Below are positions 1 to 64,000 of a stretch of 64,000 nucleotides of DNA, piece by piece. The notes under the pieces are model-generated. The model did not search any database. It had not been told where the DNA came from and was given only the letters and a program-made list of their open reading frames with translations. The translations under genes and the position numbers were made by a program. The first letter of the stretch is position 1. The number at the start of each line of letters is the position of its first letter. This stretch comes from an uncultured delta proteobacterium. GTDB lineage: Bacteria > Desulfobacterota > Binatia > UBA9968. The DNA is taken from assembly GCA_963804165.1 (NCBI GenBank), contig CAWDPO010000003.1, positions 1-64,000 on the forward strand, written 5' to 3'.

Positions 1-3000
1 AGCTCACCGACGGATATCCAGCCCGTGCTCGACGCCGTCGCAGAAAGCGCTGCACGTTTATGTGATTCCCATGATGCTCAAATTTATCGAGTCGAGGGTG
101 ACTTGGAGCGAAAAGTGGCGAGCTACGGGCCGATCTCGCCCGTCTTTGCAGTCGGGCAAACCCGGCCGATCAGGCGCGGTTCTACTAGCGGTCGCGCGAT
201 ACTCGACCGGAAAACGATTCATGTCCGTGACATCGCGGTAGAGGCGGAGACAGAGTTTCCGGAATCTATGGCTCGTCAGCAACCACCAAGCGGCGTTCGC
301 ACGATACTCGCGACGCCGTTGCTTCGCGAAGGCTTGGCCATCGGGGTCATTCATATTCGCCGAAGAGAGGTCCGGCCATTCTCCGATAAACAAATCAAAT
401 TGTTGGAGACCTTCGCCCACCAAGCCGTGATCGCAATCGAGAACGTGCGCTTGTTCAAGGAGATCGAGGAGCGCAATGCGGAACTGCGCGAAGCCCTGGA
501 GCATCAGACGGCGACATCAGAGGTGCTCGGCATCATCAGCCGGTCGCCGACCGACGTGCAGCCGGTCCTCGACGCTATCGTCGAGAGCGCGGCCAAGGTT
601 TGCGGGATTGATGACGTAGTGCTGCGACTTCGCGAGGGAGACGACATGTTGCCGCGCGCCCATTTTGGTCCCATCCCATTTGGCCGTGTCGAAATCAGTA
701 TTGACGAGCCGCAGTTTCGCTGGGTGCGCGAGCATGGAGCGCTTCACGTTCCCGACGCCCGTGCGCAGAACGAATTCACGATGATAAGCGCGCGAACGTT
801 CTTAATCGTCCCACTTCACCAACAAGAAGAACTCATCGGGATACTGGTTGCGCGTCGCATCGAGGTCCGTCCGTTCACGCCGGCGCAGATCAAGCTATTA
901 GAAACCTTCGCCGATCAAGCCGTCATCGCCATTGAGAACGTCCGGCTGTTCCAAGAGCTCAAGGAATCATTAGAGCAGCAGACCGCGACCAGTGAAATTT
1001 TGGGGGTCATTGCCAGTTCGCCCACAGATATCCAGCCGGTGCTCGATGTCGTTGCCGAAAATGCGGCCAAGCTTTGCGACGCTAGAGATGCGATCATTCA
1101 CCGCCGAGAGGATGGTTTTGCTTACCCAGTGGCACGCTTTGGTCCGCTCGGCTTTACGAGGCCTGAGGGCGAACATTTCCTGCCTAGCAGAGGGGATCCC
1201 CCGGGTCGAGCAATGATAGACGGTAAAACGATTCATGTTCATGATATCGTTTCGGAACTCGACACCGAATTTCCCGAATCGAGATCCCATCAAAAGATTA
1301 GCGGTTCACGCACGATCGTAGCCACGCCTTTACTTCGCGAACGTGTGTCCATTGGCTCGATCATGATCCGGCGAACCGAGGTTCGCCCATTTTCCGACAA
1401 GCAGATGAAGTTGCTGGAAACGTTTGCCAGCCAAGCGGTTATTGCGATTGAGAACGTTCGCCTGTTCACCGAATTGGAGAAGCGCAATGCAGAACTGCGA
1501 GAGGCGCTCGAACATCAGACGGCAACATCGGAAGTGCTCGGCATCATCAGCCGCTCGCCCACAGACGTGCAGCCGGTGCTCGACGCGATCGTGGAGAGCG
1601 CAGCGCGGGTTTGTGGAATCGATGACCTAGTGCTGCGGCTTCGTGAGGGAAATGTGATGGTCGCGCGAGCTCATGTTGGTTCCATACCGATACCTTCTAG
1701 CCGCGTCGAAATGAGTATCGATGATACGCGGTTTCGGTGGTTGCGCGAGCGAGGGACCTTGCACATTCCCGACCGCCGCGAGCAGGATATCATTCCAAGC
1801 GTGGGTTCCGTTAGCGAGTGGCGCAGCTGGCTAGGTGTTCCACTTCGGCAGCAGGGGGAACTGATTGGGGACTCTTCGCACACGTCGCATCGAAGCGCGG
1901 CCTTTTACTCCACCGCAAATCAAACTGGTTGAAACCTTCGCCGATCAGGCAGTCATAGCCATCGAGAACGTTCGGCTCTTTAAACGAGTTAAAGGAGTCG
2001 TTGGAACAGCAGACTGCCACGAGTGAGATCTTAGGCGTCATCGCCAGTTCGCCGACGGATATTCAGCCAGTGCTAGACGCAGTTGCCGAAAACGCCGCGC
2101 GCCTGTGTGATGCGAACGACGCTTTGATTAATCGCATCGATGGTGATTCCTTGAAGCAGGCGGCTCATTATGGACCGCTGCTAGCGAGGTTGGGTTCAGG
2201 TCCACCCGCATTCGACCGCGGCTCTATAGCCGCGCGAGCCATAATTGACCGGAAAACTATTTACATTCATGACCTATGCAACGGAACCAGAGGATGACCT
2301 GCCGGCAGCTTTCGCCAGACGTGTCGGTGTTCGGACTGTGGTTGCCACGCCGCTGCTGCGCGAGGGAATCCGCTCGGGACGATCCAGATCCGCCGACTAG
2401 AGGTCCGTCCCTTCACAGACAGACAAATCAAACTACTCGAAACTTTCGCCGATCAAGCAGTGATTGCCATCGAGAACGTGCGTCTCTTCCGTGAACTTGG
2501 CGAGCGCAACGCTGAATTGCGTGAAGCGCTGGAGCATCAGACGGCAACGGCCGAGGTGCTCGGTATCATCAGCCGCTCGCCGACGGATGTGCAGCCCGTG
2601 CTCGACGCCATAGTTGAGAGCGCGGCGCGGGTTTGTGGGATTGAATACCTAACGCTGCGCCTACGCGAAGGGTCCATGCTTGTTCCGCGGGCTCATTTCG
2701 GTTCTATGCCCACCGCCCGTGCTGAGGTTAGCATTGACGAGCCGTGGTTTCGCTGGATACGTGACCATGGCACGCTCCACGTTAGCGACGCCCGTGCCGC
2801 GCAGGACGATTTCCCGACGTTGGGGTACCGCTGGCAATTCCGCACCTTCCTGGCCGTTCCCCTTAATCAGAAGGGGGAATTCATTGGCGGGCTGATCGCA
2901 CGTCGCACGGAGGTGCGCCCCTTCACCCCGGCGCAGATTAAACTCCTTGAAAGCTTTGCCGACCAGGCCGTTATCGCCATCGAGAACGTCCGGCTATTCC

Positions 3001-4779
3001 AGGAACTCAAAGAGTCGTTGGAGCAGCAGACGGCGACTAGCGAGATCTTGGGCGTCATCGCCAGCTCGCCGACGGATATTCAGCCGGTGCTGGAGGCCGT
3101 TGCGGGAAGCGCCGCACGGCTGTGCGATGCAACCGATGCGCATATCCGATTGGTCGATGGCGATTCACTTCGATCTGGCCGCTTCTTGCGGCGCAATATT
3201 GCCGCCCCCGGAATACATACCTATCGATCGACAGCGATTATCCGGCAGAGCTTTACTGAACCGGGAAACAATTCACGTCCATGATATGGCCACGGACGCC
3301 GAAACTGAATTTCCGGAAAACAAAGCTCTCCAGGAACGAACCGGGACTCGGACTGTTATCAGCACACCCTTGCTTCGAGAGGGTGCTGGGCTAGGCGTAA
3401 TTGTAATCCGTCGCACGGAAGTTCGTCCCTTCACCGAAAAACAAATCGCCCTTCTTAAGACCTTCGCCGATCAAGCGGTCATCGCGATTGAAAACGTACG
3501 CTTGTTCCAGGAACTGCAGGCGCGCACGCAAGAACTGGTGCAATCCGTTGGGGAGCTCAAAGCCCTCGGCGAAGTCAGCCAGGTAGTCAGCTCGACTTTG
3601 GACCTCGAAGCCGTGCTGACGAGAATCGTTTCCCACGCGGTCCAGCTCAGCGGTACCGACGGTGGAGCCATTTACGAATACGACGAGTCATCCGAAGAGT
3701 TTCTGCTCCGTGCCACGGATCACATGGAAGATGAACTCATCAACGCCCTTCGCGCCAATCCGCCGCGACTGGGCGACGGAGTAGTCGGTCGGGCGACCGG
3801 CAGCCGGGAGCCGGTGCAGGTTCCCAATATCCTCGAAGAGCGTGGTTACGCCCCGCGCATGCGTGAGTTGCTGGCGCGTTTTGGGTTTCGTGCCAGCCTG
3901 GCGGTCCCCTTGCTGCGTGAGGACCGCATTGTTGGAGCTTTGGTAGTGCGGCGAAAATCGACCGGGGAGTTTCGTCCCGAAGTAGTCGAGCTTATGAAAA
4001 CCTTTGCCACCCAATCAGTATTGGCCATCCAGAACGCCCGGCTGTTTCGTGAGATCGAGGACAAGAGCCGGCAGATCGAAGCCGCTAACCGGCACAAGTC
4101 GGAGTTTCTCGCCAACATGTCCCATGAACTTAGAACCCCGCTCAATGCGATTATCGGGTTCTCTGAAGTTTTGCAGGAGAGACTCTTTGGCGAGCTAAAC
4201 GAGAAGCAGGCCGAGTACACCGACGACATTCTCACCTCCGGCCGCCATCTCTTATCTCTCATCAACGAGATCCTCGATCTGTCCAAGGTCGAAGCCGGGC
4301 GCATGGAATTAGAAGTCACTATCTTTGATCTCCCCCTGGCCATCGACAACGCCCGCACGTTTGTGAGAGAGCGGGCCACCAAGCACGGTATTAATCTAGA
4401 CGTTACCATCGACGAGTGTCTTGGCGATTTCCAAGGCGACGAGCGCAAGATCAAACAGATTCTACTGAATCTCCTTTCCAACGCGGTGAAGTTCACGCCT
4501 GAAGGAGGACGGATCGGAATCCACGCCAAGAAGGTCGATGGTGCTGCGGAGATCTCGGTCAGCGATACGGGCATCGGTATCTCGCCAGAGGACCAGGAAA
4601 GGATTTTCGAGGAATTTCGGCAGGTGGGAGGCGACTACGCACATAAGACAGAAGGAACCGGGCTCGGCTTAACCTTGGCCAAGAAGTTCGTCGAGCTGCA
4701 TGGCGGAAAAATCTGGGTTGAGAGCGAGTTAGGCAAGGGCAGTAGGTTTACTTTTACCCTCCCGGTGCAATCAGCGTAA
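1..4779 (+). CDS. Multi-GAF sensor histidine kinase (at least 8 GAF domains + HisKA + HATPase_c); begins upstream of the window and is split by frameshifts near 1870-1980, 2280-2370 and 3170
   Basis: ORFs 25-1932, 2001-2297, 2460-3284 and 2947-4779 all carry the repeated SPTD(I/V)QPVLD...[15 protein letters not shown] unit. The C-terminus has the H-box [16 protein letters not shown], the N-box [14 protein letters not shown] and the G-boxes DTGIGI and GTGLGL. Confidence 0.9.
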
Positions 4780-4834
4780 AGGGTTATAGGGAACCAGTGA
4801 GAAATAGAATCGCCCAGAGCTTGAAGGAATAAAC

Positions 4835-5230
4835 ATGGCCGGCGAGCTGATCCTCATCATCGAAGACAACGAGAAGAACCGAAAGCTCGTCCGCGACGTG
4901 CTCCAGGTTAAAGGTTATAGGACCAAAGAGAGCGAGACAGCCGAAGAGGGACTTAAGCTCGCTATAGAGAAATCTCCTGACCTCATTCTCATGGACATCC
5001 AGCTCCCCGGGATGGACGGAATTACCGCGCTCAAGCATCTAAGGACCGACCCAGAAACGCAAAGCATCCCTGTTATTGCGATCACGGCGTCCGCCATGAC
5101 GTACAACCGCGTGACAATGGCGGCGGAAGGCTTCGACGGTTATCAGACCAAGCCGATCAGCGTGAAGGACTTTCTTGGCGAGGTACAAAGAGTCCTCGAA
5201 TCACATAGCACCAGGAACACGGTATTATAA
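4835..5230 (+). CDS. Single-domain response regulator (CheY/DivK-like receiver)
   Basis: ILIIEDN, LILMDIQLPGMDG, IAITA and TKP receiver motifs; directly downstream of the kinase. Confidence 0.93.
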   Translation: MAGELILIIEDNEKNRKLVRDVLQVKGYRTKESETAEEGLKLAIEKSPDLILMDIQLPGMDGITALKHLRTDPETQSIPVIAITASAMTYNRVTMAAEGFDGYQTKPISVKDFLGEVQRVLESHSTRNTVL

Positions 5231-5331
5231 CAGAGCCGCAGCATACAGCGTTGAAACTGGCAAATAGCGGCGACTTGTTGTGAGCGCGGCTGCGGGGATT
5301 TATCTAGGAATAGACACGCTCATGCGGCCTG

Positions 5332-5351
5332 ACTTTGCCACAACTTTGCCA
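5332..5351. repeat. Direct repeat doublet ACTTTGCCA-N2-ACTTTGCCA (11-bp period), resembling an integrase arm-type site
   Basis: Copies at 5332-5340 and 5343-5351, at the left edge of the terminase module. Confidence 0.6.
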
Positions 5352-5386
5352 GAACCATTTGCTCGAATCGTAGCGGGCAACGACTT

Positions 5387-6016
5387 TTATCGCCGATCAA
5401 AGTCGTATCGTTTTACCTCGGCTCGTTGCTGGAACTGCGCCTGGCGCTGCGGTTTGAGCACAGGGCGCAAGATTTCCTGCAATGCCTCCTCCGACAATCG
5501 AGCACCGTGGTACACCGCCGCGACTGCCGGATAGCAGTCCATCACGCGCCGCAGCATGTTTCCAAATAGATCGCCCTGCGGGTCGGTCCCGGGCAGGTGA
5601 ACGGGTCCTGCGCTCGCGTTGCGCATCAACCGCAGGGCCTCGGAGTTCAGAAAGTCTCCGGCGGTGCGCTGGCCCAGGTCCGCGAAGTTCGCGCTCACGA
5701 CGTGTAACGCCAACGAGAGGTCAACTTGATGGTCGGCGAGGCGCGGCAATGCGAGAATCACATTCGACAACTCAGTCAAGCCGCGACTGCCCGCGACCTC
5801 GACTTCGGTTATCCCGCCGTCCGTTTGAAATATCCTCCAGTTGCCGTGCTCGGGGTTGGGGCTCAGGCCGTATTTTTGAACCGCTTCCGCTTTACGCTCC
5901 GCACGTTCACTACGGACTTCCATGAATTTCTCGCGATAGAGTTTCAAGTTGCCGTTGCAGCGTCGCAGCGCCGCCTCGCCATCAATGTTCCACTGAACTC
6001 GGGTGGGATCATTCAT
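5387..6016 (-). CDS. Hypothetical protein downstream of terL
   Basis: 209-aa ORF with a good RBS (AAGGAGG), co-oriented with terL; no motif recognised. Confidence 0.65.
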   Translation of the reverse strand: MNDPTRVQWNIDGEAALRRCNGNLKLYREKFMEVRSERAERKAEAVQKYGLSPNPEHGNWRIFQTDGGITEVEVAGSRGLTELSNVILALPRLADHQVDLSLALHVVSANFADLGQRTAGDFLNSEALRLMRNASAGPVHLPGTDPQGDLFGNMLRRVMDCYPAVAAVYHGARLSEEALQEILRPVLKPQRQAQFQQRAEVKRYDFDRR

Positions 6017-6062
6017 AAATGCCTCCTTGTCTCGCTCATTTCATTATTTCATACTCCTTTAG

Positions 6063-7571
6063 CTACCAATCGAAGTCGCGCCGAAACAAACTCCCGGAAT
6101 CCCAAGCCGCGGCGATACTGCCGCCGTGAGGCTCGTCATCACGCTGATCGCCCCAGTCCCGTTCTCGCGATATTAAGCGCTCACCGACAAGCGAGATACC
6201 CTTTGTGTCGACCCACCCTTGCTGCAAGAGGCTCGTAAGTCGCGCCGCCGCGGTGCTGAAATCGTCGTGCTCGTTGGCCACGTGATCGATGCGCGAACCT
6301 TTCCACACCAGGGACAGAAATTGATTTTGCAGCTTGTCGTTATCGAGCAAGACCACTTGGCCGCTGTTTAACCGCGGCCCAAAACTCTCATAGCATTGGT
6401 GAGTAGTGAGATCGGACAATCGGCAGCCGATGCCGTGCTGCCCGAACGCGCTGGTGAAAGTGTTAAAAGCAAACCGATCCAAGGTAAGCGCGGAAACGTG
6501 GTAGCGCTTCAAGATCTCGGAGAAGAACTTGACCGCCTTGAGAGGATCGAACGGTGCGGACGCCTGCTGATCCTGGATCAGATCGGCGATAACACGCGAC
6601 TCCTGATCCAAGTGACCTATGCACAGCACGGAATCGTCGTTGCTGCCGTCCGACATGTCACAAGCCGCTGCGTAGTTGACGCCCTCGACCGGGTACCGCA
6701 CCTTGACGCCCACGGGGATCGAGTTGAGAATCGACTCGGCGGCGAACGCAGCGCCCTGAGGCTGTCCACCGACGTTCTCGTGCAGACGGCGGAAGAGATG
6801 ACCGGGCAGGCGCAAGCGCTGCTGCTCGACGTATTCGTTGAATCCGTCGACGAAGACGAGCGAGGGGTTGGCGCGTTCAACGCCCGTTGGCTTGCTGGCA
6901 AAGTCAGGATCGGTGCAATGATCATTCGCGTACCAGGAAAAGTAATACCGGCGATCAGTACCAGCCTTGCCGGACTGCACTAGATCAAACATGGGAACGC
7001 CGGGACGCCGAATCAAAGTGTCATAGGATTCGAAAAACACGAGCGCGTCCTGCCGGTGCGGATCCAACTGCAGTCCCTCAAGGAGGGCGTAGTCGCGCTG
7101 AGTGTGGATCTCATTGCATCCGAGGAACAGAAACGACTTGCCGTGCTGCCCTGAGGTGTCACGCCCGGAGATGATGCGCAGGAACCCGTTGCCGTCGCGC
7201 CGCAGGACCTCGTTCTTCTTAATCAGTAAACGCCTGTTCAGCTCCGGGTTGACGCGGATCAACTTTTTGACTAAATCGAGGCACTCCCCGGCCTGCTCGA
7301 TGTCGAAACTGACGACCAAGCAGTCGTTGCCGAGCGGAGTTTTCCAGGCGATCAATCGGTGCGCCGCCGCGAACAACATGTCAGCGGTCTTCCAGTTCTT
7401 CTTGCCACGCCCGGTCAATGCTTGGTTGTAGCGCGGGCGCCCGTCCGGGTCGGTGGTGTCGACGATCTCCGTGAGAATCTTTCGTCTGTACGGCTCGACG
7501 ACGTCGAGCAACGGCCTCTTGTCGATCCACCGGAGCGAGGAAAGAAAATCGAGGATGGGGACTTGTCGCAT
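6063..7571 (-). CDS. Phage terminase large subunit (Terminase_1-like ATPase + RNase H-like nuclease)
   Basis: Walker A-like GRGKKNWKT, EQA motif, Walker B-like FLGCNEIH, ANPSL linker, and nuclease acidic residues in AACDMS...DDSV...HDDF; 502 aa. Confidence 0.85.
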   Translation of the reverse strand: MRQVPILDFLSSLRWIDKRPLLDVVEPYRRKILTEIVDTTDPDGRPRYNQALTGRGKKNWKTADMLFAAAHRLIAWKTPLGNDCLVVSFDIEQAGECLDLVKKLIRVNPELNRRLLIKKNEVLRRDGNGFLRIISGRDTSGQHGKSFLFLGCNEIHTQRDYALLEGLQLDPHRQDALVFFESYDTLIRRPGVPMFDLVQSGKAGTDRRYYFSWYANDHCTDPDFASKPTGVERANPSLVFVDGFNEYVEQQRLRLPGHLFRRLHENVGGQPQGAAFAAESILNSIPVGVKVRYPVEGVNYAAACDMSDGSNDDSVLCIGHLDQESRVIADLIQDQQASAPFDPLKAVKFFSEILKRYHVSALTLDRFAFNTFTSAFGQHGIGCRLSDLTTHQCYESFGPRLNSGQVVLLDNDKLQNQFLSLVWKGSRIDHVANEHDDFSTAAARLTSLLQQGWVDTKGISLVGERLISRERDWGDQRDDEPHGGSIAAAWDSGSLFRRDFDW

Positions 7572-7763
7572 TCAACTGCCCTCGGCGGCGCGCTCGGGCG
7601 CGATCGGCAGCTTGCCTCTGATCCGGATCATGCCCTCGCGGAGGCTCAACCTAGCGAGGGTGGCTTGGTTGATTCCCAGTTTCCAAGCCGTGTCCGCGAG
7701 TTGGATCTTATCGGCGCCGCTGATCCTGACCTGCAAGAGCGTGTCGAAGCGTTTCGTGCGCAT
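7572..7763 (-). CDS. Small putative DNA-binding protein (ribbon-helix-helix/CopG-like)
   Basis: RBS AGGAGA before the ATG at 7763; LLQVRIS strand followed by two helices; its TGA abuts the terL ATG (TGAATG). Confidence 0.5.
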   Translation of the reverse strand: MRTKRFDTLLQVRISGADKIQLADTAWKLGINQATLARLSLREGMIRIRGKLPIAPERAAEGS

Positions 7764-7778
7764 GGGTTCTCCTAAAAG

Positions 7779-7837
7779 AAAAAGGCGCAAAGAGGAGAAA
7801 CGTCGCCGTCGACGAGTCTGCCCTCTGCGCCTTTTTT
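7779..7837 (-). terminator. Long hairpin with U-tract (intrinsic terminator/attenuator) just upstream of the small gene-terL unit
   Basis: Minus strand: AAAAAAGGCGCAGAGG...CGTCG-ACGG-CGACG...CCTCTTTGCGCCTTTTTCTTTT, followed directly by AGGAGA. Confidence 0.6.
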
Positions 7838-7899
7838 GAAACCCGCTTAACTAACTGCGCTCGACACTACAGCATAGCGCCGAGAAAGAAAACCCGAAT

Positions 7900-8178
7900 C
7901 TATTTCTCGATTGCGTCGAGTCTGGCGACAAACGCGACAACGCCGACTCTATCCATCAGTTTTTTCGCCCTGCGCAAAACGAAACCGTCCATCCTGCAGT
8001 GCGGCGAGCAGTACCGGCCATGTTTTCCTTTTGGCGATCTCTTCGCCACGCCATCGCAGAACGGCGACGCGCATTTGCATGGCTGGTTCTGCGTTAACGC
8101 AGCGCCGCGCGACTTTTGAGGATCGGCTGGACTGTTTTCCATGCCCGTCTCAATTGGTGCGTTAACGCTTGTCGTCAT
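7900..8178 (-). CDS. Small Cys-rich (zinc-finger-like) protein
   Basis: CKCASPFC...YCSPHC; ATG at 8178 preceded by GAGGGTGA. Confidence 0.5.
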   Translation of the reverse strand: MTTSVNAPIETGMENSPADPQKSRGAALTQNQPCKCASPFCDGVAKRSPKGKHGRYCSPHCRMDGFVLRRAKKLMDRVGVVAFVARLDAIEK

Positions 8179-8642
8179 TGTTATCACCCTCGTTACCGCT
8201 GCCCTGATCGTTCGCCGCATCGGTTTTAGGCTCGCGCTCCCACGGCCACAGGTCGGCGTCCTTGGCCACGCGCTTCAAACCCAAGTCCTCAGAGTCCTCG
8301 TCAATCCGTCGGCTATTGTCTGCCTTTGCTGGACCACGGACAGGATCGTTTTCTTGCGCGAGTTAATCAAACTCGGCTGCCCGAGAATCCAGTTGTCGAT
8401 TGAGTCCAGCATGATCTTGGACCGCGCCGCCAGCTCGATCAGCGTTGCCTGCGCCGTCGAGATCGAGTCCTCGCCGCCCAAGTCCCGGATCAGATCGGCT
8501 TTCCACTTCCGCAGCGCGACGCCTACAGAGGATCTCCCGTCTATGGCGCGTGACCCGAGATCGATCAGCTCGCGACGCAGCGTGTAGAGCCCCGTCTTGC
8601 GATACTCCCGAGGGCTTTCTGTTTAGGTTCTGCGCCCATCAT
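8162..8642 (-). CDS. Putative terminase small subunit-like protein (two frameshifts, near 8613 and 8290)
   Basis: Joined frames read MMGAEPKQKA/PREYRKTGLYTLRRELIDLGSRAIDGRSSVGVALRKWKADLIRDLGGEDSISTAQATLIELAARSKIMLDSIDNWIL.../DLGLKRVAK. KTGLY resembles the KHGLY motif of TerS proteins; helical protein upstream of terL. Confidence 0.5.
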
Positions 8643-8669
8643 GCGCGCCTCGCGGACACAGACTGCATA

Positions 8670-8830
8670 GGTAGCAGGGCGGTAGCAACCGGACACAAGC
8701 CGCAGAACTCGTTGGGATATTTTCCATGACGCAGTGACGGTAACTGTAGCAGCGGCTGCTTTGAATTGTCGCATCGGCGGCTTCTCGGCCACAGGCAGCT
8801 TGGGCTGCTACCTGCTACCGCCTTGCTACC
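8670..8830. repeat. Symmetric site: GGTAGCA x2 (8670, 8681) facing TGCTACC x3 (8806, 8813, 8824), with central palindrome AGCAGC-G-GCTGCT (8748-8760)
   Basis: The 18-bp arms GGTAGCAGGGCGGTAGCA and TGCTACCGCCTTGCTACC are inverted copies with one mismatch; read directly from the sequence. Confidence 0.75.
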
Positions 8831-8979
8831 GGAATGAGCCGGAACGGGGCTAAACAGGGACGGTGAGTTGCGGTGTAAAGCTAGGCAATTCGGCTCTCTC
8901 TTACGGCTGGGTCCATACCATTCAGGCTTGAACGAGAATGCTTGAACTGCGGCGCCGTGAGCGGCTGCTCGTAATTGGC

Positions 8980-9037
8980 ATTCTCACAGTAATTCTCACC
9001 CAAGAGTAACGGGCCGGTTAGAACGTATCTACCGGCC
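8980..9037. repeat. ATTCTCAC doublet (8980, 8992) followed by a GGCCGGT...ACCGGCC hairpin
   Basis: 8-bp direct repeat with 12-bp period; hairpin at 9012-9037. Confidence 0.45.
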
Positions 9038-9060
9038 TGTTGCATTTTGAGCCGAAAGAA

Positions 9061-9157
9061 ACCCGCCGTGATGCAACGCTACAATGCACACCGGCTACGG
9101 AAGGTGGAATCACCAACAAGGTTTGGGAATTGACGGACCTTGTGCATTTATTACTTG
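9061..9157 (+). pseudogene. C-terminal remnant of an IS1-like DDE transposase
   Basis: ATLQCTPATEGGITNKVWELTDLV resembles the common C-terminal motif (H.TL..TPAMEAGITD.VW...DL) of IS1-like transposases. Confidence 0.5.
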
Positions 9158-9548
9158 TAGAAAGGGCGACTCTATATGCCAGTAGCATTCACACCCGTTC
9201 ACAAGCCATGCGGGCATTTACGCAACCTCAACGATCTTACCAATGTTGAGCTTCGATCAGGAAAAGTGCTGCCGTTGTTTGGAAATAGAAATCGGATATT
9301 GTCCAGAAAGAGCCACGGATGGCAGGTAATATGTGGCAAACGAAACGATCAAAATTCAAGCTGAACCACTACCGCTTCTTCGATCATCTAGTCGACATCG
9401 ATTCTGATTGATAGGGCGGCGGTTGCCATGGTGGCAGACTTAGCCGGGAACGAACTTAATCGGTGCCAGCGTTGTGTGTAAGAACACCATACAGACGCGG
9501 TGTCGTTATTATTGAAACACGATTCGCGTATCGACCACGGAGGATCGC

Positions 9549-10825
9549 GTGAGGCGGATTATTTCTTTGAGTAGCATAGCTTCGTTGATTCAACTGGCCT
9601 TCTCGGCGCCGCCCCTGGCGCGGACCGCGGATAGGGGCACGGTTATTCCTCCTGCAATTCGATCTGGGCTGGAAATGGACTCGAAAATCGATAACGACAC
9701 CGCGAAGCGAATTGTAGCGACATTTCAGAACGCCGGAAGATCATTAATTTTAGAACGAACACGTGGACAAGCAGACATAGACTTGTACCGAAAATCGGCT
9801 CAAGCGGTCGTTTATGTGACTGACGCTGAAGAGAAATCTTCTGGAAGCGGTGCGCTTATCGATGCTAACGGCCACGTTCTTACAAACTGGCACGTTGTGA
9901 GAGATCATCCAAGGGTTTTTGTTGTGTTAAAGCCAAGGGATAGCACAGAGCTGAAGAAGGAGCTTATTTTCGTAGCCATTGTTGAGAAGACTGACGAGGT
10001 CGCGGATTTGGCGCTCTTGAGGATTGTCACGCCTCCAAATTCTTTAAAATATTTGGAGCTTGGGGATGGCGATGCGATTGCCGTCGGACAGGATGTCCAT
10101 GCCATTGGTCACCCCGTGCGCCTAACGTGGACTTACACCAAGGGAATCGTAAGTCAGGTTAGGGACGACTATGAGTGGTATTACGGCGATCGTCGGCTAC
10201 ACAAAGCCAAAGTTATCCAGACGCAGACACCCATTAACCCGGGAAATTCCGGGGGGCCGCTGCTTGATGATGCAGGAAGGCTAGTCGGAATTAACTCGTT
10301 TGGTTCAACACAGGCACAAAGTATAAATTTTGCTGTCTCCGTCGATACGGTCCAAGAATTTCTGCGTAGTTCCGAGCTGAAACGAAAGGCTCCCCAAGTT
10401 CAAGAATCAGCAAATGCCAAGGGAGAAACGCGCTGCCCGGACGCATACGATACGACGGGCCGAGGGTGGAAGGAGATTATAGGGTGCTATAGAAGTGCTA
10501 TTTCACCTCCACCCCGATCTATGGTTGGTCTTCGCGGTACCAAATAAACCAGCAGTCTATGGTGCCACGAGCACGTTGCGTCCAGGTGTCATTGATACCG
10601 TTATTTTGAGTCCGGACCAGAAATGGGAGAACTTAACATTTCTCTATGATGTCGACTGTAATGGAACAATCGATCTTACTGGCCATAAAGCCAAGGGAAG
10701 CGAGGGCATCAGCTAGCTTTAGCTTGCCCCAAAATCCTATGCGAACGGCCGCTGTAACTAAGGAACTCGACAAGGCCTTTAAATCACGGAAAATTCCCTA
10801 CCAAAATCTCAAAGTGTGTCAATAA
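9549..10825 (+). CDS. Exported trypsin-like serine protease (S1C) with Cys-containing C-terminal domain; frameshifts near 10515 and 10715
   Basis: Triad motifs LTNWHVV, DLALL and INPGNSGGPL; N-terminal signal-like sequence; continues via ORF 10495-10716 to ...NLKVCQ* at 10825. Confidence 0.88.
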
Positions 10826-10829
10826 ATCA

Positions 10830-13800
10830 TTGTTGCTTGTTGCAATTCAGAAGAGATTTTGCGTGACGGGATGTTTTGCACATCTACGAAGCTTGACGAG
10901 CGCACAACCTCTCGTTGCCGTCTTCAGTTTTTTAATTATTAACGGTTGCGCCTTTGGAAACCCACCTGTCGAAACTGGTAACAGACTAACAATTCCCGCT
11001 CACGTTGAAGATCTCTATAACGAGGGTGCTGCTGCGGTTCAGAGAGGCGATTTACAAGGGGCGCATCAAAAATATGAGGCGGCATTAACTTACGCTAGGG
11101 AAGAGCATAACCTCGCAGTGGAAGCGTTGACGCTAGCGAAGATCGCCAGCCATGGACTTCCGGATGGGTAATAACACGCGCGCGATCGAAACTTTCGATC
11201 GCGCCTTGGCTATTGGGCTAAATCTTCTTGTCGGGGCCTCGCAGCAAGAAAAGCAGATGATACTTTCGTATCGAGCGAGAGGGGCTCTATCAAAAAGCGG
11301 ATGCTCAGCAGAGACTAGGACAGTCCGAAGCTGCGGTAAAAAGCTACCGTGATGCTTCCGTCGATTTTGAGGCGTTAGAAAAAAAAGACTTGGCGGCAGT
11401 GGCGTTATTGATTGCTGCGAACATATTACACCAGAAGCTAAAAGCTCAGAATGAGGCAATTAAAGAATTTATCCGGGCTTTTTTCTTTCTTCCTTGCGGT
11501 GGGGGACAATACAAATGCCACGTGGGCACGGGTGGGTCTCGCATGGTCATACGGGGACTGAGGAGCGATTTGATGAGGCTACGTACAATTTTTTCTGATG
11601 TGTGTAAAGGACGCGGGGCAAACTTGGCTGATTCATGCGGAACTTGTGATGAACGGGCATCTTGGATTTAGGGCGAGTTTTAGAAGCACAAGGTAGTTTC
11701 GAACGCAAGCGTTAGGGCAATACGAGGCAATTCTTCAGCGTTGTTCGCAGCACTCAGGGTACTGGTCTAACCGCATGGGAGGCGAATGTATTACGGCTTT
11801 AATGGGGAGATATCGTATTGGTATTTGAGCCGGTATGAAGAGGCAATTGAACATCTGCAGGGAGCCGGCTAGTGAAGTATCACCAGATGGAGAAAGTACC
11901 GAGACTGAGGCTGAGAGTTTTCAGTGAGCTTGCGAGAAGTCCTTTTTTGGGTTGGTGACGCGAGAACGTGCAAATTCAGGAATACAAACGCGCCTTAGAA
12001 CTATACAAACAAACGGGCAACTTACCGAAAGCAGGTGGAGGTATCTGGCGGCCTTAGGGGAATCCGGTTGGTTGAGTAGATTCAGGCGTGGCAAGTTGAT
12101 AGCTCAACTTTGCATTCAAGTAACAACCAAACGAACTAGCATCTTCATTTCGAGTCAATCCTGTTGTGCCGTGGAATGCGGAAACCGAGAGCGCGTTTCG
12201 AACAATGGCAGACGATGTTATCCTATGTCGAACCAACGATTCTCAATGCTGCGGGTGCATTGCTATCAAAAATACGGGCGCGTTCGCTTCAATATGGAAA
12301 AGTTCGATTTAGCCATGTCCGCATTAACATTTGCTGTGTTTTACCACTATAACTTACAGGAAAGCCGTGACAGGTTATTGGATAGTGCGAAGGACTGCTT
12401 TTTTCTCGCCGAGGCATATGACAAAAAAAAGAATTGAACAACGCTCTGCGAAATTTTCGATCCTACTCGGGCAAATTGCTCAAGTGGTCCGATCATCAGA
12501 GATCCACTGGGTATATACAGGCCTTGCGAGAACACAGGCTGATTTAGGCGATATAGACAACGCTCTCCAATATAACTAGAACTGCTCTCCAGGCCCGCGA
12601 GAATATTCGCGAATCGCAGGGAACTGAAGAGATGAAAATCGGCGTATCTGGGGAATCGTTATATGTCTATCGTAGCTTTGAGAATCTTCTTCTCGACCGC
12701 TACACGGGGACCGGGGCGACCGGAGATTTAGACGAAGCTTTTCAAGTTAACGAGCGACTGCGGGCCCGTTCATTTTTGGAAAACCTAACCAAGTCACGAG
12801 CGACAAAACTTGGAGGTGACTTAGCATGGTTGACCTGAAAGGAAATAGAGATAGAGCATCAAATTGCCGAAATTCACCATCAGCTTTTGTCTTTCAAGTC
12901 AGACAGTAAGAATGAGTCACTCCTTTTTGACAAGCTCGAAAATCTGAGAAAGGACTGGCGCGATTCCCAGAACAAGGCTGCCAAGGAAAATTCAAAGTAT
13001 GGGCAAATTGTTCGTCCAAACCCAGTGACCTTGAGTGAGGTTCAAAACGTCTTGGATACGGATACGATTTTACTTGAGTACTCCGTTTCATTTGAAGGAT
13101 CGGTCTTGTGGGCAATCACTAAAGAACAGGTCAAAGCTTATAAACTGCCCGGCCAAGAAACATTGGTAGTCCTGGATAAATACCTAAAGACACTTCGTCA
13201 GCCTTTGATGACTTCAGCCGAGATTTTTGAACATGTAGCGCTCGGTCAAAATTTGTATCAAAAACTTTTAGCGCCGGCAGAAACACTTATCTTTGGGAAA
13301 AAGCGCGTTATCATTGCCCCCGACGGTGCGCTCTATTATCTGCCGTTCGAGGCATTGATTGCCTCGGATAAAAGTAAAGGTGCGAAAAGAACCCAGAAGC
13401 TTTCAGAAATCTCATACCTGATCAAAAAATTCGAGGTAGTTTATATTCCTTCTGCCTCGATTCTAGTCGAACAACGGAAAGATCGGCGTGAGCCGAGAAA
13501 CACCCCGTCACTTCCCTTGCTAGCCTTTGGTGATCCTATTTATGAAACTAAGAGCTCACGCCTCGCTGCGGAATCGTCATCTGAAGGGGCATTGCCCGCT
13601 AATATTTCATTACGTGGACTTAATCTCAATCCTCTGGAGTTTTCCGGCCAGGAAGTAAAACGAATTGCAAATATTTGGGGTATCTCGTCTAGATTCCGAT
13701 GAGATTAATCTGAGAAACCGGGCTTCAGTAACACGACTACAAGAACTAGATCTCTCTAAATATCGCATTCTCCACTTTGCAACACACGCAGTGGCGGGAG

Positions 13801-14249
13801 ATGAAATTGGCTTCCTAACACAACCAGCTTTGATTTTGTCCCAAGTGGACAGCCCAGGGAAAAACAATGGCTTATTGCAGTTCAGCGATATTCTACAACT
13901 TAAGCTAAACGCTGACCTGGTGGTGCTATCAGCATGTGACACAGGGTTAGGCAAGCTCCGAGAAGGCGAAGGGATTGTAGGACTGACCCGAGCGTTTCTT
14001 TATGCAGGCGCTGCATCAACAGTCGCCAGTCTTTGGCCAGTAGAGGATCAGTCAACTAGCCTCCTCATGGAAAGGTTTTATCGACGGCTCAAGCAGGGAC
14101 AGAGCAAGGCGGAGGCGTTGCGACGAGCAAAATTGGAGTCACTTCAATCTATCGTTTCACTGAAGGCGACAGGGGAGCGCGAATCACTTGCTTCACCGTT
14201 CTACTGGGCACCCTTTGTGCTCGTTGGCGACTGGGCACCAATGCGGTAG
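10830..14249 (+). CDS. TPR-CHAT (caspase-like cysteine protease) protein, heavily frameshifted in this sequence
   Basis: C-terminal ILHFATHA and LVVLSACDTGLG dyad motifs, VIIAPDGALYYLPFEAL, SLWPVED and PFYWAPFVLVG; ERLRARSFLE linker; TPR-like fragments; lipobox-like FLIINGC near the N-terminus. Confidence 0.85.
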
Positions 14250-14358
14250 CACTGAAACGACTGCAGGATCTACTCAGCCTGAACGGGAATTCTAGAAACC
14301 TGGACCAGTTTGTGCCTCGAAATTGCACCGTTTTACTTCTTTGACTCGGAGTCGGTTG

Positions 14359-15093
14359 ATGGCAATAGTCAGTGCTTATTTTGATGACAGCGGAACTCAC
14401 GACGATTCACTGGCTGTAGTCGTCGCTGGGTACCTCCTTTCGACAGAAAAGTCAGCGGGTTTCACTCGCGAATGGGGCGATTTGCTGGTTGAAGCAGGCC
14501 TAACGCATTGGCACCAAGTCAATTTCGCGCACAGCGTGAGGGAGTATGCCGGATGGATGGAGGAAAAGCGCGTTAAGTTCATGAGGCGGGCGACCGAAAT
14601 CATCAACGATACCGTAATTGGTGGAGTCGTGTGTGGAGTCAACGCCGCAGCCTTCAAGGAGTTATCATCAGAATTTCCGGCGCCTCCAGACACGCCTTAT
14701 CCTTTCTGCGCAATGGTGTGTTTCAAACATATCGAGAAATGGGCGGCCGAGTATCCCCACTCCGATCCCATCGATTGCATTTTCGAATCTGGCACAAAGG
14801 GGCATGGTGAAATTGCGAAAATGGTCGAAGAACTCATGTCTGATGAAGATGGTGAAAGACTTAAGTTTCGGCTCGGCGCGGTCAGATTCGAAGGCAAGAA
14901 AGAAACCCTGCCTGTCCAAGCTGCGGATATCTTAGCGTACGAGTTTTACCGCGAAGCACAGAATGGCGGGCACGTCACTGACGAAATCCGACAAATCCGC
15001 AAAAGCCTGCAAGGGCTCAGATCAAAGGTGATTGGCGGAACGTTCTACAGTCGCTCTACCCTTGAACAATACATTGCTAATTGGAAACCGTAA
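14359..15093 (+). CDS. DUF3800 family protein (predicted RNase H-like fold)
   Basis: N-terminal SAYFDDSGTH and C-terminal VQAADILAYE motifs. Confidence 0.75.
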   Translation: MAIVSAYFDDSGTHDDSLAVVVAGYLLSTEKSAGFTREWGDLLVEAGLTHWHQVNFAHSVREYAGWMEEKRVKFMRRATEIINDTVIGGVVCGVNAAAFKELSSEFPAPPDTPYPFCAMVCFKHIEKWAAEYPHSDPIDCIFESGTKGHGEIAKMVEELMSDEDGERLKFRLGAVRFEGKKETLPVQAADILAYEFYREAQNGGHVTDEIRQIRKSLQGLRSKVIGGTFYSRSTLEQYIANWKP

Positions 15094-15145
15094 GTTACGG
15101 CATGCCCGGCGAGATAGGTCAGTTTGATCTAAAAGACCGTGGGGG

Positions 15146-15754
15146 CTACTTTTTTTCCAAAAAAAGCATGCCTTTTTGAGTATCGATATCCATGCGGAAG
15201 TTGCTCAAGAAATTCAGCCCCAACAGTCCGGCAACTTGCGGGTCGACCAGGGCATCGTGAACCGCCGCGGGGAGATTGCGGATTTCCATTCCACCGACCG
15301 TGATCGATTCTAGGGTGGTTACCGGCGCCTGGATCAATCCATTGGCGGTCTGAAACGGCAGCGTCTTCGGATTCGGTCCCACGTCGATGGCGAGTTCGCG
15401 CGCGAGCGCGTTCGAGATCAAAGTATAACTGGCGCCAGTATCGACTACGAATTTTGCCGACCTTTTATTATTCAAAGTCGCCTGGATGATTGCTACCTGG
15501 CCATGCTTTTCCAAAGGAATCGATGCTTTCTTCGGGGGCAGTTTGATTTCCGGCTCGGCCACTCGCGGGTTTTCTTGGGCCTGGACACGGTTCACGTTGC
15601 CCCTTTGCTTGGGCGGCACGTTGTGGAGATTGTCGGTGATATGTAACACACCGCTGTCGTCGACCCAGCGGTAGTATTCCGCGGCCGGGAGGGGATTCGA
15701 GGGCAGGCAGAAAAGGCAAATCAGTAACAAGAGGTGCCTGAGGAGGTTCTTCAC
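15146..15754 (-). CDS. Exported retropepsin-like aspartyl protease with N-terminal DUF4124
   Basis: Signal peptide, YRWVDDSGVLHITD, FVVDTGASYTLIS and GLLGLNFL. Confidence 0.85.
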   Translation of the reverse strand: MKNLLRHLLLLICLFCLPSNPLPAAEYYRWVDDSGVLHITDNLHNVPPKQRGNVNRVQAQENPRVAEPEIKLPPKKASIPLEKHGQVAIIQATLNNKRSAKFVVDTGASYTLISNALARELAIDVGPNPKTLPFQTANGLIQAPVTTLESITVGGMEIRNLPAAVHDALVDPQVAGLLGLNFLSNFRMDIDTQKGMLFLEKK

Positions 15755-15900
15755 GATGACGGTACCTTATCATGTTCATCGCAACGGCGAAACAAACTAT
15801 TTCACAAGGATTTTGCGGATTCCGCATGCTTTACAAGGCTATATCGTTATGCTAAACGTGAATGAACTAAAGGAAGGAAAGAGACAAAAGAGCGGAGAAT

Positions 15901-16170
15901 ATGGGAATTGCTGAACCTCAGAAACGACAAACCATTGAGCAGTTCAGAATTCATCAGACGGACACCGGCTCTGCAGAAGTGCAGGTTGCGCTTCTAAGCC
16001 AGCGCATCGACCATCTCACCGAACACTTCAAGGTCCATGTAAAGGATCATCATTCTCGTCGTGGTCTCCTGAAGCTAGTAGGGCAGAGGAGGAGGCTGCT
16101 GGATTATCTTCGAGATTGTGATTTTGAGAGATACCATCACCTTATCCAACGGCTTGGAATACGCAAGTAG
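15901..16170 (+). CDS. rpsO: 30S ribosomal protein S15
   Basis: [12 protein letters not shown]...HLTEH...[23 protein letters not shown]. Confidence 0.98.
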
Positions 16171-16239
16171 CTGTTCCCGCCCCGTTGCCCGTCGTTTCGA
16201 TACCTCCGTCAGCCACGTCTCCCGCCAGAGGATTTCTAT

Positions 16240-18348
16240 ATGATTAAGAAAGTTGAATTGGATTTTCATGGTCGTCCCTTATCCATTGAGGTTGGGCGAA
16301 TGGCCAAGCAAGCGGACGGTGCTGCGCTGGTACGCTACGGTGAGACCGTAGTTTTGGTTACCGCAGTGGCCGCCAAAGATTTGAAATTGGATACCGATTT
16401 CTTTCCTCTAACCGTCGACTACCAAGAAAAAACCTTCGCCGCCGGAAAGATTCCCGGCGGTTTTTTTAAGAGGGAAGGTCGACCGTCGGAAAAAGAGATT
16501 TTGACCTGTCGTTTAATTGACCGGTCGATTCGACCGTTATTTACCGAAGGCCTGCGCTGCGAAACTCAAGTGATCGCCACCGTGCTTTCCGCCGACCGGG
16601 AGAACGACCCTGACGTAGTCGCTATGTTGGGCACTTCGATCGCGTTGCATGTGTCCGATATTCCGTTTAATGGACCGCTGGCCGGCGTGCGGATCGGCCG
16701 CATCGACGGCCAATGGGTCATGAATCCGACCCAGAGCCAACTTGAAGAAAGCGACGTGGATATCTTTCTCTCCGGCAGCCGGGACGCGATCGTGATGGTT
16801 GAAGGCGGCGCGCAGATCGTGCCCGAAGGTGAAATCCTGGAGGCGCTGTTCGCGGGTCACGAAGCCATTCAGCCGCTCATCCAAATTCAAGAGGAGATTC
16901 GCCGAGAAATCGGCAAACCAAAGAGGCACGTCCCGCTGGCGCATCTTGATGAAGGCGTCGCCCGCCGGGTTGAAGATCTGGCGCTTACGAAGCTCAAACA
17001 AGCTCTGGAGATCCCGGAAAAACTGGAGCGCTACAAACGAATCGCCGAAGTTAAGGGCGAAGTCGTACCTCAAGCGCTGGCGGAGTTTCCAGATAAGCAA
17101 AAAGATATCAAAGGCGCGTTCGAAGAGCTCAAGCGCAACGTCTTTCGCGGACTAGTCATTCAAAAAGAGCGGCGCATCGATGGGCGCGGCTTGAAAGACA
17201 TCCGGCCGATTACCTGCGAAGTTGAGGTGCTGCCGCGCACGCACGGTTCAGCGTTGTTTACGCGTGGCGAAACCCAGGCACTGGTGGTCACGACGTTGGG
17301 CACCACTTCGGATGAGCAGCGGGTTGATGCGCTGATCGGCGAGCATTTCAAGAAGTTCATGTTACATTACAATTTTCCGCCGTTTAGCGTCGGAGAAGTC
17401 AAGTTTCTGCGCGGGCCCGGCCGGCGCGAGATCGGCCACGGCAATCTCGCCGAACGCGCGCTGGTGCCCGTGCTTCCTATGGAAGAGGGATTTCCGTACA
17501 CCATCCGCATCGTCTCGGAAATTCTCGAATCCAACGGCTCGACGTCCATGGCGACCGTATGTGGCGGATCGTTGTCGTTGATGGATGCCGGTGTGCCGGT
17601 GTCCGCGCCCGTGGCGGGTATCGCGATGGGCTTGATTAAGGAAGGTGAGCACGTTCGCGTGCTCTCCGACATTCTCGGCGACGAAGATTACCTGGGTGAC
17701 ATGGATTTCAAGGTCGCCGGGACGGCGGACGGCGTGACCTCGCTCCAAATGGATATAAAGATCAGCGGCGTGAACCGCGACATCATGCGTCAGGCGCTGC
17801 ATCAAGCAAAGGATGGCCGCCTGCACATTCTCAGCGCGATGAATGCGGCGCTGCCCGCCGCTCGTACGAACGTCTCCGGTCATGCGCCGCGCATCATCAC
17901 TTTAAAGGTAAAACCGGACAAGATCCGCGAGATCATTGGCCCGGGTGGAAAAGTCATTCGCGGTATCATCGAAGCGACCGGCGTCAAAATGGATGTCGAA
18001 GACGATGGTACGGTGACGATCGCGTCCGTCGACGAAGCCGCGTCGAGAAAAGCCGTTGAAATGGTGCAGCGGATCGCGGCTGAAGCCGAGATCGGAAGAA
18101 TCTATAAAGGGACCGTGCGCAAGATCGTCGAGTTCGGCGCTTTTGTCGAAATCCTTCCCGGCACGGACGGCTTGATTCACATTTCTCAGCTTGCCCCCGA
18201 GCGCGTGCGCAAAGTCAGCGACGTGCTTAAAGAAGGTGACGAAGTCATGGTTAAAGTCCTGGACATCGACAAGCAGGGCAAGATCCGGCTGAGCCGCAAA
18301 GAGGCGCTGCAAGAAACCGGCGACGGCCCGGAGAGTTCCGCGCGGTAG
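16240..18348 (+). CDS. pnp: Polyribonucleotide nucleotidyltransferase (PNPase)
   Basis: [26 protein letters not shown] and GDMDFKVAG motifs; KH and S1 domains; follows rpsO. Confidence 0.98.
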
Positions 18349-18374
18349 CGGCTTCACAACCAAAGTGACTCTTA

Positions 18375-19652
18375 ATGTTCTCTAAGACCGTCCTTGATAA
18401 CGGCATCCGCATCGTGTCGCACGAAATGCCCGAGCATCGCTCGGTCAGCCTCGGCATTTGGGTGGAAAACGGCTCGCGCCACGAAAGTGAAGCGGAAAAC
18501 GGCTTATCGCATTTCATCGAGCATCTGCTCTTCAAAGGTACCGAGCGACGCAGTGCGGCGCAAATCGCCGAGGAAATGGACGCTGTCGGCGGCGTGATCA
18601 ATGCATTCACTTCCAAGGAGCATACCTGTTACTACGCCAAGGTGCTCGATGAGAATCTGCCGCTGGCGATCGATCTGTTGACCGATATATTTCTCCATTC
18701 GAGTTTCAACGCTGAGGAGATTGAACGGGAAAGATCCGTGATCCTCCAGGAGATCTCCCAGGCGGAAGATACGCCTGATGACTATGTCCACGACCTTTTC
18801 AATCTTGATTTCTTCAAGAACCATCCGATCGGCCGGCCGATTTGCGGCAGTCAAGAAACCGTCAACAATTTCCGACGCGAAGATATTCTTGGCTTTTTCA
18901 AGTCGCGTTACCTACCGCGTCGGGTGATCGTGGCCACCGCCGGCAACTTTCGCCACTCGGCGCTGGTGGAAGAGATGGCCGCGCGTCTGGGCTCAGTGCC
19001 CGACGGCGATCGACATAACGGCTCGCTGCGGGCCAACGGCGAGACGGCGCCCGAGATGGGCAGCGGCGTTTTTCCCCACGCGAAATCACTCGAGCAAGTT
19101 CATCTGTGCCTCGGTGTCGCCGGGATCTCCCAAGCGCATCCCAAGCGCTATGTCGCGTACGTGCTCAATACGCTGCTCGGCGGCGGCATGAGCTCGCGCT
19201 TGTTTCAAGAAATTCGCGAGAAGCGTGGCAAGGCTTATTCAGTTTATTCTTTTTCCTCCTCTTACAAGGATGTCGGATATCTGGGCGTGTATGCGGGCAC
19301 GAGCCTGGAATCGACGGACGAAGTCGTAGACTTGATTTTGAAAGAACTGCAAAAATTGGCGCGGGGCGAAATCAAGGACGACGAGCTCAGCCGGACGCAA
19401 GGTCAACTGGTCGGCAGCATGATGTTGGGATTAGAATCGACCGATTCCTGGATGAGCCATATCGCGCGCAACGAAATCTATTTCGGCCAGAGCGTGACCA
19501 CGGAGGAAATCTGCCGAAAGATTCGCGGCGTATCGCGTGACGACGTGATCGAGCTTGCGGATACGCTCTTCGCTAAGGGCGCGATGACATTGACGCTCCT
19601 GGGCGGCTTCGACGACAACTTCCAAATCAAAAATTTAAACTTAAATCATTGA
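18375..19652 (+). CDS. M16 family zinc peptidase
   Basis: Inverted zinc motif HFIEH, NAFTSKE, SSRLFQEIREKRG. Confidence 0.93.
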   Translation: MFSKTVLDNGIRIVSHEMPEHRSVSLGIWVENGSRHESEAENGLSHFIEHLLFKGTERRSAAQIAEEMDAVGGVINAFTSKEHTCYYAKVLDENLPLAIDLLTDIFLHSSFNAEEIERERSVILQEISQAEDTPDDYVHDLFNLDFFKNHPIGRPICGSQETVNNFRREDILGFFKSRYLPRRVIVATAGNFRHSALVEEMAARLGSVPDGDRHNGSLRANGETAPEMGSGVFPHAKSLEQVHLCLGVAGISQAHPKRYVAYVLNTLLGGGMSSRLFQEIREKRGKAYSVYSFSSSYKDVGYLGVYAGTSLESTDEVVDLILKELQKLARGEIKDDELSRTQGQLVGSMMLGLESTDSWMSHIARNEIYFGQSVTTEEICRKIRGVSRDDVIELADTLFAKGAMTLTLLGGFDDNFQIKNLNLNH

Positions 19653-19688
19653 GCTGGCACCGTCCGGATCGCGCGCGAATGGTCATCT

Positions 19689-20144
19689 GTGGAACACGTT
19701 CGGATTGAGATCAAGCGTTTGCGTCCACATTCCGCACAAGTGGCGTTGCCCGCTTACATGACGGACGGCGCGGCGGGAATGGATCTGTGCGCCGATATCG
19801 AAAGTGATCGCGAGCTCGCGCCGATGGCGCGCGCTTTGATTCCGACCGGCATCGCGATCGCCCTGCCAGCGGGGTTTGAAGCGCAAATCCGCCCGCGTAG
19901 CGGCTTGGCTTTGAAGCATGGGTTGACCCTGATCAACAGTCCCGGCACGATCGACTCGGATTATCGCGGCGAGATTCAAGTGATCGCCATCAATCTCGGT
20001 ACGGAACCGCTCGTGATCGAGCGCGGCCAGCGCATCGCGCAAATGGTGGTGCAACGCGTCGTTCGGGCGCAGTGGCGCGAAGTTGAAGAACTCCCTTCGT
20101 CAACACGGGACGATGGCGGTTTCGGACATACGGACAAAGAATAG
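19689..20144 (+). CDS. dut: dUTP diphosphatase
   Basis: [24 protein letters not shown] and RDDGGFGHT. Confidence 0.96.
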
Positions 20145-20228
20145 TTCAAGGTTCAAAGTTCCAAGTTCAAGGTGACAAACTTCGGAGCGTTTTCGAACCT
20201 TGAACCTCAAACGTTGAACTTTGAACCA
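20144..20228. repeat. Palindrome built from 7-bp tandem units (GTTCAAG ... CTTGAAC)
   Basis: GTTCAAGGTTCAAAGTTCCAAGTTCAAGG ... GAACCTTGAACCTCAAACGTTGAACTTTGAAC; related copy at 57080-57153. Confidence 0.8.
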
Positions 20229-20248
20229 AGAATGGGCGGCTTCGAGGC

Positions 20249-21541
20249 ATGATTGAGCGTTATACTCGGCCGGAGATGGGTCGCATCTGGTCCGAGGAAA
20301 ATAGCTTCCAGAAATGGCTCGATGTCGAAATTCTTGCGGCCGAAGGTTTGGCGCGCCTGGGTAAAGTTCCTCGGGCCGCCATCGTGCGCATTCGCAAAAA
20401 AGCGCGCTTCAACGTCAAGCGCATTCGCGAGATTGAAAGAGAAGTTAAACACGAAATTATCGCGTTCCTAAGCTCCGTTGCGGAATCCATCGGCGATGAC
20501 GCGCGGTATCTTCACGTCGGCATGACTTCCTCCGACGTCATGGACACGGCGCTGGCGATTCAGTTCAAGGAAGCTTCGGTGCTCATCGAGCAAGACATCA
20601 GGGATCTCATGAGCGCGCTGCGGCGCCAGGCGCGCAGGTATAAGTGGACGGTCATGATCGGCCGCACCCACGGCGTGCACGCCGAGCCGATCACTTTCGG
20701 ATTAAAATTGGCGCTCTGGTATCAAGAGATGGCGCGTCATTTGTCGCGCTTTCGTAAGGCGGTCGATGACATTTGCGTCGGCCAGGTCTCTGGCGCTGTG
20801 GGAACATTCGCGCAGATTTCCCCCAAAGTCGAAGCTTACGTGTGCCGCAGGGCCGGGCTCAAGCCCGAGCCGATTTCGAATCAAATCATTCAGCGGGATC
20901 GCCATGCGTATTATTTCGCAACCTTGGCTATTATTGCCAGCTCGCTGGAGAAATTTGCCGTAGAAATTCGCCACCTGCAGCGCACCGAAGTGCAGGAGGC
21001 CGAGGAGCCGTTTACTCAGGGTCAGAAGGGCTCATCGGCGATGCCGCACAAGCGGAACCCGATTTTATCGGAAAATGTTTCCGGATTGGCGCGGCTCATG
21101 CGCTCCTACGCGCTAGCCGCGATGGAAAACGTGCCGCTCTGGCATGAACGCGATATCAGCCATTCATCGGTGGAGCGAGTGATCGCGCCGGATGCGACGA
21201 TCGCGCTCGATTTCATGCTGCGCCGCATGACTTACGTGCTCGCCAACTTATGCGTCTACCCGGAGAACATGAAACGCAATTTAGAAAAGAGCGGCGGCAC
21301 TGTGTTTTCCGAGAAAGTGTTGCTCGCATTGGTCGATAAGGGTATCGCCCGCGACGTGGCTTACCGGATGGTTCAACGTCACGCGTTGAAAGTGGCAAAA
21401 GAGGGCGGCGATCTGAAGCGCGAGCTACTCGCCGATGCGGAGATTCGCCGTCATCTATCCGCTAAGGAGATCGAATCCGTTTGGGGTGTCAAGCATCATC
21501 TGGAAAATGTCGATTTTATCTTTCGCCGGGTATTTCACTAG
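20249..21541 (+). CDS. purB: Adenylosuccinate lyase
   Basis: MIERYTR start, GRTHGVHAEP, GSSAMPHKRNP signature and LWHERDISHSS. Confidence 0.97.
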   Translation: MIERYTRPEMGRIWSEENSFQKWLDVEILAAEGLARLGKVPRAAIVRIRKKARFNVKRIREIEREVKHEIIAFLSSVAESIGDDARYLHVGMTSSDVMDTALAIQFKEASVLIEQDIRDLMSALRRQARRYKWTVMIGRTHGVHAEPITFGLKLALWYQEMARHLSRFRKAVDDICVGQVSGAVGTFAQISPKVEAYVCRRAGLKPEPISNQIIQRDRHAYYFATLAIIASSLEKFAVEIRHLQRTEVQEAEEPFTQGQKGSSAMPHKRNPILSENVSGLARLMRSYALAAMENVPLWHERDISHSSVERVIAPDATIALDFMLRRMTYVLANLCVYPENMKRNLEKSGGTVFSEKVLLALVDKGIARDVAYRMVQRHALKVAKEGGDLKRELLADAEIRRHLSAKEIESVWGVKHHLENVDFIFRRVFH

Positions 21542-21568
21542 ACCGCCGGGGTTTTGAAACTGTGACTC

Positions 21569-21823
21569 ATGAGAGCTAAAATTTTTATCTCGTTGAAAAA
21601 CGGCGTCCTCGATCCGCAAGGAAAGGCCATCGAGCGCTCGCTGCACAGCCTCGGCTTTGACGAAGTCCAAGACGTTCGGGCCGGAAAATATCTCGAGCTC
21701 GCGGTCGACGCGCCGTCGCGCGCGGCTGCGGAGGCGCGTATCCGCGAGATGTGTGATAAATTATTAACCAATACGGTCATCGAAGACTACCGCTTCGAGC
21801 TCAGCGATAGCGACGGCGACTGA
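21569..21823 (+). CDS. purS: Phosphoribosylformylglycinamidine synthase subunit PurS
   Basis: [13 protein letters not shown]...[11 protein letters not shown]. Confidence 0.96.
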
Positions 21824-21854
21824 GCGATTCTCAACTCGTGAGTCAGACCTGATT

Positions 21855-22565
21855 ATGCGTTGGGGTGTCATCACTTTTCCCGGCTCGTGCGACGATCACG
21901 ACGTTTTCGATAGTCTCAAGTCCGAGCTCGGGCAGAAAGTCAAGTTTCTTTGGCATAAAGACGAGTTTGCCGGCAATTTCGATTGTGTCGTTTTGCCCGG
22001 CGGTTTTTCCTATGGCGATTACTTGCGCTGCGGTGCCATGGCGCGCTTTTCGCCGGTCATGCGCGGACTCGTGAAGTTTGCGCAAAGCGGCGGGCTGGTG
22101 CTTGGGGTTTGCAACGGCTTCCAGATTCTCTGTGAGTCGGGACTGCTGCCCGGGGCCCTGGTGCGCAACGCCGGCCTGCAGTTCGTATGTCAACAGGTTC
22201 ATTTGCGCGTCGAGGAAAGTGACACGCCGTTCACGGGCGGGTTGAAAAAGGGCCAGCTATTGCGAATGCCGGTCAAGCATGGCGAGGGCTGCTACTATGC
22301 GGATCCAAGCACGCTGGAGCGCCTGCGCAAAAACCGCCAGATCGTGCTGCGCTACGTTGACGCCAAAGGCAAACCCACGGCGACGGCGAATCCGAACGGT
22401 TCCTTGGACAATATCGCCGGCGTCTGCAATGAAGCGCGCAACGTATTCGGCCTGATGCCCCATCCCGAGGATGCGTGCAGTCCGCTCCTTGGGAGCGACG
22501 ATGGCGCCAAGATTTTCATGTCGATTGCGACTGCCTGCGCCGACAAGGCGAGGCCACATGGTTGA
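21855..22565 (+). CDS. purQ: Phosphoribosylformylglycinamidine synthase subunit PurQ
   Basis: [25 protein letters not shown] and GLMPHPE. Confidence 0.97.
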
Positions 22566-24798
22566 CGCGCTCCGCCACGAAGAGCCCGTCCAGCCTGCCG
22601 TTTCACCGGAGGTCGTCGCCAGCCATGGCCTGACGAGCGACGAATATCAGAAGATCGTCAAGATTCTCGGGCGCGAGCCGAACTTTACCGAGTTGGGCGT
22701 TTTCTCGGTGATGTGGTCGGAGCACTGCAGCTACAAAAGCTCGCGCCATTATCTGAAGAATTTGCCGACCGAAGGTCCCCACGTTCTCCAAGGTCCCGGG
22801 GAAAATGCCGGCGTGGTCGACATCGGCGGCGGGCTGGCCGTGGCATTCAAAATGGAGAGCCACAATCATCCGTCGTACATCGAGCCTTATCAAGGTGCGG
22901 CCACCGGCGTCGGCGGCATTCTGCGCGACATCTTCACCATGGGAGCGCGTCCGATCGCGTCGCTCAACTCACTGCGCTTCGGTAGTGTCGACCATCCGCG
23001 TACACCCTATTTGCTTTCGGGCGTAGTCGCTGGCATCGGTGGATATGGCAATTGCATCGGTGTTCCTACGGTTGGCGGCGAATGCTTTTTCGACGCCTGC
23101 TACAATGCCAACATCCTGGTGAACGCTTTTACGATCGGCATCGTCAAAAAGAAACATATTTTCACCGGGATCGCCAAAGGCGTCGGCAACCCGGTGATCT
23201 ACGTCGGTTCAAAGACCGGGCGCGACGGCATTCACGGCGCGACCATGGCTTCGGAGTCATTTTCAGAGGAGAAGGAGCAGCGCCGGCCAACCGTGCAAGT
23301 CGGCGACCCGTTCACTGAGAAATTGTTGTTGGAAGCCTGCTTGGAGCTGATGGAGAAAGATTTCATCGTCGGTATCCAGGACATGGGCGCTGCCGGCTTG
23401 ACCAGCTCATCGGTGGAGATGGCAGGCCGCGGGGGCTGTGGCGTGGAGTTGGATCTAGCGGCCGTGCCGCTGCGTGAAAAGGGCATGACGCCTTACGAAA
23501 TTCTTCTCTCCGAGTCGCAGGAGCGTATGTTGTTGGTGGCCAAAAAAGGCGCCGAAGACGAAGTCAAAAAGATTTTCGACAAATGGGATCTCGAGGCCGT
23601 AGTGATCGGGTGGGTCACGGAGGATCAGCAGTTTCGCGCGCGATGGCAAGATAGAGAGGTGGCGCAGATACCGATCCGCGCGCTCACCAAAGACGCGCCG
23701 GCATACCAACGGCCGGCGGCGCGACCCGCCAATCATGACCAGGTACAGCAACTGGATTTGTCCACCGTGAATGAACCGAATGATCTTGCGACGGTACTCA
23801 AACAGATACTGGCATCGCCGAATATCGCGTCCAAGGAATGGATCTATCGGCAATACGATCAATTTGTCCGCACCAATACCGTCGTCGCGCCAGGCGCGGA
23901 CGCAGCCGTGATCAGAATCAAGGGAACCGCGAAAGGCTTGGCGCTGACCGTCGATGGCAACAGCCGCTACTGTTATCTCGATCCCTATGTCGGCGGCGTA
24001 CTGGCAGTCGTGGAGGCGGCGCGCAATCTTGCCTGCGTCGGCGCGCGCCCGATCGGTCTTACCGATTGCCTGAATTTCGGCAGTCCGGAAAGCCCGGAGG
24101 TGATGTGGCAATTTTCCCAAGTCATTCAAGGGATGCGTTCCGCGTGTCTTGGGCTCAATATTCCCGTTGTCAGCGGCAACGTGAGTTTCTATAATGAAAC
24201 TGACGGTGTGCCGATTCATCCGACGCCGACCATTGGTATGGTCGGCATCCTGGAAAAAATCGATCGGGTGGTGACTCCCTGGTTTAAATCCCCCGGCGAC
24301 ATCGTCGTCTTGCTCGGGCGCACGCGCGAAGAATTGGGCGGCAGCGAATATCTCAGTTGGGTGCACGGTCTAACGCGCGGCACGCCGCCGTGGATCGATC
24401 TAAAAATGGAGCAGGCGATGCAGCGTTGCTGCCTCGAGGCGATTGATCAGGGAATTCTGCGCTCCGCGCATGACGTCTCCGACGGCGGGTTAGCGGTCGC
24501 TTTGGCAGAGTGTTGTATCACCGGTCCGGAAAGGCCCTTAGGGGTGCGCGTTCAAACGCACGAAATGATTCGCGCCGACGCGTTATTGTTCAGCGAGTCG
24601 CAGTCGCGGATCGTGATTTCCCTCAAGGAGGAAAACATGAGCCGCTTGCAAGAAATCGCAGCTCGGCTCAATGTGCCTGTGCAAGTCCTCGGCGCGGTCG
24701 GCGGGACACGTTTTGTCATCCGACCGCTGATTCAAGTGCCCGTCGAGGAGCTCAAAGCGATCTGGTCGAATGGATTGGCGTCGAGACTGAGCTCGTGA
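22558..24798 (+). CDS. purL: Phosphoribosylformylglycinamidine synthase subunit PurL
   Basis: [20 protein letters not shown] and LSESQERM; ATG at 22558 overlaps the purQ stop. Confidence 0.97.
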
Positions 24799-24850
24799 GT
24801 TCGAGAGTTCTATAGTTCACTGTTTAAAAGCGGATAGCGATAGCGCTCTG

Positions 24851-26278
24851 ATGATGTCGGATAAATTCCACGACGAATGCGCAGTGATGGGAGTGTACGG
24901 CCATCCCGAGGCGTCCAACATGGTGTACCTCGGGCTCTATGCGCTGCAGCATCGCGGTCAGGAATCTTGCGGCATCGTCTCCTCGGACGGTAAGGGCCTC
25001 ATTTCGCATCGGCAGATGGGTTTGGTCGCCGATGCGTTCAAAGAGGACGTGATCAAGCGCCTGGAAGGGAACAGCGCCATCGGCCACAACCGTTATTCCA
25101 CCACGGGCCAAAGCCACTTAAAAAATGCTCAGCCGTTCGTGGTTGAGTATTCGCAGGGTCCGATCGCGATCTCGCACAACGGCAATCTCGTCAACGGTGC
25201 GCTCCTGCGCGAAGAATTAGAGCGCTCGGGTTCGATTTTTCAGTCGACGACCGACACCGAAGTGATCATCCATCTGATCGCCACGTCCAAGGAGGCGACG
25301 CTGATCGGACGGATCGTCGAGGCTCTGAGCCGAGCCCGCGGCGCCTATTCCCTGTTATTTTTGACACTGGACAAGATGATCGCGGCACGCGATCCGTACG
25401 GCTTTCGTCCGCTGGTTCTGGGCAAGTTCCCCGAGGGAAAAAATCGCGGGGCTTACGTCTTCGCTTCGGAAACCTGCGCGCTCGACTTGATCGAGGCAGA
25501 ATTCGTTCGTGACGTCGAACCGGGTGAGATCATTACGATCGGCCCGGATGGGCTGGAATCACTGAAACCTTTTTTGCCGGTGCCGCACGCCAAGTGCATT
25601 TTCGAATATATCTATTTCGCCCGCCCCGACAGCAATCTCTTCGGACACAACGTTTATCGAGTCCGCAAGGCGCTGGGCCGGCAGTTGGCGCGCGAGAGCG
25701 GCGTGCCCGCGGACCTCGTCACACCCGTGCCGGATTCCGGTGTGCCGGCGGCCATCGGCTACGCCGAGGAATCGAAGATTCCGTTGGAGTTTGGCCTGAT
25801 TCGCAATCACTACGTCGGGCGTACTTTCATCGAGCCGCAGCAGACGATTCGCAATTTCGGCGTCAAGATCAAGCTCAACGCCCAGCGCGATGTTTTGAAC
25901 GGCAAGCGCGTGGTGGTCGTTGACGATTCGATCGTGCGCGGTACCACCAGTCGCAAGATCATTCGCATGCTGCGTGACGCCGGCGCCAAAGAAGTGCATA
26001 TGCGGATCAGCTCGCCTGCGACGATCGGGCCTTGCTACTACGGGATCGATACGCCGACGCGTTCCGAGCTGATCGCGTCTTCCAACTCGGTCGAAGAGAT
26101 CCGCCGCTACATCGAAGCTGACACGCTTGCTTATTTAAGCCGGGACGGCATGTACGCCTATTTCGATGGGCAAAGAAAAGGATTCTGCGACGCCTGCTTC
26201 AGCGGCGACTATCCGGTTCATTTCGAAGACGAAGGCCATACGCGACAACTGCATCTCTTCGACGCCGTGACGCGCTGA
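24851..26278 (+). CDS. purF: Amidophosphoribosyltransferase
   Basis: Propeptide + EC start, LQHRGQES, VDDSIVRGTT PRPP motif and Fe-S Cys motifs CYYGID and FCDAC. Confidence 0.97.
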   Translation: MMSDKFHDECAVMGVYGHPEASNMVYLGLYALQHRGQESCGIVSSDGKGLISHRQMGLVADAFKEDVIKRLEGNSAIGHNRYSTTGQSHLKNAQPFVVEYSQGPIAISHNGNLVNGALLREELERSGSIFQSTTDTEVIIHLIATSKEATLIGRIVEALSRARGAYSLLFLTLDKMIAARDPYGFRPLVLGKFPEGKNRGAYVFASETCALDLIEAEFVRDVEPGEIITIGPDGLESLKPFLPVPHAKCIFEYIYFARPDSNLFGHNVYRVRKALGRQLARESGVPADLVTPVPDSGVPAAIGYAEESKIPLEFGLIRNHYVGRTFIEPQQTIRNFGVKIKLNAQRDVLNGKRVVVVDDSIVRGTTSRKIIRMLRDAGAKEVHMRISSPATIGPCYYGIDTPTRSELIASSNSVEEIRRYIEADTLAYLSRDGMYAYFDGQRKGFCDACFSGDYPVHFEDEGHTRQLHLFDAVTR

Positions 26279-26567
26279 AATTTTCACCGGACAGAGAAGC
26301 GGCGTGGCGCCGATATCAAATTTGCTGAGACCGGCAACCGGCGCTTTGAATCGATCGGTCTGATCGCGGGCCGATTTTGTGATGCAGATGTTTTTCGCCG
26401 CCTCGATGCCGTGAATCATCTTCGGTACTGGCCAGCACGACGGTGTTGGGGGCGGTTTTATTTGGCGGTGCTCCACCTATCTCCCGCTAAATTTATTTGA
26501 CGGTATTGCATCGGGTCTGCTAGAAGCGGCGGGAACTCATTTTTCATTGCACGTGAGACTCCAAAAC

Positions 26568-28031
26568 ATGCGCGAATCTGACGCTCTCGAATGCGCGGCG
26601 AATGGCGAACGGCGATCGACTGAAAAAACGGTTCGCGGGCTGAAAGTGTGGATGACAGCCGCGCGATTCGTGCGCGATCCGATCCCGGTGTTGCGCTCAC
26701 TGTATGAGGAGCATGGTTCGATCGTCGCCTTTCCGAACGACGGCTTTCGGCAAAGCGATCCGCGGCTTTATGTCATGGCCTTTGGACCCCAATACAACGA
26801 ACAGATTCTCACCAATACCGACGTCTTCCGCTCGCGCGGTTTTGTCCCGCAAGGCCCGCCGGGGTCGTCCCATCAGATTGTTCGTTTCGGGCTCATCAGC
26901 ATGAACGGCGAGCAGCACCGGAGCCAGCGGGGGCTGATGATGCCCGCTTTTCACCGGCGTGCCGTCGATGGTTATCGCGATGCGATCGCAGAGCTGACCG
27001 AACAGATGGTGGGGAGCTGGAAGATCGGCGAAACGCGCGATATCTCGCGCGACATGCGCACGCTTGCGCTAGACATCGCCAGCACGGTGCTGTTTGGTTA
27101 TGAACGCCATGAGAGCAATCACCACCTGGGCGAGATGATCGAAAAATGGATGTCCACTTGTTTTTCGCGTGGAGTCTGGTTTTTCCAGTGGGATCTACCC
27201 GGCGCGCCGTACCGGCGCTTGCTTCGGGTCGCCGAGCAGTTGGAGCAAGAAATCCGCCAGATGATCGATCGGCGGAGACGAGAAGCCGCGGACGGAGACG
27301 ACGTGCTGTCGGTTCTCATCCGTTCGCGCGACGAGAGTAACCGCGCCATGTCGGAAGAGGAATTGATCGGCGAAGTGAGCGTTCTGTTTACCGCGGCTCA
27401 TGAAACCAATACCGTGGCGCTTACTTGGGCTTTGTTCCTGCTGTCTCAACATCCGAAAATACTCGCGGACCTGGTGGATGAGCTGGAAGGCGAGCTGCAC
27501 GGCGAGGCGCCGCGGGTCGACCAGTTCGATCGTTTGCCGTTGCTCGAGCGGGTGATCAAGGAAAGCTTGAGGATTCTCCCACCCGTTGCCTGGGGCACGA
27601 GAGCGGTGGATCAACCGACCCAACTCGGACCCTACTTTTTACCGAAGGGCTCGCGTGTTTTATACAGCCAATATGTCACCCATCACCTGCCGGAAATTTA
27701 CCCGAGTCCGCGTAAATTCAATCCTGATCGTTGGCAAACCCTAACGCCGCCGCCTTACGCGTACATTCCTTTCGGCGGCGGCCCCCGGCTGTGCATCGGA
27801 TACTCGTTTTCGATGACCCTGCTGCGAATCACCCTGGCTATCGTGCTTCAACGGTTTCAACTATCGCTTGCGCCGGAGGCTCGTATCGACCGTAAATACC
27901 AAGTGACGATCGCGCCGAAATACGGCATGCCGATGGTTGTCCGCCCCAAGGGCGAAGTTTTCGCTCGTGTCGTGCCGCGCGGAACTATCCATGATACCGT
28001 CGATCTGACGGACTCCGCGATTTCATCGTAA
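26568..28031 (+). CDS. Cytochrome P450
   Basis: I-helix AAHETN, KESLR, NPDRW and heme motif PFGGGPRLCIG; start codon uncertain. Confidence 0.95.
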   Translation: MRESDALECAANGERRSTEKTVRGLKVWMTAARFVRDPIPVLRSLYEEHGSIVAFPNDGFRQSDPRLYVMAFGPQYNEQILTNTDVFRSRGFVPQGPPGSSHQIVRFGLISMNGEQHRSQRGLMMPAFHRRAVDGYRDAIAELTEQMVGSWKIGETRDISRDMRTLALDIASTVLFGYERHESNHHLGEMIEKWMSTCFSRGVWFFQWDLPGAPYRRLLRVAEQLEQEIRQMIDRRRREAADGDDVLSVLIRSRDESNRAMSEEELIGEVSVLFTAAHETNTVALTWALFLLSQHPKILADLVDELEGELHGEAPRVDQFDRLPLLERVIKESLRILPPVAWGTRAVDQPTQLGPYFLPKGSRVLYSQYVTHHLPEIYPSPRKFNPDRWQTLTPPPYAYIPFGGGPRLCIGYSFSMTLLRITLAIVLQRFQLSLAPEARIDRKYQVTIAPKYGMPMVVRPKGEVFARVVPRGTIHDTVDLTDSAISS

Positions 28032-28147
28032 GTGTTCTTTGGATCGATGCTTAAATCTTCGCGCGCGCAAGGGGAGCATTCGCCGGCCCGGATCGAACGG
28101 GACTTGCTAACGTTCTGATTGCTTCCATTCGCATTTGGGGAAACGAC

Positions 28148-28949
28148 GTGAAGCAGCTGCGGGGCAAAAAAGCGCTGGTCACCGGCGCGGCGTCGGGGAT
28201 CGGCCGAGCGATCGCACTCGAGCTGGCGAGCCAGGGCACGGATCTTTACCTGATCGACGTCGACAAGCAGGGGCTCGCCGACGTCACTGCGGAAGCCAAG
28301 AGGCTGGACGTCGAAGTTGTCCAGCGGCAGTGTGATCTTCGCGTCGTGCAGCAAATCCAAGAAACGATTTCGCATGTCATGGAAATCTGGGGCGGCTGCG
28401 ATATTCTCGTCAACAACGCCGGTATTTTGCTCTATGGCGCCACCGATCAGACGACTGACGATCAGTGGGCGCAACTTACCGCGGTGAATCTTCATGCGCC
28501 GGTCTATTTCATGCGCGCGTTATTGCCGATTTTGTTGCGGCGGCGCGGAAGCGCATATTTTGAACGTCTGCAGTATTTACGGTTTGGTCCCAAAGCGCCG
28601 CTTGGCGGCGTACGAAATGACTAAATTCGCTCTGGTTGGATTGAGTCAGTCGCTCCGTTTGGAATACGGCCCGCGAGGGCTGGGGATTACCGCGCTTTGT
28701 CCGGGCTTGGTGAAAACGCGCTTGGTGACGGCGGCGCGTGAGCAGGATCGCCTTACGGGGCGACTCAACCTCGATACGAAATTGGCGGTATCCCCCGACG
28801 TGGTTGCGCGGCGCGCAGTCAAAGCCATTCGCCGAAACGAAGGACTCGTCGTCGTCTCGGCGCACGCCAGGGGGTTGTGGTTCCTGCACCGCTGTTTTCC
28901 CCGTCTGCTGGACCGTTGGCAGCATTTCAAAAGGCGCAGGGAACCGTGA
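28148..28949 (+). CDS. Short-chain dehydrogenase/reductase (frameshift near 28545)
   Basis: TGAASGIG and LVNNAG in the first frame; YEMTK and LCPG in the second frame. Confidence 0.88.
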
Positions 28950-28985
28950 GCAGCATTCTGCCGTCGTTGCAAACGCGGACCGTCG

Positions 28986-29993
28986 CTAGCGACCGCCGGC
29001 TCGTAGCTCGGCGTAGTTTTGCCCGGCGAGTTTTCGCGTGCCCGCTTCGAGCTCGTGAATCATTTCCAATACCTTCCGGCAAAGCGGCGTCGGGATCGTG
29101 AGCCTTTCACCCTCACGGACTACGTAGGCGAGCGTAAAATCGACTTCGGATTTGATACCTTTTTGAATCTGCCGGAGCGGTCCCTTGCGGTCGTCGGCCT
29201 TCCAGGATTCGGCGAATTTGTTGACCGCGGCGAGCCGTTTCTCGAACGGCAGGCTCGGATGAAAATCCGGCGGGTTGTACTCTGCAAGCGGAATCCAGCG
29301 CGCGCCGACGGCTGTGCCGACAGCAACGACTTCAGCGAAGAATTCCGTCAGATTGCGCCGGCATGCTTCATCGGCGCAGCTCGTTACAAGAGAGGCGTCG
29401 GCGAGCGAACCGTAATAGCCGAGGCAAGTGTAGGTCAACTTGCTCCACAGGACGCCGAGTATGTTGTCCGAGATCTCGGTCTCCATCACCGGATTGAGCA
29501 TCTTGTGGAGATTTTCCAACTGCGGCGTAGTTTTGCCGTGAAGATGACCGATGTATAAGTGGCCGCGAATCGCGGTCTGCACGTGACCCGGAACGACCTT
29601 ACGGCAGCCCATGCGAATCGCCATACCGACGGTTCGATCCGCACCGACCTTTTCCTGGAGCAGCGGGGGATTGATGCCATTCTGCATCGAGACGAGCAAA
29701 CCGTTGTCGGCGAGGTGGGGCAAAACCGTATTCAGAGCGTCCAGAGTGTAGTTAGATCGCACGGCGATCATGCCGATGTCGTATTTGCCCTGAATCTCGT
29801 TAGGGAAGACGACGTTGATTTTGACATTAAACGGACCGTCGGGTACTTCGACTTGCAAACCCTTTTCACGGATCGCCGCGACATGCTCTCTGTCGACGTC
29901 GACGAAGGTCATGTCATGGCCGGCGCGCGCCAGCCTGCCGCCGATAATACCGCCGATGGGGCCGGTGCCGATCACGACCATTCGATTGCTCAT
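28986..29993 (-). CDS. Ketopantoate reductase (PanE/ApbA) family oxidoreductase
   Basis: VIGTGPIGG, SMQNG, LWSKL and KSEVDF; RBS GAGGAGG before the ATG at 29993. Confidence 0.85.
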   Translation of the reverse strand: MSNRMVVIGTGPIGGIIGGRLARAGHDMTFVDVDREHVAAIREKGLQVEVPDGPFNVKINVVFPNEIQGKYDIGMIAVRSNYTLDALNTVLPHLADNGLLVSMQNGINPPLLQEKVGADRTVGMAIRMGCRKVVPGHVQTAIRGHLYIGHLHGKTTPQLENLHKMLNPVMETEISDNILGVLWSKLTYTCLGYYGSLADASLVTSCADEACRRNLTEFFAEVVAVGTAVGARWIPLAEYNPPDFHPSLPFEKRLAAVNKFAESWKADDRKGPLRQIQKGIKSEVDFTLAYVVREGERLTIPTPLCRKVLEMIHELEAGTRKLAGQNYAELRAGGR

Positions 29994-30166
29994 TCTTTGC
30001 CTCCTCATTCGCTGCGCCGGGACGGAGTTAAGATATGCAATGAAGTATGCAGCGTCAAATGCTATTAAGCCGCGACGGCTATGCGCGGCTGCTTGAAGAT
30101 GAAGGTATCCTGGAATAAGTAGATCCCAGCACGGTATCGATTCACGAAAGCTCGAAAGGACAAGAT

Positions 30167-31144
30167 ATGAAGAGAGCGACGTTCGGACTTCTGGTTTTGC
30201 TTCTCGGCGCCACTCACGTGAGCGCCGCCGATCGGATTCGGATCGGTTACAGCTCGATCAGCGGCGCCTATACACCGATCTGGGTGGCGCACGATGCCGG
30301 ATATTTCGCGAAAGAAGGCCTGCAGGACGATATCATTCTCATTCCCAGCGGGACGCAGCTGGCGCAGGTAACGGTGGCCGGTGAGATCGAAATCGGTTCA
30401 CTCAACGGCAGCTCGGCGATCGCGGCGGCGCTGCAAGGCGCCGATCTCAAGATCATCGGCAACTCGGGGAACAAAATGGTATTTTCGCTCTACGTACGGC
30501 CGGAGATCAAGAGCGTCGAAGGATTGAAGGGTAAGAAAATCGGCATCACCCGATTCGGTTCGGCGCCGGATATCTCGGTTCGCTACGCGCTGAGAAAGTA
30601 CAATATCAATCCGGACAAGGATCTGACCCTGATCCAGCTCGGTTTCATGGCGACGGTAGCGGCGGGCCTGCAGGGCGGATCGATCGAAGGCGGCGTGGTG
30701 TCGCCGCCGACACAGTTCGCCATCGACAAAGCCGGCTTTAAAGAATTGATCAGTATCACCGACATGGATTTTGCCTTTCCCAATCCGGCTTTGGTGGCGG
30801 TGGGATCGATTATTCGCGGTAAACCGGACGTGATCAACCGCTTCATTCGCGCCTACGTTCGCGGCATTCATCGCGCGCGAACGGATCGCGAGTTTACCTA
30901 CAAGTCGATGGCCAAGTACACCAAGATCCAGGATATTTCGGTGCTGCAAAAAGCTTATGATTTCTATATGAGCAAAGTTTTAGAGAAGGCGCCGTACGTG
31001 AATATGGTCGGCGTACAGAATGCGCTGGATGATCTCGCGAAAACGGTACCCGCCGCAAAAAACGCCAAACCTGAGCAATTTGTCGATCTGCGTTTTCTCG
31101 ATGGTGTGGAAAAGAGCGGTTTGATGAAAGAGTTGTATCCCTAA
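30167..31144 (+). CDS. ABC transporter substrate-binding protein (NitT/TauT/SsuA-like)
   Basis: Signal peptide, GYFAKEGL and LKGKKIGITRFGS. Confidence 0.88.
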   Translation: MKRATFGLLVLLLGATHVSAADRIRIGYSSISGAYTPIWVAHDAGYFAKEGLQDDIILIPSGTQLAQVTVAGEIEIGSLNGSSAIAAALQGADLKIIGNSGNKMVFSLYVRPEIKSVEGLKGKKIGITRFGSAPDISVRYALRKYNINPDKDLTLIQLGFMATVAAGLQGGSIEGGVVSPPTQFAIDKAGFKELISITDMDFAFPNPALVAVGSIIRGKPDVINRFIRAYVRGIHRARTDREFTYKSMAKYTKIQDISVLQKAYDFYMSKVLEKAPYVNMVGVQNALDDLAKTVPAAKNAKPEQFVDLRFLDGVEKSGLMKELYP

Positions 31145-31482
31145 TGCAAGCAGGCCGAAGGGTGAAATTGTTCCTCATCGCGGCGGATTGATCCAAGCCG
31201 CTCCCTCACATCGCGAGATCATTCGTTCCCATAAGCGTGCTGTCTCGCTTAAGACAGCCGGCTTTTGACTCCTGCCGTTGAGCGTTGTGTCCGAGGATCG
31301 TTCCGAGGCTGCTCTCGGGCGTTCACGCTGAAGAAAAATTAAGCTATATTACGCCGCATGCAAGGCGAAAAATCCTGTGTCGTTGCGTTGATCGGACGTC
31401 CGCAAGATCCACTTGCGGGGGCTCGCGTTTTACTCGCACCGGGCGACTTGCTGGTCGATGGAACGCGGTTTTTCTTGGGGAC

Positions 31483-34221
31483 ATGAATAATCATCTACCG
31501 GTGCCTTCTAACCTATCCGATCGCCACCTGGAAGTTCGGGCTAAGTGCATTCATCCGAACGGGACATTCCTCGAGTTTCCCGAAGAAGAGGTAGAACGAT
31601 CGATTGCGGAACGGTTCGAGAGTATCGCCGACCTCTATCCCGACCGCATGGCGGTAAGATCTCAAGGAAACGCAGCGACTTATGCAGAACTCAATGCGCA
31701 AGCGAATCGTGTCGCACATCATATATTAGCGAATCAACAAGCGGCTGGCGGTCCGATTGCTCTCCTCCTCGAACCGACCGATTTCGCGATCGCGGCGGTC
31801 ATCGGTGTATTAAAGGCAGGAAACATCTACGTTCCGCTCGATCCGTCCTACCCTCGTGCGAGGATCCTTTCGATCCTCGACGACTCAGGCGCCGGGATTA
31901 TCGTGACCGATGCAAAGAATATCGAACTGGCAACGACACTGGCATCGAAAAATCGCTCGTGCCTTGCCGCGGAGGAGATCGCTGCCGAACGCTATGCCGA
32001 AAACCCCCGCGTCGACGTGTCTCCCGGCGCTCCAGTGGCGATCTTCTACACGTCGGGGTCCACGGGGCAGCCGAAAGGAGTCGTCCAGAATCATCGGAGT
32101 GTGCTGCACCGCGTTATGGTCGATACCAACAACTTTCACATCAGCCGCGAGGATCGATTGTCCCTTCTCAGTTCTCCCAGCTATAGCGTTTCGTTGCGCA
32201 ATTTATTTGGCGGATTGCTTAATGGAGCCACTGTTTGTCCCTTCGATGCCTCCGGCGACGGTTTGCGCCAGCTGAAATCATGGTTGATTCGGGAATCCAT
32301 CACTGTCTACTTTTCGGTTCCCACGGTTTTCCGTCAATTTGTCGAGAATATTCGTGAGAATACCGAGTTCAGTTCCCTCAGGCTGATCTACTTAGCCGGA
32401 GAATCTTTGACGAAGGAGGATGTGAATCTTTATAAAAAGTATTTTCCTGAAGCGATTCTGGTAAACTCACTGGCTTCGAACGAAGCGGGAATATTCCGGC
32501 AATACTTCATGGATAAGAATACAGTGATATCCGAAGGCCGCATTCCAGCCGGATACGCGGTGGAGGGGAAGGAAATCATTGTCATAAGCGAAAATGGTGA
32601 GCAGGTCGGGACGGGCGACGTCGGTGAAATCTGCGTTCGGAGTCGTTATCTCTCACCGGGATACTGGAGAAACCCCGATGTGACCAAGGTCGTTTTCGAG
32701 CCCGATCCGGACGACCCGGATATGCGACTCTATCATACGGGAGACGTCGGTTACTTCTGCGAAAATGATTGTCTGATCCATCTTGGCCGCAAAGGCTCGC
32801 GCGTGAAAATCCGCGGTTCGCGAGTTGAACTGGAAGAGGTCGAAGCCGCGCTGCGTCAGGTTCCCGCTGTTCGGGACGTTGTCGTTGATACGTTGAAAGG
32901 GGATTTCGAAGCGGATCGGTTGGTTGCATATATCGTCTCGGTTCAAGGTCAAGCGCCGACCATCACGGAATTGCGTGATGAACTTAAGCGGAAGCTGCCG
33001 CCTTACATGATTCCATCCAGTTTTGTGTTTCTCGGCAGCCTTCCGCTCACGCCCAACGGAAAGATTGACCGTCAAGCGCTTCCTAAACCGGACAGCTCCC
33101 GTCCTGAGCTCAAAGCTCGATATGTTCCTCCAAGAACGGCCGACGAGGAGCAGCTCGTCGAGATTTGGTCCAAGGTTTTGTCAATCGATCCAGTAGGCGT
33201 GCAAGATAATTTTTTCGATCTGGGGGGAAATTCCTTATTTGCTACGGTTTTGGTGGGGCAAATCAACCGGGCGCTTGGAGCGAATTTGACGATATCTAGT
33301 TTCTATCAGGCGCCGACGGTAGAGCAGCTGGTGAAAGTTTTGAGTCAGGAATTGGCGACGTTCTCGTGGAGCTCGTTATTTCCTCTCCAGCTTCATGGCG
33401 TCAAAGATCCCTTTTTCTGGATTCACGGCCAGGCAAGCGACGGTGTTTTGCCGGGGTATCTCGGGGCGGATCAGCCCGTCTACGGGATGACCCATCAAAG
33501 CTCAGATGGAAGGCCGGCGCCCCATACGACGGTCGAAGCGATCGCGGCGCACTATCTCGATGAAATTCGTTCGGTACGGCCGCGGGGCCCTTATTTGCTG
33601 GGCGGTTACTGTTTCGGAGGCATCGTCGCCTATGAGATGGCCCAGCAGTTAACAAAACAAAAAGAAGTTACCTCGCTGGTCGTTCTGTTGGATCCTCCGG
33701 TGTTGAATAATTACCATGCGGGGTCCATCGACTCCCAAGCAAGTGGAGGGTGGATTCGAGCTGCTTTGAGTCGACAACTCAAAGTTCTCCAATCCAAAGA
33801 CAGAGAAGGTTTGCCGGTCAGAGCGAAGCGTGCCATCGAGCAATTCGCCACCTCGATAAAAAAACAGGCTGTAAGAATCGGCGGGAAAGTCATCATCAGA
33901 TCGTCTTTAACGTTCGGTTATCCTATCCCTCTCAAACTGCGTGGTCCGTACATACTGGAGGTTTATAGCCGCGCCATAGCGCAGTACTCTCCGAGCAAAT
34001 ATTCCGGTCGAGTGGTCCTCTTTAAGGCGGCCGACGACGATCGGGATACCCGGCACTGGGCACATCTTGCCCCGAAGGCTTTGGAGCAGCATGTCATCCC
34101 CGGTAACCACGACGACATCCTAAAGGATCCGTACGTAAAGACTTGGGCGGAAAAATTAAGGAGCTATCTCGACGAGAAATCGCCCGCCGGATCCGAAGTA
34201 GAGCCCCTGAACTTCAGCTGA
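31483..34221 (+). CDS. Stand-alone NRPS-like enzyme, A-T-TE architecture
   Basis: YTSGSTGQPKG, YHTGD, VKIRGSRVELEEVE and LPLTPNGKIDR (A); FFDLGGNSL (T); GGYCFGG and GNHDD (TE); no condensation domain. Confidence 0.92.
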   Translation: MNNHLPVPSNLSDRHLEVRAKCIHPNGTFLEFPEEEVERSIAERFESIADLYPDRMAVRSQGNAATYAELNAQANRVAHHILANQQAAGGPIALLLEPTDFAIAAVIGVLKAGNIYVPLDPSYPRARILSILDDSGAGIIVTDAKNIELATTLASKNRSCLAAEEIAAERYAENPRVDVSPGAPVAIFYTSGSTGQPKGVVQNHRSVLHRVMVDTNNFHISREDRLSLLSSPSYSVSLRNLFGGLLNGATVCPFDASGDGLRQLKSWLIRESITVYFSVPTVFRQFVENIRENTEFSSLRLIYLAGESLTKEDVNLYKKYFPEAILVNSLASNEAGIFRQYFMDKNTVISEGRIPAGYAVEGKEIIVISENGEQVGTGDVGEICVRSRYLSPGYWRNPDVTKVVFEPDPDDPDMRLYHTGDVGYFCENDCLIHLGRKGSRVKIRGSRVELEEVEAALRQVPAVRDVVVDTLKGDFEADRLVAYIVSVQGQAPTITELRDELKRKLPPYMIPSSFVFLGSLPLTPNGKIDRQALPKPDSSRPELKARYVPPRTADEEQLVEIWSKVLSIDPVGVQDNFFDLGGNSLFATVLVGQINRALGANLTISSFYQAPTVEQLVKVLSQELATFSWSSLFPLQLHGVKDPFFWIHGQASDGVLPGYLGADQPVYGMTHQSSDGRPAPHTTVEAIAAHYLDEIRSVRPRGPYLLGGYCFGGIVAYEMAQQLTKQKEVTSLVVLLDPPVLNNYHAGSIDSQASGGWIRAALSRQLKVLQSKDREGLPVRAKRAIEQFATSIKKQAVRIGGKVIIRSSLTFGYPIPLKLRGPYILEVYSRAIAQYSPSKYSGRVVLFKAADDDRDTRHWAHLAPKALEQHVIPGNHDDILKDPYVKTWAEKLRSYLDEKSPAGSEVEPLNFS

Positions 34222-34342
34222 TTCGCGGGCGGGCAGGGATTGTTTTTTGTGGGGGGGACGTCTTCATCTATGCCTTTCATGAAAATTTGACTTACACTTT
34301 GGGGTATGAACAAGTAAGCCCAAGTAGATTTAATGTCTCTAT

Positions 34343-34540
34343 CGGGATGGTTGAAATCCCTCGCCTTCAGGCGAAGTGAAAGTTCGTCATGCCGGCGAAC
34401 GCCGGCATCCAGGTTCGTTTTGCGGTTCAAGTTCCAGAACCGTCTGGATTCCGGCTTCCGCCGGAATGACGGGAACACGAGTCGACTTCCAGTCGACAAA
34501 TTCAGAACTCCTCGGCTTGGAGCCGAAAGGGTCGTTCAGT
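34343..34540. repeat. Composite non-coding element: REP-like inverted pair CGTCATGCCGGCG...CCGGAATGACG (34385-34471) between two short hairpins reminiscent of IS200/IS605 ends
   Basis: Inverted repeat read directly; flanking hairpins TCGCCTTCAGGCGA and TCGGCTTGGAGCCGA. Confidence 0.6.
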
Positions 34541-34716
34541 TTGTTTTCGGAGAAATGGAAATTGCGCCGGAGTGACCGGATGAGTATCGAGGTCGGAATC
34601 GAGTAATTCCGCTCGTGATCAGACTCTCAATCCATGAACGGTAATGCGCCACGTCCCGAAATGCGTCAGCCGGCAGCATGGCAAAGACCGACGCGCAATG
34701 GCTACGGAGGGTATTG

Positions 34717-35502
34717 ATGTCCGACAAAAACCAATCCTACGATATGTTGCTGAAGCTGGTGAAGACACGCCATAGCGTACGCAAATTCAAGCCTGATCCG
34801 ATTCCCGACGACACCATCGAAAAAATCCTGGAAGTCGCGCGCTGGGCGATGTCCGGCGCGAACTCGCAGCCTTGGGAGTTCATCGTTGTGACCGATCCGA
34901 AAATAAAGAAAGAGCTGCGCGATGCTTATTCAGAATACAATACGGACTTGATTTTTTGGATGGAGCAGCAGCGCGAGTACAGCCTGCGCCACCCCTCCTA
35001 TCAGGTCAAAAATGATCCGCACGAATCGCTCCGCTTCAACAAGGCGAAGGCGAATTGGCACGAAGCGCCGGCGGTGATCGTCGTGTTGGGCGATGGCCGG
35101 CGGCAATGGGGCACGGTCATGGGGGCGCATACTTTCGGCCGCGATCAGTCGCACTTGACCGACGGCCTGGCCAACGCTTGCTTCTTGCTGCATCTCGCGA
35201 TCGCCTCACTCGGGCTCACCTCGGAGTGGGTCTCCATCCATATCGAAGAGCCGCACAAGCGGATTCTCGGTGTGCCTGACCTGCTGAAACTTTACTTGAT
35301 CATTCCCATCGGCTACCCCGATGTTTCGAGCCGCGGCGACGGCGTGCGCCGGCCGCTAAAAGATATTGTTCACCGCGACCGTTACGATATGAGTAAGTAC
35401 ATGTCCAACGAAGATGTGATCAAGTATCTCTATTCGCTGCGCGAGGCGACCGTTCCGATCCATTCCGCGTCACGCTCGGTGATCGCGGACGACAAAAAAT
35501 AG
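34717..35502 (+). CDS. Nitroreductase family protein (copy 1)
   Basis: RHSVRKF, AMSGANSQPWEFIVV and IPIGYP; RBS GGAGG. Confidence 0.9.
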   Translation: MSDKNQSYDMLLKLVKTRHSVRKFKPDPIPDDTIEKILEVARWAMSGANSQPWEFIVVTDPKIKKELRDAYSEYNTDLIFWMEQQREYSLRHPSYQVKNDPHESLRFNKAKANWHEAPAVIVVLGDGRRQWGTVMGAHTFGRDQSHLTDGLANACFLLHLAIASLGLTSEWVSIHIEEPHKRILGVPDLLKLYLIIPIGYPDVSSRGDGVRRPLKDIVHRDRYDMSKYMSNEDVIKYLYSLREATVPIHSASRSVIADDKK

Positions 35503-35514
35503 ATGTCACTCTTC

Positions 35515-35645
35515 GCCCAAATCTCCTCTGATCCCTCCCTTCGACTACGCTCAGGGCATGCTTTTTCAAAGAGGAGAAACTTGTCTGTCAAGATCGCATC
35601 TCCCTTTAACATTAACAAAGGGAGATCAAGGGGGGATTTGCCAAC
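35515..35645. repeat. REP-like palindrome (CAAATCTCCTCTGATCCCTCC ... GGGAGATCAAGGGGGATTTG) with a nested CTTCGACTACGCTCAGGGCATG unit
   Basis: Inverted arms visible; CTCAGGGCATGCTTTTTCAAAGAGG recurs near 52161-52185. Confidence 0.6.
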
Positions 35646-35690
35646 GAGCAAAACTCTAGGACCATTTCTAGCAACTTGGACAGCATTGAT

Positions 35691-37352
35691 ATGTCTCTAG
35701 CGTCCGTCCATCCGATCACCGTCGAAGTCGTGCGTAACGGTCTGGCGCATATCGCCAACGAGATGGCCACCGTGCTGCGCAAGACTTCCTATAACATGAT
35801 GATTTACGAGGTGCGCGACTACTGCGTCGGCATCGTGGACCCGCAAGGAAATATTCTCTCGCAAAACTTCGGCGCGCTGCCGATCTTTCTCGCCGATCTC
35901 GGTCCCGCCATCGTCGACGGCGTGCGCATGCACGGCCGGGACGGCTTCAAACCCGGCGACGTACTGCTCATGAATCACCCGTACGTTTGCGGCCAGCATT
36001 TAAATAATGTCGTGGTCTACACGCCGTTCTTTCACGACGGCGAGCTGGTGGCGTTTCTCGCGGTGCGCGCGCACTGGATCGACATCGGTGGTACACGCGT
36101 CGGATTTGGTTTCAGCGGCACACGGGAGGTTTACGAAGAGGGCCTGCAGTTTCGCTCGCTGAAGCTATATCGCGGCGACCAGCCGAACCAGGATATTTTT
36201 CAGATCATCACCGACAACGTGCGCTTTGCCGAATCTTGTCTCGGCGATCTGCGCGCCCAGATCGCGGCTTGCCGTATCGGCGACCGCGGTCTGGGCGCGC
36301 TGGTGCAGCGTTACGGATTGGAAACCTTCCTGCGCTGTGTACGAACGATCTGGTATCAGTCGGAGGCGCTGGCGCGGGAACGTCTCGCGCGGATCAAGCC
36401 GGGGAAGTACGAAGCCGAAGCGCTGTTCGACAGCGATGGGGTTGATTTGAATCGGGCGGTACCGCTCAAGGTGAAAGTCGAAGTCTCCGACGGCGAGATG
36501 AGCATCGATTTTTCCGAGATCAGCGAGCAGGTGCCGGGGTCGATCAATTCAGGAGAATCCGGCGCGGTGGCGGCGGCGCGCGTTGCGTTTAAATCGCTCG
36601 TGGCGCCATATTCGCCGATCGACGAGGGCTGCTTTCGCCCGCTGAAAATAGTCATTCCACCTGGAAAAATACTGAGCGCCACGCCGCCCGCGCCGGTCGG
36701 CAACTGGAGCCGTACCTTGCCGACGGTGATCGACCTGATTCTCAAAGCCTTGGCTCCGGCGATGCCGGATAAAATCGCCGCGGGTCACAAAGGCGACATG
36801 GGCGGCTACGCATTTTTCGGCACCGATCCCAAGACGGGAAGACGATTCCTCTGCCAGACGATCATGGGTGGCGGTTGGGGCGGGCGCGCTCATGAAGACG
36901 GTGAGAACGCCACCGTATCGATGTGCCAGGGCGACGTGCAAAACGCGCCGGTGGAATTGCAAGAGATCTACTATCCCGTGCTCATTGAACAGCAGCGCTT
37001 ACGCGAAGGCAGCGGCGGCGCTGGGAAATTTCGCGGTGGCTTGGGGATCGAGATCACCGTGCGCGTGTTGTGCGACGCGTTCACGAACATCAACGTCGAG
37101 CGCCAGCGCGCCGCGCCGTGGGGGTTGTTCGACGGCGAAGACGGCGCGACGGCAAAGGCGCTGGTCAAGCAGTCGCCTGAAGATCCGGGAACATGGCTGA
37201 CCAAGAAGCCGAACTATCCGCTGAAGAAAGACGGCAGCGTTACGTTTTTTACCGCCGGCGGCGGCGGTTATGGCGTGGTGAAAGAGCGGGCGTGCGAGCT
37301 CATTGAACGGGACCGCAGGCTGGGTTACGTTTCGGAAACAGATAGGGGCTAA
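35691..37352 (+). CDS. Hydantoinase B / oxoprolinase family protein (copy 1)
   Basis: NHPYVCGQHLNN, RAHWIDIGG, SGGAGKFRGG and AGGGGYG. Confidence 0.92.
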   Translation: MSLASVHPITVEVVRNGLAHIANEMATVLRKTSYNMMIYEVRDYCVGIVDPQGNILSQNFGALPIFLADLGPAIVDGVRMHGRDGFKPGDVLLMNHPYVCGQHLNNVVVYTPFFHDGELVAFLAVRAHWIDIGGTRVGFGFSGTREVYEEGLQFRSLKLYRGDQPNQDIFQIITDNVRFAESCLGDLRAQIAACRIGDRGLGALVQRYGLETFLRCVRTIWYQSEALARERLARIKPGKYEAEALFDSDGVDLNRAVPLKVKVEVSDGEMSIDFSEISEQVPGSINSGESGAVAAARVAFKSLVAPYSPIDEGCFRPLKIVIPPGKILSATPPAPVGNWSRTLPTVIDLILKALAPAMPDKIAAGHKGDMGGYAFFGTDPKTGRRFLCQTIMGGGWGGRAHEDGENATVSMCQGDVQNAPVELQEIYYPVLIEQQRLREGSGGAGKFRGGLGIEITVRVLCDAFTNINVERQRAAPWGLFDGEDGATAKALVKQSPEDPGTWLTKKPNYPLKKDGSVTFFTAGGGGYGVVKERACELIERDRRLGYVSETDRG

Positions 37353-37435
37353 AGGTTTTTGGGCGGCGCAGCCTGTAAACGAGAGAAATAGTTTTTCACC
37401 ACAGCCTCTGCACAAGGAAGAGACCGCGTCACTGA

Positions 37436-37514
37436 GTCATCCTGAGCCGATAGGCGGATCTCGCCTTCATACGTGATGGAAGATACGAGATGCTTCGCTG
37501 CGCTCAGCATGACA
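37436..37514. repeat. REP-like palindrome GTCATCCTGAG...CTCAGCATGAC
   Basis: Related copies at 49474-49556 and 58861-58928. Confidence 0.75.
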
Positions 37515-37619
37515 CCTATGGGTTTATGTCTCATTGTAGTACGTGGCGGGAAGGATTCTCGGTTGGGCTCGAATTAAAACCGCTGACAGCGGAGCTTAGG
37601 CGCCCGCAGAAGAGTCGAG

Positions 37620-38723
37620 GTGATTATGGACGGTAAGCAAGAATTCGAAAGACGGATAGTTCGTGTGCGCGAAGCCATGCGCGACAAAGGCTTGCAAGCT
37701 TTGCTGGTTTACGATTCAGGGCGGCATAATTTTTTGCGCATGAATTATGTCGCTTATCTGACGGACTTTATCAGCGTCGGACCGGAAACGCTGGTCGTCC
37801 TTCCTTTGGAAGATGCGCCGGTGCTCTATCTCTCGCCCGTTTGGGATATACCGCGGGCGCAGGAAGAATCATGGGTGTCCGACGTTCGTCCGTTCAACCA
37901 GCTCTGGTCGCGGCTGCCGAATCTGACGGGCAAAACCGGACTCATCGGCCGGGAAGCGATGCACGTCAATTTGCACGACGAAATTACCAAATCCCTCGGA
38001 CAAACTCCGGTCAACGCCAAGGACATCATCGAGAACATGGCACGCTGCAAAAGCGATTTCGAACTCGCTCGGCTGCGGCGCGCGGCTGGGATCGCCGACG
38101 CCGGTGTTACGGCGCTTCACGAAGACGCGCATCCGGGCTTGAGAGAGTACGAACTCGCCGCGATCGTCGAATACCGCATGCGCTCGCTCGGCGCCGAGGA
38201 CAATTTCGGCATGGTCGTTGCCAACCATCATAACCAGGCGCTTCATCCCGCAACCGACCGGATCGTGCAATCGGGCGATATCATCATCGGCGAGATCACG
38301 CCGTGCATCGGTGGATTGTTCGTACAAATCTGCCGGACGATGGTGCTGGGCGAGCCGGCGCCGGCGGTCCACGAAAAATACGCCATTCTCAAAAAGGGAA
38401 TGCGACTTGGCATGGATTCGGCGAAAACCGGCGCGCCGGCGAGCGAAGTCGCCGCGGCGATCAACGGCACATTCATCGAGTCAGGCTACGAAAAATATTG
38501 CCGGCCGCCGTTCATGCGCGTGCGCGGTCATGGCCTCGGCTGCGGTTCGTTCGCGCCCGGAAGCTTGGAAGACGGCAACCAGACTAAACTCGAAGAGGGC
38601 ATGACGTTCATCATTCACCCCAATCAGTATCTTCCGGAGACCGGCTATTTAACCCTGGGTGACACGGTAGTGATGACGAAAACGAAAGCGGAATCGCTGA
38701 TGAATTCGTCATGGGATATCTAA
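37620..38723 (+). CDS. M24 (Xaa-Pro peptidase/creatinase-fold) family protein
   Basis: Creatinase-like N-domain, KSDFELARLRRAA and RGHGLG; atypical metal ligands. Confidence 0.85.
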   Translation: MIMDGKQEFERRIVRVREAMRDKGLQALLVYDSGRHNFLRMNYVAYLTDFISVGPETLVVLPLEDAPVLYLSPVWDIPRAQEESWVSDVRPFNQLWSRLPNLTGKTGLIGREAMHVNLHDEITKSLGQTPVNAKDIIENMARCKSDFELARLRRAAGIADAGVTALHEDAHPGLREYELAAIVEYRMRSLGAEDNFGMVVANHHNQALHPATDRIVQSGDIIIGEITPCIGGLFVQICRTMVLGEPAPAVHEKYAILKKGMRLGMDSAKTGAPASEVAAAINGTFIESGYEKYCRPPFMRVRGHGLGCGSFAPGSLEDGNQTKLEEGMTFIIHPNQYLPETGYLTLGDTVVMTKTKAESLMNSSWDI

Positions 38724-38752
38724 TTAAAGATTGAGACGTTATGAATTTAACA

Positions 38753-38836
38753 GCTGGAACGATTGGAACGGCTGAAACCACTGGAACTTTTTTGTTCCAA
38801 ACGTTCCACTAATTCCAAACGTTTCAAAAGGTTTCG
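38753..38836. repeat. Palindrome built from ~9-bp units (TGGAACGAT / GTTCCAAAC)
   Basis: Tandem GGAAC units face tandem GTTCC units; related to 44773-44886. Confidence 0.7.
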
Positions 38837-38855
38837 GGCGCAGCAAGGTGATTAT

Positions 38856-40017
38856 ATGATATTTGGTCGCCATTCCGTTCTGAAAAGAGGTTGTTCTACT
38901 TGGGACCCCGAGCAAGTGCCGCAAGCGGAGTTTCAGGTGCGTCTCGACGCCGTGCGCAAGGAGATGGCGCGGCGCGAATTCGACGCGCTGGTGATTTACG
39001 GCGACAATTATTCGTTCGCGGATCTTTGTTATCTTACCAATTATTTTCCCAAAGTGCGCGGCGGCATCGCGGTGGTGCCGCGCGGCGGCGCGATTTCGCT
39101 TCTGCTCAATATTGGTAGCCGCGACGTGCCGTTCGCGAAGACGTTGACTTGGGTCGAGGACGTGCGCGCGTCGAACCAAGTCGGCGCCGACGGCGCGAAA
39201 CTGCTCAAAGAAAAGGGATTGGAGAAAGCGACGATCGGCCTAATGGATTCCGGCCTCGGTTTTCCGCTGCCGCAGTTGGAAGAAATGAAGGGCGCGTTGC
39301 CGAACGTGAACTGGCAAGCTTGCGATGCGATGATCGTGCCGCAGCGTTTGGTAAAGACTGTGCGGGAGCTCGACGCGATGCGGGAAGCGGGCCGGTTGCT
39401 GCACGAGATCTGCAAAGAAGCGGAGAAATTCATCAAACCCGGAAGAAAAGAATACGAGATTGTCGCCGACATCGATCGGCTCGCGCGCGACAAGGGCGCC
39501 GAGGATATTCGTATTCTCGCAGGCGAACGGCGCTTGAATCCGCCGAGCTTCAAGCAGTCGGCAAATCTTGGCAATCACTGGGCGGTTTACTTGGCGGTGC
39601 AGCACGAACGTTATTGGGCCGAGGCGGGCCGGACTTTTATTTTGTCGGGGGATACGAAGCTGCAAGACGCCTACGGGAAAGCGCAAGAGCTCGTTGCTCA
39701 GATGGCGGGACAGCTCAAACCCGGCGGCGTGGTGGCGGCGATCGATGTGACCGCGCGCCGCGCGCTCGGAGAGTTCTACGCCACCGCATCGATCTACGGC
39801 CTCGCCAACGGCATCGGTCTCAATCAATGGGAAGCGCCGTTTTTGAATGAAAACGACGCCCGTCAAGTCGGTGCCGCGTCGGTGGGCGCGACGATTTTGA
39901 ACGAGAACATGACGCTGGCGCTGCGCGTGACGTTTGAGTCCGAAGGGAAGATTGATTTTGTTCGGCGACAGTTTCCAAGTGACGGCTAGCGGGGCGCGGT
40001 CGTTGCTCAGTGATTAA
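38856..40017 (+). CDS. Second, degenerate M24-fold protein (frameshift near 39950)
   Basis: EFQVRLDAVRKEM, VKTVRELDAMREA and NGIGL in place of HGIGL; corrected frame ends ...LLSD* at 40017. Confidence 0.8.
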
Positions 40018-40049
40018 ATGTCAGGTTCATCGGCGGGGTTCCTTCCGAT

Positions 40050-40152
40050 TCCTTCCCCCTCGATGGGGGAAGGTCAGGATGGGGGTGCTGCGCACATCAT
40101 TGCAATGGTTGGGCACCCCCACTCTAACTCTCCCCCGTCGAGGGGGAGAGAA
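40050..40152. repeat. REP-like palindrome TCCTTCCCCCTCGATGGGGGAAGG...CTCCCCCGTCGAGGGGGAG
   Basis: Related copy at 43783-43868. Confidence 0.7.
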
Positions 40153-40235
40153 TTAGAGGGATGTTCGGAAACTATCAGCGCATACGTTCGTGAAAACGGG
40201 AAGGGTAGTTTAGTTAGAGAGAATCGAAAGCCCTC

Positions 40236-42271
40236 GTGAGAATTGCGGTCGATATAGGCGGAACATTTACCGACTTGGTGGCGGTCGACGACGACGGGGA
40301 AGTGTTTCGCAGCAAATCGTTGACGACTCCGGACGATTTGGCGCGAGGCATCAACGATTGCTTGCGCGGGGCGAACGTCGACGTCGCCGGCGCGAATTCT
40401 TCGTGCACGGTTCCACGGTGACGATCAACGCCGTGATCGAGCGCAAGGGCGCGCGCACGGGATTGATCACGACCAAAGGCTTTCGCGACGTGTACGAGAT
40501 CGGCCGCGGCAATCGGCCGGAGGGCTACAATCTTTTTTTTAAGCGACCGGTTCCGTTGGTGCCGCGCGATCTGCGCCTGGAAGTAGACGAGCGGCTCTAC
40601 GCGACCGGAGAGGTGCTCAGACCGCTCGACGAAAAATCCGCGACAGCGACGATCAACGCGCTCAAGGCGGCGAGCGTGGAAAGCGTCGCGGTTTGCTTGC
40701 TGCACGCGTACGCGAATGCCGCTCATGAACAGCGCCTTGGCGAGCTTCTGCGCCAGCAGTTTCCAGCGGCCTACGTTTCGTTGTCGCATGAAATCCTGCG
40801 CGAGTTCCGCGAGTATGAGCGGACGTCGACGACGGCCTTGAACTCCTACGTCGGGCCGCTCGTCAGCCGCTATCTTGTCTCATTGGAAAAGATGCTTGGC
40901 GATGCCGGTTTCCGCGGCACGTTTCGGGTCATGCAATCCAACGGCGGCGTGATGTCGGCGGAGACGGCGAAGAAAATGCCGGTGACGATGATGGAGTCCG
41001 GGCCCGTAGCGGGGGTGATCGCGGCGGCGCATCTCGGCGAATCGCTCGACTGCCGACATATTATTTCTTTCGACATGGGCGGCACGACGGCGAAATCGAG
41101 TTTGATCAAAGATTTTCACCCCGAAGTCACGAGCAGCTATTACGTTGGCGGTTACGTTTCCGGCCATCCGATGATGTTGCCGGTGGTCGATATCGTCGAG
41201 GTGGGCAACGGCGGCGGCAGCATCGCATGGATCGATGCCGCCGGCGGACTCAAAGTCGGACCGCAGAGCGCCGGCGCCGAACCGGGGCCGGCGTGCTACG
41301 GCAAAGGCGGCACCGAGCCGACAGTGACCGATGCCAATCTCATCGCCGGACGCATCGATCCGGAATATTTTCTCGGCAGCGGCATCCGCTTGCAGCGCGA
41401 CAAAGCCGCGGAGGCGATAACGGAAAAAATCGGTAAACCCCTCGGTTTGTGTCTCGATGAAGCCGCGCTGGGAATATTGACGATCGCCAACTTCAACATG
41501 TCGCTGTCCGTTCGCGCGGTGTCGGTCGAAAAGGGCTACGATCCGCGCGACTGCGCGCTGGTGCCGAGCGGCGGCGGCGGCGCGCTGCACGCGATAGCGA
41601 TCGCACGCGAACTGTCCGTGCCGCGGGTGATCATTCCTCCTATGCCCGCCCATTTTTCCGCGCTCGGCATGTTGATAGCGGACTTGAAGCACGACTACGT
41701 GCAAACTTTCGTGCGCGAGTTGGCGGAAACAACCGGCGCGCAGATCGCCGATGCTTTCGCCGCGTTGGAAAAATCGGCGACCGATACGCTGCGCGAGGAA
41801 GGCGCCCAGGCGGAGCAGATCCTGCTGCGCCGTTTTCTCGACATGCGCTATCGCGGTCAGGAATACACCTTGCCGGTTCCGGTGACGGAGGACTTGCGCA
41901 CGCTGAACGATTTCAGCGCGATTCGCGCGCGCTTCGATCAGCTCCATCAAGAACATTACGGTCATTCGGCACCCAAGGAGCCGGTGATGATGGTGAATCT
42001 CCGTCTTTCAGCACTCGCCAGATTGGAGAATAAATTGCCGCTGTCTTCTGCATCGCGCAGCGAGGATCGCGGCGAGCGCGGGCGGCGGCCGGTGATTTTC
42101 GAGAGCAAACCGGTGGATTGTCCGATCTATCTGCGTAGCGGATTCAAAAAAGACGACCGTCTCGACGGGCCGGCGGTGATCGAAGAGGTCGGCGCGACGA
42201 TACTTGTCTACCCCGGCGATAAAATGCAGGTGAACGAGTTCGGCCACCTGGTGATCGACGTGGCGGATTGA
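40236..42271 (+). CDS. Hydantoinase A / oxoprolinase family protein (frameshift near 40398)
   Basis: VDIGGTFTD, HGSTV, ESGPVAG, FDMGGTT and GPQSAGAEPGPACYG. Confidence 0.92.
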
Positions 42272-42295
42272 ATTTCGTCGTCCGAATTACCCTTG

Positions 42296-42354
42296 GTAGG
42301 GGCAGGCCCCGTGCCTGCCGTCGTCAAAGGGCAACCACAGGGGGTTGCCCCTAC
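42296..42354. repeat. GTAG-type REP doublet (GTAGGGGCAGGCCCC...GGTTGCCCCTAC)
   Basis: Begins GTAG, ends CTAC and contains two internal hairpins. Confidence 0.75.
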
Positions 42355-42382
42355 GTTGAATCCAAACCCTATTGAAAAACCG

Positions 42383-43753
42383 ATGTCTGAAGAAACTTTC
42401 AGCGAGAAGCTGGCCGGCTACCTTTCGCCACTTCGTTTCGACCAAATTCCCGCCGACGTCGTTGCCGCCGCTAGACTTCATATTCTCGATTCGCTCGGTT
42501 GTTTGCTAGCTGGTTCGCGTCTTGAAGCGGGCAAGTTGGCTTATGATCTGGCTGTAGCGACGAGCGGCGCGGCGGCCAATTCAACTTCAACCCTCTTTGG
42601 AACCGTGCGGCGAGTATCTTATCTGGATGCCGTACAGGCGATGGCCGTTGCGGCTCACTGCGGCGAGATGGATGATATTCACTCGGGTGCGGGAACTTGT
42701 GTCGGCGCGATGATCGTGCCCACGCTCATCGCGATGGCAGAGAATCATGGCGGAACTGGGAAAAGATTTATCGAGGCCGCCGTGAGCGGCTACGAAACCA
42801 TGATCCGAGTCGGACTGAGCATCGACGCGCCGAAATTGTTCGCGCGCGGCTGGTGGCCGAGCACGATCTGCGGCGCGTTCGGCGTCGCCGCCGCCGGCGC
42901 CAAGTTTTTGAATTGGACTACTGACAAAATGGCCAATGCCCTCGGTATCGCCGCGCTTCATAGCGGCGGGATGATCACGGGCGGCGGCGAAGGCGCGACG
43001 GCGCGCCACTTGGCTTTTGGGCATGCTGCTCAAAACGGTATTCATTCATTGTTGGCGGCACAGCAGGGATTCAGCGGACCGAAGCGCGCGTTCGAAGACC
43101 CGCGCGGTTTCTGCCTGACGCTCTGTGCTGCGCCGAAATGGGAAAACTTGCACGCCTTCGATTCGTTTCATCTGCCTGAGACAGCGTTCAAACCCTATCC
43201 CTGCGCCCGCCAATTGCACGCGGGTGTCGAAGCGCTGTTGAAGATCACCGGCCAGTATTCGCCGATGCCAGCAAAGATTGAGCAGATTGAATTGTTCCTG
43301 CCAACGCAGAACGCCGCCATGATGAATCGTCCGTCGATTACCTCGAGCCACGCAGCGACGGTGGGCAGCGGTCAGTACGTAATGGCGGTGACCACGCTGC
43401 GCGGTAAAATTGACTTGTTGTCATTCGAGGAAGAATATCTGAGCAGCGCTCAAGTGCGGACTCTGATGGCGAAAGTCGAAGTGAACGCAAGCACGGATCT
43501 CGATCGCCATTATCCAAAGTATTGGCCCGGACGGGTCACGTTGAGACTCATCGGCGGTGAAACCTATTCCGAGGAAGTAATTATCCCGAAAGGCGAGAGC
43601 GGGAATCCGATGACGCAGAGTGAAGTGGAGCAGAAGTTTTTGTCGCTGGCTGCGCCAGTGGTGGGGGATGAGAAAGCGCGGACCGTGGTCAACGAGGTTT
43701 ATTCGCTCGGTTTGAGAGACTCGTTGGGGCCACTGCTCGCGACGCTCAAGTGA
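42383..43753 (+). CDS. MmgE/PrpD family protein
   Basis: ILDSLGCLLAG, EMDDIH, FKPYPCARQLH and PKG...NPMT. Confidence 0.9.
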   Translation: MSEETFSEKLAGYLSPLRFDQIPADVVAAARLHILDSLGCLLAGSRLEAGKLAYDLAVATSGAAANSTSTLFGTVRRVSYLDAVQAMAVAAHCGEMDDIHSGAGTCVGAMIVPTLIAMAENHGGTGKRFIEAAVSGYETMIRVGLSIDAPKLFARGWWPSTICGAFGVAAAGAKFLNWTTDKMANALGIAALHSGGMITGGGEGATARHLAFGHAAQNGIHSLLAAQQGFSGPKRAFEDPRGFCLTLCAAPKWENLHAFDSFHLPETAFKPYPCARQLHAGVEALLKITGQYSPMPAKIEQIELFLPTQNAAMMNRPSITSSHAATVGSGQYVMAVTTLRGKIDLLSFEEEYLSSAQVRTLMAKVEVNASTDLDRHYPKYWPGRVTLRLIGGETYSEEVIIPKGESGNPMTQSEVEQKFLSLAAPVVGDEKARTVVNEVYSLGLRDSLGPLLATLK

Positions 43754-43782
43754 TATGGTTACAATCCCTGGCAGGTCCAAAT

Positions 43783-43868
43783 TCCTTCTCCCTCTGGGAG
43801 AAGGTCAGGATGAGGGCGTCTTAAGGTTTTACCCTCACCCTTCCCTCTCCCACTTCGTGGGCGAGGGT
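43783..43868. repeat. REP-like palindrome CCTTCTCCCTCTGGGAGAAGGTCAGGATGAGGG...CCCTCACCC
   Basis: Same family as 40050-40152. Confidence 0.7.
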
Positions 43869-43962
43869 AAATATCTGGCACGATTGAACGCTCAGAGACT
43901 CGTGAGATATAAGTGACGAATTAGCCAATTGATGAATTTCCTTTTAGGTTGGAGGTCCCAAT

Positions 43963-44745
43963 ATGACCGCAGATTCAACTCCCGGTTACGATCTTCTCTA
44001 CGACATCATTCGCCGCCGCGCCAGTGTGCGAAAACTGAAACCGGACCCTATTCCCGAGGAATATATCCAGAAGATTCTCGAAGCGGGCCGCTGGGCGATG
44101 TCGGGTGCCAACTCGCAACCGTGGGAATATATCGTCGTCAAAGATCCGAAAGTGAAAAAGGATCTCTTTCGCTGCTACTCGGAAGACAACACGGATTTCA
44201 TCTATTGGATGGAGCAACAGCGCGTGTTCGAGTTGCGCCATCCGGCGTATCAAATGACAGCGGACGAGGCGGTCGAGCGACAGCGGCGCGGCGCGGGCTG
44301 GTCGGAAGCGCCGGCGCTGATCGTCGTCGTCGGCGACGGGCGGCGTCAGTGGGGCACGGTGCAAGGCGCGCACACGTTCGGTCGCGATCAGTCGCACCTC
44401 ACCGACGGTTTGGCGAATACCTGCACGTTTATGCATCTAGCGGCGGTCTCGCTGGGGCTGGCGACGCAATGGGTGACGATCCACGTTCAGGAGCCGTTCA
44501 AGAAAGTACTCGGCGTACCGGATCTGATGATGCTGTATCTGATCATTCCCATCGGCTATCCTGCGGTGCAACCGTCGGAAGGTGTGCGCCGGCCGCTCGA
44601 AGAAATCGTCCACCACGATCATTACGAACAAGAGAAATTCATGAGCAACGAGCGCGTGATTCAATTCCTCTACGAGCTGCGCGGCAAGACTTTGCAGACG
44701 TATCGGCAGTCTTATGTGGGGAAGGAAGAGCCGAAGAAGACGTAA
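43963..44745 (+). CDS. Nitroreductase family protein (copy 2)
   Basis: Close paralogue of 34717-35502; shares GAHTFGRDQSHLTDGLAN. Confidence 0.9.
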   Translation: MTADSTPGYDLLYDIIRRRASVRKLKPDPIPEEYIQKILEAGRWAMSGANSQPWEYIVVKDPKVKKDLFRCYSEDNTDFIYWMEQQRVFELRHPAYQMTADEAVERQRRGAGWSEAPALIVVVGDGRRQWGTVQGAHTFGRDQSHLTDGLANTCTFMHLAAVSLGLATQWVTIHVQEPFKKVLGVPDLMMLYLIIPIGYPAVQPSEGVRRPLEEIVHHDHYEQEKFMSNERVIQFLYELRGKTLQTYRQSYVGKEEPKKT

Positions 44746-44772
44746 GGCGTCAGGCGATAGTCGGAAGGTAGG

Positions 44773-44886
44773 CGTTCAAGTCGTTCAAATCGTTCAAGCA
44801 GTTCAAATCGTCAAAGAGACTCCTCGGCCCCCGTTAGACGGCTTGAACGGAGCGCAGCGATTGAACGTTTTGAACGGCTTGAACGC
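44773..44886. repeat. Palindrome built from ~9-bp units (CGTTCAAGT / TTGAACGGC)
   Basis: Tandem GTTCAA units face tandem TTGAAC units. Confidence 0.75.
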
Positions 44887-44900
44887 CCGTAAATAAACCT

Positions 44901-46583
44901 ATGTCCGTAGACCCAATCACTGTAGAAATCATTCGCTGCGCGCTGAAGGCTGCCGCTAACGAGATGTCGGTGGTGCTCAAGCGCACGGCGTATAACATGA
45001 TGATTTACGAAGTGCAGGACTACTGCGTCAGCATCGTCGATCATGAAGGCCGGACGATGTCGCAGAACGAAGGCGCGTTGCCGATTTTTCTCGCCGATCT
45101 TGGCGTCGCCGTGCAGGATGGCGTGGAAGTCTACGGCTTGGACAATATTCGTCCCGGCGACGTGTTTCTGGTCAACCATCCGGAGATCTGCGGCCAGCAT
45201 CTCAACAATATGGTCGTCTATACGCCGTTTTTCTGGGACGGCAAGCTGCTTGGCTTTCTCGCAGTGCGGGCGCATTGGATCGACGTCGGCGGCGGCAGCA
45301 CCGGTTTCGGTTCGAGCAACACCCGCGACGTTTACGAAGAAGGATTGCAGGTGCGCTCGGTGAAGATTTACAACGAGGGCCGGCCGAACACTGAAGTGTT
45401 GCGTCTCATCGAGGACAACATTCGCTTTCCCGAATCTTCGTTCGGCGATCTGCGCGCGCAGATCGCTTGTTGCCGCACCGGCGAAGAGCGGCTCAATCAG
45501 ATTTGTCGCAAGTACGGCGGTGGAGTTTTTATCGAGGCCGTCGAGACAATTTGGGATCACACGGACAAGCTCGTGCGCGAATCGGTGCGCACGATCCCTG
45601 ACGGCGATTACGAAGCCTCGTCCTTCCTCGACGACGACGGCAGAGTGATGAACAAGACGATTCCCATTAAAGTGAAGATCACCGTGCGCGGCGACGAGCT
45701 GACCGTCGATTTTTCCGATGTCGCCGATCAAGTGCCGGGCTTCATCAACTGCGGCTCGTCCGGCGGCATGGCGGCGGCACGGGTCGCGTTCAAGGCGTTG
45801 ACATCGCCGCACCGCGAAGTCAACGAAGGCTCGTTTCGCGCGCTAAAGGTTATTCTTCCGCCGGGCAAATTATTGAGTGCGCGCCGTCCCGCGCCCATCG
45901 GCGGCTGGAGCCTGTCGCTGCCGACGGTGCTCGACACGATCTTGCGCGCGTTGGCGCCGGCGCTGCCGGAGCATATTCCCGCGGCCCACAAAGGCGATAT
46001 GGGCGGCTACGCGATTTTCGGCATGAATCCCAAAACCGGACGGCGCTACGTCTGCCAGAATATTATTGGCGGCGGTTGGGGCGGGCGGCCGTTCGAGGAC
46101 GGCGTTTCCGCCGCTGTGTCGATGTGCCAGGGCGACGTAAAAAATACGCCGATCGAATTGCAAGAACTCTATTATCCGCTCATATACGAATGCCATGCTT
46201 TCAGGCCCGACAGCGGCGGCTCCGGCAAATATCGCGGCGGCATCGGCGTCGAAGTTAAAGTAAAGCCTCTCACGGATTTTTATCTGAGCCGCAACACGGA
46301 TCGAATCAAATGCCCGCCGTGGGGTTTACTCGGCGGAGGCCAGGGAGCTGTGAACGAAACCATCATTCAGCGCAACGGCTCAGAGGAGAAGCTGCCGGGG
46401 AAATTCAGCCATTTGCTCGTGCACCCGGGTGAAACGGTGATTTTTCTCACCGCAGGAGGCGGCGGCTATGGCGAGCCGACCGAGCGCGATGCCGAGGCGG
46501 TAAAGCAAGACGTTGAACTCGGTTACGTTTCCGCAGCGCAAGCCAAGCAACAGTACTCGAAGGGCACTTCGAGTCGATTGTGA
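44901..46583 (+). CDS. Hydantoinase B / oxoprolinase family protein (copy 2)
   Basis: NHPEICGQHLNN, HWIDVGG, HKGDMGGYA and AGGGGYG. Confidence 0.92.
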   Translation: MSVDPITVEIIRCALKAAANEMSVVLKRTAYNMMIYEVQDYCVSIVDHEGRTMSQNEGALPIFLADLGVAVQDGVEVYGLDNIRPGDVFLVNHPEICGQHLNNMVVYTPFFWDGKLLGFLAVRAHWIDVGGGSTGFGSSNTRDVYEEGLQVRSVKIYNEGRPNTEVLRLIEDNIRFPESSFGDLRAQIACCRTGEERLNQICRKYGGGVFIEAVETIWDHTDKLVRESVRTIPDGDYEASSFLDDDGRVMNKTIPIKVKITVRGDELTVDFSDVADQVPGFINCGSSGGMAAARVAFKALTSPHREVNEGSFRALKVILPPGKLLSARRPAPIGGWSLSLPTVLDTILRALAPALPEHIPAAHKGDMGGYAIFGMNPKTGRRYVCQNIIGGGWGGRPFEDGVSAAVSMCQGDVKNTPIELQELYYPLIYECHAFRPDSGGSGKYRGGIGVEVKVKPLTDFYLSRNTDRIKCPPWGLLGGGQGAVNETIIQRNGSEEKLPGKFSHLLVHPGETVIFLTAGGGGYGEPTERDAEAVKQDVELGYVSAAQAKQQYSKGTSSRL

Positions 46584-46649
46584 ATCGCCTCCAGGGCGGG
46601 TCTGATCCTCGGATTGGCGCACCTCACGCAACCTGCGTCGTCAAGAGAT

Positions 46650-48170
46650 CTACGAAGAGCTTGCAACACCTGCGTTTTTCATTCGCCCGATCACGCTGTG
46701 ATGCCATCCGTAGGCGAAATAGACCGCGAATCCCACAAGTAGCCAAACGATGAGCCGCAGCCAATTCTCCACGGGCAGAGAGAACATCAACAAGGAGCAG
46801 GAAGCGATTCCGAGCAGCGGGATCAGCGGCACGAGAGGACAACGGAAGGGCCGAGGCAAGTCCGGATCGGATCGGCGCATGATCAGCACGGAGGCGCAGA
46901 CGATCACGAACGCCAGCAGTGTTCCGATATTCACCAGCTCAGCGAGGATGCGGAGCGGTAACAGCGCGCCCATCAGTCCGACGACGCTGCCGGTCAATAG
47001 GGTTGACTTCCACGGCGTGCGAAAGCGTGGGTGCACTGAACCAAAAAAACTCGTCGGCAGAAGGCCGTCGCGCGCCATCACCAGCATGATGCGCGGCTGG
47101 CTCAGCAGGAGCACCATTAAAACCGAAGTGATGCCGGTCAAAGCGCCAAGCGAAATCAGCGCATGAGCCCAGGGTAGACCGACGTGGCTGAAGGCTTTGG
47201 CGATAGGGGCGTCGATATCGATTTGCTGATAGGGCACCATGCCGGTCACGACCGCAGCGACGGCGATGTAGAGGATCGTGCAAAGCATGAGCGATCCGAT
47301 GATGCCGATGGGGACGTCGCGGCTCGGATGGCGTGCTTCTTCCGCGTGAGTCGACACCGAATCGAAGCCGATGTAGGCGTAAAACACGATGGCGGCTCCG
47401 GCCATCATGCCAAGCGGCTCGCCGCCAGCGCCATGTTGTCCCATGACCGTGCTGCCAAATAAGCTGATGCCGGTGTACCCATAGGGAGCGAAAGGCTGCC
47501 AATTGCGTGGATCGACGTAAAACACGCCGATGGCGATAATCAACAGCACCACGGCGAGCTTGATCAGGACCATGAAAAAGTTAAACGCGGCGCTCTGGCG
47601 AATACCAGTGATCAGAATGACGGTGAGCAAAGCCGTAATCAGCAGCGCAGGCATGTCGACGACGGCGCCGGTGGAGATAAATGCTCCGGTGGCAGGATTG
47701 AAATCGAAAGGCGCGTTGGTAAGAGCCGCCGGGAGTTTGATGCCGAGTAGACGGAGAAAGTCCACGAAATAGTGTGACCAGCCGTGGGCGACGCTCGCCG
47801 CTCCCACGCCGTACTCGAGTAGCAAGTCCCAGCCGATAATCCAAGCGAACAGTTCGCCCAGAGTCGCGTAGGCGTAGGTGTACGCGGATCCCGCTACCGG
47901 CACCATCGAGGCGAATTCAGCATAGCAGAGAGCGGCGAAGGCGCAGGCGGAGCCGGCGATGACAAACGACAGCATGGTCGCCGGGCCGGCTTTGTCTTTG
48001 GCGACGACACCGATGATGACGAAAATTCCAGCCCCGATGATCGCGCCGACTCCAAGGCTCGTCAGCTGGAGCGGTCCGAGCACAGGCCGCAGACGATCCC
48101 CGCCACCGGCTTCCTTCAGCAACAGACTGGTCGGCTTTTTTGCTAGCGATGAAGTATGCCTGGCTGTCAT
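46650..48170 (-). CDS. APC-family amino acid permease
   Basis: GVGAIIGAGIF, CYAEFASMVPVAGSAYTY and AYIGFD; multiple transmembrane segments. Confidence 0.93.
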   Translation of the reverse strand: MTARHTSSLAKKPTSLLLKEAGGGDRLRPVLGPLQLTSLGVGAIIGAGIFVIIGVVAKDKAGPATMLSFVIAGSACAFAALCYAEFASMVPVAGSAYTYAYATLGELFAWIIGWDLLLEYGVGAASVAHGWSHYFVDFLRLLGIKLPAALTNAPFDFNPATGAFISTGAVVDMPALLITALLTVILITGIRQSAAFNFFMVLIKLAVVLLIIAIGVFYVDPRNWQPFAPYGYTGISLFGSTVMGQHGAGGEPLGMMAGAAIVFYAYIGFDSVSTHAEEARHPSRDVPIGIIGSLMLCTILYIAVAAVVTGMVPYQQIDIDAPIAKAFSHVGLPWAHALISLGALTGITSVLMVLLLSQPRIMLVMARDGLLPTSFFGSVHPRFRTPWKSTLLTGSVVGLMGALLPLRILAELVNIGTLLAFVIVCASVLIMRRSDPDLPRPFRCPLVPLIPLLGIASCSLLMFSLPVENWLRLIVWLLVGFAVYFAYGWHHSVIGRMKNAGVASSS

Positions 48171-48331
48171 GCATCAGGCAGATACAGTGCGCGCGAGGGC
48201 AATGCAAGATTCATTGGATGACCAGGCGGTGAGATTTTTTAAAGGCGTCACATTGTCGACGATGGTTGCGAAACCATCCGGATTCCCGCTTGAAGCCTGC
48301 GATGATGACGGGCTAAGGAGAATCGCCGCGC

Positions 48332-48360
48332 TTGACGCTGCGGGTTCATCCTTCTACTAT
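48332..48360 (+). promoter_or_regulatory. Putative sigma70 promoter TTGACG-N17-TACTAT
   Basis: Consensus-like hexamers with a 17-bp spacer, about 80 bp upstream of the SBP start. Confidence 0.5.
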
Positions 48361-48441
48361 CCGGGCAATTTCGCTGTGAAGGTCGGGCTGATTCTCATTT
48401 AGTCATTGACGATCCGTTTTGGGCGAGATCAGAGGAAACAT

Positions 48442-49410
48442 ATGCAAGCTTCGCTGAAAACAATTCTCACGCTAACAGTCGTTTGGTTCCTCATTCAGAC
48501 CGGCGCGACGCAGGCCCGCGAAGCGGTCATCGGCTACTCCGGTCGAACCATCGCCGAGATGCCCTTCGCGTGGGCCAGTCGAAAAGGATTTTTCAAGGAA
48601 GCGAACCTCGACGTGAAGATGATCTACATGTCCACCAGCATCGCCGCCAAAGGACTGATGAGCGGCGACGTCGATTATTCCACCGCCATGGGCGGCACGC
48701 TGCGCGCCGCGATCGCCGGCGCGCCGCTGATCGGCATCTACTCGATGTTTAAAGCGCAGATGTATCTGGTCGCGCAACCGCGCTTCAAACAGGTGACCGA
48801 CTTGAAAGGAAAAACCGTCGGCATCAGCGTCTTCGGCGGCGCCTACGATCTGGTCGCCCGGACGATTCTCAAACACCATGGACTCGATCCGGAGAAGCAG
48901 GTGACCCTCTTGCAGATCGGCGACAGCCGCACGCTCTATAGCGCGCTGGCGGCGGGCACTATTGACAGCGCCATCCTCGGTCCGCCCTACGACATCAAAG
49001 CCGAGCTGGAGGGCAACAATCGTTTGTTCGACTCATCGGAGATCTTCGACATGCCGTTCTCCGGCCTGGCGACGAGCAAGAAGAAACTGCAGCAAGACCG
49101 CGCCGAGGTGAAGGCGATCGTGCGCGGCCTGGAGCGCATCCGCCGCCACATCGCGGCGAACCGCACCGAAGCGGAAGCGTTCGTCAAGCAATTTTTGAAT
49201 CTGAACGACAAGGAAGCGCGCCTGTCGGTGGCGCAGATGGTGAAATCCTTTCGCGACACCGGCCGCACGACGGACGAAGCGGTGGTGGATTTCATCGAGA
49301 CGACGCTGCGCAGCACGAAGCAGAAAGTCGGCAACATCAAGCCCAATGACATCGTCGACTGGAGCGTGACGACCGAAGTGGTTCGAGAGCTGGATAGAGA
49401 AAAAAAATAA
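48442..49410 (+). CDS. ABC transporter substrate-binding protein (NitT/TauT-like)
   Basis: Signal peptide, KGFFKEANLDV and DLKGKTVGIS. Confidence 0.87.
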   Translation: MQASLKTILTLTVVWFLIQTGATQAREAVIGYSGRTIAEMPFAWASRKGFFKEANLDVKMIYMSTSIAAKGLMSGDVDYSTAMGGTLRAAIAGAPLIGIYSMFKAQMYLVAQPRFKQVTDLKGKTVGISVFGGAYDLVARTILKHHGLDPEKQVTLLQIGDSRTLYSALAAGTIDSAILGPPYDIKAELEGNNRLFDSSEIFDMPFSGLATSKKKLQQDRAEVKAIVRGLERIRRHIAANRTEAEAFVKQFLNLNDKEARLSVAQMVKSFRDTGRTTDEAVVDFIETTLRSTKQKVGNIKPNDIVDWSVTTEVVRELDREKK

Positions 49411-49473
49411 TCGATATCTCACCACGAAGGGTACACCTCCACCTTCGTCCTTCGCGACGAGCCTGTGTTCCAG

Positions 49474-49556
49474 TGTCATCCTGAGGCGCTAGCCGAAGGA
49501 TCTCGCCTTCATAGGTGGAAGAAATGCGAGATTCTTCGCTGACGCTCAGAATGACA
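49474..49556. repeat. REP-like palindrome TGTCATCCTGAG...CTCAGAATGACA
   Basis: Same family as 37436-37514. Confidence 0.78.
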
Positions 49557-49698
49557 TCAACGCGACGTTCGCGATTGCGAACACTTCGGAGGGAAAACGG
49601 GTCGGGAGATTCAACCACAACGTAGACAGGTGACAAAATGAATTGCTTTCCTCCGATGACGAGGGGGAAAGAGGGAAGTTGATCCCTTGGAGGACTTT

Positions 49699-50595
49699 AT
49701 GAATGGGATGCACCTGACGGTTATTGGCCTCGCCGCTGCGGCGCTCCTGGGCTTGCACGGAGACGCGGGATCGTTGTTCCTGGTTATGGCATCCGCGGCA
49801 CAAACTGCTAGCCCGCGGTTCGCGGGATACGCGGATCTGCCGGGCGTGCGCCTCTGGTACACGGACAGCGGCGGCAGCGGCGTGCCGCTCGTACTGCTCC
49901 ACGCCAACACCGGCACTGCCGACAGCTGGCAGCACAATATTCCGGGCTTGGTCGAGGCGGGATATCGAGTTATCGCTTTCGATCGGCGCGGATGGGGCCG
50001 CAGCACTGCGAATCCGGACAGCGGTCCTCAGCCCGGCACCATCGCGGAAGATCTGCAAGCTCTGGCGGAATATCTGAAAATCGACCGATTTCATCTCGTC
50101 GGCGTGGCGGGCGGCGGCTTCGCGGCGTACGACTACGTTCTCTGGCATCCGGAGCGGCTGCGCAGTCTGGTCGTCGCCGCCAGCGGCGGCGCCATCACCG
50201 ACGAAGAAATGCGCAAGCTGCGCCAGAAGACGGCGCTTCCCGGGTTTGCGAGCTGGCCGCCGGAGTTTCGCGAAGTGAGCATGGGCTACATGGCGACCAA
50301 CCCCGAGGGTCTGCAACGCTGGCTGGAGATTCACCACAACTCGCGGCAGGAGGGCGCGCCGGCGCAGGGCCAACACACGACGATCACCTACGAGAAGCTC
50401 TCGACGATTCGCGTGCCGACGCTTTTGATGCCCGGAGATCAGGACCTGCAGACGCCGCCCTGGGTCATGCGCCGCCAGCTCGCCAATATTCCCGGCGCCC
50501 AGTTCATCGTGCTGCCCGAGGCCGCTCACTCGATCAACTGGGAGCAGCCCGAGGCCTTCAACCGCAACGTCATCGAGTTCATCCACAAGCATTAG
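49699..50595 (+). CDS. Alpha/beta hydrolase-fold protein
   Basis: LVLLHA, FDRRGWGRS and AAHSINWEQPEAFN; nucleophile elbow reads GVAGG. Confidence 0.85.
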   Translation: MNGMHLTVIGLAAAALLGLHGDAGSLFLVMASAAQTASPRFAGYADLPGVRLWYTDSGGSGVPLVLLHANTGTADSWQHNIPGLVEAGYRVIAFDRRGWGRSTANPDSGPQPGTIAEDLQALAEYLKIDRFHLVGVAGGGFAAYDYVLWHPERLRSLVVAASGGAITDEEMRKLRQKTALPGFASWPPEFREVSMGYMATNPEGLQRWLEIHHNSRQEGAPAQGQHTTITYEKLSTIRVPTLLMPGDQDLQTPPWVMRRQLANIPGAQFIVLPEAAHSINWEQPEAFNRNVIEFIHKH

Positions 50596-50640
50596 CCGCT
50601 GACCTGACCCGTGGCGCATGACACGGGGAAGTCACACAGC

Positions 50641-51696
50641 CTACGGGAGCGGCAAGGCGTCCGCGCCGGAGAGCTTGTTAAACAGTTCGACAACTTCTGG
50701 GTCGCGCGGTAAGTCGCGAACTGCTTTCTCGAGTTCTTCCGGCGGCAACGGCGTGGGCTCCTCGCCGACAAGCTTTTTAAATTCCGCGTAGAATTCAGGG
50801 TCGGCAAAAGTCTTGCGCATGGCTTCCCGCAGGATCCGGACCCTATCGGGGGGCGTTCCCGGAGGAAGGATGAAAGGAGTTCCCGCGCTGACAAAGGCCC
50901 TTTGCATGGCAAGAAGTTTTCGGTCCTTCTCCGATTTCGTAAACCGTTCGATATCGGGCAGCTTGGCGAAGATCGCATGCGGGTGTCTTCGCCCCTTTGG
51001 AACTTCGTTGACGACATGAAAATCCATCAGTTTCTTCTCGATCCAGTCAGGCGCTTCTCGTACCAGAGTGGCCTGGATGGTCCACCTGGCATCGAGCTCG
51101 CCTTGCATTAACGCGACATTGACTTCGTTACCTTGGGCGAATCCGGTAACGAACCTTGGCTCTTTCATGCCGATCATATACGCGAGGATTCGGCCGATGT
51201 TATAGAGGTTATGCCCCACAGACTGAGCGCCGATACGCACGCCCGAGGCGCTGCGAAGCTTCTCCATGCTATCCAGGCGTGCCTCCTTACGGCTCAAAAA
51301 AATGTAAGGTTCGCCGCTGGTCGGAGATCCAAGATAGTTTAGTTTGTCGATGTCATAGAGAACCCCGGTCGAGCCAAGCACTGCCGCCGGCACAAAGCTC
51401 GAGAGCATAACGCCCAGGGTCAGCCCGTCCGGTCGAGCCCTGTAGATATAGTTTCCAGCCTTTCGCGATCCACCGCCCGGCATGTACTCGATGATGAAGG
51501 TCGGTCTTCCCGGTATGTGTTTCCGGAGTACAGCAGCCGTCGCTCTGAAGCGCAAATCCACCGTGCCTCCAGGTCCGCCCCCGTAGACAACATTGATGGT
51601 CTTGCCTTGATAGAAGTTAGACTGAGAGAATCCGTGTCCGGGAAGCCCGAAGCCCAACAGCATGGCCAAGATGATCCTGACAACCAGTTTTTTCAC
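50641..51696 (-). CDS. Tripartite tricarboxylate transporter (Bug/TctC-like) substrate-binding protein
   Basis: FYQGKTINVV, PGGTVD, YMPGGGS, PDGLTL and PPGTPPDRVRILREA. Confidence 0.87.
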   Translation of the reverse strand: MKKLVVRIILAMLLGFGLPGHGFSQSNFYQGKTINVVYGGGPGGTVDLRFRATAAVLRKHIPGRPTFIIEYMPGGGSRKAGNYIYRARPDGLTLGVMLSSFVPAAVLGSTGVLYDIDKLNYLGSPTSGEPYIFLSRKEARLDSMEKLRSASGVRIGAQSVGHNLYNIGRILAYMIGMKEPRFVTGFAQGNEVNVALMQGELDARWTIQATLVREAPDWIEKKLMDFHVVNEVPKGRRHPHAIFAKLPDIERFTKSEKDRKLLAMQRAFVSAGTPFILPPGTPPDRVRILREAMRKTFADPEFYAEFKKLVGEEPTPLPPEELEKAVRDLPRDPEVVELFNKLSGADALPLP

Positions 51697-52306
51697 GGCA
51701 ACCTCCTGCGCGATTTCAGCGAGGATCACGACACAATCGTACGAGTGATCTCCCGGATGTCGATTTCGCCGTCACCGAAACTTGCATCGGCTAAGCGCAT
51801 CCAAAGGGAATTTTTGATTTAGTGGCTCAAGCAATGGCTCTTTGGTCTCATGAATGTCGACCGAGATGAACGATAGGAATTTGTTTTTGAGTTACAGCCG
51901 TCGACAAGGCTAGTTCTCTCCGCAATTTCCAGGGGAGAATTTCCGATAATCGGATCTTAATGTCAATCTTGGTATGTTTACTTGCCAAAACACTGAGAAC
52001 ACGTTCAGATTTCGTTGAGCGATCTTTCTTACGCACGCCCACTCCCGCGAAGCGCTGGCAAAATCTATTGATTCGTCTTCTGCCTTCGAGCGATAGTTGC
52101 GGATTTGCGCAATTGAGCAAACGTGCAATTTATTTTGGTGAGTTTGTGCCGCCGGCGAGACTCAGGGCATGCTTTTTCAAAGAGGGGTGAGAATCGTATG
52201 GAGAAATTCTCCCTTTGAATCGCTAAGGGTTCATTCCCCGCAGCTTGCTACGTGAAATGGATCGTCAATCCTAAGTCCGTCATTCCCGCATGCTTTAAGC
52301 GGGAAT

Positions 52307-52510
52307 CTAGTGTCCTGTCTCAGAAGTTCGCGACATAATTCTCGCGTCATTCCGTCGGAAAATCTCCCCTTCCCCTCTTTGGCAAAGAGGGGTGAGAATC
52401 GCACGGAGAAAATTCCCCGTTTGAAAAAGGGGGACAAAGGGGGATTTGAGTTCGACTTCAGCTGTTGCCATCGTTTGGACTTTTAAACGAACTTCCGAGA
52501 CGCATACTAG
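52307..52510. mobile_element. MITE-like element with CTAG ends and terminal inverted repeats
   Basis: Left end CTAGTGTCCTGTCTCAGAAGTTCG; right end (reverse complement) CTAGTATGCGTCTCGGAAGTTCG; internal palindromes; second copy from 63207. Confidence 0.75.
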
Positions 52511-52551
52511 CTTAAGCCGCCAGCCATGAGGGCCGGTAAGCATCGAGCCTC

Positions 52552-53496
52552 TTATTTCTTTTGTGTGCGCGCGAGAGCCTGCAAGAACTCGCGTGCGAAC
52601 TCGGCGGGTTGAGTCAGAAAACCGACGTGACCGCCGGGCAGCTCGATTAATTCCCGACCGAGCTTCTTTCCCAGTTCCACGTTTACTTCATAGGTTGGAT
52701 GGCCGCGCGATTCCCGCCCGGCTATCAGCATGATCCGATCGGCATGCGCTTTGAGCGCGTCAATGTCGAGGCCGACTGCCGGATACTGGCGCAGCTCGTG
52801 CTCAAACCAGTAGGTGGCATTGGCAAGAATATATTCGCTGTTCTTGGGGTCCGTCGCACGGGCCATGAGCTGCCGGTCTGACTCCGCGAATGTTTGCTCG
52901 CGGAACTTCTTCAGCGCCGGCTCTATCCCGGATTGGCGATAGAGGCTGTAAACATCAAGGAAGAAGTCGATCCACTTCTGTCCATCGGTCAATAGCCTCA
53001 TCGCCGGCGGCTCGTGCGGAACGAGCGTGCGAACCACGGAAGGGTGGCGAATGAGGACTTCCAAGGCAACGATGGCTCCGGAGCTGCCGCCGAAGACGAT
53101 CGCGGGCTCGTCGCTCAAGTGCTCGATCAAACGCCGCACATCATCGGCATCAGTCGCGAGCCGACGATCGTAGTCCTGCGGCCCATCGAGTCGGCTCCGG
53201 GAAAAGCCGCGTCGATCGTAGATGACAACGGTGTAGTGCGCGGCCAGATGCTCCGTCACGCGTTTGAAGCTGTCGGCCGTGCCACTAGCCCCCGGAACCA
53301 TCAGCATGACCGGGCCGCTGCCGTGGGTCTCATAATAGAGACGAGCGCCAGGAACTTGGAGAATACTCGTTTGGATCTTGTGCTGCGGATAAGTCCGAGT
53401 GATCGCGCCGCACCGCGCGGCCAGCGGCAGAACGGCCATCGCGGCAAGCCCGCGGCAGAATGAGCGTCGTGTAAAGAATAATGGCTGCGTCGTCAC
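52552..53496 (-). CDS. Alpha/beta hydrolase with Tat-like leader
   Basis: TRRSFC leader, YDRRGFSRS, GGSSG nucleophile elbow and PGGHVG. Confidence 0.87.
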   Translation of the reverse strand: MTTQPLFFTRRSFCRGLAAMAVLPLAARCGAITRTYPQHKIQTSILQVPGARLYYETHGSGPVMLMVPGASGTADSFKRVTEHLAAHYTVVIYDRRGFSRSRLDGPQDYDRRLATDADDVRRLIEHLSDEPAIVFGGSSGAIVALEVLIRHPSVVRTLVPHEPPAMRLLTDGQKWIDFFLDVYSLYRQSGIEPALKKFREQTFAESDRQLMARATDPKNSEYILANATYWFEHELRQYPAVGLDIDALKAHADRIMLIAGRESRGHPTYEVNVELGKKLGRELIELPGGHVGFLTQPAEFAREFLQALARTQKK

Positions 53497-53525
53497 GCTT
53501 CTCTCTCCTATTTGGGATAATCGAG

Positions 53526-54066
53526 TTAGTGGGGCGGCGCCGCAGGGATCGGATGCGATTCTTTGCGCCGCTCGTGCTGCTTACGGGTTCCGTACCAAGT
53601 CATGCCCCACGGCTTGTACACCGACAGCGTCGTGGTCACGAGCAACACCAGCAGGCCAACCCCGGCGTGGAGGAGTTCGCCCCGCAGGCCGCCGAGATTG
53701 GCACTGTCCGTCTCTGCCGCTATGCCAGCAAAGTAGCTCACCGTCGGCATGTGCAGCAGCAAGATGATGGTGGCAAAGATGGTGATCAGGAGTTTCACCA
53801 GGACCCAATAGTGCCGGAACAAGCCCCACGGCGTGCCCAGTGACAGGATAAGTCCGGTAAGCAGTGAGGCGAGGCTCAACGGGACGATGACGAACCAGCC
53901 GATCAACTCCATCGCGATCCAGGCGGCACGCACCATCTGAGCATCCTGGCTGGTCAGAGCGGCGACGGCGAGAGCTAGGTAAGGCAACGACCGCGCCGAG
54001 CCAGCCGACCGAGGAAGTGACATGCGCGGTGAGCACGAACTTGCGGAGGCCGGGTGTCATGGTCAT
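53526..54066 (-). CDS. DUF2269-like membrane protein (frameshift near 53985)
   Basis: LRKFVLTAHVTSSVGWLG joined to ...GTPWGLFRHYWVLVK...LSVYKPWGMT. Confidence 0.7.
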
Positions 54067-54072
54067 GGCTGC

Positions 54073-54261
54073 TTACACGCCGTGTTCTATGGGTAGTGTG
54101 AGGCCACCTAGGCCGAGTATGGCCACCAAATGCCGATAGGCCCGATGAGGTGCAGAATGACAAACAGCAGGATCAGGACGATGAACGATGATCCCAAATA
54201 CTTTCACCCAGCGTGGTGTGCTGGGGGTCGATCCGCGGTCGGGCACGTGGGTTTGTGACAT
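54073..54261 (-). CDS. Small membrane protein (probably frameshifted)
   Basis: STPRWVKVFGIIV followed by a hydrophobic stretch in the adjacent frame; RBS GGAGA. Confidence 0.5.
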   Translation of the reverse strand: MSQTHVPDRGSTPSTPRWVKVFGIIVHRPDPAVCHSAPHRAYRHLVAILGLGGLTLPIEHGV

Positions 54262-54316
54262 GGTTGTTTCTCCCAGGATAATTTGACAGGTTCCACGCAG
54301 AGACTACGGCGTTTCG

Positions 54317-54382
54317 CAAATGAACATCAATAATCAAAGCGCGGGATTTGTTCATTTGTGAACAGTGTGAGCGAATTGTTCA
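54317..54382. promoter_or_regulatory. Putative TetR operator array (TGAACA/TGTTCA half-sites)
   Basis: Perfect 10-bp inverted repeat CAAATGAACA (54317) / TGTTCATTTG (54349), plus TGAACA (54359) and TGTTCA (54377), in the divergent intergenic region. Confidence 0.6.
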
Positions 54383-54426
54383 GAAACCTCACTCTCGACA
54401 CTCCGCTCAACTGACGAGGATGGTTC

Positions 54427-55020
54427 ATGACGAAGACTGACCGCGGGTACAGCGTACGCGCGAACTGCTGGAAAGGCGCTGATCGAACTGATCGGCGAGC
54501 GTGGATATGATGCGATCACGATTCAGGACATCGTGGATCGCGCCAACGTCGGGCGGACCACCTTCTATCTGCACTACAGCGGCAAAGAGAATTATTCATG
54601 AGCTGCCACGCAGGCATCGTCAGCAAGTTCCATTTCGGCCGACTCCACCCCCTCTCCCGAGAAGAACTGCTGTCGCCTGAAGCGCCACCGGGGATGATAG
54701 CGGCATACCGGCATCTTCAAGATGCGCGGGCGCTCTTGTATCCGATTTTTCAGGGCAAGGATAGTCTGCTGATCCTGCGGCGAATCCGTGACTGGAGCGC
54801 ACAGGAAATCAAAGCCAGCCTGCGTGCCGCCTTTGCCGAAGGCGACAGCACGATCCCGTTCGACGTGCTGGCGAACTATCTGGCGGGGGCGCAGATCGCG
54901 CTGGTGCAATGGTGGCTGGAGAAGCGCCAACCCCACACACCCGAAAACCTAGCGCAGACGTTCCACCGCTTGCAGCGCGCGGCCATCCGCGATGCGTTTC
55001 GGCTAAGAGATGGTGAGTAG
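54427..55020 (+). CDS. TetR/AcrR family regulator (several frameshifts in the 5' part)
   Basis: KALIELIGERGYDAITIQDIVDRANVGRTTFYLHY HTH, continuing into ORF 54598-55020. Confidence 0.85.
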
Positions 55021-55135
55021 GCACGTTTGACGCCGTGTTTTGCAATGCCGTCATAATGCATCTGGACTTGAGCATTGGTTTGGGCTGATGATCAGTGCAA
55101 ACATGACATCTGGACCAGCAATTCAGGAGTGAGCT

Positions 55136-55200
55136 TTGAAACAACGGGCGGATGGAGCGATTCAATGGCTCCTCGAAGGCGACCCTGCCGTTCGGTTGTG
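55136..55200 (+). pseudogene. Truncated 5' gene fragment (…AIQWLLEGDPAVR)
   Basis: RBS AGGAG followed by a short frame matching the WLL.GDPA.RW start of a conserved hypothetical family; stops immediately. Confidence 0.35.
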
Positions 55201-55355
55201 ACTTCGGTTTGTCCGCTGCTAACCGCCACGCGCGACGCGGATCAAATGAGCGGTCGATGGATTGCGGTGATTGAGGACTGCGAAGAGTCGCAATTGTATT
55301 TTGTGTCGTGGTAACGAAACAGTTCTACAGGCATTCAAATGAGGGAGGTACAGCG

Positions 55356-56244
55356 ATGAAACGGGACCTGGTTGGCTATGGCAAGAACCCACCCCGAGTG
55401 GAATGGCCCGGCGGCTCTCAAATTGCCGTCTCACTGGTCGTCAACTACGAGGAGGGTTCCGAGCTCACGCCTGTGTACGGAGATAAAAGACACGAGACCA
55501 ACGGAGAAATACCCTCGCGCAAGCCGCCCGAAGCGCGCAGTCTGCAGACGGAAACCCAGTGGGAATACGGTGGGCGAGCCGGCGTTTGGCGACTGTTGCG
55601 CCTGCTCGAGGAGTACCAAGTCAAAGCGACCTTCTTTGCGTGTGGCATGGCATTGGAGCAAAACCCGCCCGCTCGGCCGTGAGATTGCTGCTCGTGGCCA
55701 CGATGTTTGCGGACACGGGTTGCGTTGGGCGGAGCAATGGCATCTTGACCGCGCCAGCGAAAAGGAAAGCATTCACCAAGCCGCGACATTGATCGAGAAG
55801 ATGACAGGCCGCAGGCCGCTGGGCTGGTTTACGAAGTCCGGGCCCAGCCTCAACACGCGCGAGATTTTGGCGGAGGAAGGCTTTCTGTATGATTGCGACG
55901 GTATCAACGACGATCTGCCCTACTACACGGAGGTGAAAGGGAAACCTTGGCTGGTGGTTCCCTATGCTTTCGACAGCAACGACGGCAAATACTGGCGCGG
56001 CGGTTGGAGCAACGGCGAGCAATTTTTCAGCTACTTAAAGGATAGCTTCGATATGCTCTACAAGGAAGGCGCCACTCATCCCAAGATGTTGTCGATCGGC
56101 TTGCACTCGCGCGTGTCCGGGCGTCCAGGGCGAGCGATGGCTGTGGCGCGATTCATCGAGTATGCGAAAGGCTTTCCCAAGGTCTGGTTCGCCGGCCGCG
56201 ATGAGATCGCCCGCTGGTGGCTGGAACGATGTCCGCGGGCTTAA
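55356..56244 (+). CDS. PuuE-type allantoinase / polysaccharide deacetylase family (frameshift near 55670)
   Basis: MKRDLVGYG...WPGG...VVNYEEG, EYGGRAGVWRL, GHGLRW, DDLPY and MLSIGLHSRVSGRPGR. Confidence 0.85.
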
Positions 56245-56287
56245 AAAAGGTCGCATCGCGGGAGAAACTAAGGAAAGGGAAATAAGC

Positions 56288-57061
56288 ATGCGGATCATGT
56301 TTCTCACTCATCTGCCGGAGAACCCCAAGGCGAAAGAAAGATATGCCAAGATCCAGGCCCAACTCAACGGTTACGCCTCCGCGGGCACTCAAGTCGAGTT
56401 GTGCTTTCCGGACGATTATCCGGGGGCGAAGCTTTCCGTGAGTCTCAGCGCGCGCAACGAGGTGCCGGGAATTTATCACGTGCTGCAAACGCCGGCGATT
56501 ATCCGAAAAATCGTTTGGGCCGAGAAGAACGGTTACGATGCCGTGGTTCAGAGCAATACATTTGACCCTGGTGTGGAGGCGGCTCGTCAGGCGGTGCGCA
56601 TTCCGGTCATCGGCGTGTTTCGCACGGCGCTTCACGCGGCTTCCATTCTTTCCAACTCGATCGCGATCATCGCGCCCCTCGAGGAGCACATCGCCTACGC
56701 ATGGCAGATCGTTCACGCCTACGGGATGCAGGGCTTTGTCAAAGACATCAGCGCGATCGGCCTCTACGACGAAACTGCGGAGAAGCGAATCGACGAGATC
56801 TTTGCGCGCGCCGTTGAAATCATGCGCGCCACCATCAAGAAGACCGGCGCAGGCTGCATCATTCCTCTTGGCGGCGCGGTTGTTCCAACCCTTGTCTCTC
56901 CGAAGGATTTAGAACGGGAAGTGGGCGTGCCGGTCCTGAACACAAAAGCGATCGGCATTCGATTTGCCGAGATGTGCGTTCAGCTGGGCATGACCCAAAG
57001 CGCTGTGAATTATCCGCTCGCGCAACTTCGTTACGAAGATTTCACAGCGTTCGCCAAGTAA
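56288..57061 (+). CDS. Asp/Glu/hydantoin racemase family protein
   Basis: GYDAVV..TFDPGVEAARQAVRIPVIG and VGVPVLN; canonical Cys residues absent. Confidence 0.82.
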   Translation: MRIMFLTHLPENPKAKERYAKIQAQLNGYASAGTQVELCFPDDYPGAKLSVSLSARNEVPGIYHVLQTPAIIRKIVWAEKNGYDAVVQSNTFDPGVEAARQAVRIPVIGVFRTALHAASILSNSIAIIAPLEEHIAYAWQIVHAYGMQGFVKDISAIGLYDETAEKRIDEIFARAVEIMRATIKKTGAGCIIPLGGAVVPTLVSPKDLEREVGVPVLNTKAIGIRFAEMCVQLGMTQSAVNYPLAQLRYEDFTAFAK

Positions 57062-57079
57062 AAGCCCTGTCTAACAGGG

Positions 57080-57153
57080 TGTTCAAAGTTCAAGGTTCCA
57101 AGTTCAACGTTTCATTCGATCGTACCTTGAACATTGAACTTTGAACCTTGAAC
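57080..57153. repeat. Palindrome of 7-bp units (same family as 20144-20228)
   Basis: GTTCAAAGTTCAAGGTTCCAAGTTCAACG ... CCTTGAACATTGAACTTTGAACCTTGAAC; lies between convergent genes. Confidence 0.8.
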
Positions 57154-57209
57154 TGCACTCGCTTCGAACGGGTGCTAATCGTTGTGTGCCGGCGACCCGT
57201 CACACCCAT

Positions 57210-58610
57210 CTACGTTAGCGCCGGGCGCTGGTAGCGCCACGGCGTTGCTTGCTCGTAGGTGTGCGATATGCGCAGGATCGTTGCTTCATCGAAAGGCTTG
57301 CCGACGACTTGCATGGCGAGCGGCAAACCCATCTGATCAAATCCGATGCAGATGGAAATAGCAGGATTGCCGGTCACGTTGAAGACTGCGGTCAGGTTTG
57401 GCCGCTGAAAAAAATGGGTCGATTTGTCCTCGCTCATTTTCGGCGCCGGACCATAGGTGCAAAGCGTCACCATGGCGTCGTAGTTGGCGAATAGGGTCTG
57501 CATCTCGGCGACGAGTTTGGCGCGCTGACGCTGCGCCTGGATGTAATCCACCGCGCGGATCAGGCCGCCCGGGAGAGCGCGAAAGCGCAAGTTAGCGCCG
57601 TAATCTTCATATCTTTCGATCAAGTCTTTTTCGTGGACGGCAAAGAATTCCGCCTCGGCGATAATCACTTTACAGTCGTCGTACTCCTCCAGTTCTCGGA
57701 GTTTCACGTCCTCGAACACCGCGCCGAGTTTCGTGAGTTCTTGCAACGCGGCTTCGAATGCGCGCCGCGTTTCGTCTTCGGGAGGTAGATGCGGTTCATA
57801 GAAGTGACGGATAACACCGATGCGCACTCCGCGAATTCCATCGTTCAACGCCGTGGTGTAGTCGGGCACTGGAAGATTGGCGCTGCCGGGATCGTTCGGG
57901 TCATAGCCGGCAATCGCCTGAAGCATGATCGCGCAGTCCTCCGCAGTCCAAGCCATCGGCCCGCAGTGATCGAGGGAGAAAGAATAAGGGATGACGCCTC
58001 TTCGGCTGACCCTTCCATAGGTCGGCATGAGCCCGGCGATGCCGCAGAAGGAAGCCGGGTTGCGAATCGATCCGCCGGTGTCTGTTCCCAATGCGCCCAT
58101 CACCAGCCCTGCAGCCACCGCTGCCCCCGAGCCCGTGCTCGAGCCGCCCGTGAATCCATGCTCGGGATTCCATGGGTTTCGTACGGCCGGCCAAGCCTGG
58201 TCGGTAGAGGGACTGCCATGGGCAAACTCCAGGCAACCAAGCTTACCCAATAGGACGCAGCCGGCTTCTTTGAGGCGGCTGAAGACCGTCGCGTCTTCGG
58301 CTGGAATATGATCGATGAGAACCTTGGAATGGGCCGTAGTGCGTATGCCGGCAGTTTCGATCAGATCTTTCAGACCGATCGGTATGCCATGCATCGGACC
58401 CCGATAGCGACCGGCGGCAATTTCCGTTTCGGCCGCCTTGGCTTGGCGCAGTGCTTCTTCGCGAGTCACCAAAATGAAACTATGAATACGAGAGTCGATG
58501 GCCTCTATGCGGTGCAGGAAAGCGTTGGTCAATTCCACCGGCGACAATCGTTGGGATTTCAACAGCAGCCCGGCTTCGGCGATGGATAGATAGCAGAGTT
58601 CACCAGACAT
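57210..58610 (-). CDS. Amidase signature family enzyme (GatA/AtzE-like)
   Basis: GIPIGLKD, GGSSTGSGAAV and GTDTGGSIRNPA (Ser-cisSer-Lys triad). Confidence 0.93.
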   Translation of the reverse strand: MSGELCYLSIAEAGLLLKSQRLSPVELTNAFLHRIEAIDSRIHSFILVTREEALRQAKAAETEIAAGRYRGPMHGIPIGLKDLIETAGIRTTAHSKVLIDHIPAEDATVFSRLKEAGCVLLGKLGCLEFAHGSPSTDQAWPAVRNPWNPEHGFTGGSSTGSGAAVAAGLVMGALGTDTGGSIRNPASFCGIAGLMPTYGRVSRRGVIPYSFSLDHCGPMAWTAEDCAIMLQAIAGYDPNDPGSANLPVPDYTTALNDGIRGVRIGVIRHFYEPHLPPEDETRRAFEAALQELTKLGAVFEDVKLRELEEYDDCKVIIAEAEFFAVHEKDLIERYEDYGANLRFRALPGGLIRAVDYIQAQRQRAKLVAEMQTLFANYDAMVTLCTYGPAPKMSEDKSTHFFQRPNLTAVFNVTGNPAISICIGFDQMGLPLAMQVVGKPFDEATILRISHTYEQATPWRYQRPALT

Positions 58611-58619
58611 GGTGAGATT

Positions 58620-58811
58620 CTACCTCCGAATAAAAGCACTCGCCGGTTCGTCGGCGCGCTTGAGATCCTTGCGCAGCCGGCCTGCCGCCGCCTCAAGTCT
58701 TGCGACCACGGCACAACACACCTCCAACTGCTCAGCCGGGAGCGTAAAACCGGCGCGCTTGAGCATCAGGGCGACGTCCTGTTCCGTTGGTTGATGAGTT
58801 TTATCTGCCAT
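58620..58811 (-). CDS. Small amidase partner protein (AtzG/GatC-like)
   Basis: 63 aa directly upstream of the amidase; RBS AAGGAGA; ends with the EPA..F motif. Confidence 0.6.
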   Translation of the reverse strand: MADKTHQPTEQDVALMLKRAGFTLPAEQLEVCCAVVARLEAAAGRLRKDLKRADEPASAFIRR

Positions 58812-58860
58812 GGTTCATCTCCTTCGGACCTGTGGCCAATTGCGGGGGCATAAAGAAAAA

Positions 58861-58928
58861 GGTTCTTTACTTTGCTTAGAATGACACTTGAGGTTGCGTT
58901 GTCATCCTGAACGAAGTGAAGGATCTCG
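58861..58928. repeat. REP-like halves (AGAATGACA / TGTCATCCTGAACGAAGTGAAGGATCTC)
   Basis: Same family as 37436 and 49474, arranged back-to-back. Confidence 0.6.
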
Positions 58929-58992
58929 TTTAAGTGAATCATCACAGTTCTTGTTACCGGTCCCTGTTGCTAGCGAAATCATTTCAGCAGGT

Positions 58993-60387
58993 TCAACGTA
59001 AAGCGGATAGGCCACAGTCGAAGCCATCGGGTTTCAGATCGGGATGATCTTTGAAGTAACGGATCCAGATTTCCCGGCTCACGCGATCCGCTTCACGAAT
59101 GACCTCTTCTTCGTCCATCGAGAGCACTGTGCCATCCCGCAGCAGCCAGCGTCCGTCGACCATCACGGATTCCACGTCGCGGGCCTGCCCTTGGTAGACG
59201 AAAACGGCGACGGGACGTAATGTCGGGACCAGATGAGCGTGTTTAGTACTGACGACGATGAAGTCGGCCTTGCTCCCGACTTGCAGGATTCCACAGCCCT
59301 TTAAGTTCAAGGCACGGTAGCCGTTAACCGTACCCCAGAGCATTGCTTCCTCGGGCCTCGGGCGCTCACTCTCGTTCAGACGCAACCGCTCGATCAACAC
59401 CGCGCTGCGCAGTACCTGCACCATGTCCTCGGTGAATTCGTCTGTGCCCAGAGCGATCCTGCAACCGGCGGCCTCCAAGTCTGTAATCCGCGGAGTGTTG
59501 CCCGAACGTGCTGCGACCACCGGATTGAAGCTGACTGAAGCTTTCGAAACCCCAAGAATCTTTTCTTCTTCCGGCGTCATGCAACGGCAATGAGCCGCAA
59601 CCAGCCGCTCATGGAGAAATCCATGGCGGGCCAAATATTCGGTGGGTAGCATTCCGTAGCTGCTCTTGATCACTTCGACTTCGCCCCAATATTGATTCAG
59701 GTGGATGGTGGCGATGGTGTCGAGTTTTTCCTGCAAGTCGCGCAGCCCGCGCAAAAGCTCAGAAGAAACCATGTCCGGAGCGTGAGCGGCAACCGCGACC
59801 GTGACGCGGCCGTTTTCCGCGCCGTGCCACTTGGCGTGAAGATCAGCGATTCGCTGTAGGCCCTTGTCGGCGAGTTTCGGATCGGCTTCGAAGACGCCCG
59901 GCTCGCCGACCCGAGCTCCTTTGGCGCGGTCCGATACTTGTTCAGCCAAGACAAGGCGGAGTCCGGTCGAGACGATGGCTTCGGCGTAGTCCTCAATGTT
60001 GTTTGTGATATCCATGGCGGCAGTGGTGCCGCTGCGCAGAGCTTCGAGCGCCGCAAGGCGGGCCATGGCGGCGCGCTGGTCCGGTCTCAGCGATGGAAAT
60101 GGAACCCGGCCTTTGCGAGTAAACGGAGGCCGGTTCGGCGCGCTTTGATCTTCGGAGATTCCACGCGCAAGGATTCTAACGAAGTGCGTGTGACAGTTGG
60201 CGAAACCAGGCATGACCAGCTTGCCGCGTCCATCGATGCTCTCTGCATTGGGAAAGCGCGCCATGACTTCGTGGGTCGGGCCCATGGCTGCGATCAAGTC
60301 GTTTTCAATGGCAAGGGCGGCATCGAAGTGAACGGATGGGTCGCGCTCGCCGGTTACGACCGTGGTGTGGTGAATGATAGTGGTCAT
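58993..60387 (-). CDS. Metal-dependent amidohydrolase (SsnA/AtzA/MtaD-like)
   Basis: MPGFANCHTH, TIHLNQ, AAHC, LGTD and GSKADFIVV. Confidence 0.9.
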   Translation of the reverse strand: MTTIIHHTTVVTGERDPSVHFDAALAIENDLIAAMGPTHEVMARFPNAESIDGRGKLVMPGFANCHTHFVRILARGISEDQSAPNRPPFTRKGRVPFPSLRPDQRAAMARLAALEALRSGTTAAMDITNNIEDYAEAIVSTGLRLVLAEQVSDRAKGARVGEPGVFEADPKLADKGLQRIADLHAKWHGAENGRVTVAVAAHAPDMVSSELLRGLRDLQEKLDTIATIHLNQYWGEVEVIKSSYGMLPTEYLARHGFLHERLVAAHCRCMTPEEEKILGVSKASVSFNPVVAARSGNTPRITDLEAAGCRIALGTDEFTEDMVQVLRSAVLIERLRLNESERPRPEEAMLWGTVNGYRALNLKGCGILQVGSKADFIVVSTKHAHLVPTLRPVAVFVYQGQARDVESVMVDGRWLLRDGTVLSMDEEEVIREADRVSREIWIRYFKDHPDLKPDGFDCGLSALR

Positions 60388-60396
60388 GGACAGCGA

Positions 60397-61413
60397 TCAG
60401 CGCACGTTGAAGATCTCTTGATACAGTTTTATGACCTCGGAGAAATTTTCATACTCGCCGGGATTTTCGACGATCCGCTTGTATCCCCCGAACAATCGCG
60501 CGGGCTGCGGTTTGACATCTTCACGGACCGGTATGCGGCTCAAGCCAACCAGTTGTTTTTGTCCCTCTTCGGAAAGCACGAAGTCGACGAAGAGTTTGGC
60601 CGCGTTGGGATGCGCAGACTTGGCTCCAAGCAACAGAGGATTGATCTGCGTTGAAACCGGCTCCAGAGGAATCCAGTCGATGGGCGCGCCCTCCGAAGCC
60701 GCCCGCTGAATAATCGGCGCGAAGGAAATAATCAGCGGGAATTCTCCGGCAGCGGCAAGCTGGACTCTGTTGGTGTCGCCGCGCATGACGGATGGCTGCT
60801 GGGCCGCTAGACTTTTGAAATAAGCAACAGCTTTGTCCTTGCCCCAGGCGGTAATAAGGCCGGCAAGCAAGTTATAAGAAGTGTTGTCGACGGAGATTTT
60901 TTGCCCTTTCCATTTAGGATTGAGGAGCTCCTCATAGGTCTTGGGCACCTCGTCTTTTTTGACCCACTTGGTGTTGTATCCCAAAGTGTAAGGATTAACG
61001 TAATACCCGGTCCAGTAGCCGTTCTTGTCGAAAAGATCCGCGGGGATTTTTTTGGTCTCAGGAGAGCGATAAGACGCCAGGAGCTTTCTCTTCATCAAGG
61101 GCAGAAACATATCCCCTCGAGTAAGGAGCACATCCCATAGGTGCCTGCCGGCGCGATCCTCCGTGAAGATTTTGTTGAGCATCGCGTCGCCGCCAGTGCG
61201 AAAGAGATCCACCTCGATGAAAGGATATTTCTTTTGAAAGGCATCCACGACCTGCTTGCTCTGGCTTAAAGTCATCGTCGTCCAATGGACTAGACGCTTT
61301 TCCTTTTTTGCGCCTTCAATCAGCGCCGAATCCAACCCTCCCTGCGGCCAGCCAGCAGCGGGGAACAAGCCTGAAAACAAGATGACCAGAAAGGATCGCG
61401 CCAACGTCTTCAT
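60397..61413 (-). CDS. ABC transporter substrate-binding protein (Fe3+/thiamine/AfuA-like)
   Basis: Signal peptide, GAKKEKRL, PKTYEELLNPKWKG and HPNAAKLFVDFVLSEEGQ. Confidence 0.88.
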   Translation of the reverse strand: MKTLARSFLVILFSGLFPAAGWPQGGLDSALIEGAKKEKRLVHWTTMTLSQSKQVVDAFQKKYPFIEVDLFRTGGDAMLNKIFTEDRAGRHLWDVLLTRGDMFLPLMKRKLLASYRSPETKKIPADLFDKNGYWTGYYVNPYTLGYNTKWVKKDEVPKTYEELLNPKWKGQKISVDNTSYNLLAGLITAWGKDKAVAYFKSLAAQQPSVMRGDTNRVQLAAAGEFPLIISFAPIIQRAASEGAPIDWIPLEPVSTQINPLLLGAKSAHPNAAKLFVDFVLSEEGQKQLVGLSRIPVREDVKPQPARLFGGYKRIVENPGEYENFSEVIKLYQEIFNVR

Positions 61414-61784
61414 CGAGTTTCTCCCGACGTCATTCGGCCCTTGTTTTATACAAATTCAGTCGCCAATTCTGGCTGCCAGTCGCCCGAGCGTTCCACTTAC
61501 GAGCCAGCGGTCGTTAAATCTCCCTATAGTACAGGCGCAGCGCCAAAGCCAAGCTCCGGGGGAGTCCTTTAAATTCTGTCTCTTAGTTTTCCACCAACGC
61601 CGTTTTTTGCGTGCTGAAAACCTTGTCGCGTTCGTTAGACATGCTGAGTCGGATCGAGTACATCGAAGGCGTGAGAGATTTGCAGCCCTTTTAGAAATGC
61701 GCCGGGCGAGCGCAAGCGATTGAGAAAACGAAAACGGGAAACGTTCCCGGCTTTCCGTCTCGGAGCTTCTCCCACATTGCCCAC

Positions 61785-62220
61785 ATGAGTAAAACGAGGT
61801 GGATTGTCTTTGCTGGGTTTGTTGCGACTTTTCTTGTCGCCATATACTGGCACTATTTTAGCCGCGCAAGCATCCCGCATGAGGCCATCCAGCTCCATCT
61901 TAGACTAACGGCTGCCAGTATTTACGAATTTCACAAAGTGACCGGCCGTTGGCCGACGGTGACCGATGATCTTGCCTCGACCTCGCTTCCACAAACCAGC
62001 CCGTACTGGCGGACCTTGATCGATAATGGTTCGGTGGCAATCGTCTGGCACAACGACCTCAAGCCCGATCCCAAAGACAATGCGTCTTTGGTGCTGACGT
62101 ACAACAACGCGGGCTTGTTCTCGAAGTTACGGACGGGTTTGGGTATGCTGGGGCGATTTGCGGACGGAGTACGTGAAGGAAGAGGTGCTGCGCTCGAAGC
62201 TCAAGAGTCAGTCGCGCTAA
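61785..62220 (+). CDS. Hypothetical membrane-anchored protein (frameshift near 62130)
   Basis: N-terminal transmembrane helix; corrected frame ends GRVWVCWGDLRTEYV...QSR* at 62220. Confidence 0.55.
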
Positions 62221-62403
62221 CCGGTGCACCCGTCCCAACTAGACCAAGATCGCACGGGAATAGTAGTGTGTTCAGACAAATCGCTGTTGATCCGCGCGAC
62301 GGCGACGAATACAGTCGGCCGCAGCTGCAAAGACTACGGAGCGTTCGCTCTGCCGCTTTCACCGATGAACTGGCCAAACAATTTTTTTTGACGGAGGGTC
62401 AGC

Positions 62404-63159
62404 ATGGAAAAGCTAATGCCGAAATTTCGCTTCGGTCACATCGATCCAGCCGCCGTCGAGGCGCGCAGGGCGAGACGCGGGCCCGGTTACGAGTTTTATC
62501 AGATCGTCCCGACCAATATCATGTTGGTGACCGCCGTTCTGGGCATAAGGGACTTTACCCGCGAGGCGGTCGAGGCCGCGATCCCCAACTACTGGAATTG
62601 CGTCGAGGCATTGGCGGAAGAAAAAGTCGATGTTTTTGTCCTGGGGGGTACTCCCGTATCGGCGCAGTTGGGACGAACTCGGGTGGTGCGACTGCTAAAG
62701 GAGGCGGAGGACAAAACCGGCATACGCGGCGACGCGCCGCTGGAAGCGGCGATTGCGGCGATGAAGCATCTGGGATTGAAAAAGATTGCCGTGGGCGGAC
62801 GCTGGACCGATGAATTCAATCAGGCCGTCATCCGTTATTTGAACGAAGGCGGGATCGATGTTGTCGGCATCACCAAACGCGGCCAATCGGGCAAGGAGGC
62901 TTTTGCCATGTCGTTGGAGCAAGGCCTAAAGCTGGCGTTGGAGGTTGGTCGTGAGGCGGCGCGCATGGCTCCCGATGCCGAGGCAATTTTGGTTCCCGGC
63001 GGAGCCACCATGAGCCTCCATGTCATACCGGCGATCGAGGAGGAATTCGGCAAACCGACATTTACCAGAACGAGCGCCGAGGTGTGGCGCAACCTAGTTC
63101 ATCCCGGAATTATTCCGCCGGTAACCGGGTGGGGGCAGCTGCTGGCCTCCAGCAAATAG
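62404..63159 (+). CDS. Maleate cis-trans isomerase / arylmalonate decarboxylase family protein
   Basis: AMKHLGLKKIAV, NQAVIRYL, IEEEFGKP and GWGQLL; RBS GGAGG. Confidence 0.82.
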   Translation: MEKLMPKFRFGHIDPAAVEARRARRGPGYEFYQIVPTNIMLVTAVLGIRDFTREAVEAAIPNYWNCVEALAEEKVDVFVLGGTPVSAQLGRTRVVRLLKEAEDKTGIRGDAPLEAAIAAMKHLGLKKIAVGGRWTDEFNQAVIRYLNEGGIDVVGITKRGQSGKEAFAMSLEQGLKLALEVGREAARMAPDAEAILVPGGATMSLHVIPAIEEEFGKPTFTRTSAEVWRNLVHPGIIPPVTGWGQLLASSK

Positions 63160-63206
63160 TGATAGGCGCGACCTGAGAATCGGCGCGCACACTATCGAGC
63201 TGACCG

Positions 63207-63292
63207 CTAGTGTGGCGTCTCAGAAGTTCGTCTAAAAAGTCCAAACGATGGCAGCCTCTGAAGTTGAACTCAAATCCCCCTTTGTCCCCCTT
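63207..63292. mobile_element. Second MITE copy (opposite orientation), interrupted by IS481
   Basis: Matches the reverse complement of about 52425-52510 (GTCCAAACGATGGCA...CTCAAATCCCCCTTTGTCCCCCTT). Confidence 0.75.
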
Positions 63293-64000
63293 TGTATAGA
63301 CCGGAGACATAGGTAACAGGTGTACTGGAGACATGGGTAACACTTTTGAAGTAGCCAAAGGCATAGTTCTCCCTGAATCGGAAAGGGGGAAGAGATTATG
63401 TCTTGGGGAGTGGTTAGCCTCATGTCTTTGCGCCAAGAATTTGTGGGATTGGCGGAGGGAAAAGCGGTGAGTTTCACTCAACTGTGCCAGCGTTACGGCA
63501 TTAGCCGAAAGACCGGCTACAAGTGGCTGGGTCGTTATCGCAAACAAGGAGCGCAAGGTCTGGCCGATCATTCGCGCCGGCCCAAGAAAAGTCCCAACCA
63601 ATTGCTCCAGGCCACAGAACAACCGCTTTTGAGATTGCGTGAGAGCTACCCGAGCTGGGGAGCGCGTAAGATCCGGCGTCTTTTGAAAAATCAAGGTCAA
63701 ACCCAGGTGCCGGCGTGTAGTACGATTACCGCTGTGTTTCATCGCCACGGCCTGATCGACTCCAGCAGTCAAGCCGCCAAGCCTAACTGGCAACGCTTCG
63801 AGCGTGAGGTGCCCAATAGTCTTTGGCAGATGGATTTCAAAGGACCGCTGCCCACCGTGCGCGGGCCGGCCCATGCGCTCACCGTCTTGGATGATCACTC
63901 GCGCTTTAGTTTGCGTCTTAAGGCTTTGCCTAACCAGAACCGAGAATGTGTTCAACACGCGTTGACCGAAACCTTCCGCCGCTACGGGCTTCCCAACTCG
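63293..64000 (+). mobile_element. IS481-family insertion sequence, left part
   Basis: Starts 5'-TGT; subterminal direct repeats GGAGACATRGGTAACA at 63303 and 63327; transposase follows. Confidence 0.88.
63398..64000 (+). CDS. IS481-family transposase (runs off the window)
   Basis: MSWGVVSLMSLRQEFV...LCQRYGISRKTGYKWLGRY...WGARKI...PNSLWQMDFKG...LTVLDDHSRF; absent from the ORF track because it has no stop codon in the window. Confidence 0.92.
   Translation, partial: MSWGVVSLMSLRQEFVGLAEGKAVSFTQLCQRYGISRKTGYKWLGRYRKQGAQGLADHSRRPKKSPNQLLQATEQPLLRLRESYPSWGARKIRRLLKNQGQTQVPACSTITAVFHRHGLIDSSSQAAKPNWQRFEREVPNSLWQMDFKGPLPTVRGPAHALTVLDDHSRFSLRLKALPNQNRECVQHALTETFRRYGLPNS

Follow-up and report, generated by a model that had tools for sequence, protein, structure and literature searches.

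A terminase gene pair without recognisable head genes in a Binatia genome: a putative packaging and scaffold module of a satellite-like island

Background

The PICIs and cfPICIs are the described satellites closest to the locus analysed here. In the account given in PMC10085698, the core components of PICIs include a small terminase, and no large one, along with a capsid-morphogenesis gene, and PICIs typically lack other phage structural genes (PMC10085698; SatelliteFinder models, de Sousa et al. 2023). The cfPICIs, as they are delineated in the two sources used here, are defined by capsid, head-tail adaptor and connector genes plus terL (PMC10085698; 10.1101/2022.09.08.507074). A further point of comparison is CpmB of SaPI1, an internal scaffold according to Dearborn et al. 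2017 (PMC5644958), where it is described as competing with the scaffolding protein of the helper for a capsid-protein site.

Here we describe a locus in the genome of an uncultured delta proteobacterium, within a contig stretch of 64,000 nucleotides (hereafter, the window), and compare it with these systems. The islands of its TerL family resemble PICIs, as outlined above, in having an integrase, a primase/replicase module and a small-terminase-like gene, and in the lack of lysis genes and, usually, of structural genes; ORF209, a gene of the locus discussed below, would be the counterpart of the PICI capsid-morphogenesis gene. Unlike the PICIs of that account, these islands carry a full TerL, and the window copy is devoid of the defining integrase, regulator and primase. 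With cfPICIs, the locus shares the presence of terL together with terS, but the capsid, head-tail adaptor and connector genes that define cfPICIs in those sources were not found in the window or in its closest relatives, the NE clade. ORF209 is likened to CpmB, a small satellite-encoded protein, by its presumed working and not by sequence or structure; a CpmB-like role is suggested by the C-terminal domain that ORF209 shares with a phage-type head-assembly protein, the protease fusion of the related locus L075.

Results

The element spans about 5363-8935 and consists of five tightly packed minus-strand ORFs, evident from the ORF reading of the window. The stop codon of a 63-aa ORF touches the TerL start (TGAATG), and TerL and ORF209 are spaced by 46 nt with an AGGAGG inside; translational coupling and a ribosome-binding site are kept in the module. 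Searches with family models detected no portal, capsid, integrase or replicase at window positions 1-16000. An earlier note, which had read this stretch as a "terminase-only" element, was accurate on the ORFs, their packing, the uninterrupted 502-aa TerL and the missing head, integrase and replicase genes, and calls for qualification with respect to the TerS-like gene, which is not a single ORF in the assembly, the DNA-binding gene, the repeats at the left end and the flanks. There are 21 tyrosine-recombinase matches in the genome, none of them on the contig of the element; this contig begins 5.3 kb beyond the left end of the element, at window base 1, so that its lack of an integrase is provisional. 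Contig matching revealed neither joints nor a circular form that would attest to excision or packaging.

Both boundaries are clear. On the left lies a multi-copy host GAF-kinase (sensor-kinase)/regulator cassette that includes, outside the element, a 31-nt motif (5332-5362, minus strand). The motif is represented by six copies with at most 3 mismatches in the same genome (one each on contigs C3, C21 and C30, three on C22), and 4 of the 30 genus relatives also have it; on C30, it adjoins a paralogous kinase/regulator cassette, and short contigs with other flanks match only the stretch of the motif. The repeats at 5332-5355, being part of this motif, are thus not specific to the element, and of the repeats that the earlier note placed at both ends, those on the right stand. 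On the right, the boundary is a plus-strand remnant of nrdJ (8936 to about 9057), namely, the last 13 codons, the stop and the terminator of the class II ribonucleotide reductase gene of genus relatives, separated from TerS by only about 290 nt. The remnant is single-copy in the genome, the nrdJ body is unassembled, and the 81%-complete assembly yielded neither nrdJ nor another RNR large subunit; beyond the remnant lies a 6.1-kb low-GC insertion. The flanks, which had been described as host or unrelated genes, are thus the kinase cassette on the left and, on the right, the nrdJ remnant followed by the insertion. No close homologue of TerL was detected in 24 same-genus genomes, where the sole match was weak (G005, E=1.3e-5), and judging from these comparisons, the element appears to be strain-specific.

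The TerL-like large terminase (6063-7571, minus strand; 502 aa, intact) matches PHROG 9 at 1.6e-14 and no Pfam (terminase included), NCBIfam or PADLOC model. Its N-terminal ATPase domain bears the motifs KKNWKT and NE, and a nuclease-type domain forms the C-terminal part. The profile of its family aligns over the ATPase domain with PDB 6z6d_A (entry name "Terminase large subunit"; E=5e-4), which we take to be the large terminase of phage HK97, such that RAKKNWKT corresponds to ARKNGKT and DEIH to DETG. Unlike in 6z6d, the Gly of the GK[ST] P-loop is replaced across the whole family by Trp (also Tyr, Phe or Asn), and the NE clade has Asn in place of the Walker-B Asp, hence the NE motif. The window TerL has 205 relatives at E<=1e-3 and keeps every family-invariant column; with its ATPase motifs non-canonical, motor activity is putative.

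The NE clade comprises 10 of the 79 TerL rows in a single monophyletic branch (support 100). D153N and T181E, the latter position 28 residues past the Walker-B Asp, are fixed in the clade, and D153 and T181 are uniform in all 69 other family members; G308D and G364L, beside acidic residues of the nuclease domain, likewise distinguish the clade, with G308 and G364 uniform in 67 of those 69. Pairwise pN is 0.14-0.31 versus pS of 0.67-0.80, which indicates that the clade evolves under purifying selection. The L075 TerL, 76% identical to that in the window, belongs to an element of about 14 kb with an integrase fragment, CHC2 primase, helicase, HTH_17, TerS, TerL and the protease fusion, in which no portal or capsid match was found. 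The earlier note had set against its own reading the case of the closest TerL homologues lying beside a portal gene; no portal follows TerL in the NE loci with downstream sequence (4.4 kb in L075, 2.6 kb in L086, 1.6 kb in L077, 0.9 kb in L076) or in the paralogous, fully delimited island on contig C6 of the same genome. The viral collection yielded seven loci by family patterns, all 44-48% identical, and no NE-clade TerL. The order TerS-like, TerL, ORF209-type gene recurs in relatives, clearly in L086 and L075 and with weaker links in L077 and C6, so that gene-order conservation was borne out; the 3.5-kb stand-alone module was not found elsewhere, with the L076 and L074 contigs too short to tell.

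The wider TerL family is large and nearly always paired with one TerS-like gene: in 47 of the 64 loci with at least 450 nt of upstream sequence, such an ORF has its end no more than 1.5 kb upstream of TerL. For 41 of 66 loci, a tyrosine integrase cluster occurs within 10 kb of TerL; when only the 38 loci with at least 8 kb on both sides are counted, the figure is 29. Representatives of further neighbour clusters match Toprim/DUF7146, D5_N/DUF5906, AAA_25, PrimPol, DEAD helicase and DUF3987, and a tRNA gene is close to many loci. Only 3-4 of 54-57 loci have a portal after TerL: the 114 downstream ORFs, drawn from 54 loci, include a portal (phrog_145) in three loci and a full major-capsid match in one, and the portal cluster c26 comprises four loci. 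The family is thus found mostly in islands with integrase and primase/helicase genes that lack recognisable head genes.

The TerS-like gene (about 8162-8642, minus strand) occupies three reading frames in the assembly, with breaks near 8612-8625 and at 8288/8289. In alignment with the intact homologue from L075, one frame (8610-8290) accounts for residues 27-131 and another (8284-8240) for residues 134-148; no start codon was found in frame upstream of 8610, and a jackhmmer search started from the L075 protein matched 8278-8622 at 1.7e-30. From another public run, X2, comes a 224-nt contig that equals the assembly over 8185-8407 save for one extra T after 8288, with which the second shift is gone; the break near 8612-8625 lies outside the coverage of all the contigs matched. 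Given that X2 lacks one shift and that unrelated genes in the window (CHAT, an SDR) are also split, the TerS frameshifts may be assembly errors. The protein has no Pfam, PHROG, NCBIfam or PDB match, and the grounds for considering it a small terminase are its position and its conserved pairing with TerL.

Between TerS and TerL lie two small minus-strand ORFs. The Cys-rich, Zn-ribbon-like one (7900-8220, 106 aa) matches no family but is homologous to a 108-aa ORF in the same position in L076 (E=1e-6), with which it shares a C-x4-C ... YCS-x2-C pattern. The other, of 63 aa (7572-7763, or to 7790 if 72 aa long), had been described as a DNA-binding gene, for which the databases offer no support: no Pfam or PHROG family match was obtained at E<=0.1, the best hit overall, to RelB/DinJ (E=0.038), falls below the cut-off, and tblastx detected no match to this stretch in other NE loci. 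It may be a ribbon-helix-helix protein. The two ORFs are separated by a terminator-like hairpin followed by a T-run (7779-7836, minus strand; inverted repeat I1, 27-nt arms, 81% complementary), with a predicted energy of -36.1 kcal/mol (z = -3.94; none of 200 shuffles reached this stability). Just upstream of TerS, at 8670-8830, five of the eight window copies of the heptamer GGTAGCA, three direct and two inverted, form a cluster that is real (Poisson P about 2e-11). These heptamers, which were not found at the equivalent place in the related loci checked, are candidate binding sites (pac/cos or operator).

ORF209 (5387-6016, minus strand; 209 aa) lacks a protease domain and has no Pfam, PHROG, NCBIfam, PADLOC or PDB sequence match. 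It is full length when aligned with its own family, for which a set of 1.84 billion proteins yielded 20 representatives (16 at E<=1e-10), and no gene of this type was found in the viral collection. Its profile matches L086 at 1.2e-16 and, through the C-terminal half of ORF209, residues 315-407 of a 414-aa L075 protein (E=1e-6; profile 5.8e-10), which has a head maturation protease at its N-terminus (phrog_976, 6.8e-27). For L077 and the C6 copy, the links are weaker. Through this one remote link, homology to the C-terminal region of a fusion protein with a head protease, what was noted earlier as an unknown ORF is probably a scaffold-like or capsid-interior-targeting protein.

Discussion

The reading that we favour, with a probability of about 0.5, is that 5363-8935 is the non-autonomous packaging and scaffold module of a capsid-less, terminase-carrying, satellite-like island, made up of the TerS-like gene, the Zn-ribbon ORF, the small ORF, TerL and the scaffold-like ORF209. 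We infer that such an island would depend on a helper phage for procapsids (capsid protein and portal) and tails. The TerS-like protein would bind the repeats close to its own gene, TerL would cut the island DNA and pump it into the helper procapsids, and ORF209 would enter or shape the procapsid via the C-terminal domain it has in common with the prohead protease fusion, an action that would resemble the competition of CpmB with the helper scaffold. Searches of the 81%-complete assembly for an HK97-type capsid (PF05065) or a portal (PF04860) found neither, and hence, no resident helper is visible. Stranded without integration and replication genes, the module is unlikely to be autonomous; this copy could be a recent remnant, or else belong to a larger island of which the far end is unassembled.

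The main competing explanation, raised in the earlier note as a simple deletion relic, unlikely in our estimate and nonetheless a live rival for the window copy, is that the locus is a plain decay relic of an eroding prophage or satellite that has no present function, its intact ORFs reflecting recent loss. Decay does happen in this genome: a second copy on C6, 69% identical to that in the window, is clearly decayed, with TerS truncated at the edge of a delimited 9.6-kb island that lacks an integrase and a TAG replacing Gln323 in TerL, and the TerL of a third terminase locus, on C42, is split as well. The window copy itself has no adjacent integration or replication genes, shows TerS frame changes in the assembly and lies at a rearranged junction where the nrdJ body is missing. 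Yet this copy is largely intact: all family-invariant TerL positions are kept, ORF209 is at full length, coupling and the ribosome-binding site are preserved, and one frameshift is contradicted by the independent X2 contig; unrelated genes are split in the same assembly, so that the breaks may be errors. Furthermore, because the nearest relatives are likewise devoid of portal and capsid genes, the ancestor was probably not a full prophage.

Considerably less probable is a domesticated or interference module, that is, a terminase pair with a remodelled ATPase and a scaffold mimic, kept by the host or the island, that would poison or misdirect the way in which infecting phages package their DNA and assemble their capsids, a defence by decoy. 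The four substitutions fixed in the NE clade despite purifying selection would fit such a role, as would the lack of integration and replication genes in both the window and the C6 copies and the unrelated cargo of no known family in the C6 island. However, none of the five ORFs matches a PADLOC model, the NE clade occurs as a mobile element in L075, the absence of a close TerL homologue from 24 same-genus genomes is a poor fit to a fixed host function, and the C6 copy is decaying. Least credible of all is a complete, autonomous 3.5-kb satellite, for which the sharp boundaries and the repeat cluster at the TerS end could be invoked, but which has no gene able to integrate, excise or replicate, was seen in no circular or joined form and nowhere else as a unit of this size, and contrasts with the related full element of about 14 kb.

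Conclusions

The earlier note had surmised a satellite type endowed with a packaging motor; although the 3.5-kb stretch is unlikely to be a complete element, the more general part of this proposal fares better. Given that the wider TerL family resides in capsid-less islands with integrase and primase genes, terminase-carrying, capsid-less satellite-like elements are a real class, and the mobile islands to which the window module belongs constitute a capsid-less, little known family.

A terminase element without recognizable head genes

The five minus-strand ORFs of the element are, in the order of reading, a TerS-like gene (about 8162-8642), recognized by homology to a protein of L075, a related TerL locus; a 106-aa Cys-rich, Zn-ribbon-like ORF (7900-8220); a 63-aa ORF (7572-7763) with a stop codon that directly adjoins the TerL start codon; the 502-aa TerL-like ORF (6063-7571); and a 209-aa ORF, hereafter ORF209 (5387-6016). 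A strong terminator-like hairpin lies between the Cys-rich and the 63-aa ORF (-36.1 kcal/mol, z = -3.94), and five of the eight GGTAGCA heptamers of the window are packed into 161 nt upstream of TerS. TerL matches PHROG 9 (terminase large subunit, 1.6e-14) and phrog_4914 (1.7e-5) but none of the models of Pfam, NCBIfam and PADLOC; for the other four ORFs, Pfam, PHROG, NCBIfam and PADLOC give no match at accepted thresholds, and the PADLOC-DB 2.0 defence models recover none of the five at E<=0.001. There is no Rfam family at E<=1 in 4700-16500 and no tRNA gene in the window.

Downstream of TerL come ORF209 and a host cassette, with no portal gene, and no phage structural gene was matched in 1-16000. 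The earlier note's description of a five-gene terminase element largely stands: TerL and ORF209 are intact, and portal, capsid, integrase and replicase genes were not found in 1-16000. None of the 21 matches of the genome to PF00589, the tyrosine-recombinase family, falls on contig C3, with the caveat that this contig starts 5.3 kb to the left of the element. No primase-replicase gene and no regulator gene of the AlpA, MerR or Stl type lies between TerS and the right boundary, and tblastx found no trace of the relatives' primases in 8600-16200. The major capsid family PF05065 and the portal family PF04860 are absent from the 81%-complete assembly G000.

Boundaries and genomic setting

The left edge is set by a 31-nt motif (5332-5362) that contains TGGCAAAGT twice and has six copies in the assembly (on C3, C21 and C30, and three on C22); of 30 genus relatives, 4 have it too. 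The copies on C3 and C30 lie just past the 3' end of the response-regulator gene of a GAF-kinase cassette. Being multi-copy, with one copy beside the paralogous C30 cassette, it belongs to the host cassette, so that the element spans about 5363-8935, and the repeats at 5332-5355, considered as an element terminus, were rejected as part of this motif. The multi-GAF histidine kinase at 1-4779 is itself present in several pieces.

On the right, positions 8936-8976 are the last 13 codons and the stop of nrdJ, the gene of class II ribonucleotide reductase (RNR), followed by its terminator to about 9057; the breakpoint is flanked by an 8-nt GCTTGAAC repeat. Among the genus relatives, the NrdJ protein is 87-89% conserved, and its gene stands directly before an aspartyl-protease gene (15146-15754 in the window) and pnp. 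Neither nrdJ nor any RNR large subunit (PF02867) was found in the assembly, which comprises 7.5 Mb in 46 contigs and in which the window begins at the very start of C3, and the genes that flank nrdJ on the left in relatives are missing from it as well. Because RNR is essential, nrdJ is probably unassembled together with its chromosome region, and integration into nrdJ may have left the remnant behind as a displaced 3' end.

A 6.1-kb insertion (9060-15140) separates the nrdJ terminator from the aspartyl-protease gene. Its GC3 is low, 0.46-0.54 versus 0.64-0.83 in the other genes measured, and it has genes for a trypsin-like protease, a TPR protein and a DUF3800 protein as well as a CHAT protein that is spread over two ORFs. 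At this position after nrdJ, two genus relatives have different inserts (3 kb and 12 kb), which marks the site as an insertion hot spot. No genus genome matches 5192-15142 among the 150 matches listed (with 483 more beyond these), and no close TerL homologue is present in 24 same-genus genomes, of which the unpublished G005, included in the genus tallies, gives a weak TerL match (1.3e-5).

Contigs of public sequencing runs cover the stretch in part, with 8550-8817 and several other bins bare. No joints that would mark excised or rejoined forms appear in the run contigs covering parts of the stretch, and no RNA dataset is among the runs listed as containing it.

A TerL family mostly of integrase- and primase-bearing islands

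A word-index search recovered 205 TerL relatives at E<=1e-3, most of them unnamed and from soil-type metagenomes; a precomputed PF03354 match is present in 5 of 120 relatives among the matches listed. The family profile aligns with the terminase large subunit in PDB 6z6d_A (E=5e-4), such that RAKKNWKT falls on ARKNGKT and DEIH on DETG. The P-loop in a 24-row alignment reads GR[AG]KKN[WYFN]K[TS], and across the whole family Trp, Tyr, Phe or Asn occupies the position of the P-loop Gly of GK[ST] (residues 55-62 of the window TerL in the family alignment A1), KKN[WYFN]K[TS] being aligned to KNGKT of 6z6d. The window TerL, with the Walker A motif G-R-G-K-K-N-W-K-T, accordingly keeps the Lys and the Thr, has Trp at the expected Gly, and departs from the canonical GxxxxGK[ST]. 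Four aspartates (D305, D365, D436 and D437) are invariant in the 24 rows and, by analogy only, could be the catalytic residues of an RNase-H-like nuclease domain.

A scan of one genome per species yielded 69 TerL loci, all at most 53% identical over the best segment and at most 49% where the match is nearly full-length. Neighbour clustering and scans of representatives reveal a recurring layout of tyrosine integrase, primase/helicase genes (Toprim/DUF7146, D5_N/DUF5906, AAA_25, PrimPol, DEAD helicase or DUF3987), TerS-like gene and TerL. Within 10 kb of TerL, the integrase cluster is present in 41 of 66 loci (upstream in 32, downstream in 10, with one locus counted in both); of the 38 loci that have 8 kb or more on either side, 29 contain it.

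The earlier note had proposed tabulating neighbourhoods for the absence of portal and capsid genes; on the downstream side of TerL such genes are scarce. The scan covered 114 plus-strand ORFs of at least 190 aa, starting within 3.5 kb past TerL, in 54 loci; shorter and minus-strand ORFs were set aside, as were L072 and the 10 of 67 loci with less than 2.5 kb of sequence after TerL. Portal (phrog_145) was matched in only three of the 54 loci, and the portal cluster from neighbour clustering comprises four; a full major-capsid match occurs in one locus, protease-type matches in five, tail or connector matches in 16 and integrase matches in eight. Seven IMG/VR contigs have the family. One of the three that were annotated is 14 kb long and encodes, besides TerL, an integrase, a primase, a portal, a tape measure and a MuF-like protein. 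The TerL family is common to phage-like elements of very different completeness, most of them without recognizable head genes beside TerL.

Tail-type genes (tape measure, Neck1, baseplate hub), with no portal or capsid gene, come after TerL in many wider-family loci, among them L009, L019, L022, L037, L039, L040, L050 and L062, the first three being copies within one genome (record OY969582.1). Such loci could represent reduced elements of yet another kind.

The NE subclade and its downstream gene

The window TerL and its closest relatives (59-82% identical) share a replacement of the Walker-B Asp by Asn, for which we denote them NE. The Walker B motif of the window protein reads L-G-C-N-E, with the catalytic Glu154 kept; Asn is found in all 10 NE rows of the alignment versus Asp in all 69 others. 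In a tree of the 79 rows, the NE sequences form one branch on a long stem (support 100), so that a single state change explains the distribution. Altogether, the NE rows differ at 11 positions where at least 90% of the other 69 are uniform, among them D153N and T181E (each 69/69 versus 10/10), P268G, G308D and G364L. Pairwise pN among NE TerLs is 0.14-0.31 versus a pS of 0.67-0.80, so the clade is under purifying selection. The sister group comprises elements from Acidobacteriota, Nitrospirota and Gemmatimonadota, several with an integrase downstream of TerL; in one of these, L006, the integrase adjoins a tRNA gene. Within NE, L075 possesses both a primase-replicase module and a regulator.

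HMMER, run exhaustively against 1.84 billion representatives, recovered 20 ORF209 homologues at E<=1e-3, 16 of them at E<=1e-10, mostly of 190-240 aa, with the shared motifs GLPRLxDHSID, AAGDFL and YPEVAxVYxG...ALRxxLWPLF. The profile matches two NE loci, in both cases downstream of TerL: a stand-alone ORF in L086 (1.2e-16) and, in L075, the C-terminal end of a protein of 414 aa (5.8e-10). Over its first 150 residues the L075 protein matches head maturation protease families (phrog_976, 6.8e-27; phrog_3894, 1.8e-19); for its C-terminal 225 residues there are 14 homologues, and 10 of these stand alone at 230-234 aa. The post-TerL proteins of L077, another NE locus, and of a paralogous island on contig C6 are weakly linked to this C-terminal region (1e-6, 0.002, 0.005). 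Prohead protease and scaffold are fused or nested in Mu (I/Z), lambda (C/Nu3) and P2 (gpO). By analogy with these arrangements, ORF209 is most likely a scaffold-like or capsid-interior-targeting protein that lacks the protease. Single-protein scans of viral contigs with P0124 and P0145 for the ORF209 family gave no match, and neither the TerS-like profile nor that of ORF209 found anything meaningful among PDB sequences.

The TerS-like gene and its frame breaks

A jackhmmer search started from the L075 protein places the TerS-like family just upstream of TerL in 47 of the 64 loci with enough sequence and matches the window copy at 1.7e-30. Residues 27-131 of the intact L075 homologue align to 8610-8290 in one frame (46% identity, 5e-32) and residues 134-148 to 8284-8240 in another; upstream of 8610 the first frame lacks a start codon and contains a stop, and an ATG-ATG at 8642-8637 lies in the third frame. 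A 224-nt contig from another public sequencing run, X2, is identical to 8185-8407 save for one extra T after 8288, which removes the second break; the first break and the junction at 8830-8936 fall outside the cover of run contigs. Two single-domain genes of the window are split as well, the CHAT domain (12887-14249; profile positions 2-117 and 123-289 on two ORFs) and an SDR domain (28148-28946; positions 1-127 and 126-193 on two overlapping ORFs), which suggests either frequent assembly indel errors or many pseudogenes. The breaks may well be indels of the assembly, and for that reason we do not take TerS for a proven pseudogene.

Sequence searches of Pfam, PHROG, NCBIfam and PDB with the window fragment, the L075 and L074 proteins and family representatives produced no match for the TerS-like protein. 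For one protein of the window, the ESM Atlas homologue P0127 gave only sub-threshold leads (0.85) to viral hypothetical proteins. A complex prediction for an L075-type TerL with the TerS-like protein scored 0.02, which counts neither way.

Other terminase loci of the same genome

The paralogous locus on C6 (L003, G000:C6:206000-225999) encodes a TerL that is 69% identical to the window TerL, with TAG in place of the Gln323 codon. A recent duplication was rejected as its origin on account of the pS of 0.72 between the two TerLs, which indicates separate acquisition. The C6 island is strain-specific, extends over 9.6 kb (about 2260-11857 of L003), has flanks that are adjacent in relatives, and contains no integrase or primase; its TerS-like gene, without the N-terminal 70 residues, abuts the island edge beside htpX. 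The C6 copy is a decayed remnant. The island also contains a coiled-coil 219-aa ORF and several ORFs of no known family, among them a 298-aa protein with a match to phrog_16139.

A third terminase locus, on C42 (L123, G000:C42:92000-111999), belongs to another TerL family; its TerL is broken into two ORFs, and a CHC2-primase gene is also present. Among the 16 ORFs scanned there, no head protein was matched besides the TerL pieces. On C4 (L124, G000:C4:50000-69999), a TerL-like fragment lies about 5 kb from an integrase fragment.

Interpretation

We read the window element as a stranded packaging-plus-scaffold module of a satellite-like island, at roughly even odds (about 0.5). This reading draws on the conserved TerS-like/TerL pair in integrase- and primase-bearing islands that lack head genes, on the order of TerL followed by an ORF209-type gene that is kept in the NE clade, and on the intact TerL and ORF209 along with the repeat cluster at the TerS end. 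Against it count the lack of integration and replication genes at this site, the unverified TerS frame breaks and the decayed C6 copy, as well as the lack of any trace in viral collections, the lack of joints, the non-canonical ATPase motifs and the missing helper capsid and portal genes in the assembly.

The earlier note had weighed a deletion relic and a domesticated module alongside a satellite. A plain relic, to which the frame breaks and the C6 copy would be congenial and the two intact ORFs would not, is an unlikely but serious competitor. Domestication as an interference module, compatible with the lack of integration and replication genes in both copies of this genome and finding no counterpart among the defence models, we consider improbable. 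As to the satellite proposal, it carries over in part to the family, with its integrase/primase islands, but is not supported for the window copy as a self-sufficient element: a complete 3.5-kb satellite would lack integration and replication genes and is highly improbable.

A more speculative reading concerns the NE clade as a whole and is a long shot. The NE modules would be integrase-independent packaging islands, in which TerS and TerL start packaging in situ from the heptamers at the edge; the helper procapsids to be filled would take their shape from a scaffold mimic that the island encodes; the active site of TerL would have been rebuilt, D153N losing the Walker-B Asp and T181E gaining an acidic residue 28 residues on; and the module with the neighbouring chromosome would move in a manner akin to lateral transduction, to be fixed by homologous recombination in recipients. 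Such a scheme would explain why, in both copies of this genome, TerS lies exactly at the island edge and integration and replication genes are lacking.

Comparison with known systems and implications

The SatelliteFinder paper defines the core of a PICI by five components, namely integrase, regulator, primase-replicase, capsid-morphogenesis gene and terS, typically with no other structural genes; cfPICIs add terL along with capsid, adaptor and connector genes (PMC10085698). The window copy lacks the integrase, the primase-replicase and an AlpA/MerR/Stl-type regulator; the TerS-like gene and the scaffold-like ORF209 are present, and so is a TerL, which is outside that core set (PMC10085698). 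With cfPICIs the element has terL in common, whereas capsid, head-tail adaptor and connector genes are missing both from it and from its NE relatives; unlike in a complete tailed prophage, with its capsid, tail and lysis genes, terL has no portal gene after it, and no phage structural gene was matched in 1-16000. An island with terS and terL and without capsid genes fits neither the PICI nor the cfPICI definition of that paper. Searches of full-text literature yielded no description of capsid-less satellites with terL, although the supplementary tables of SatelliteFinder could list such variants.

The window copy, without mobility genes and located at a contig start, would serve poorly as a type specimen; it is of value for directing attention to the family and its subclade, not as a working example. 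The NE clade, in turn, is a natural experiment on the terminase motor, in which a Walker-B Asp-to-Asn change is fixed alongside a Thr-to-Glu change, under purifying selection, in a predicted enzyme. Among known satellites, PICIs redirect the helper terminase with a TerS of their own, and cfPICIs bring the whole capsid kit. If our reading is correct, a widespread soil family that brings the packaging enzyme but no capsid or portal would represent a third strategy of molecular piracy, to which the NE subclade would add a scaffold-like protein.
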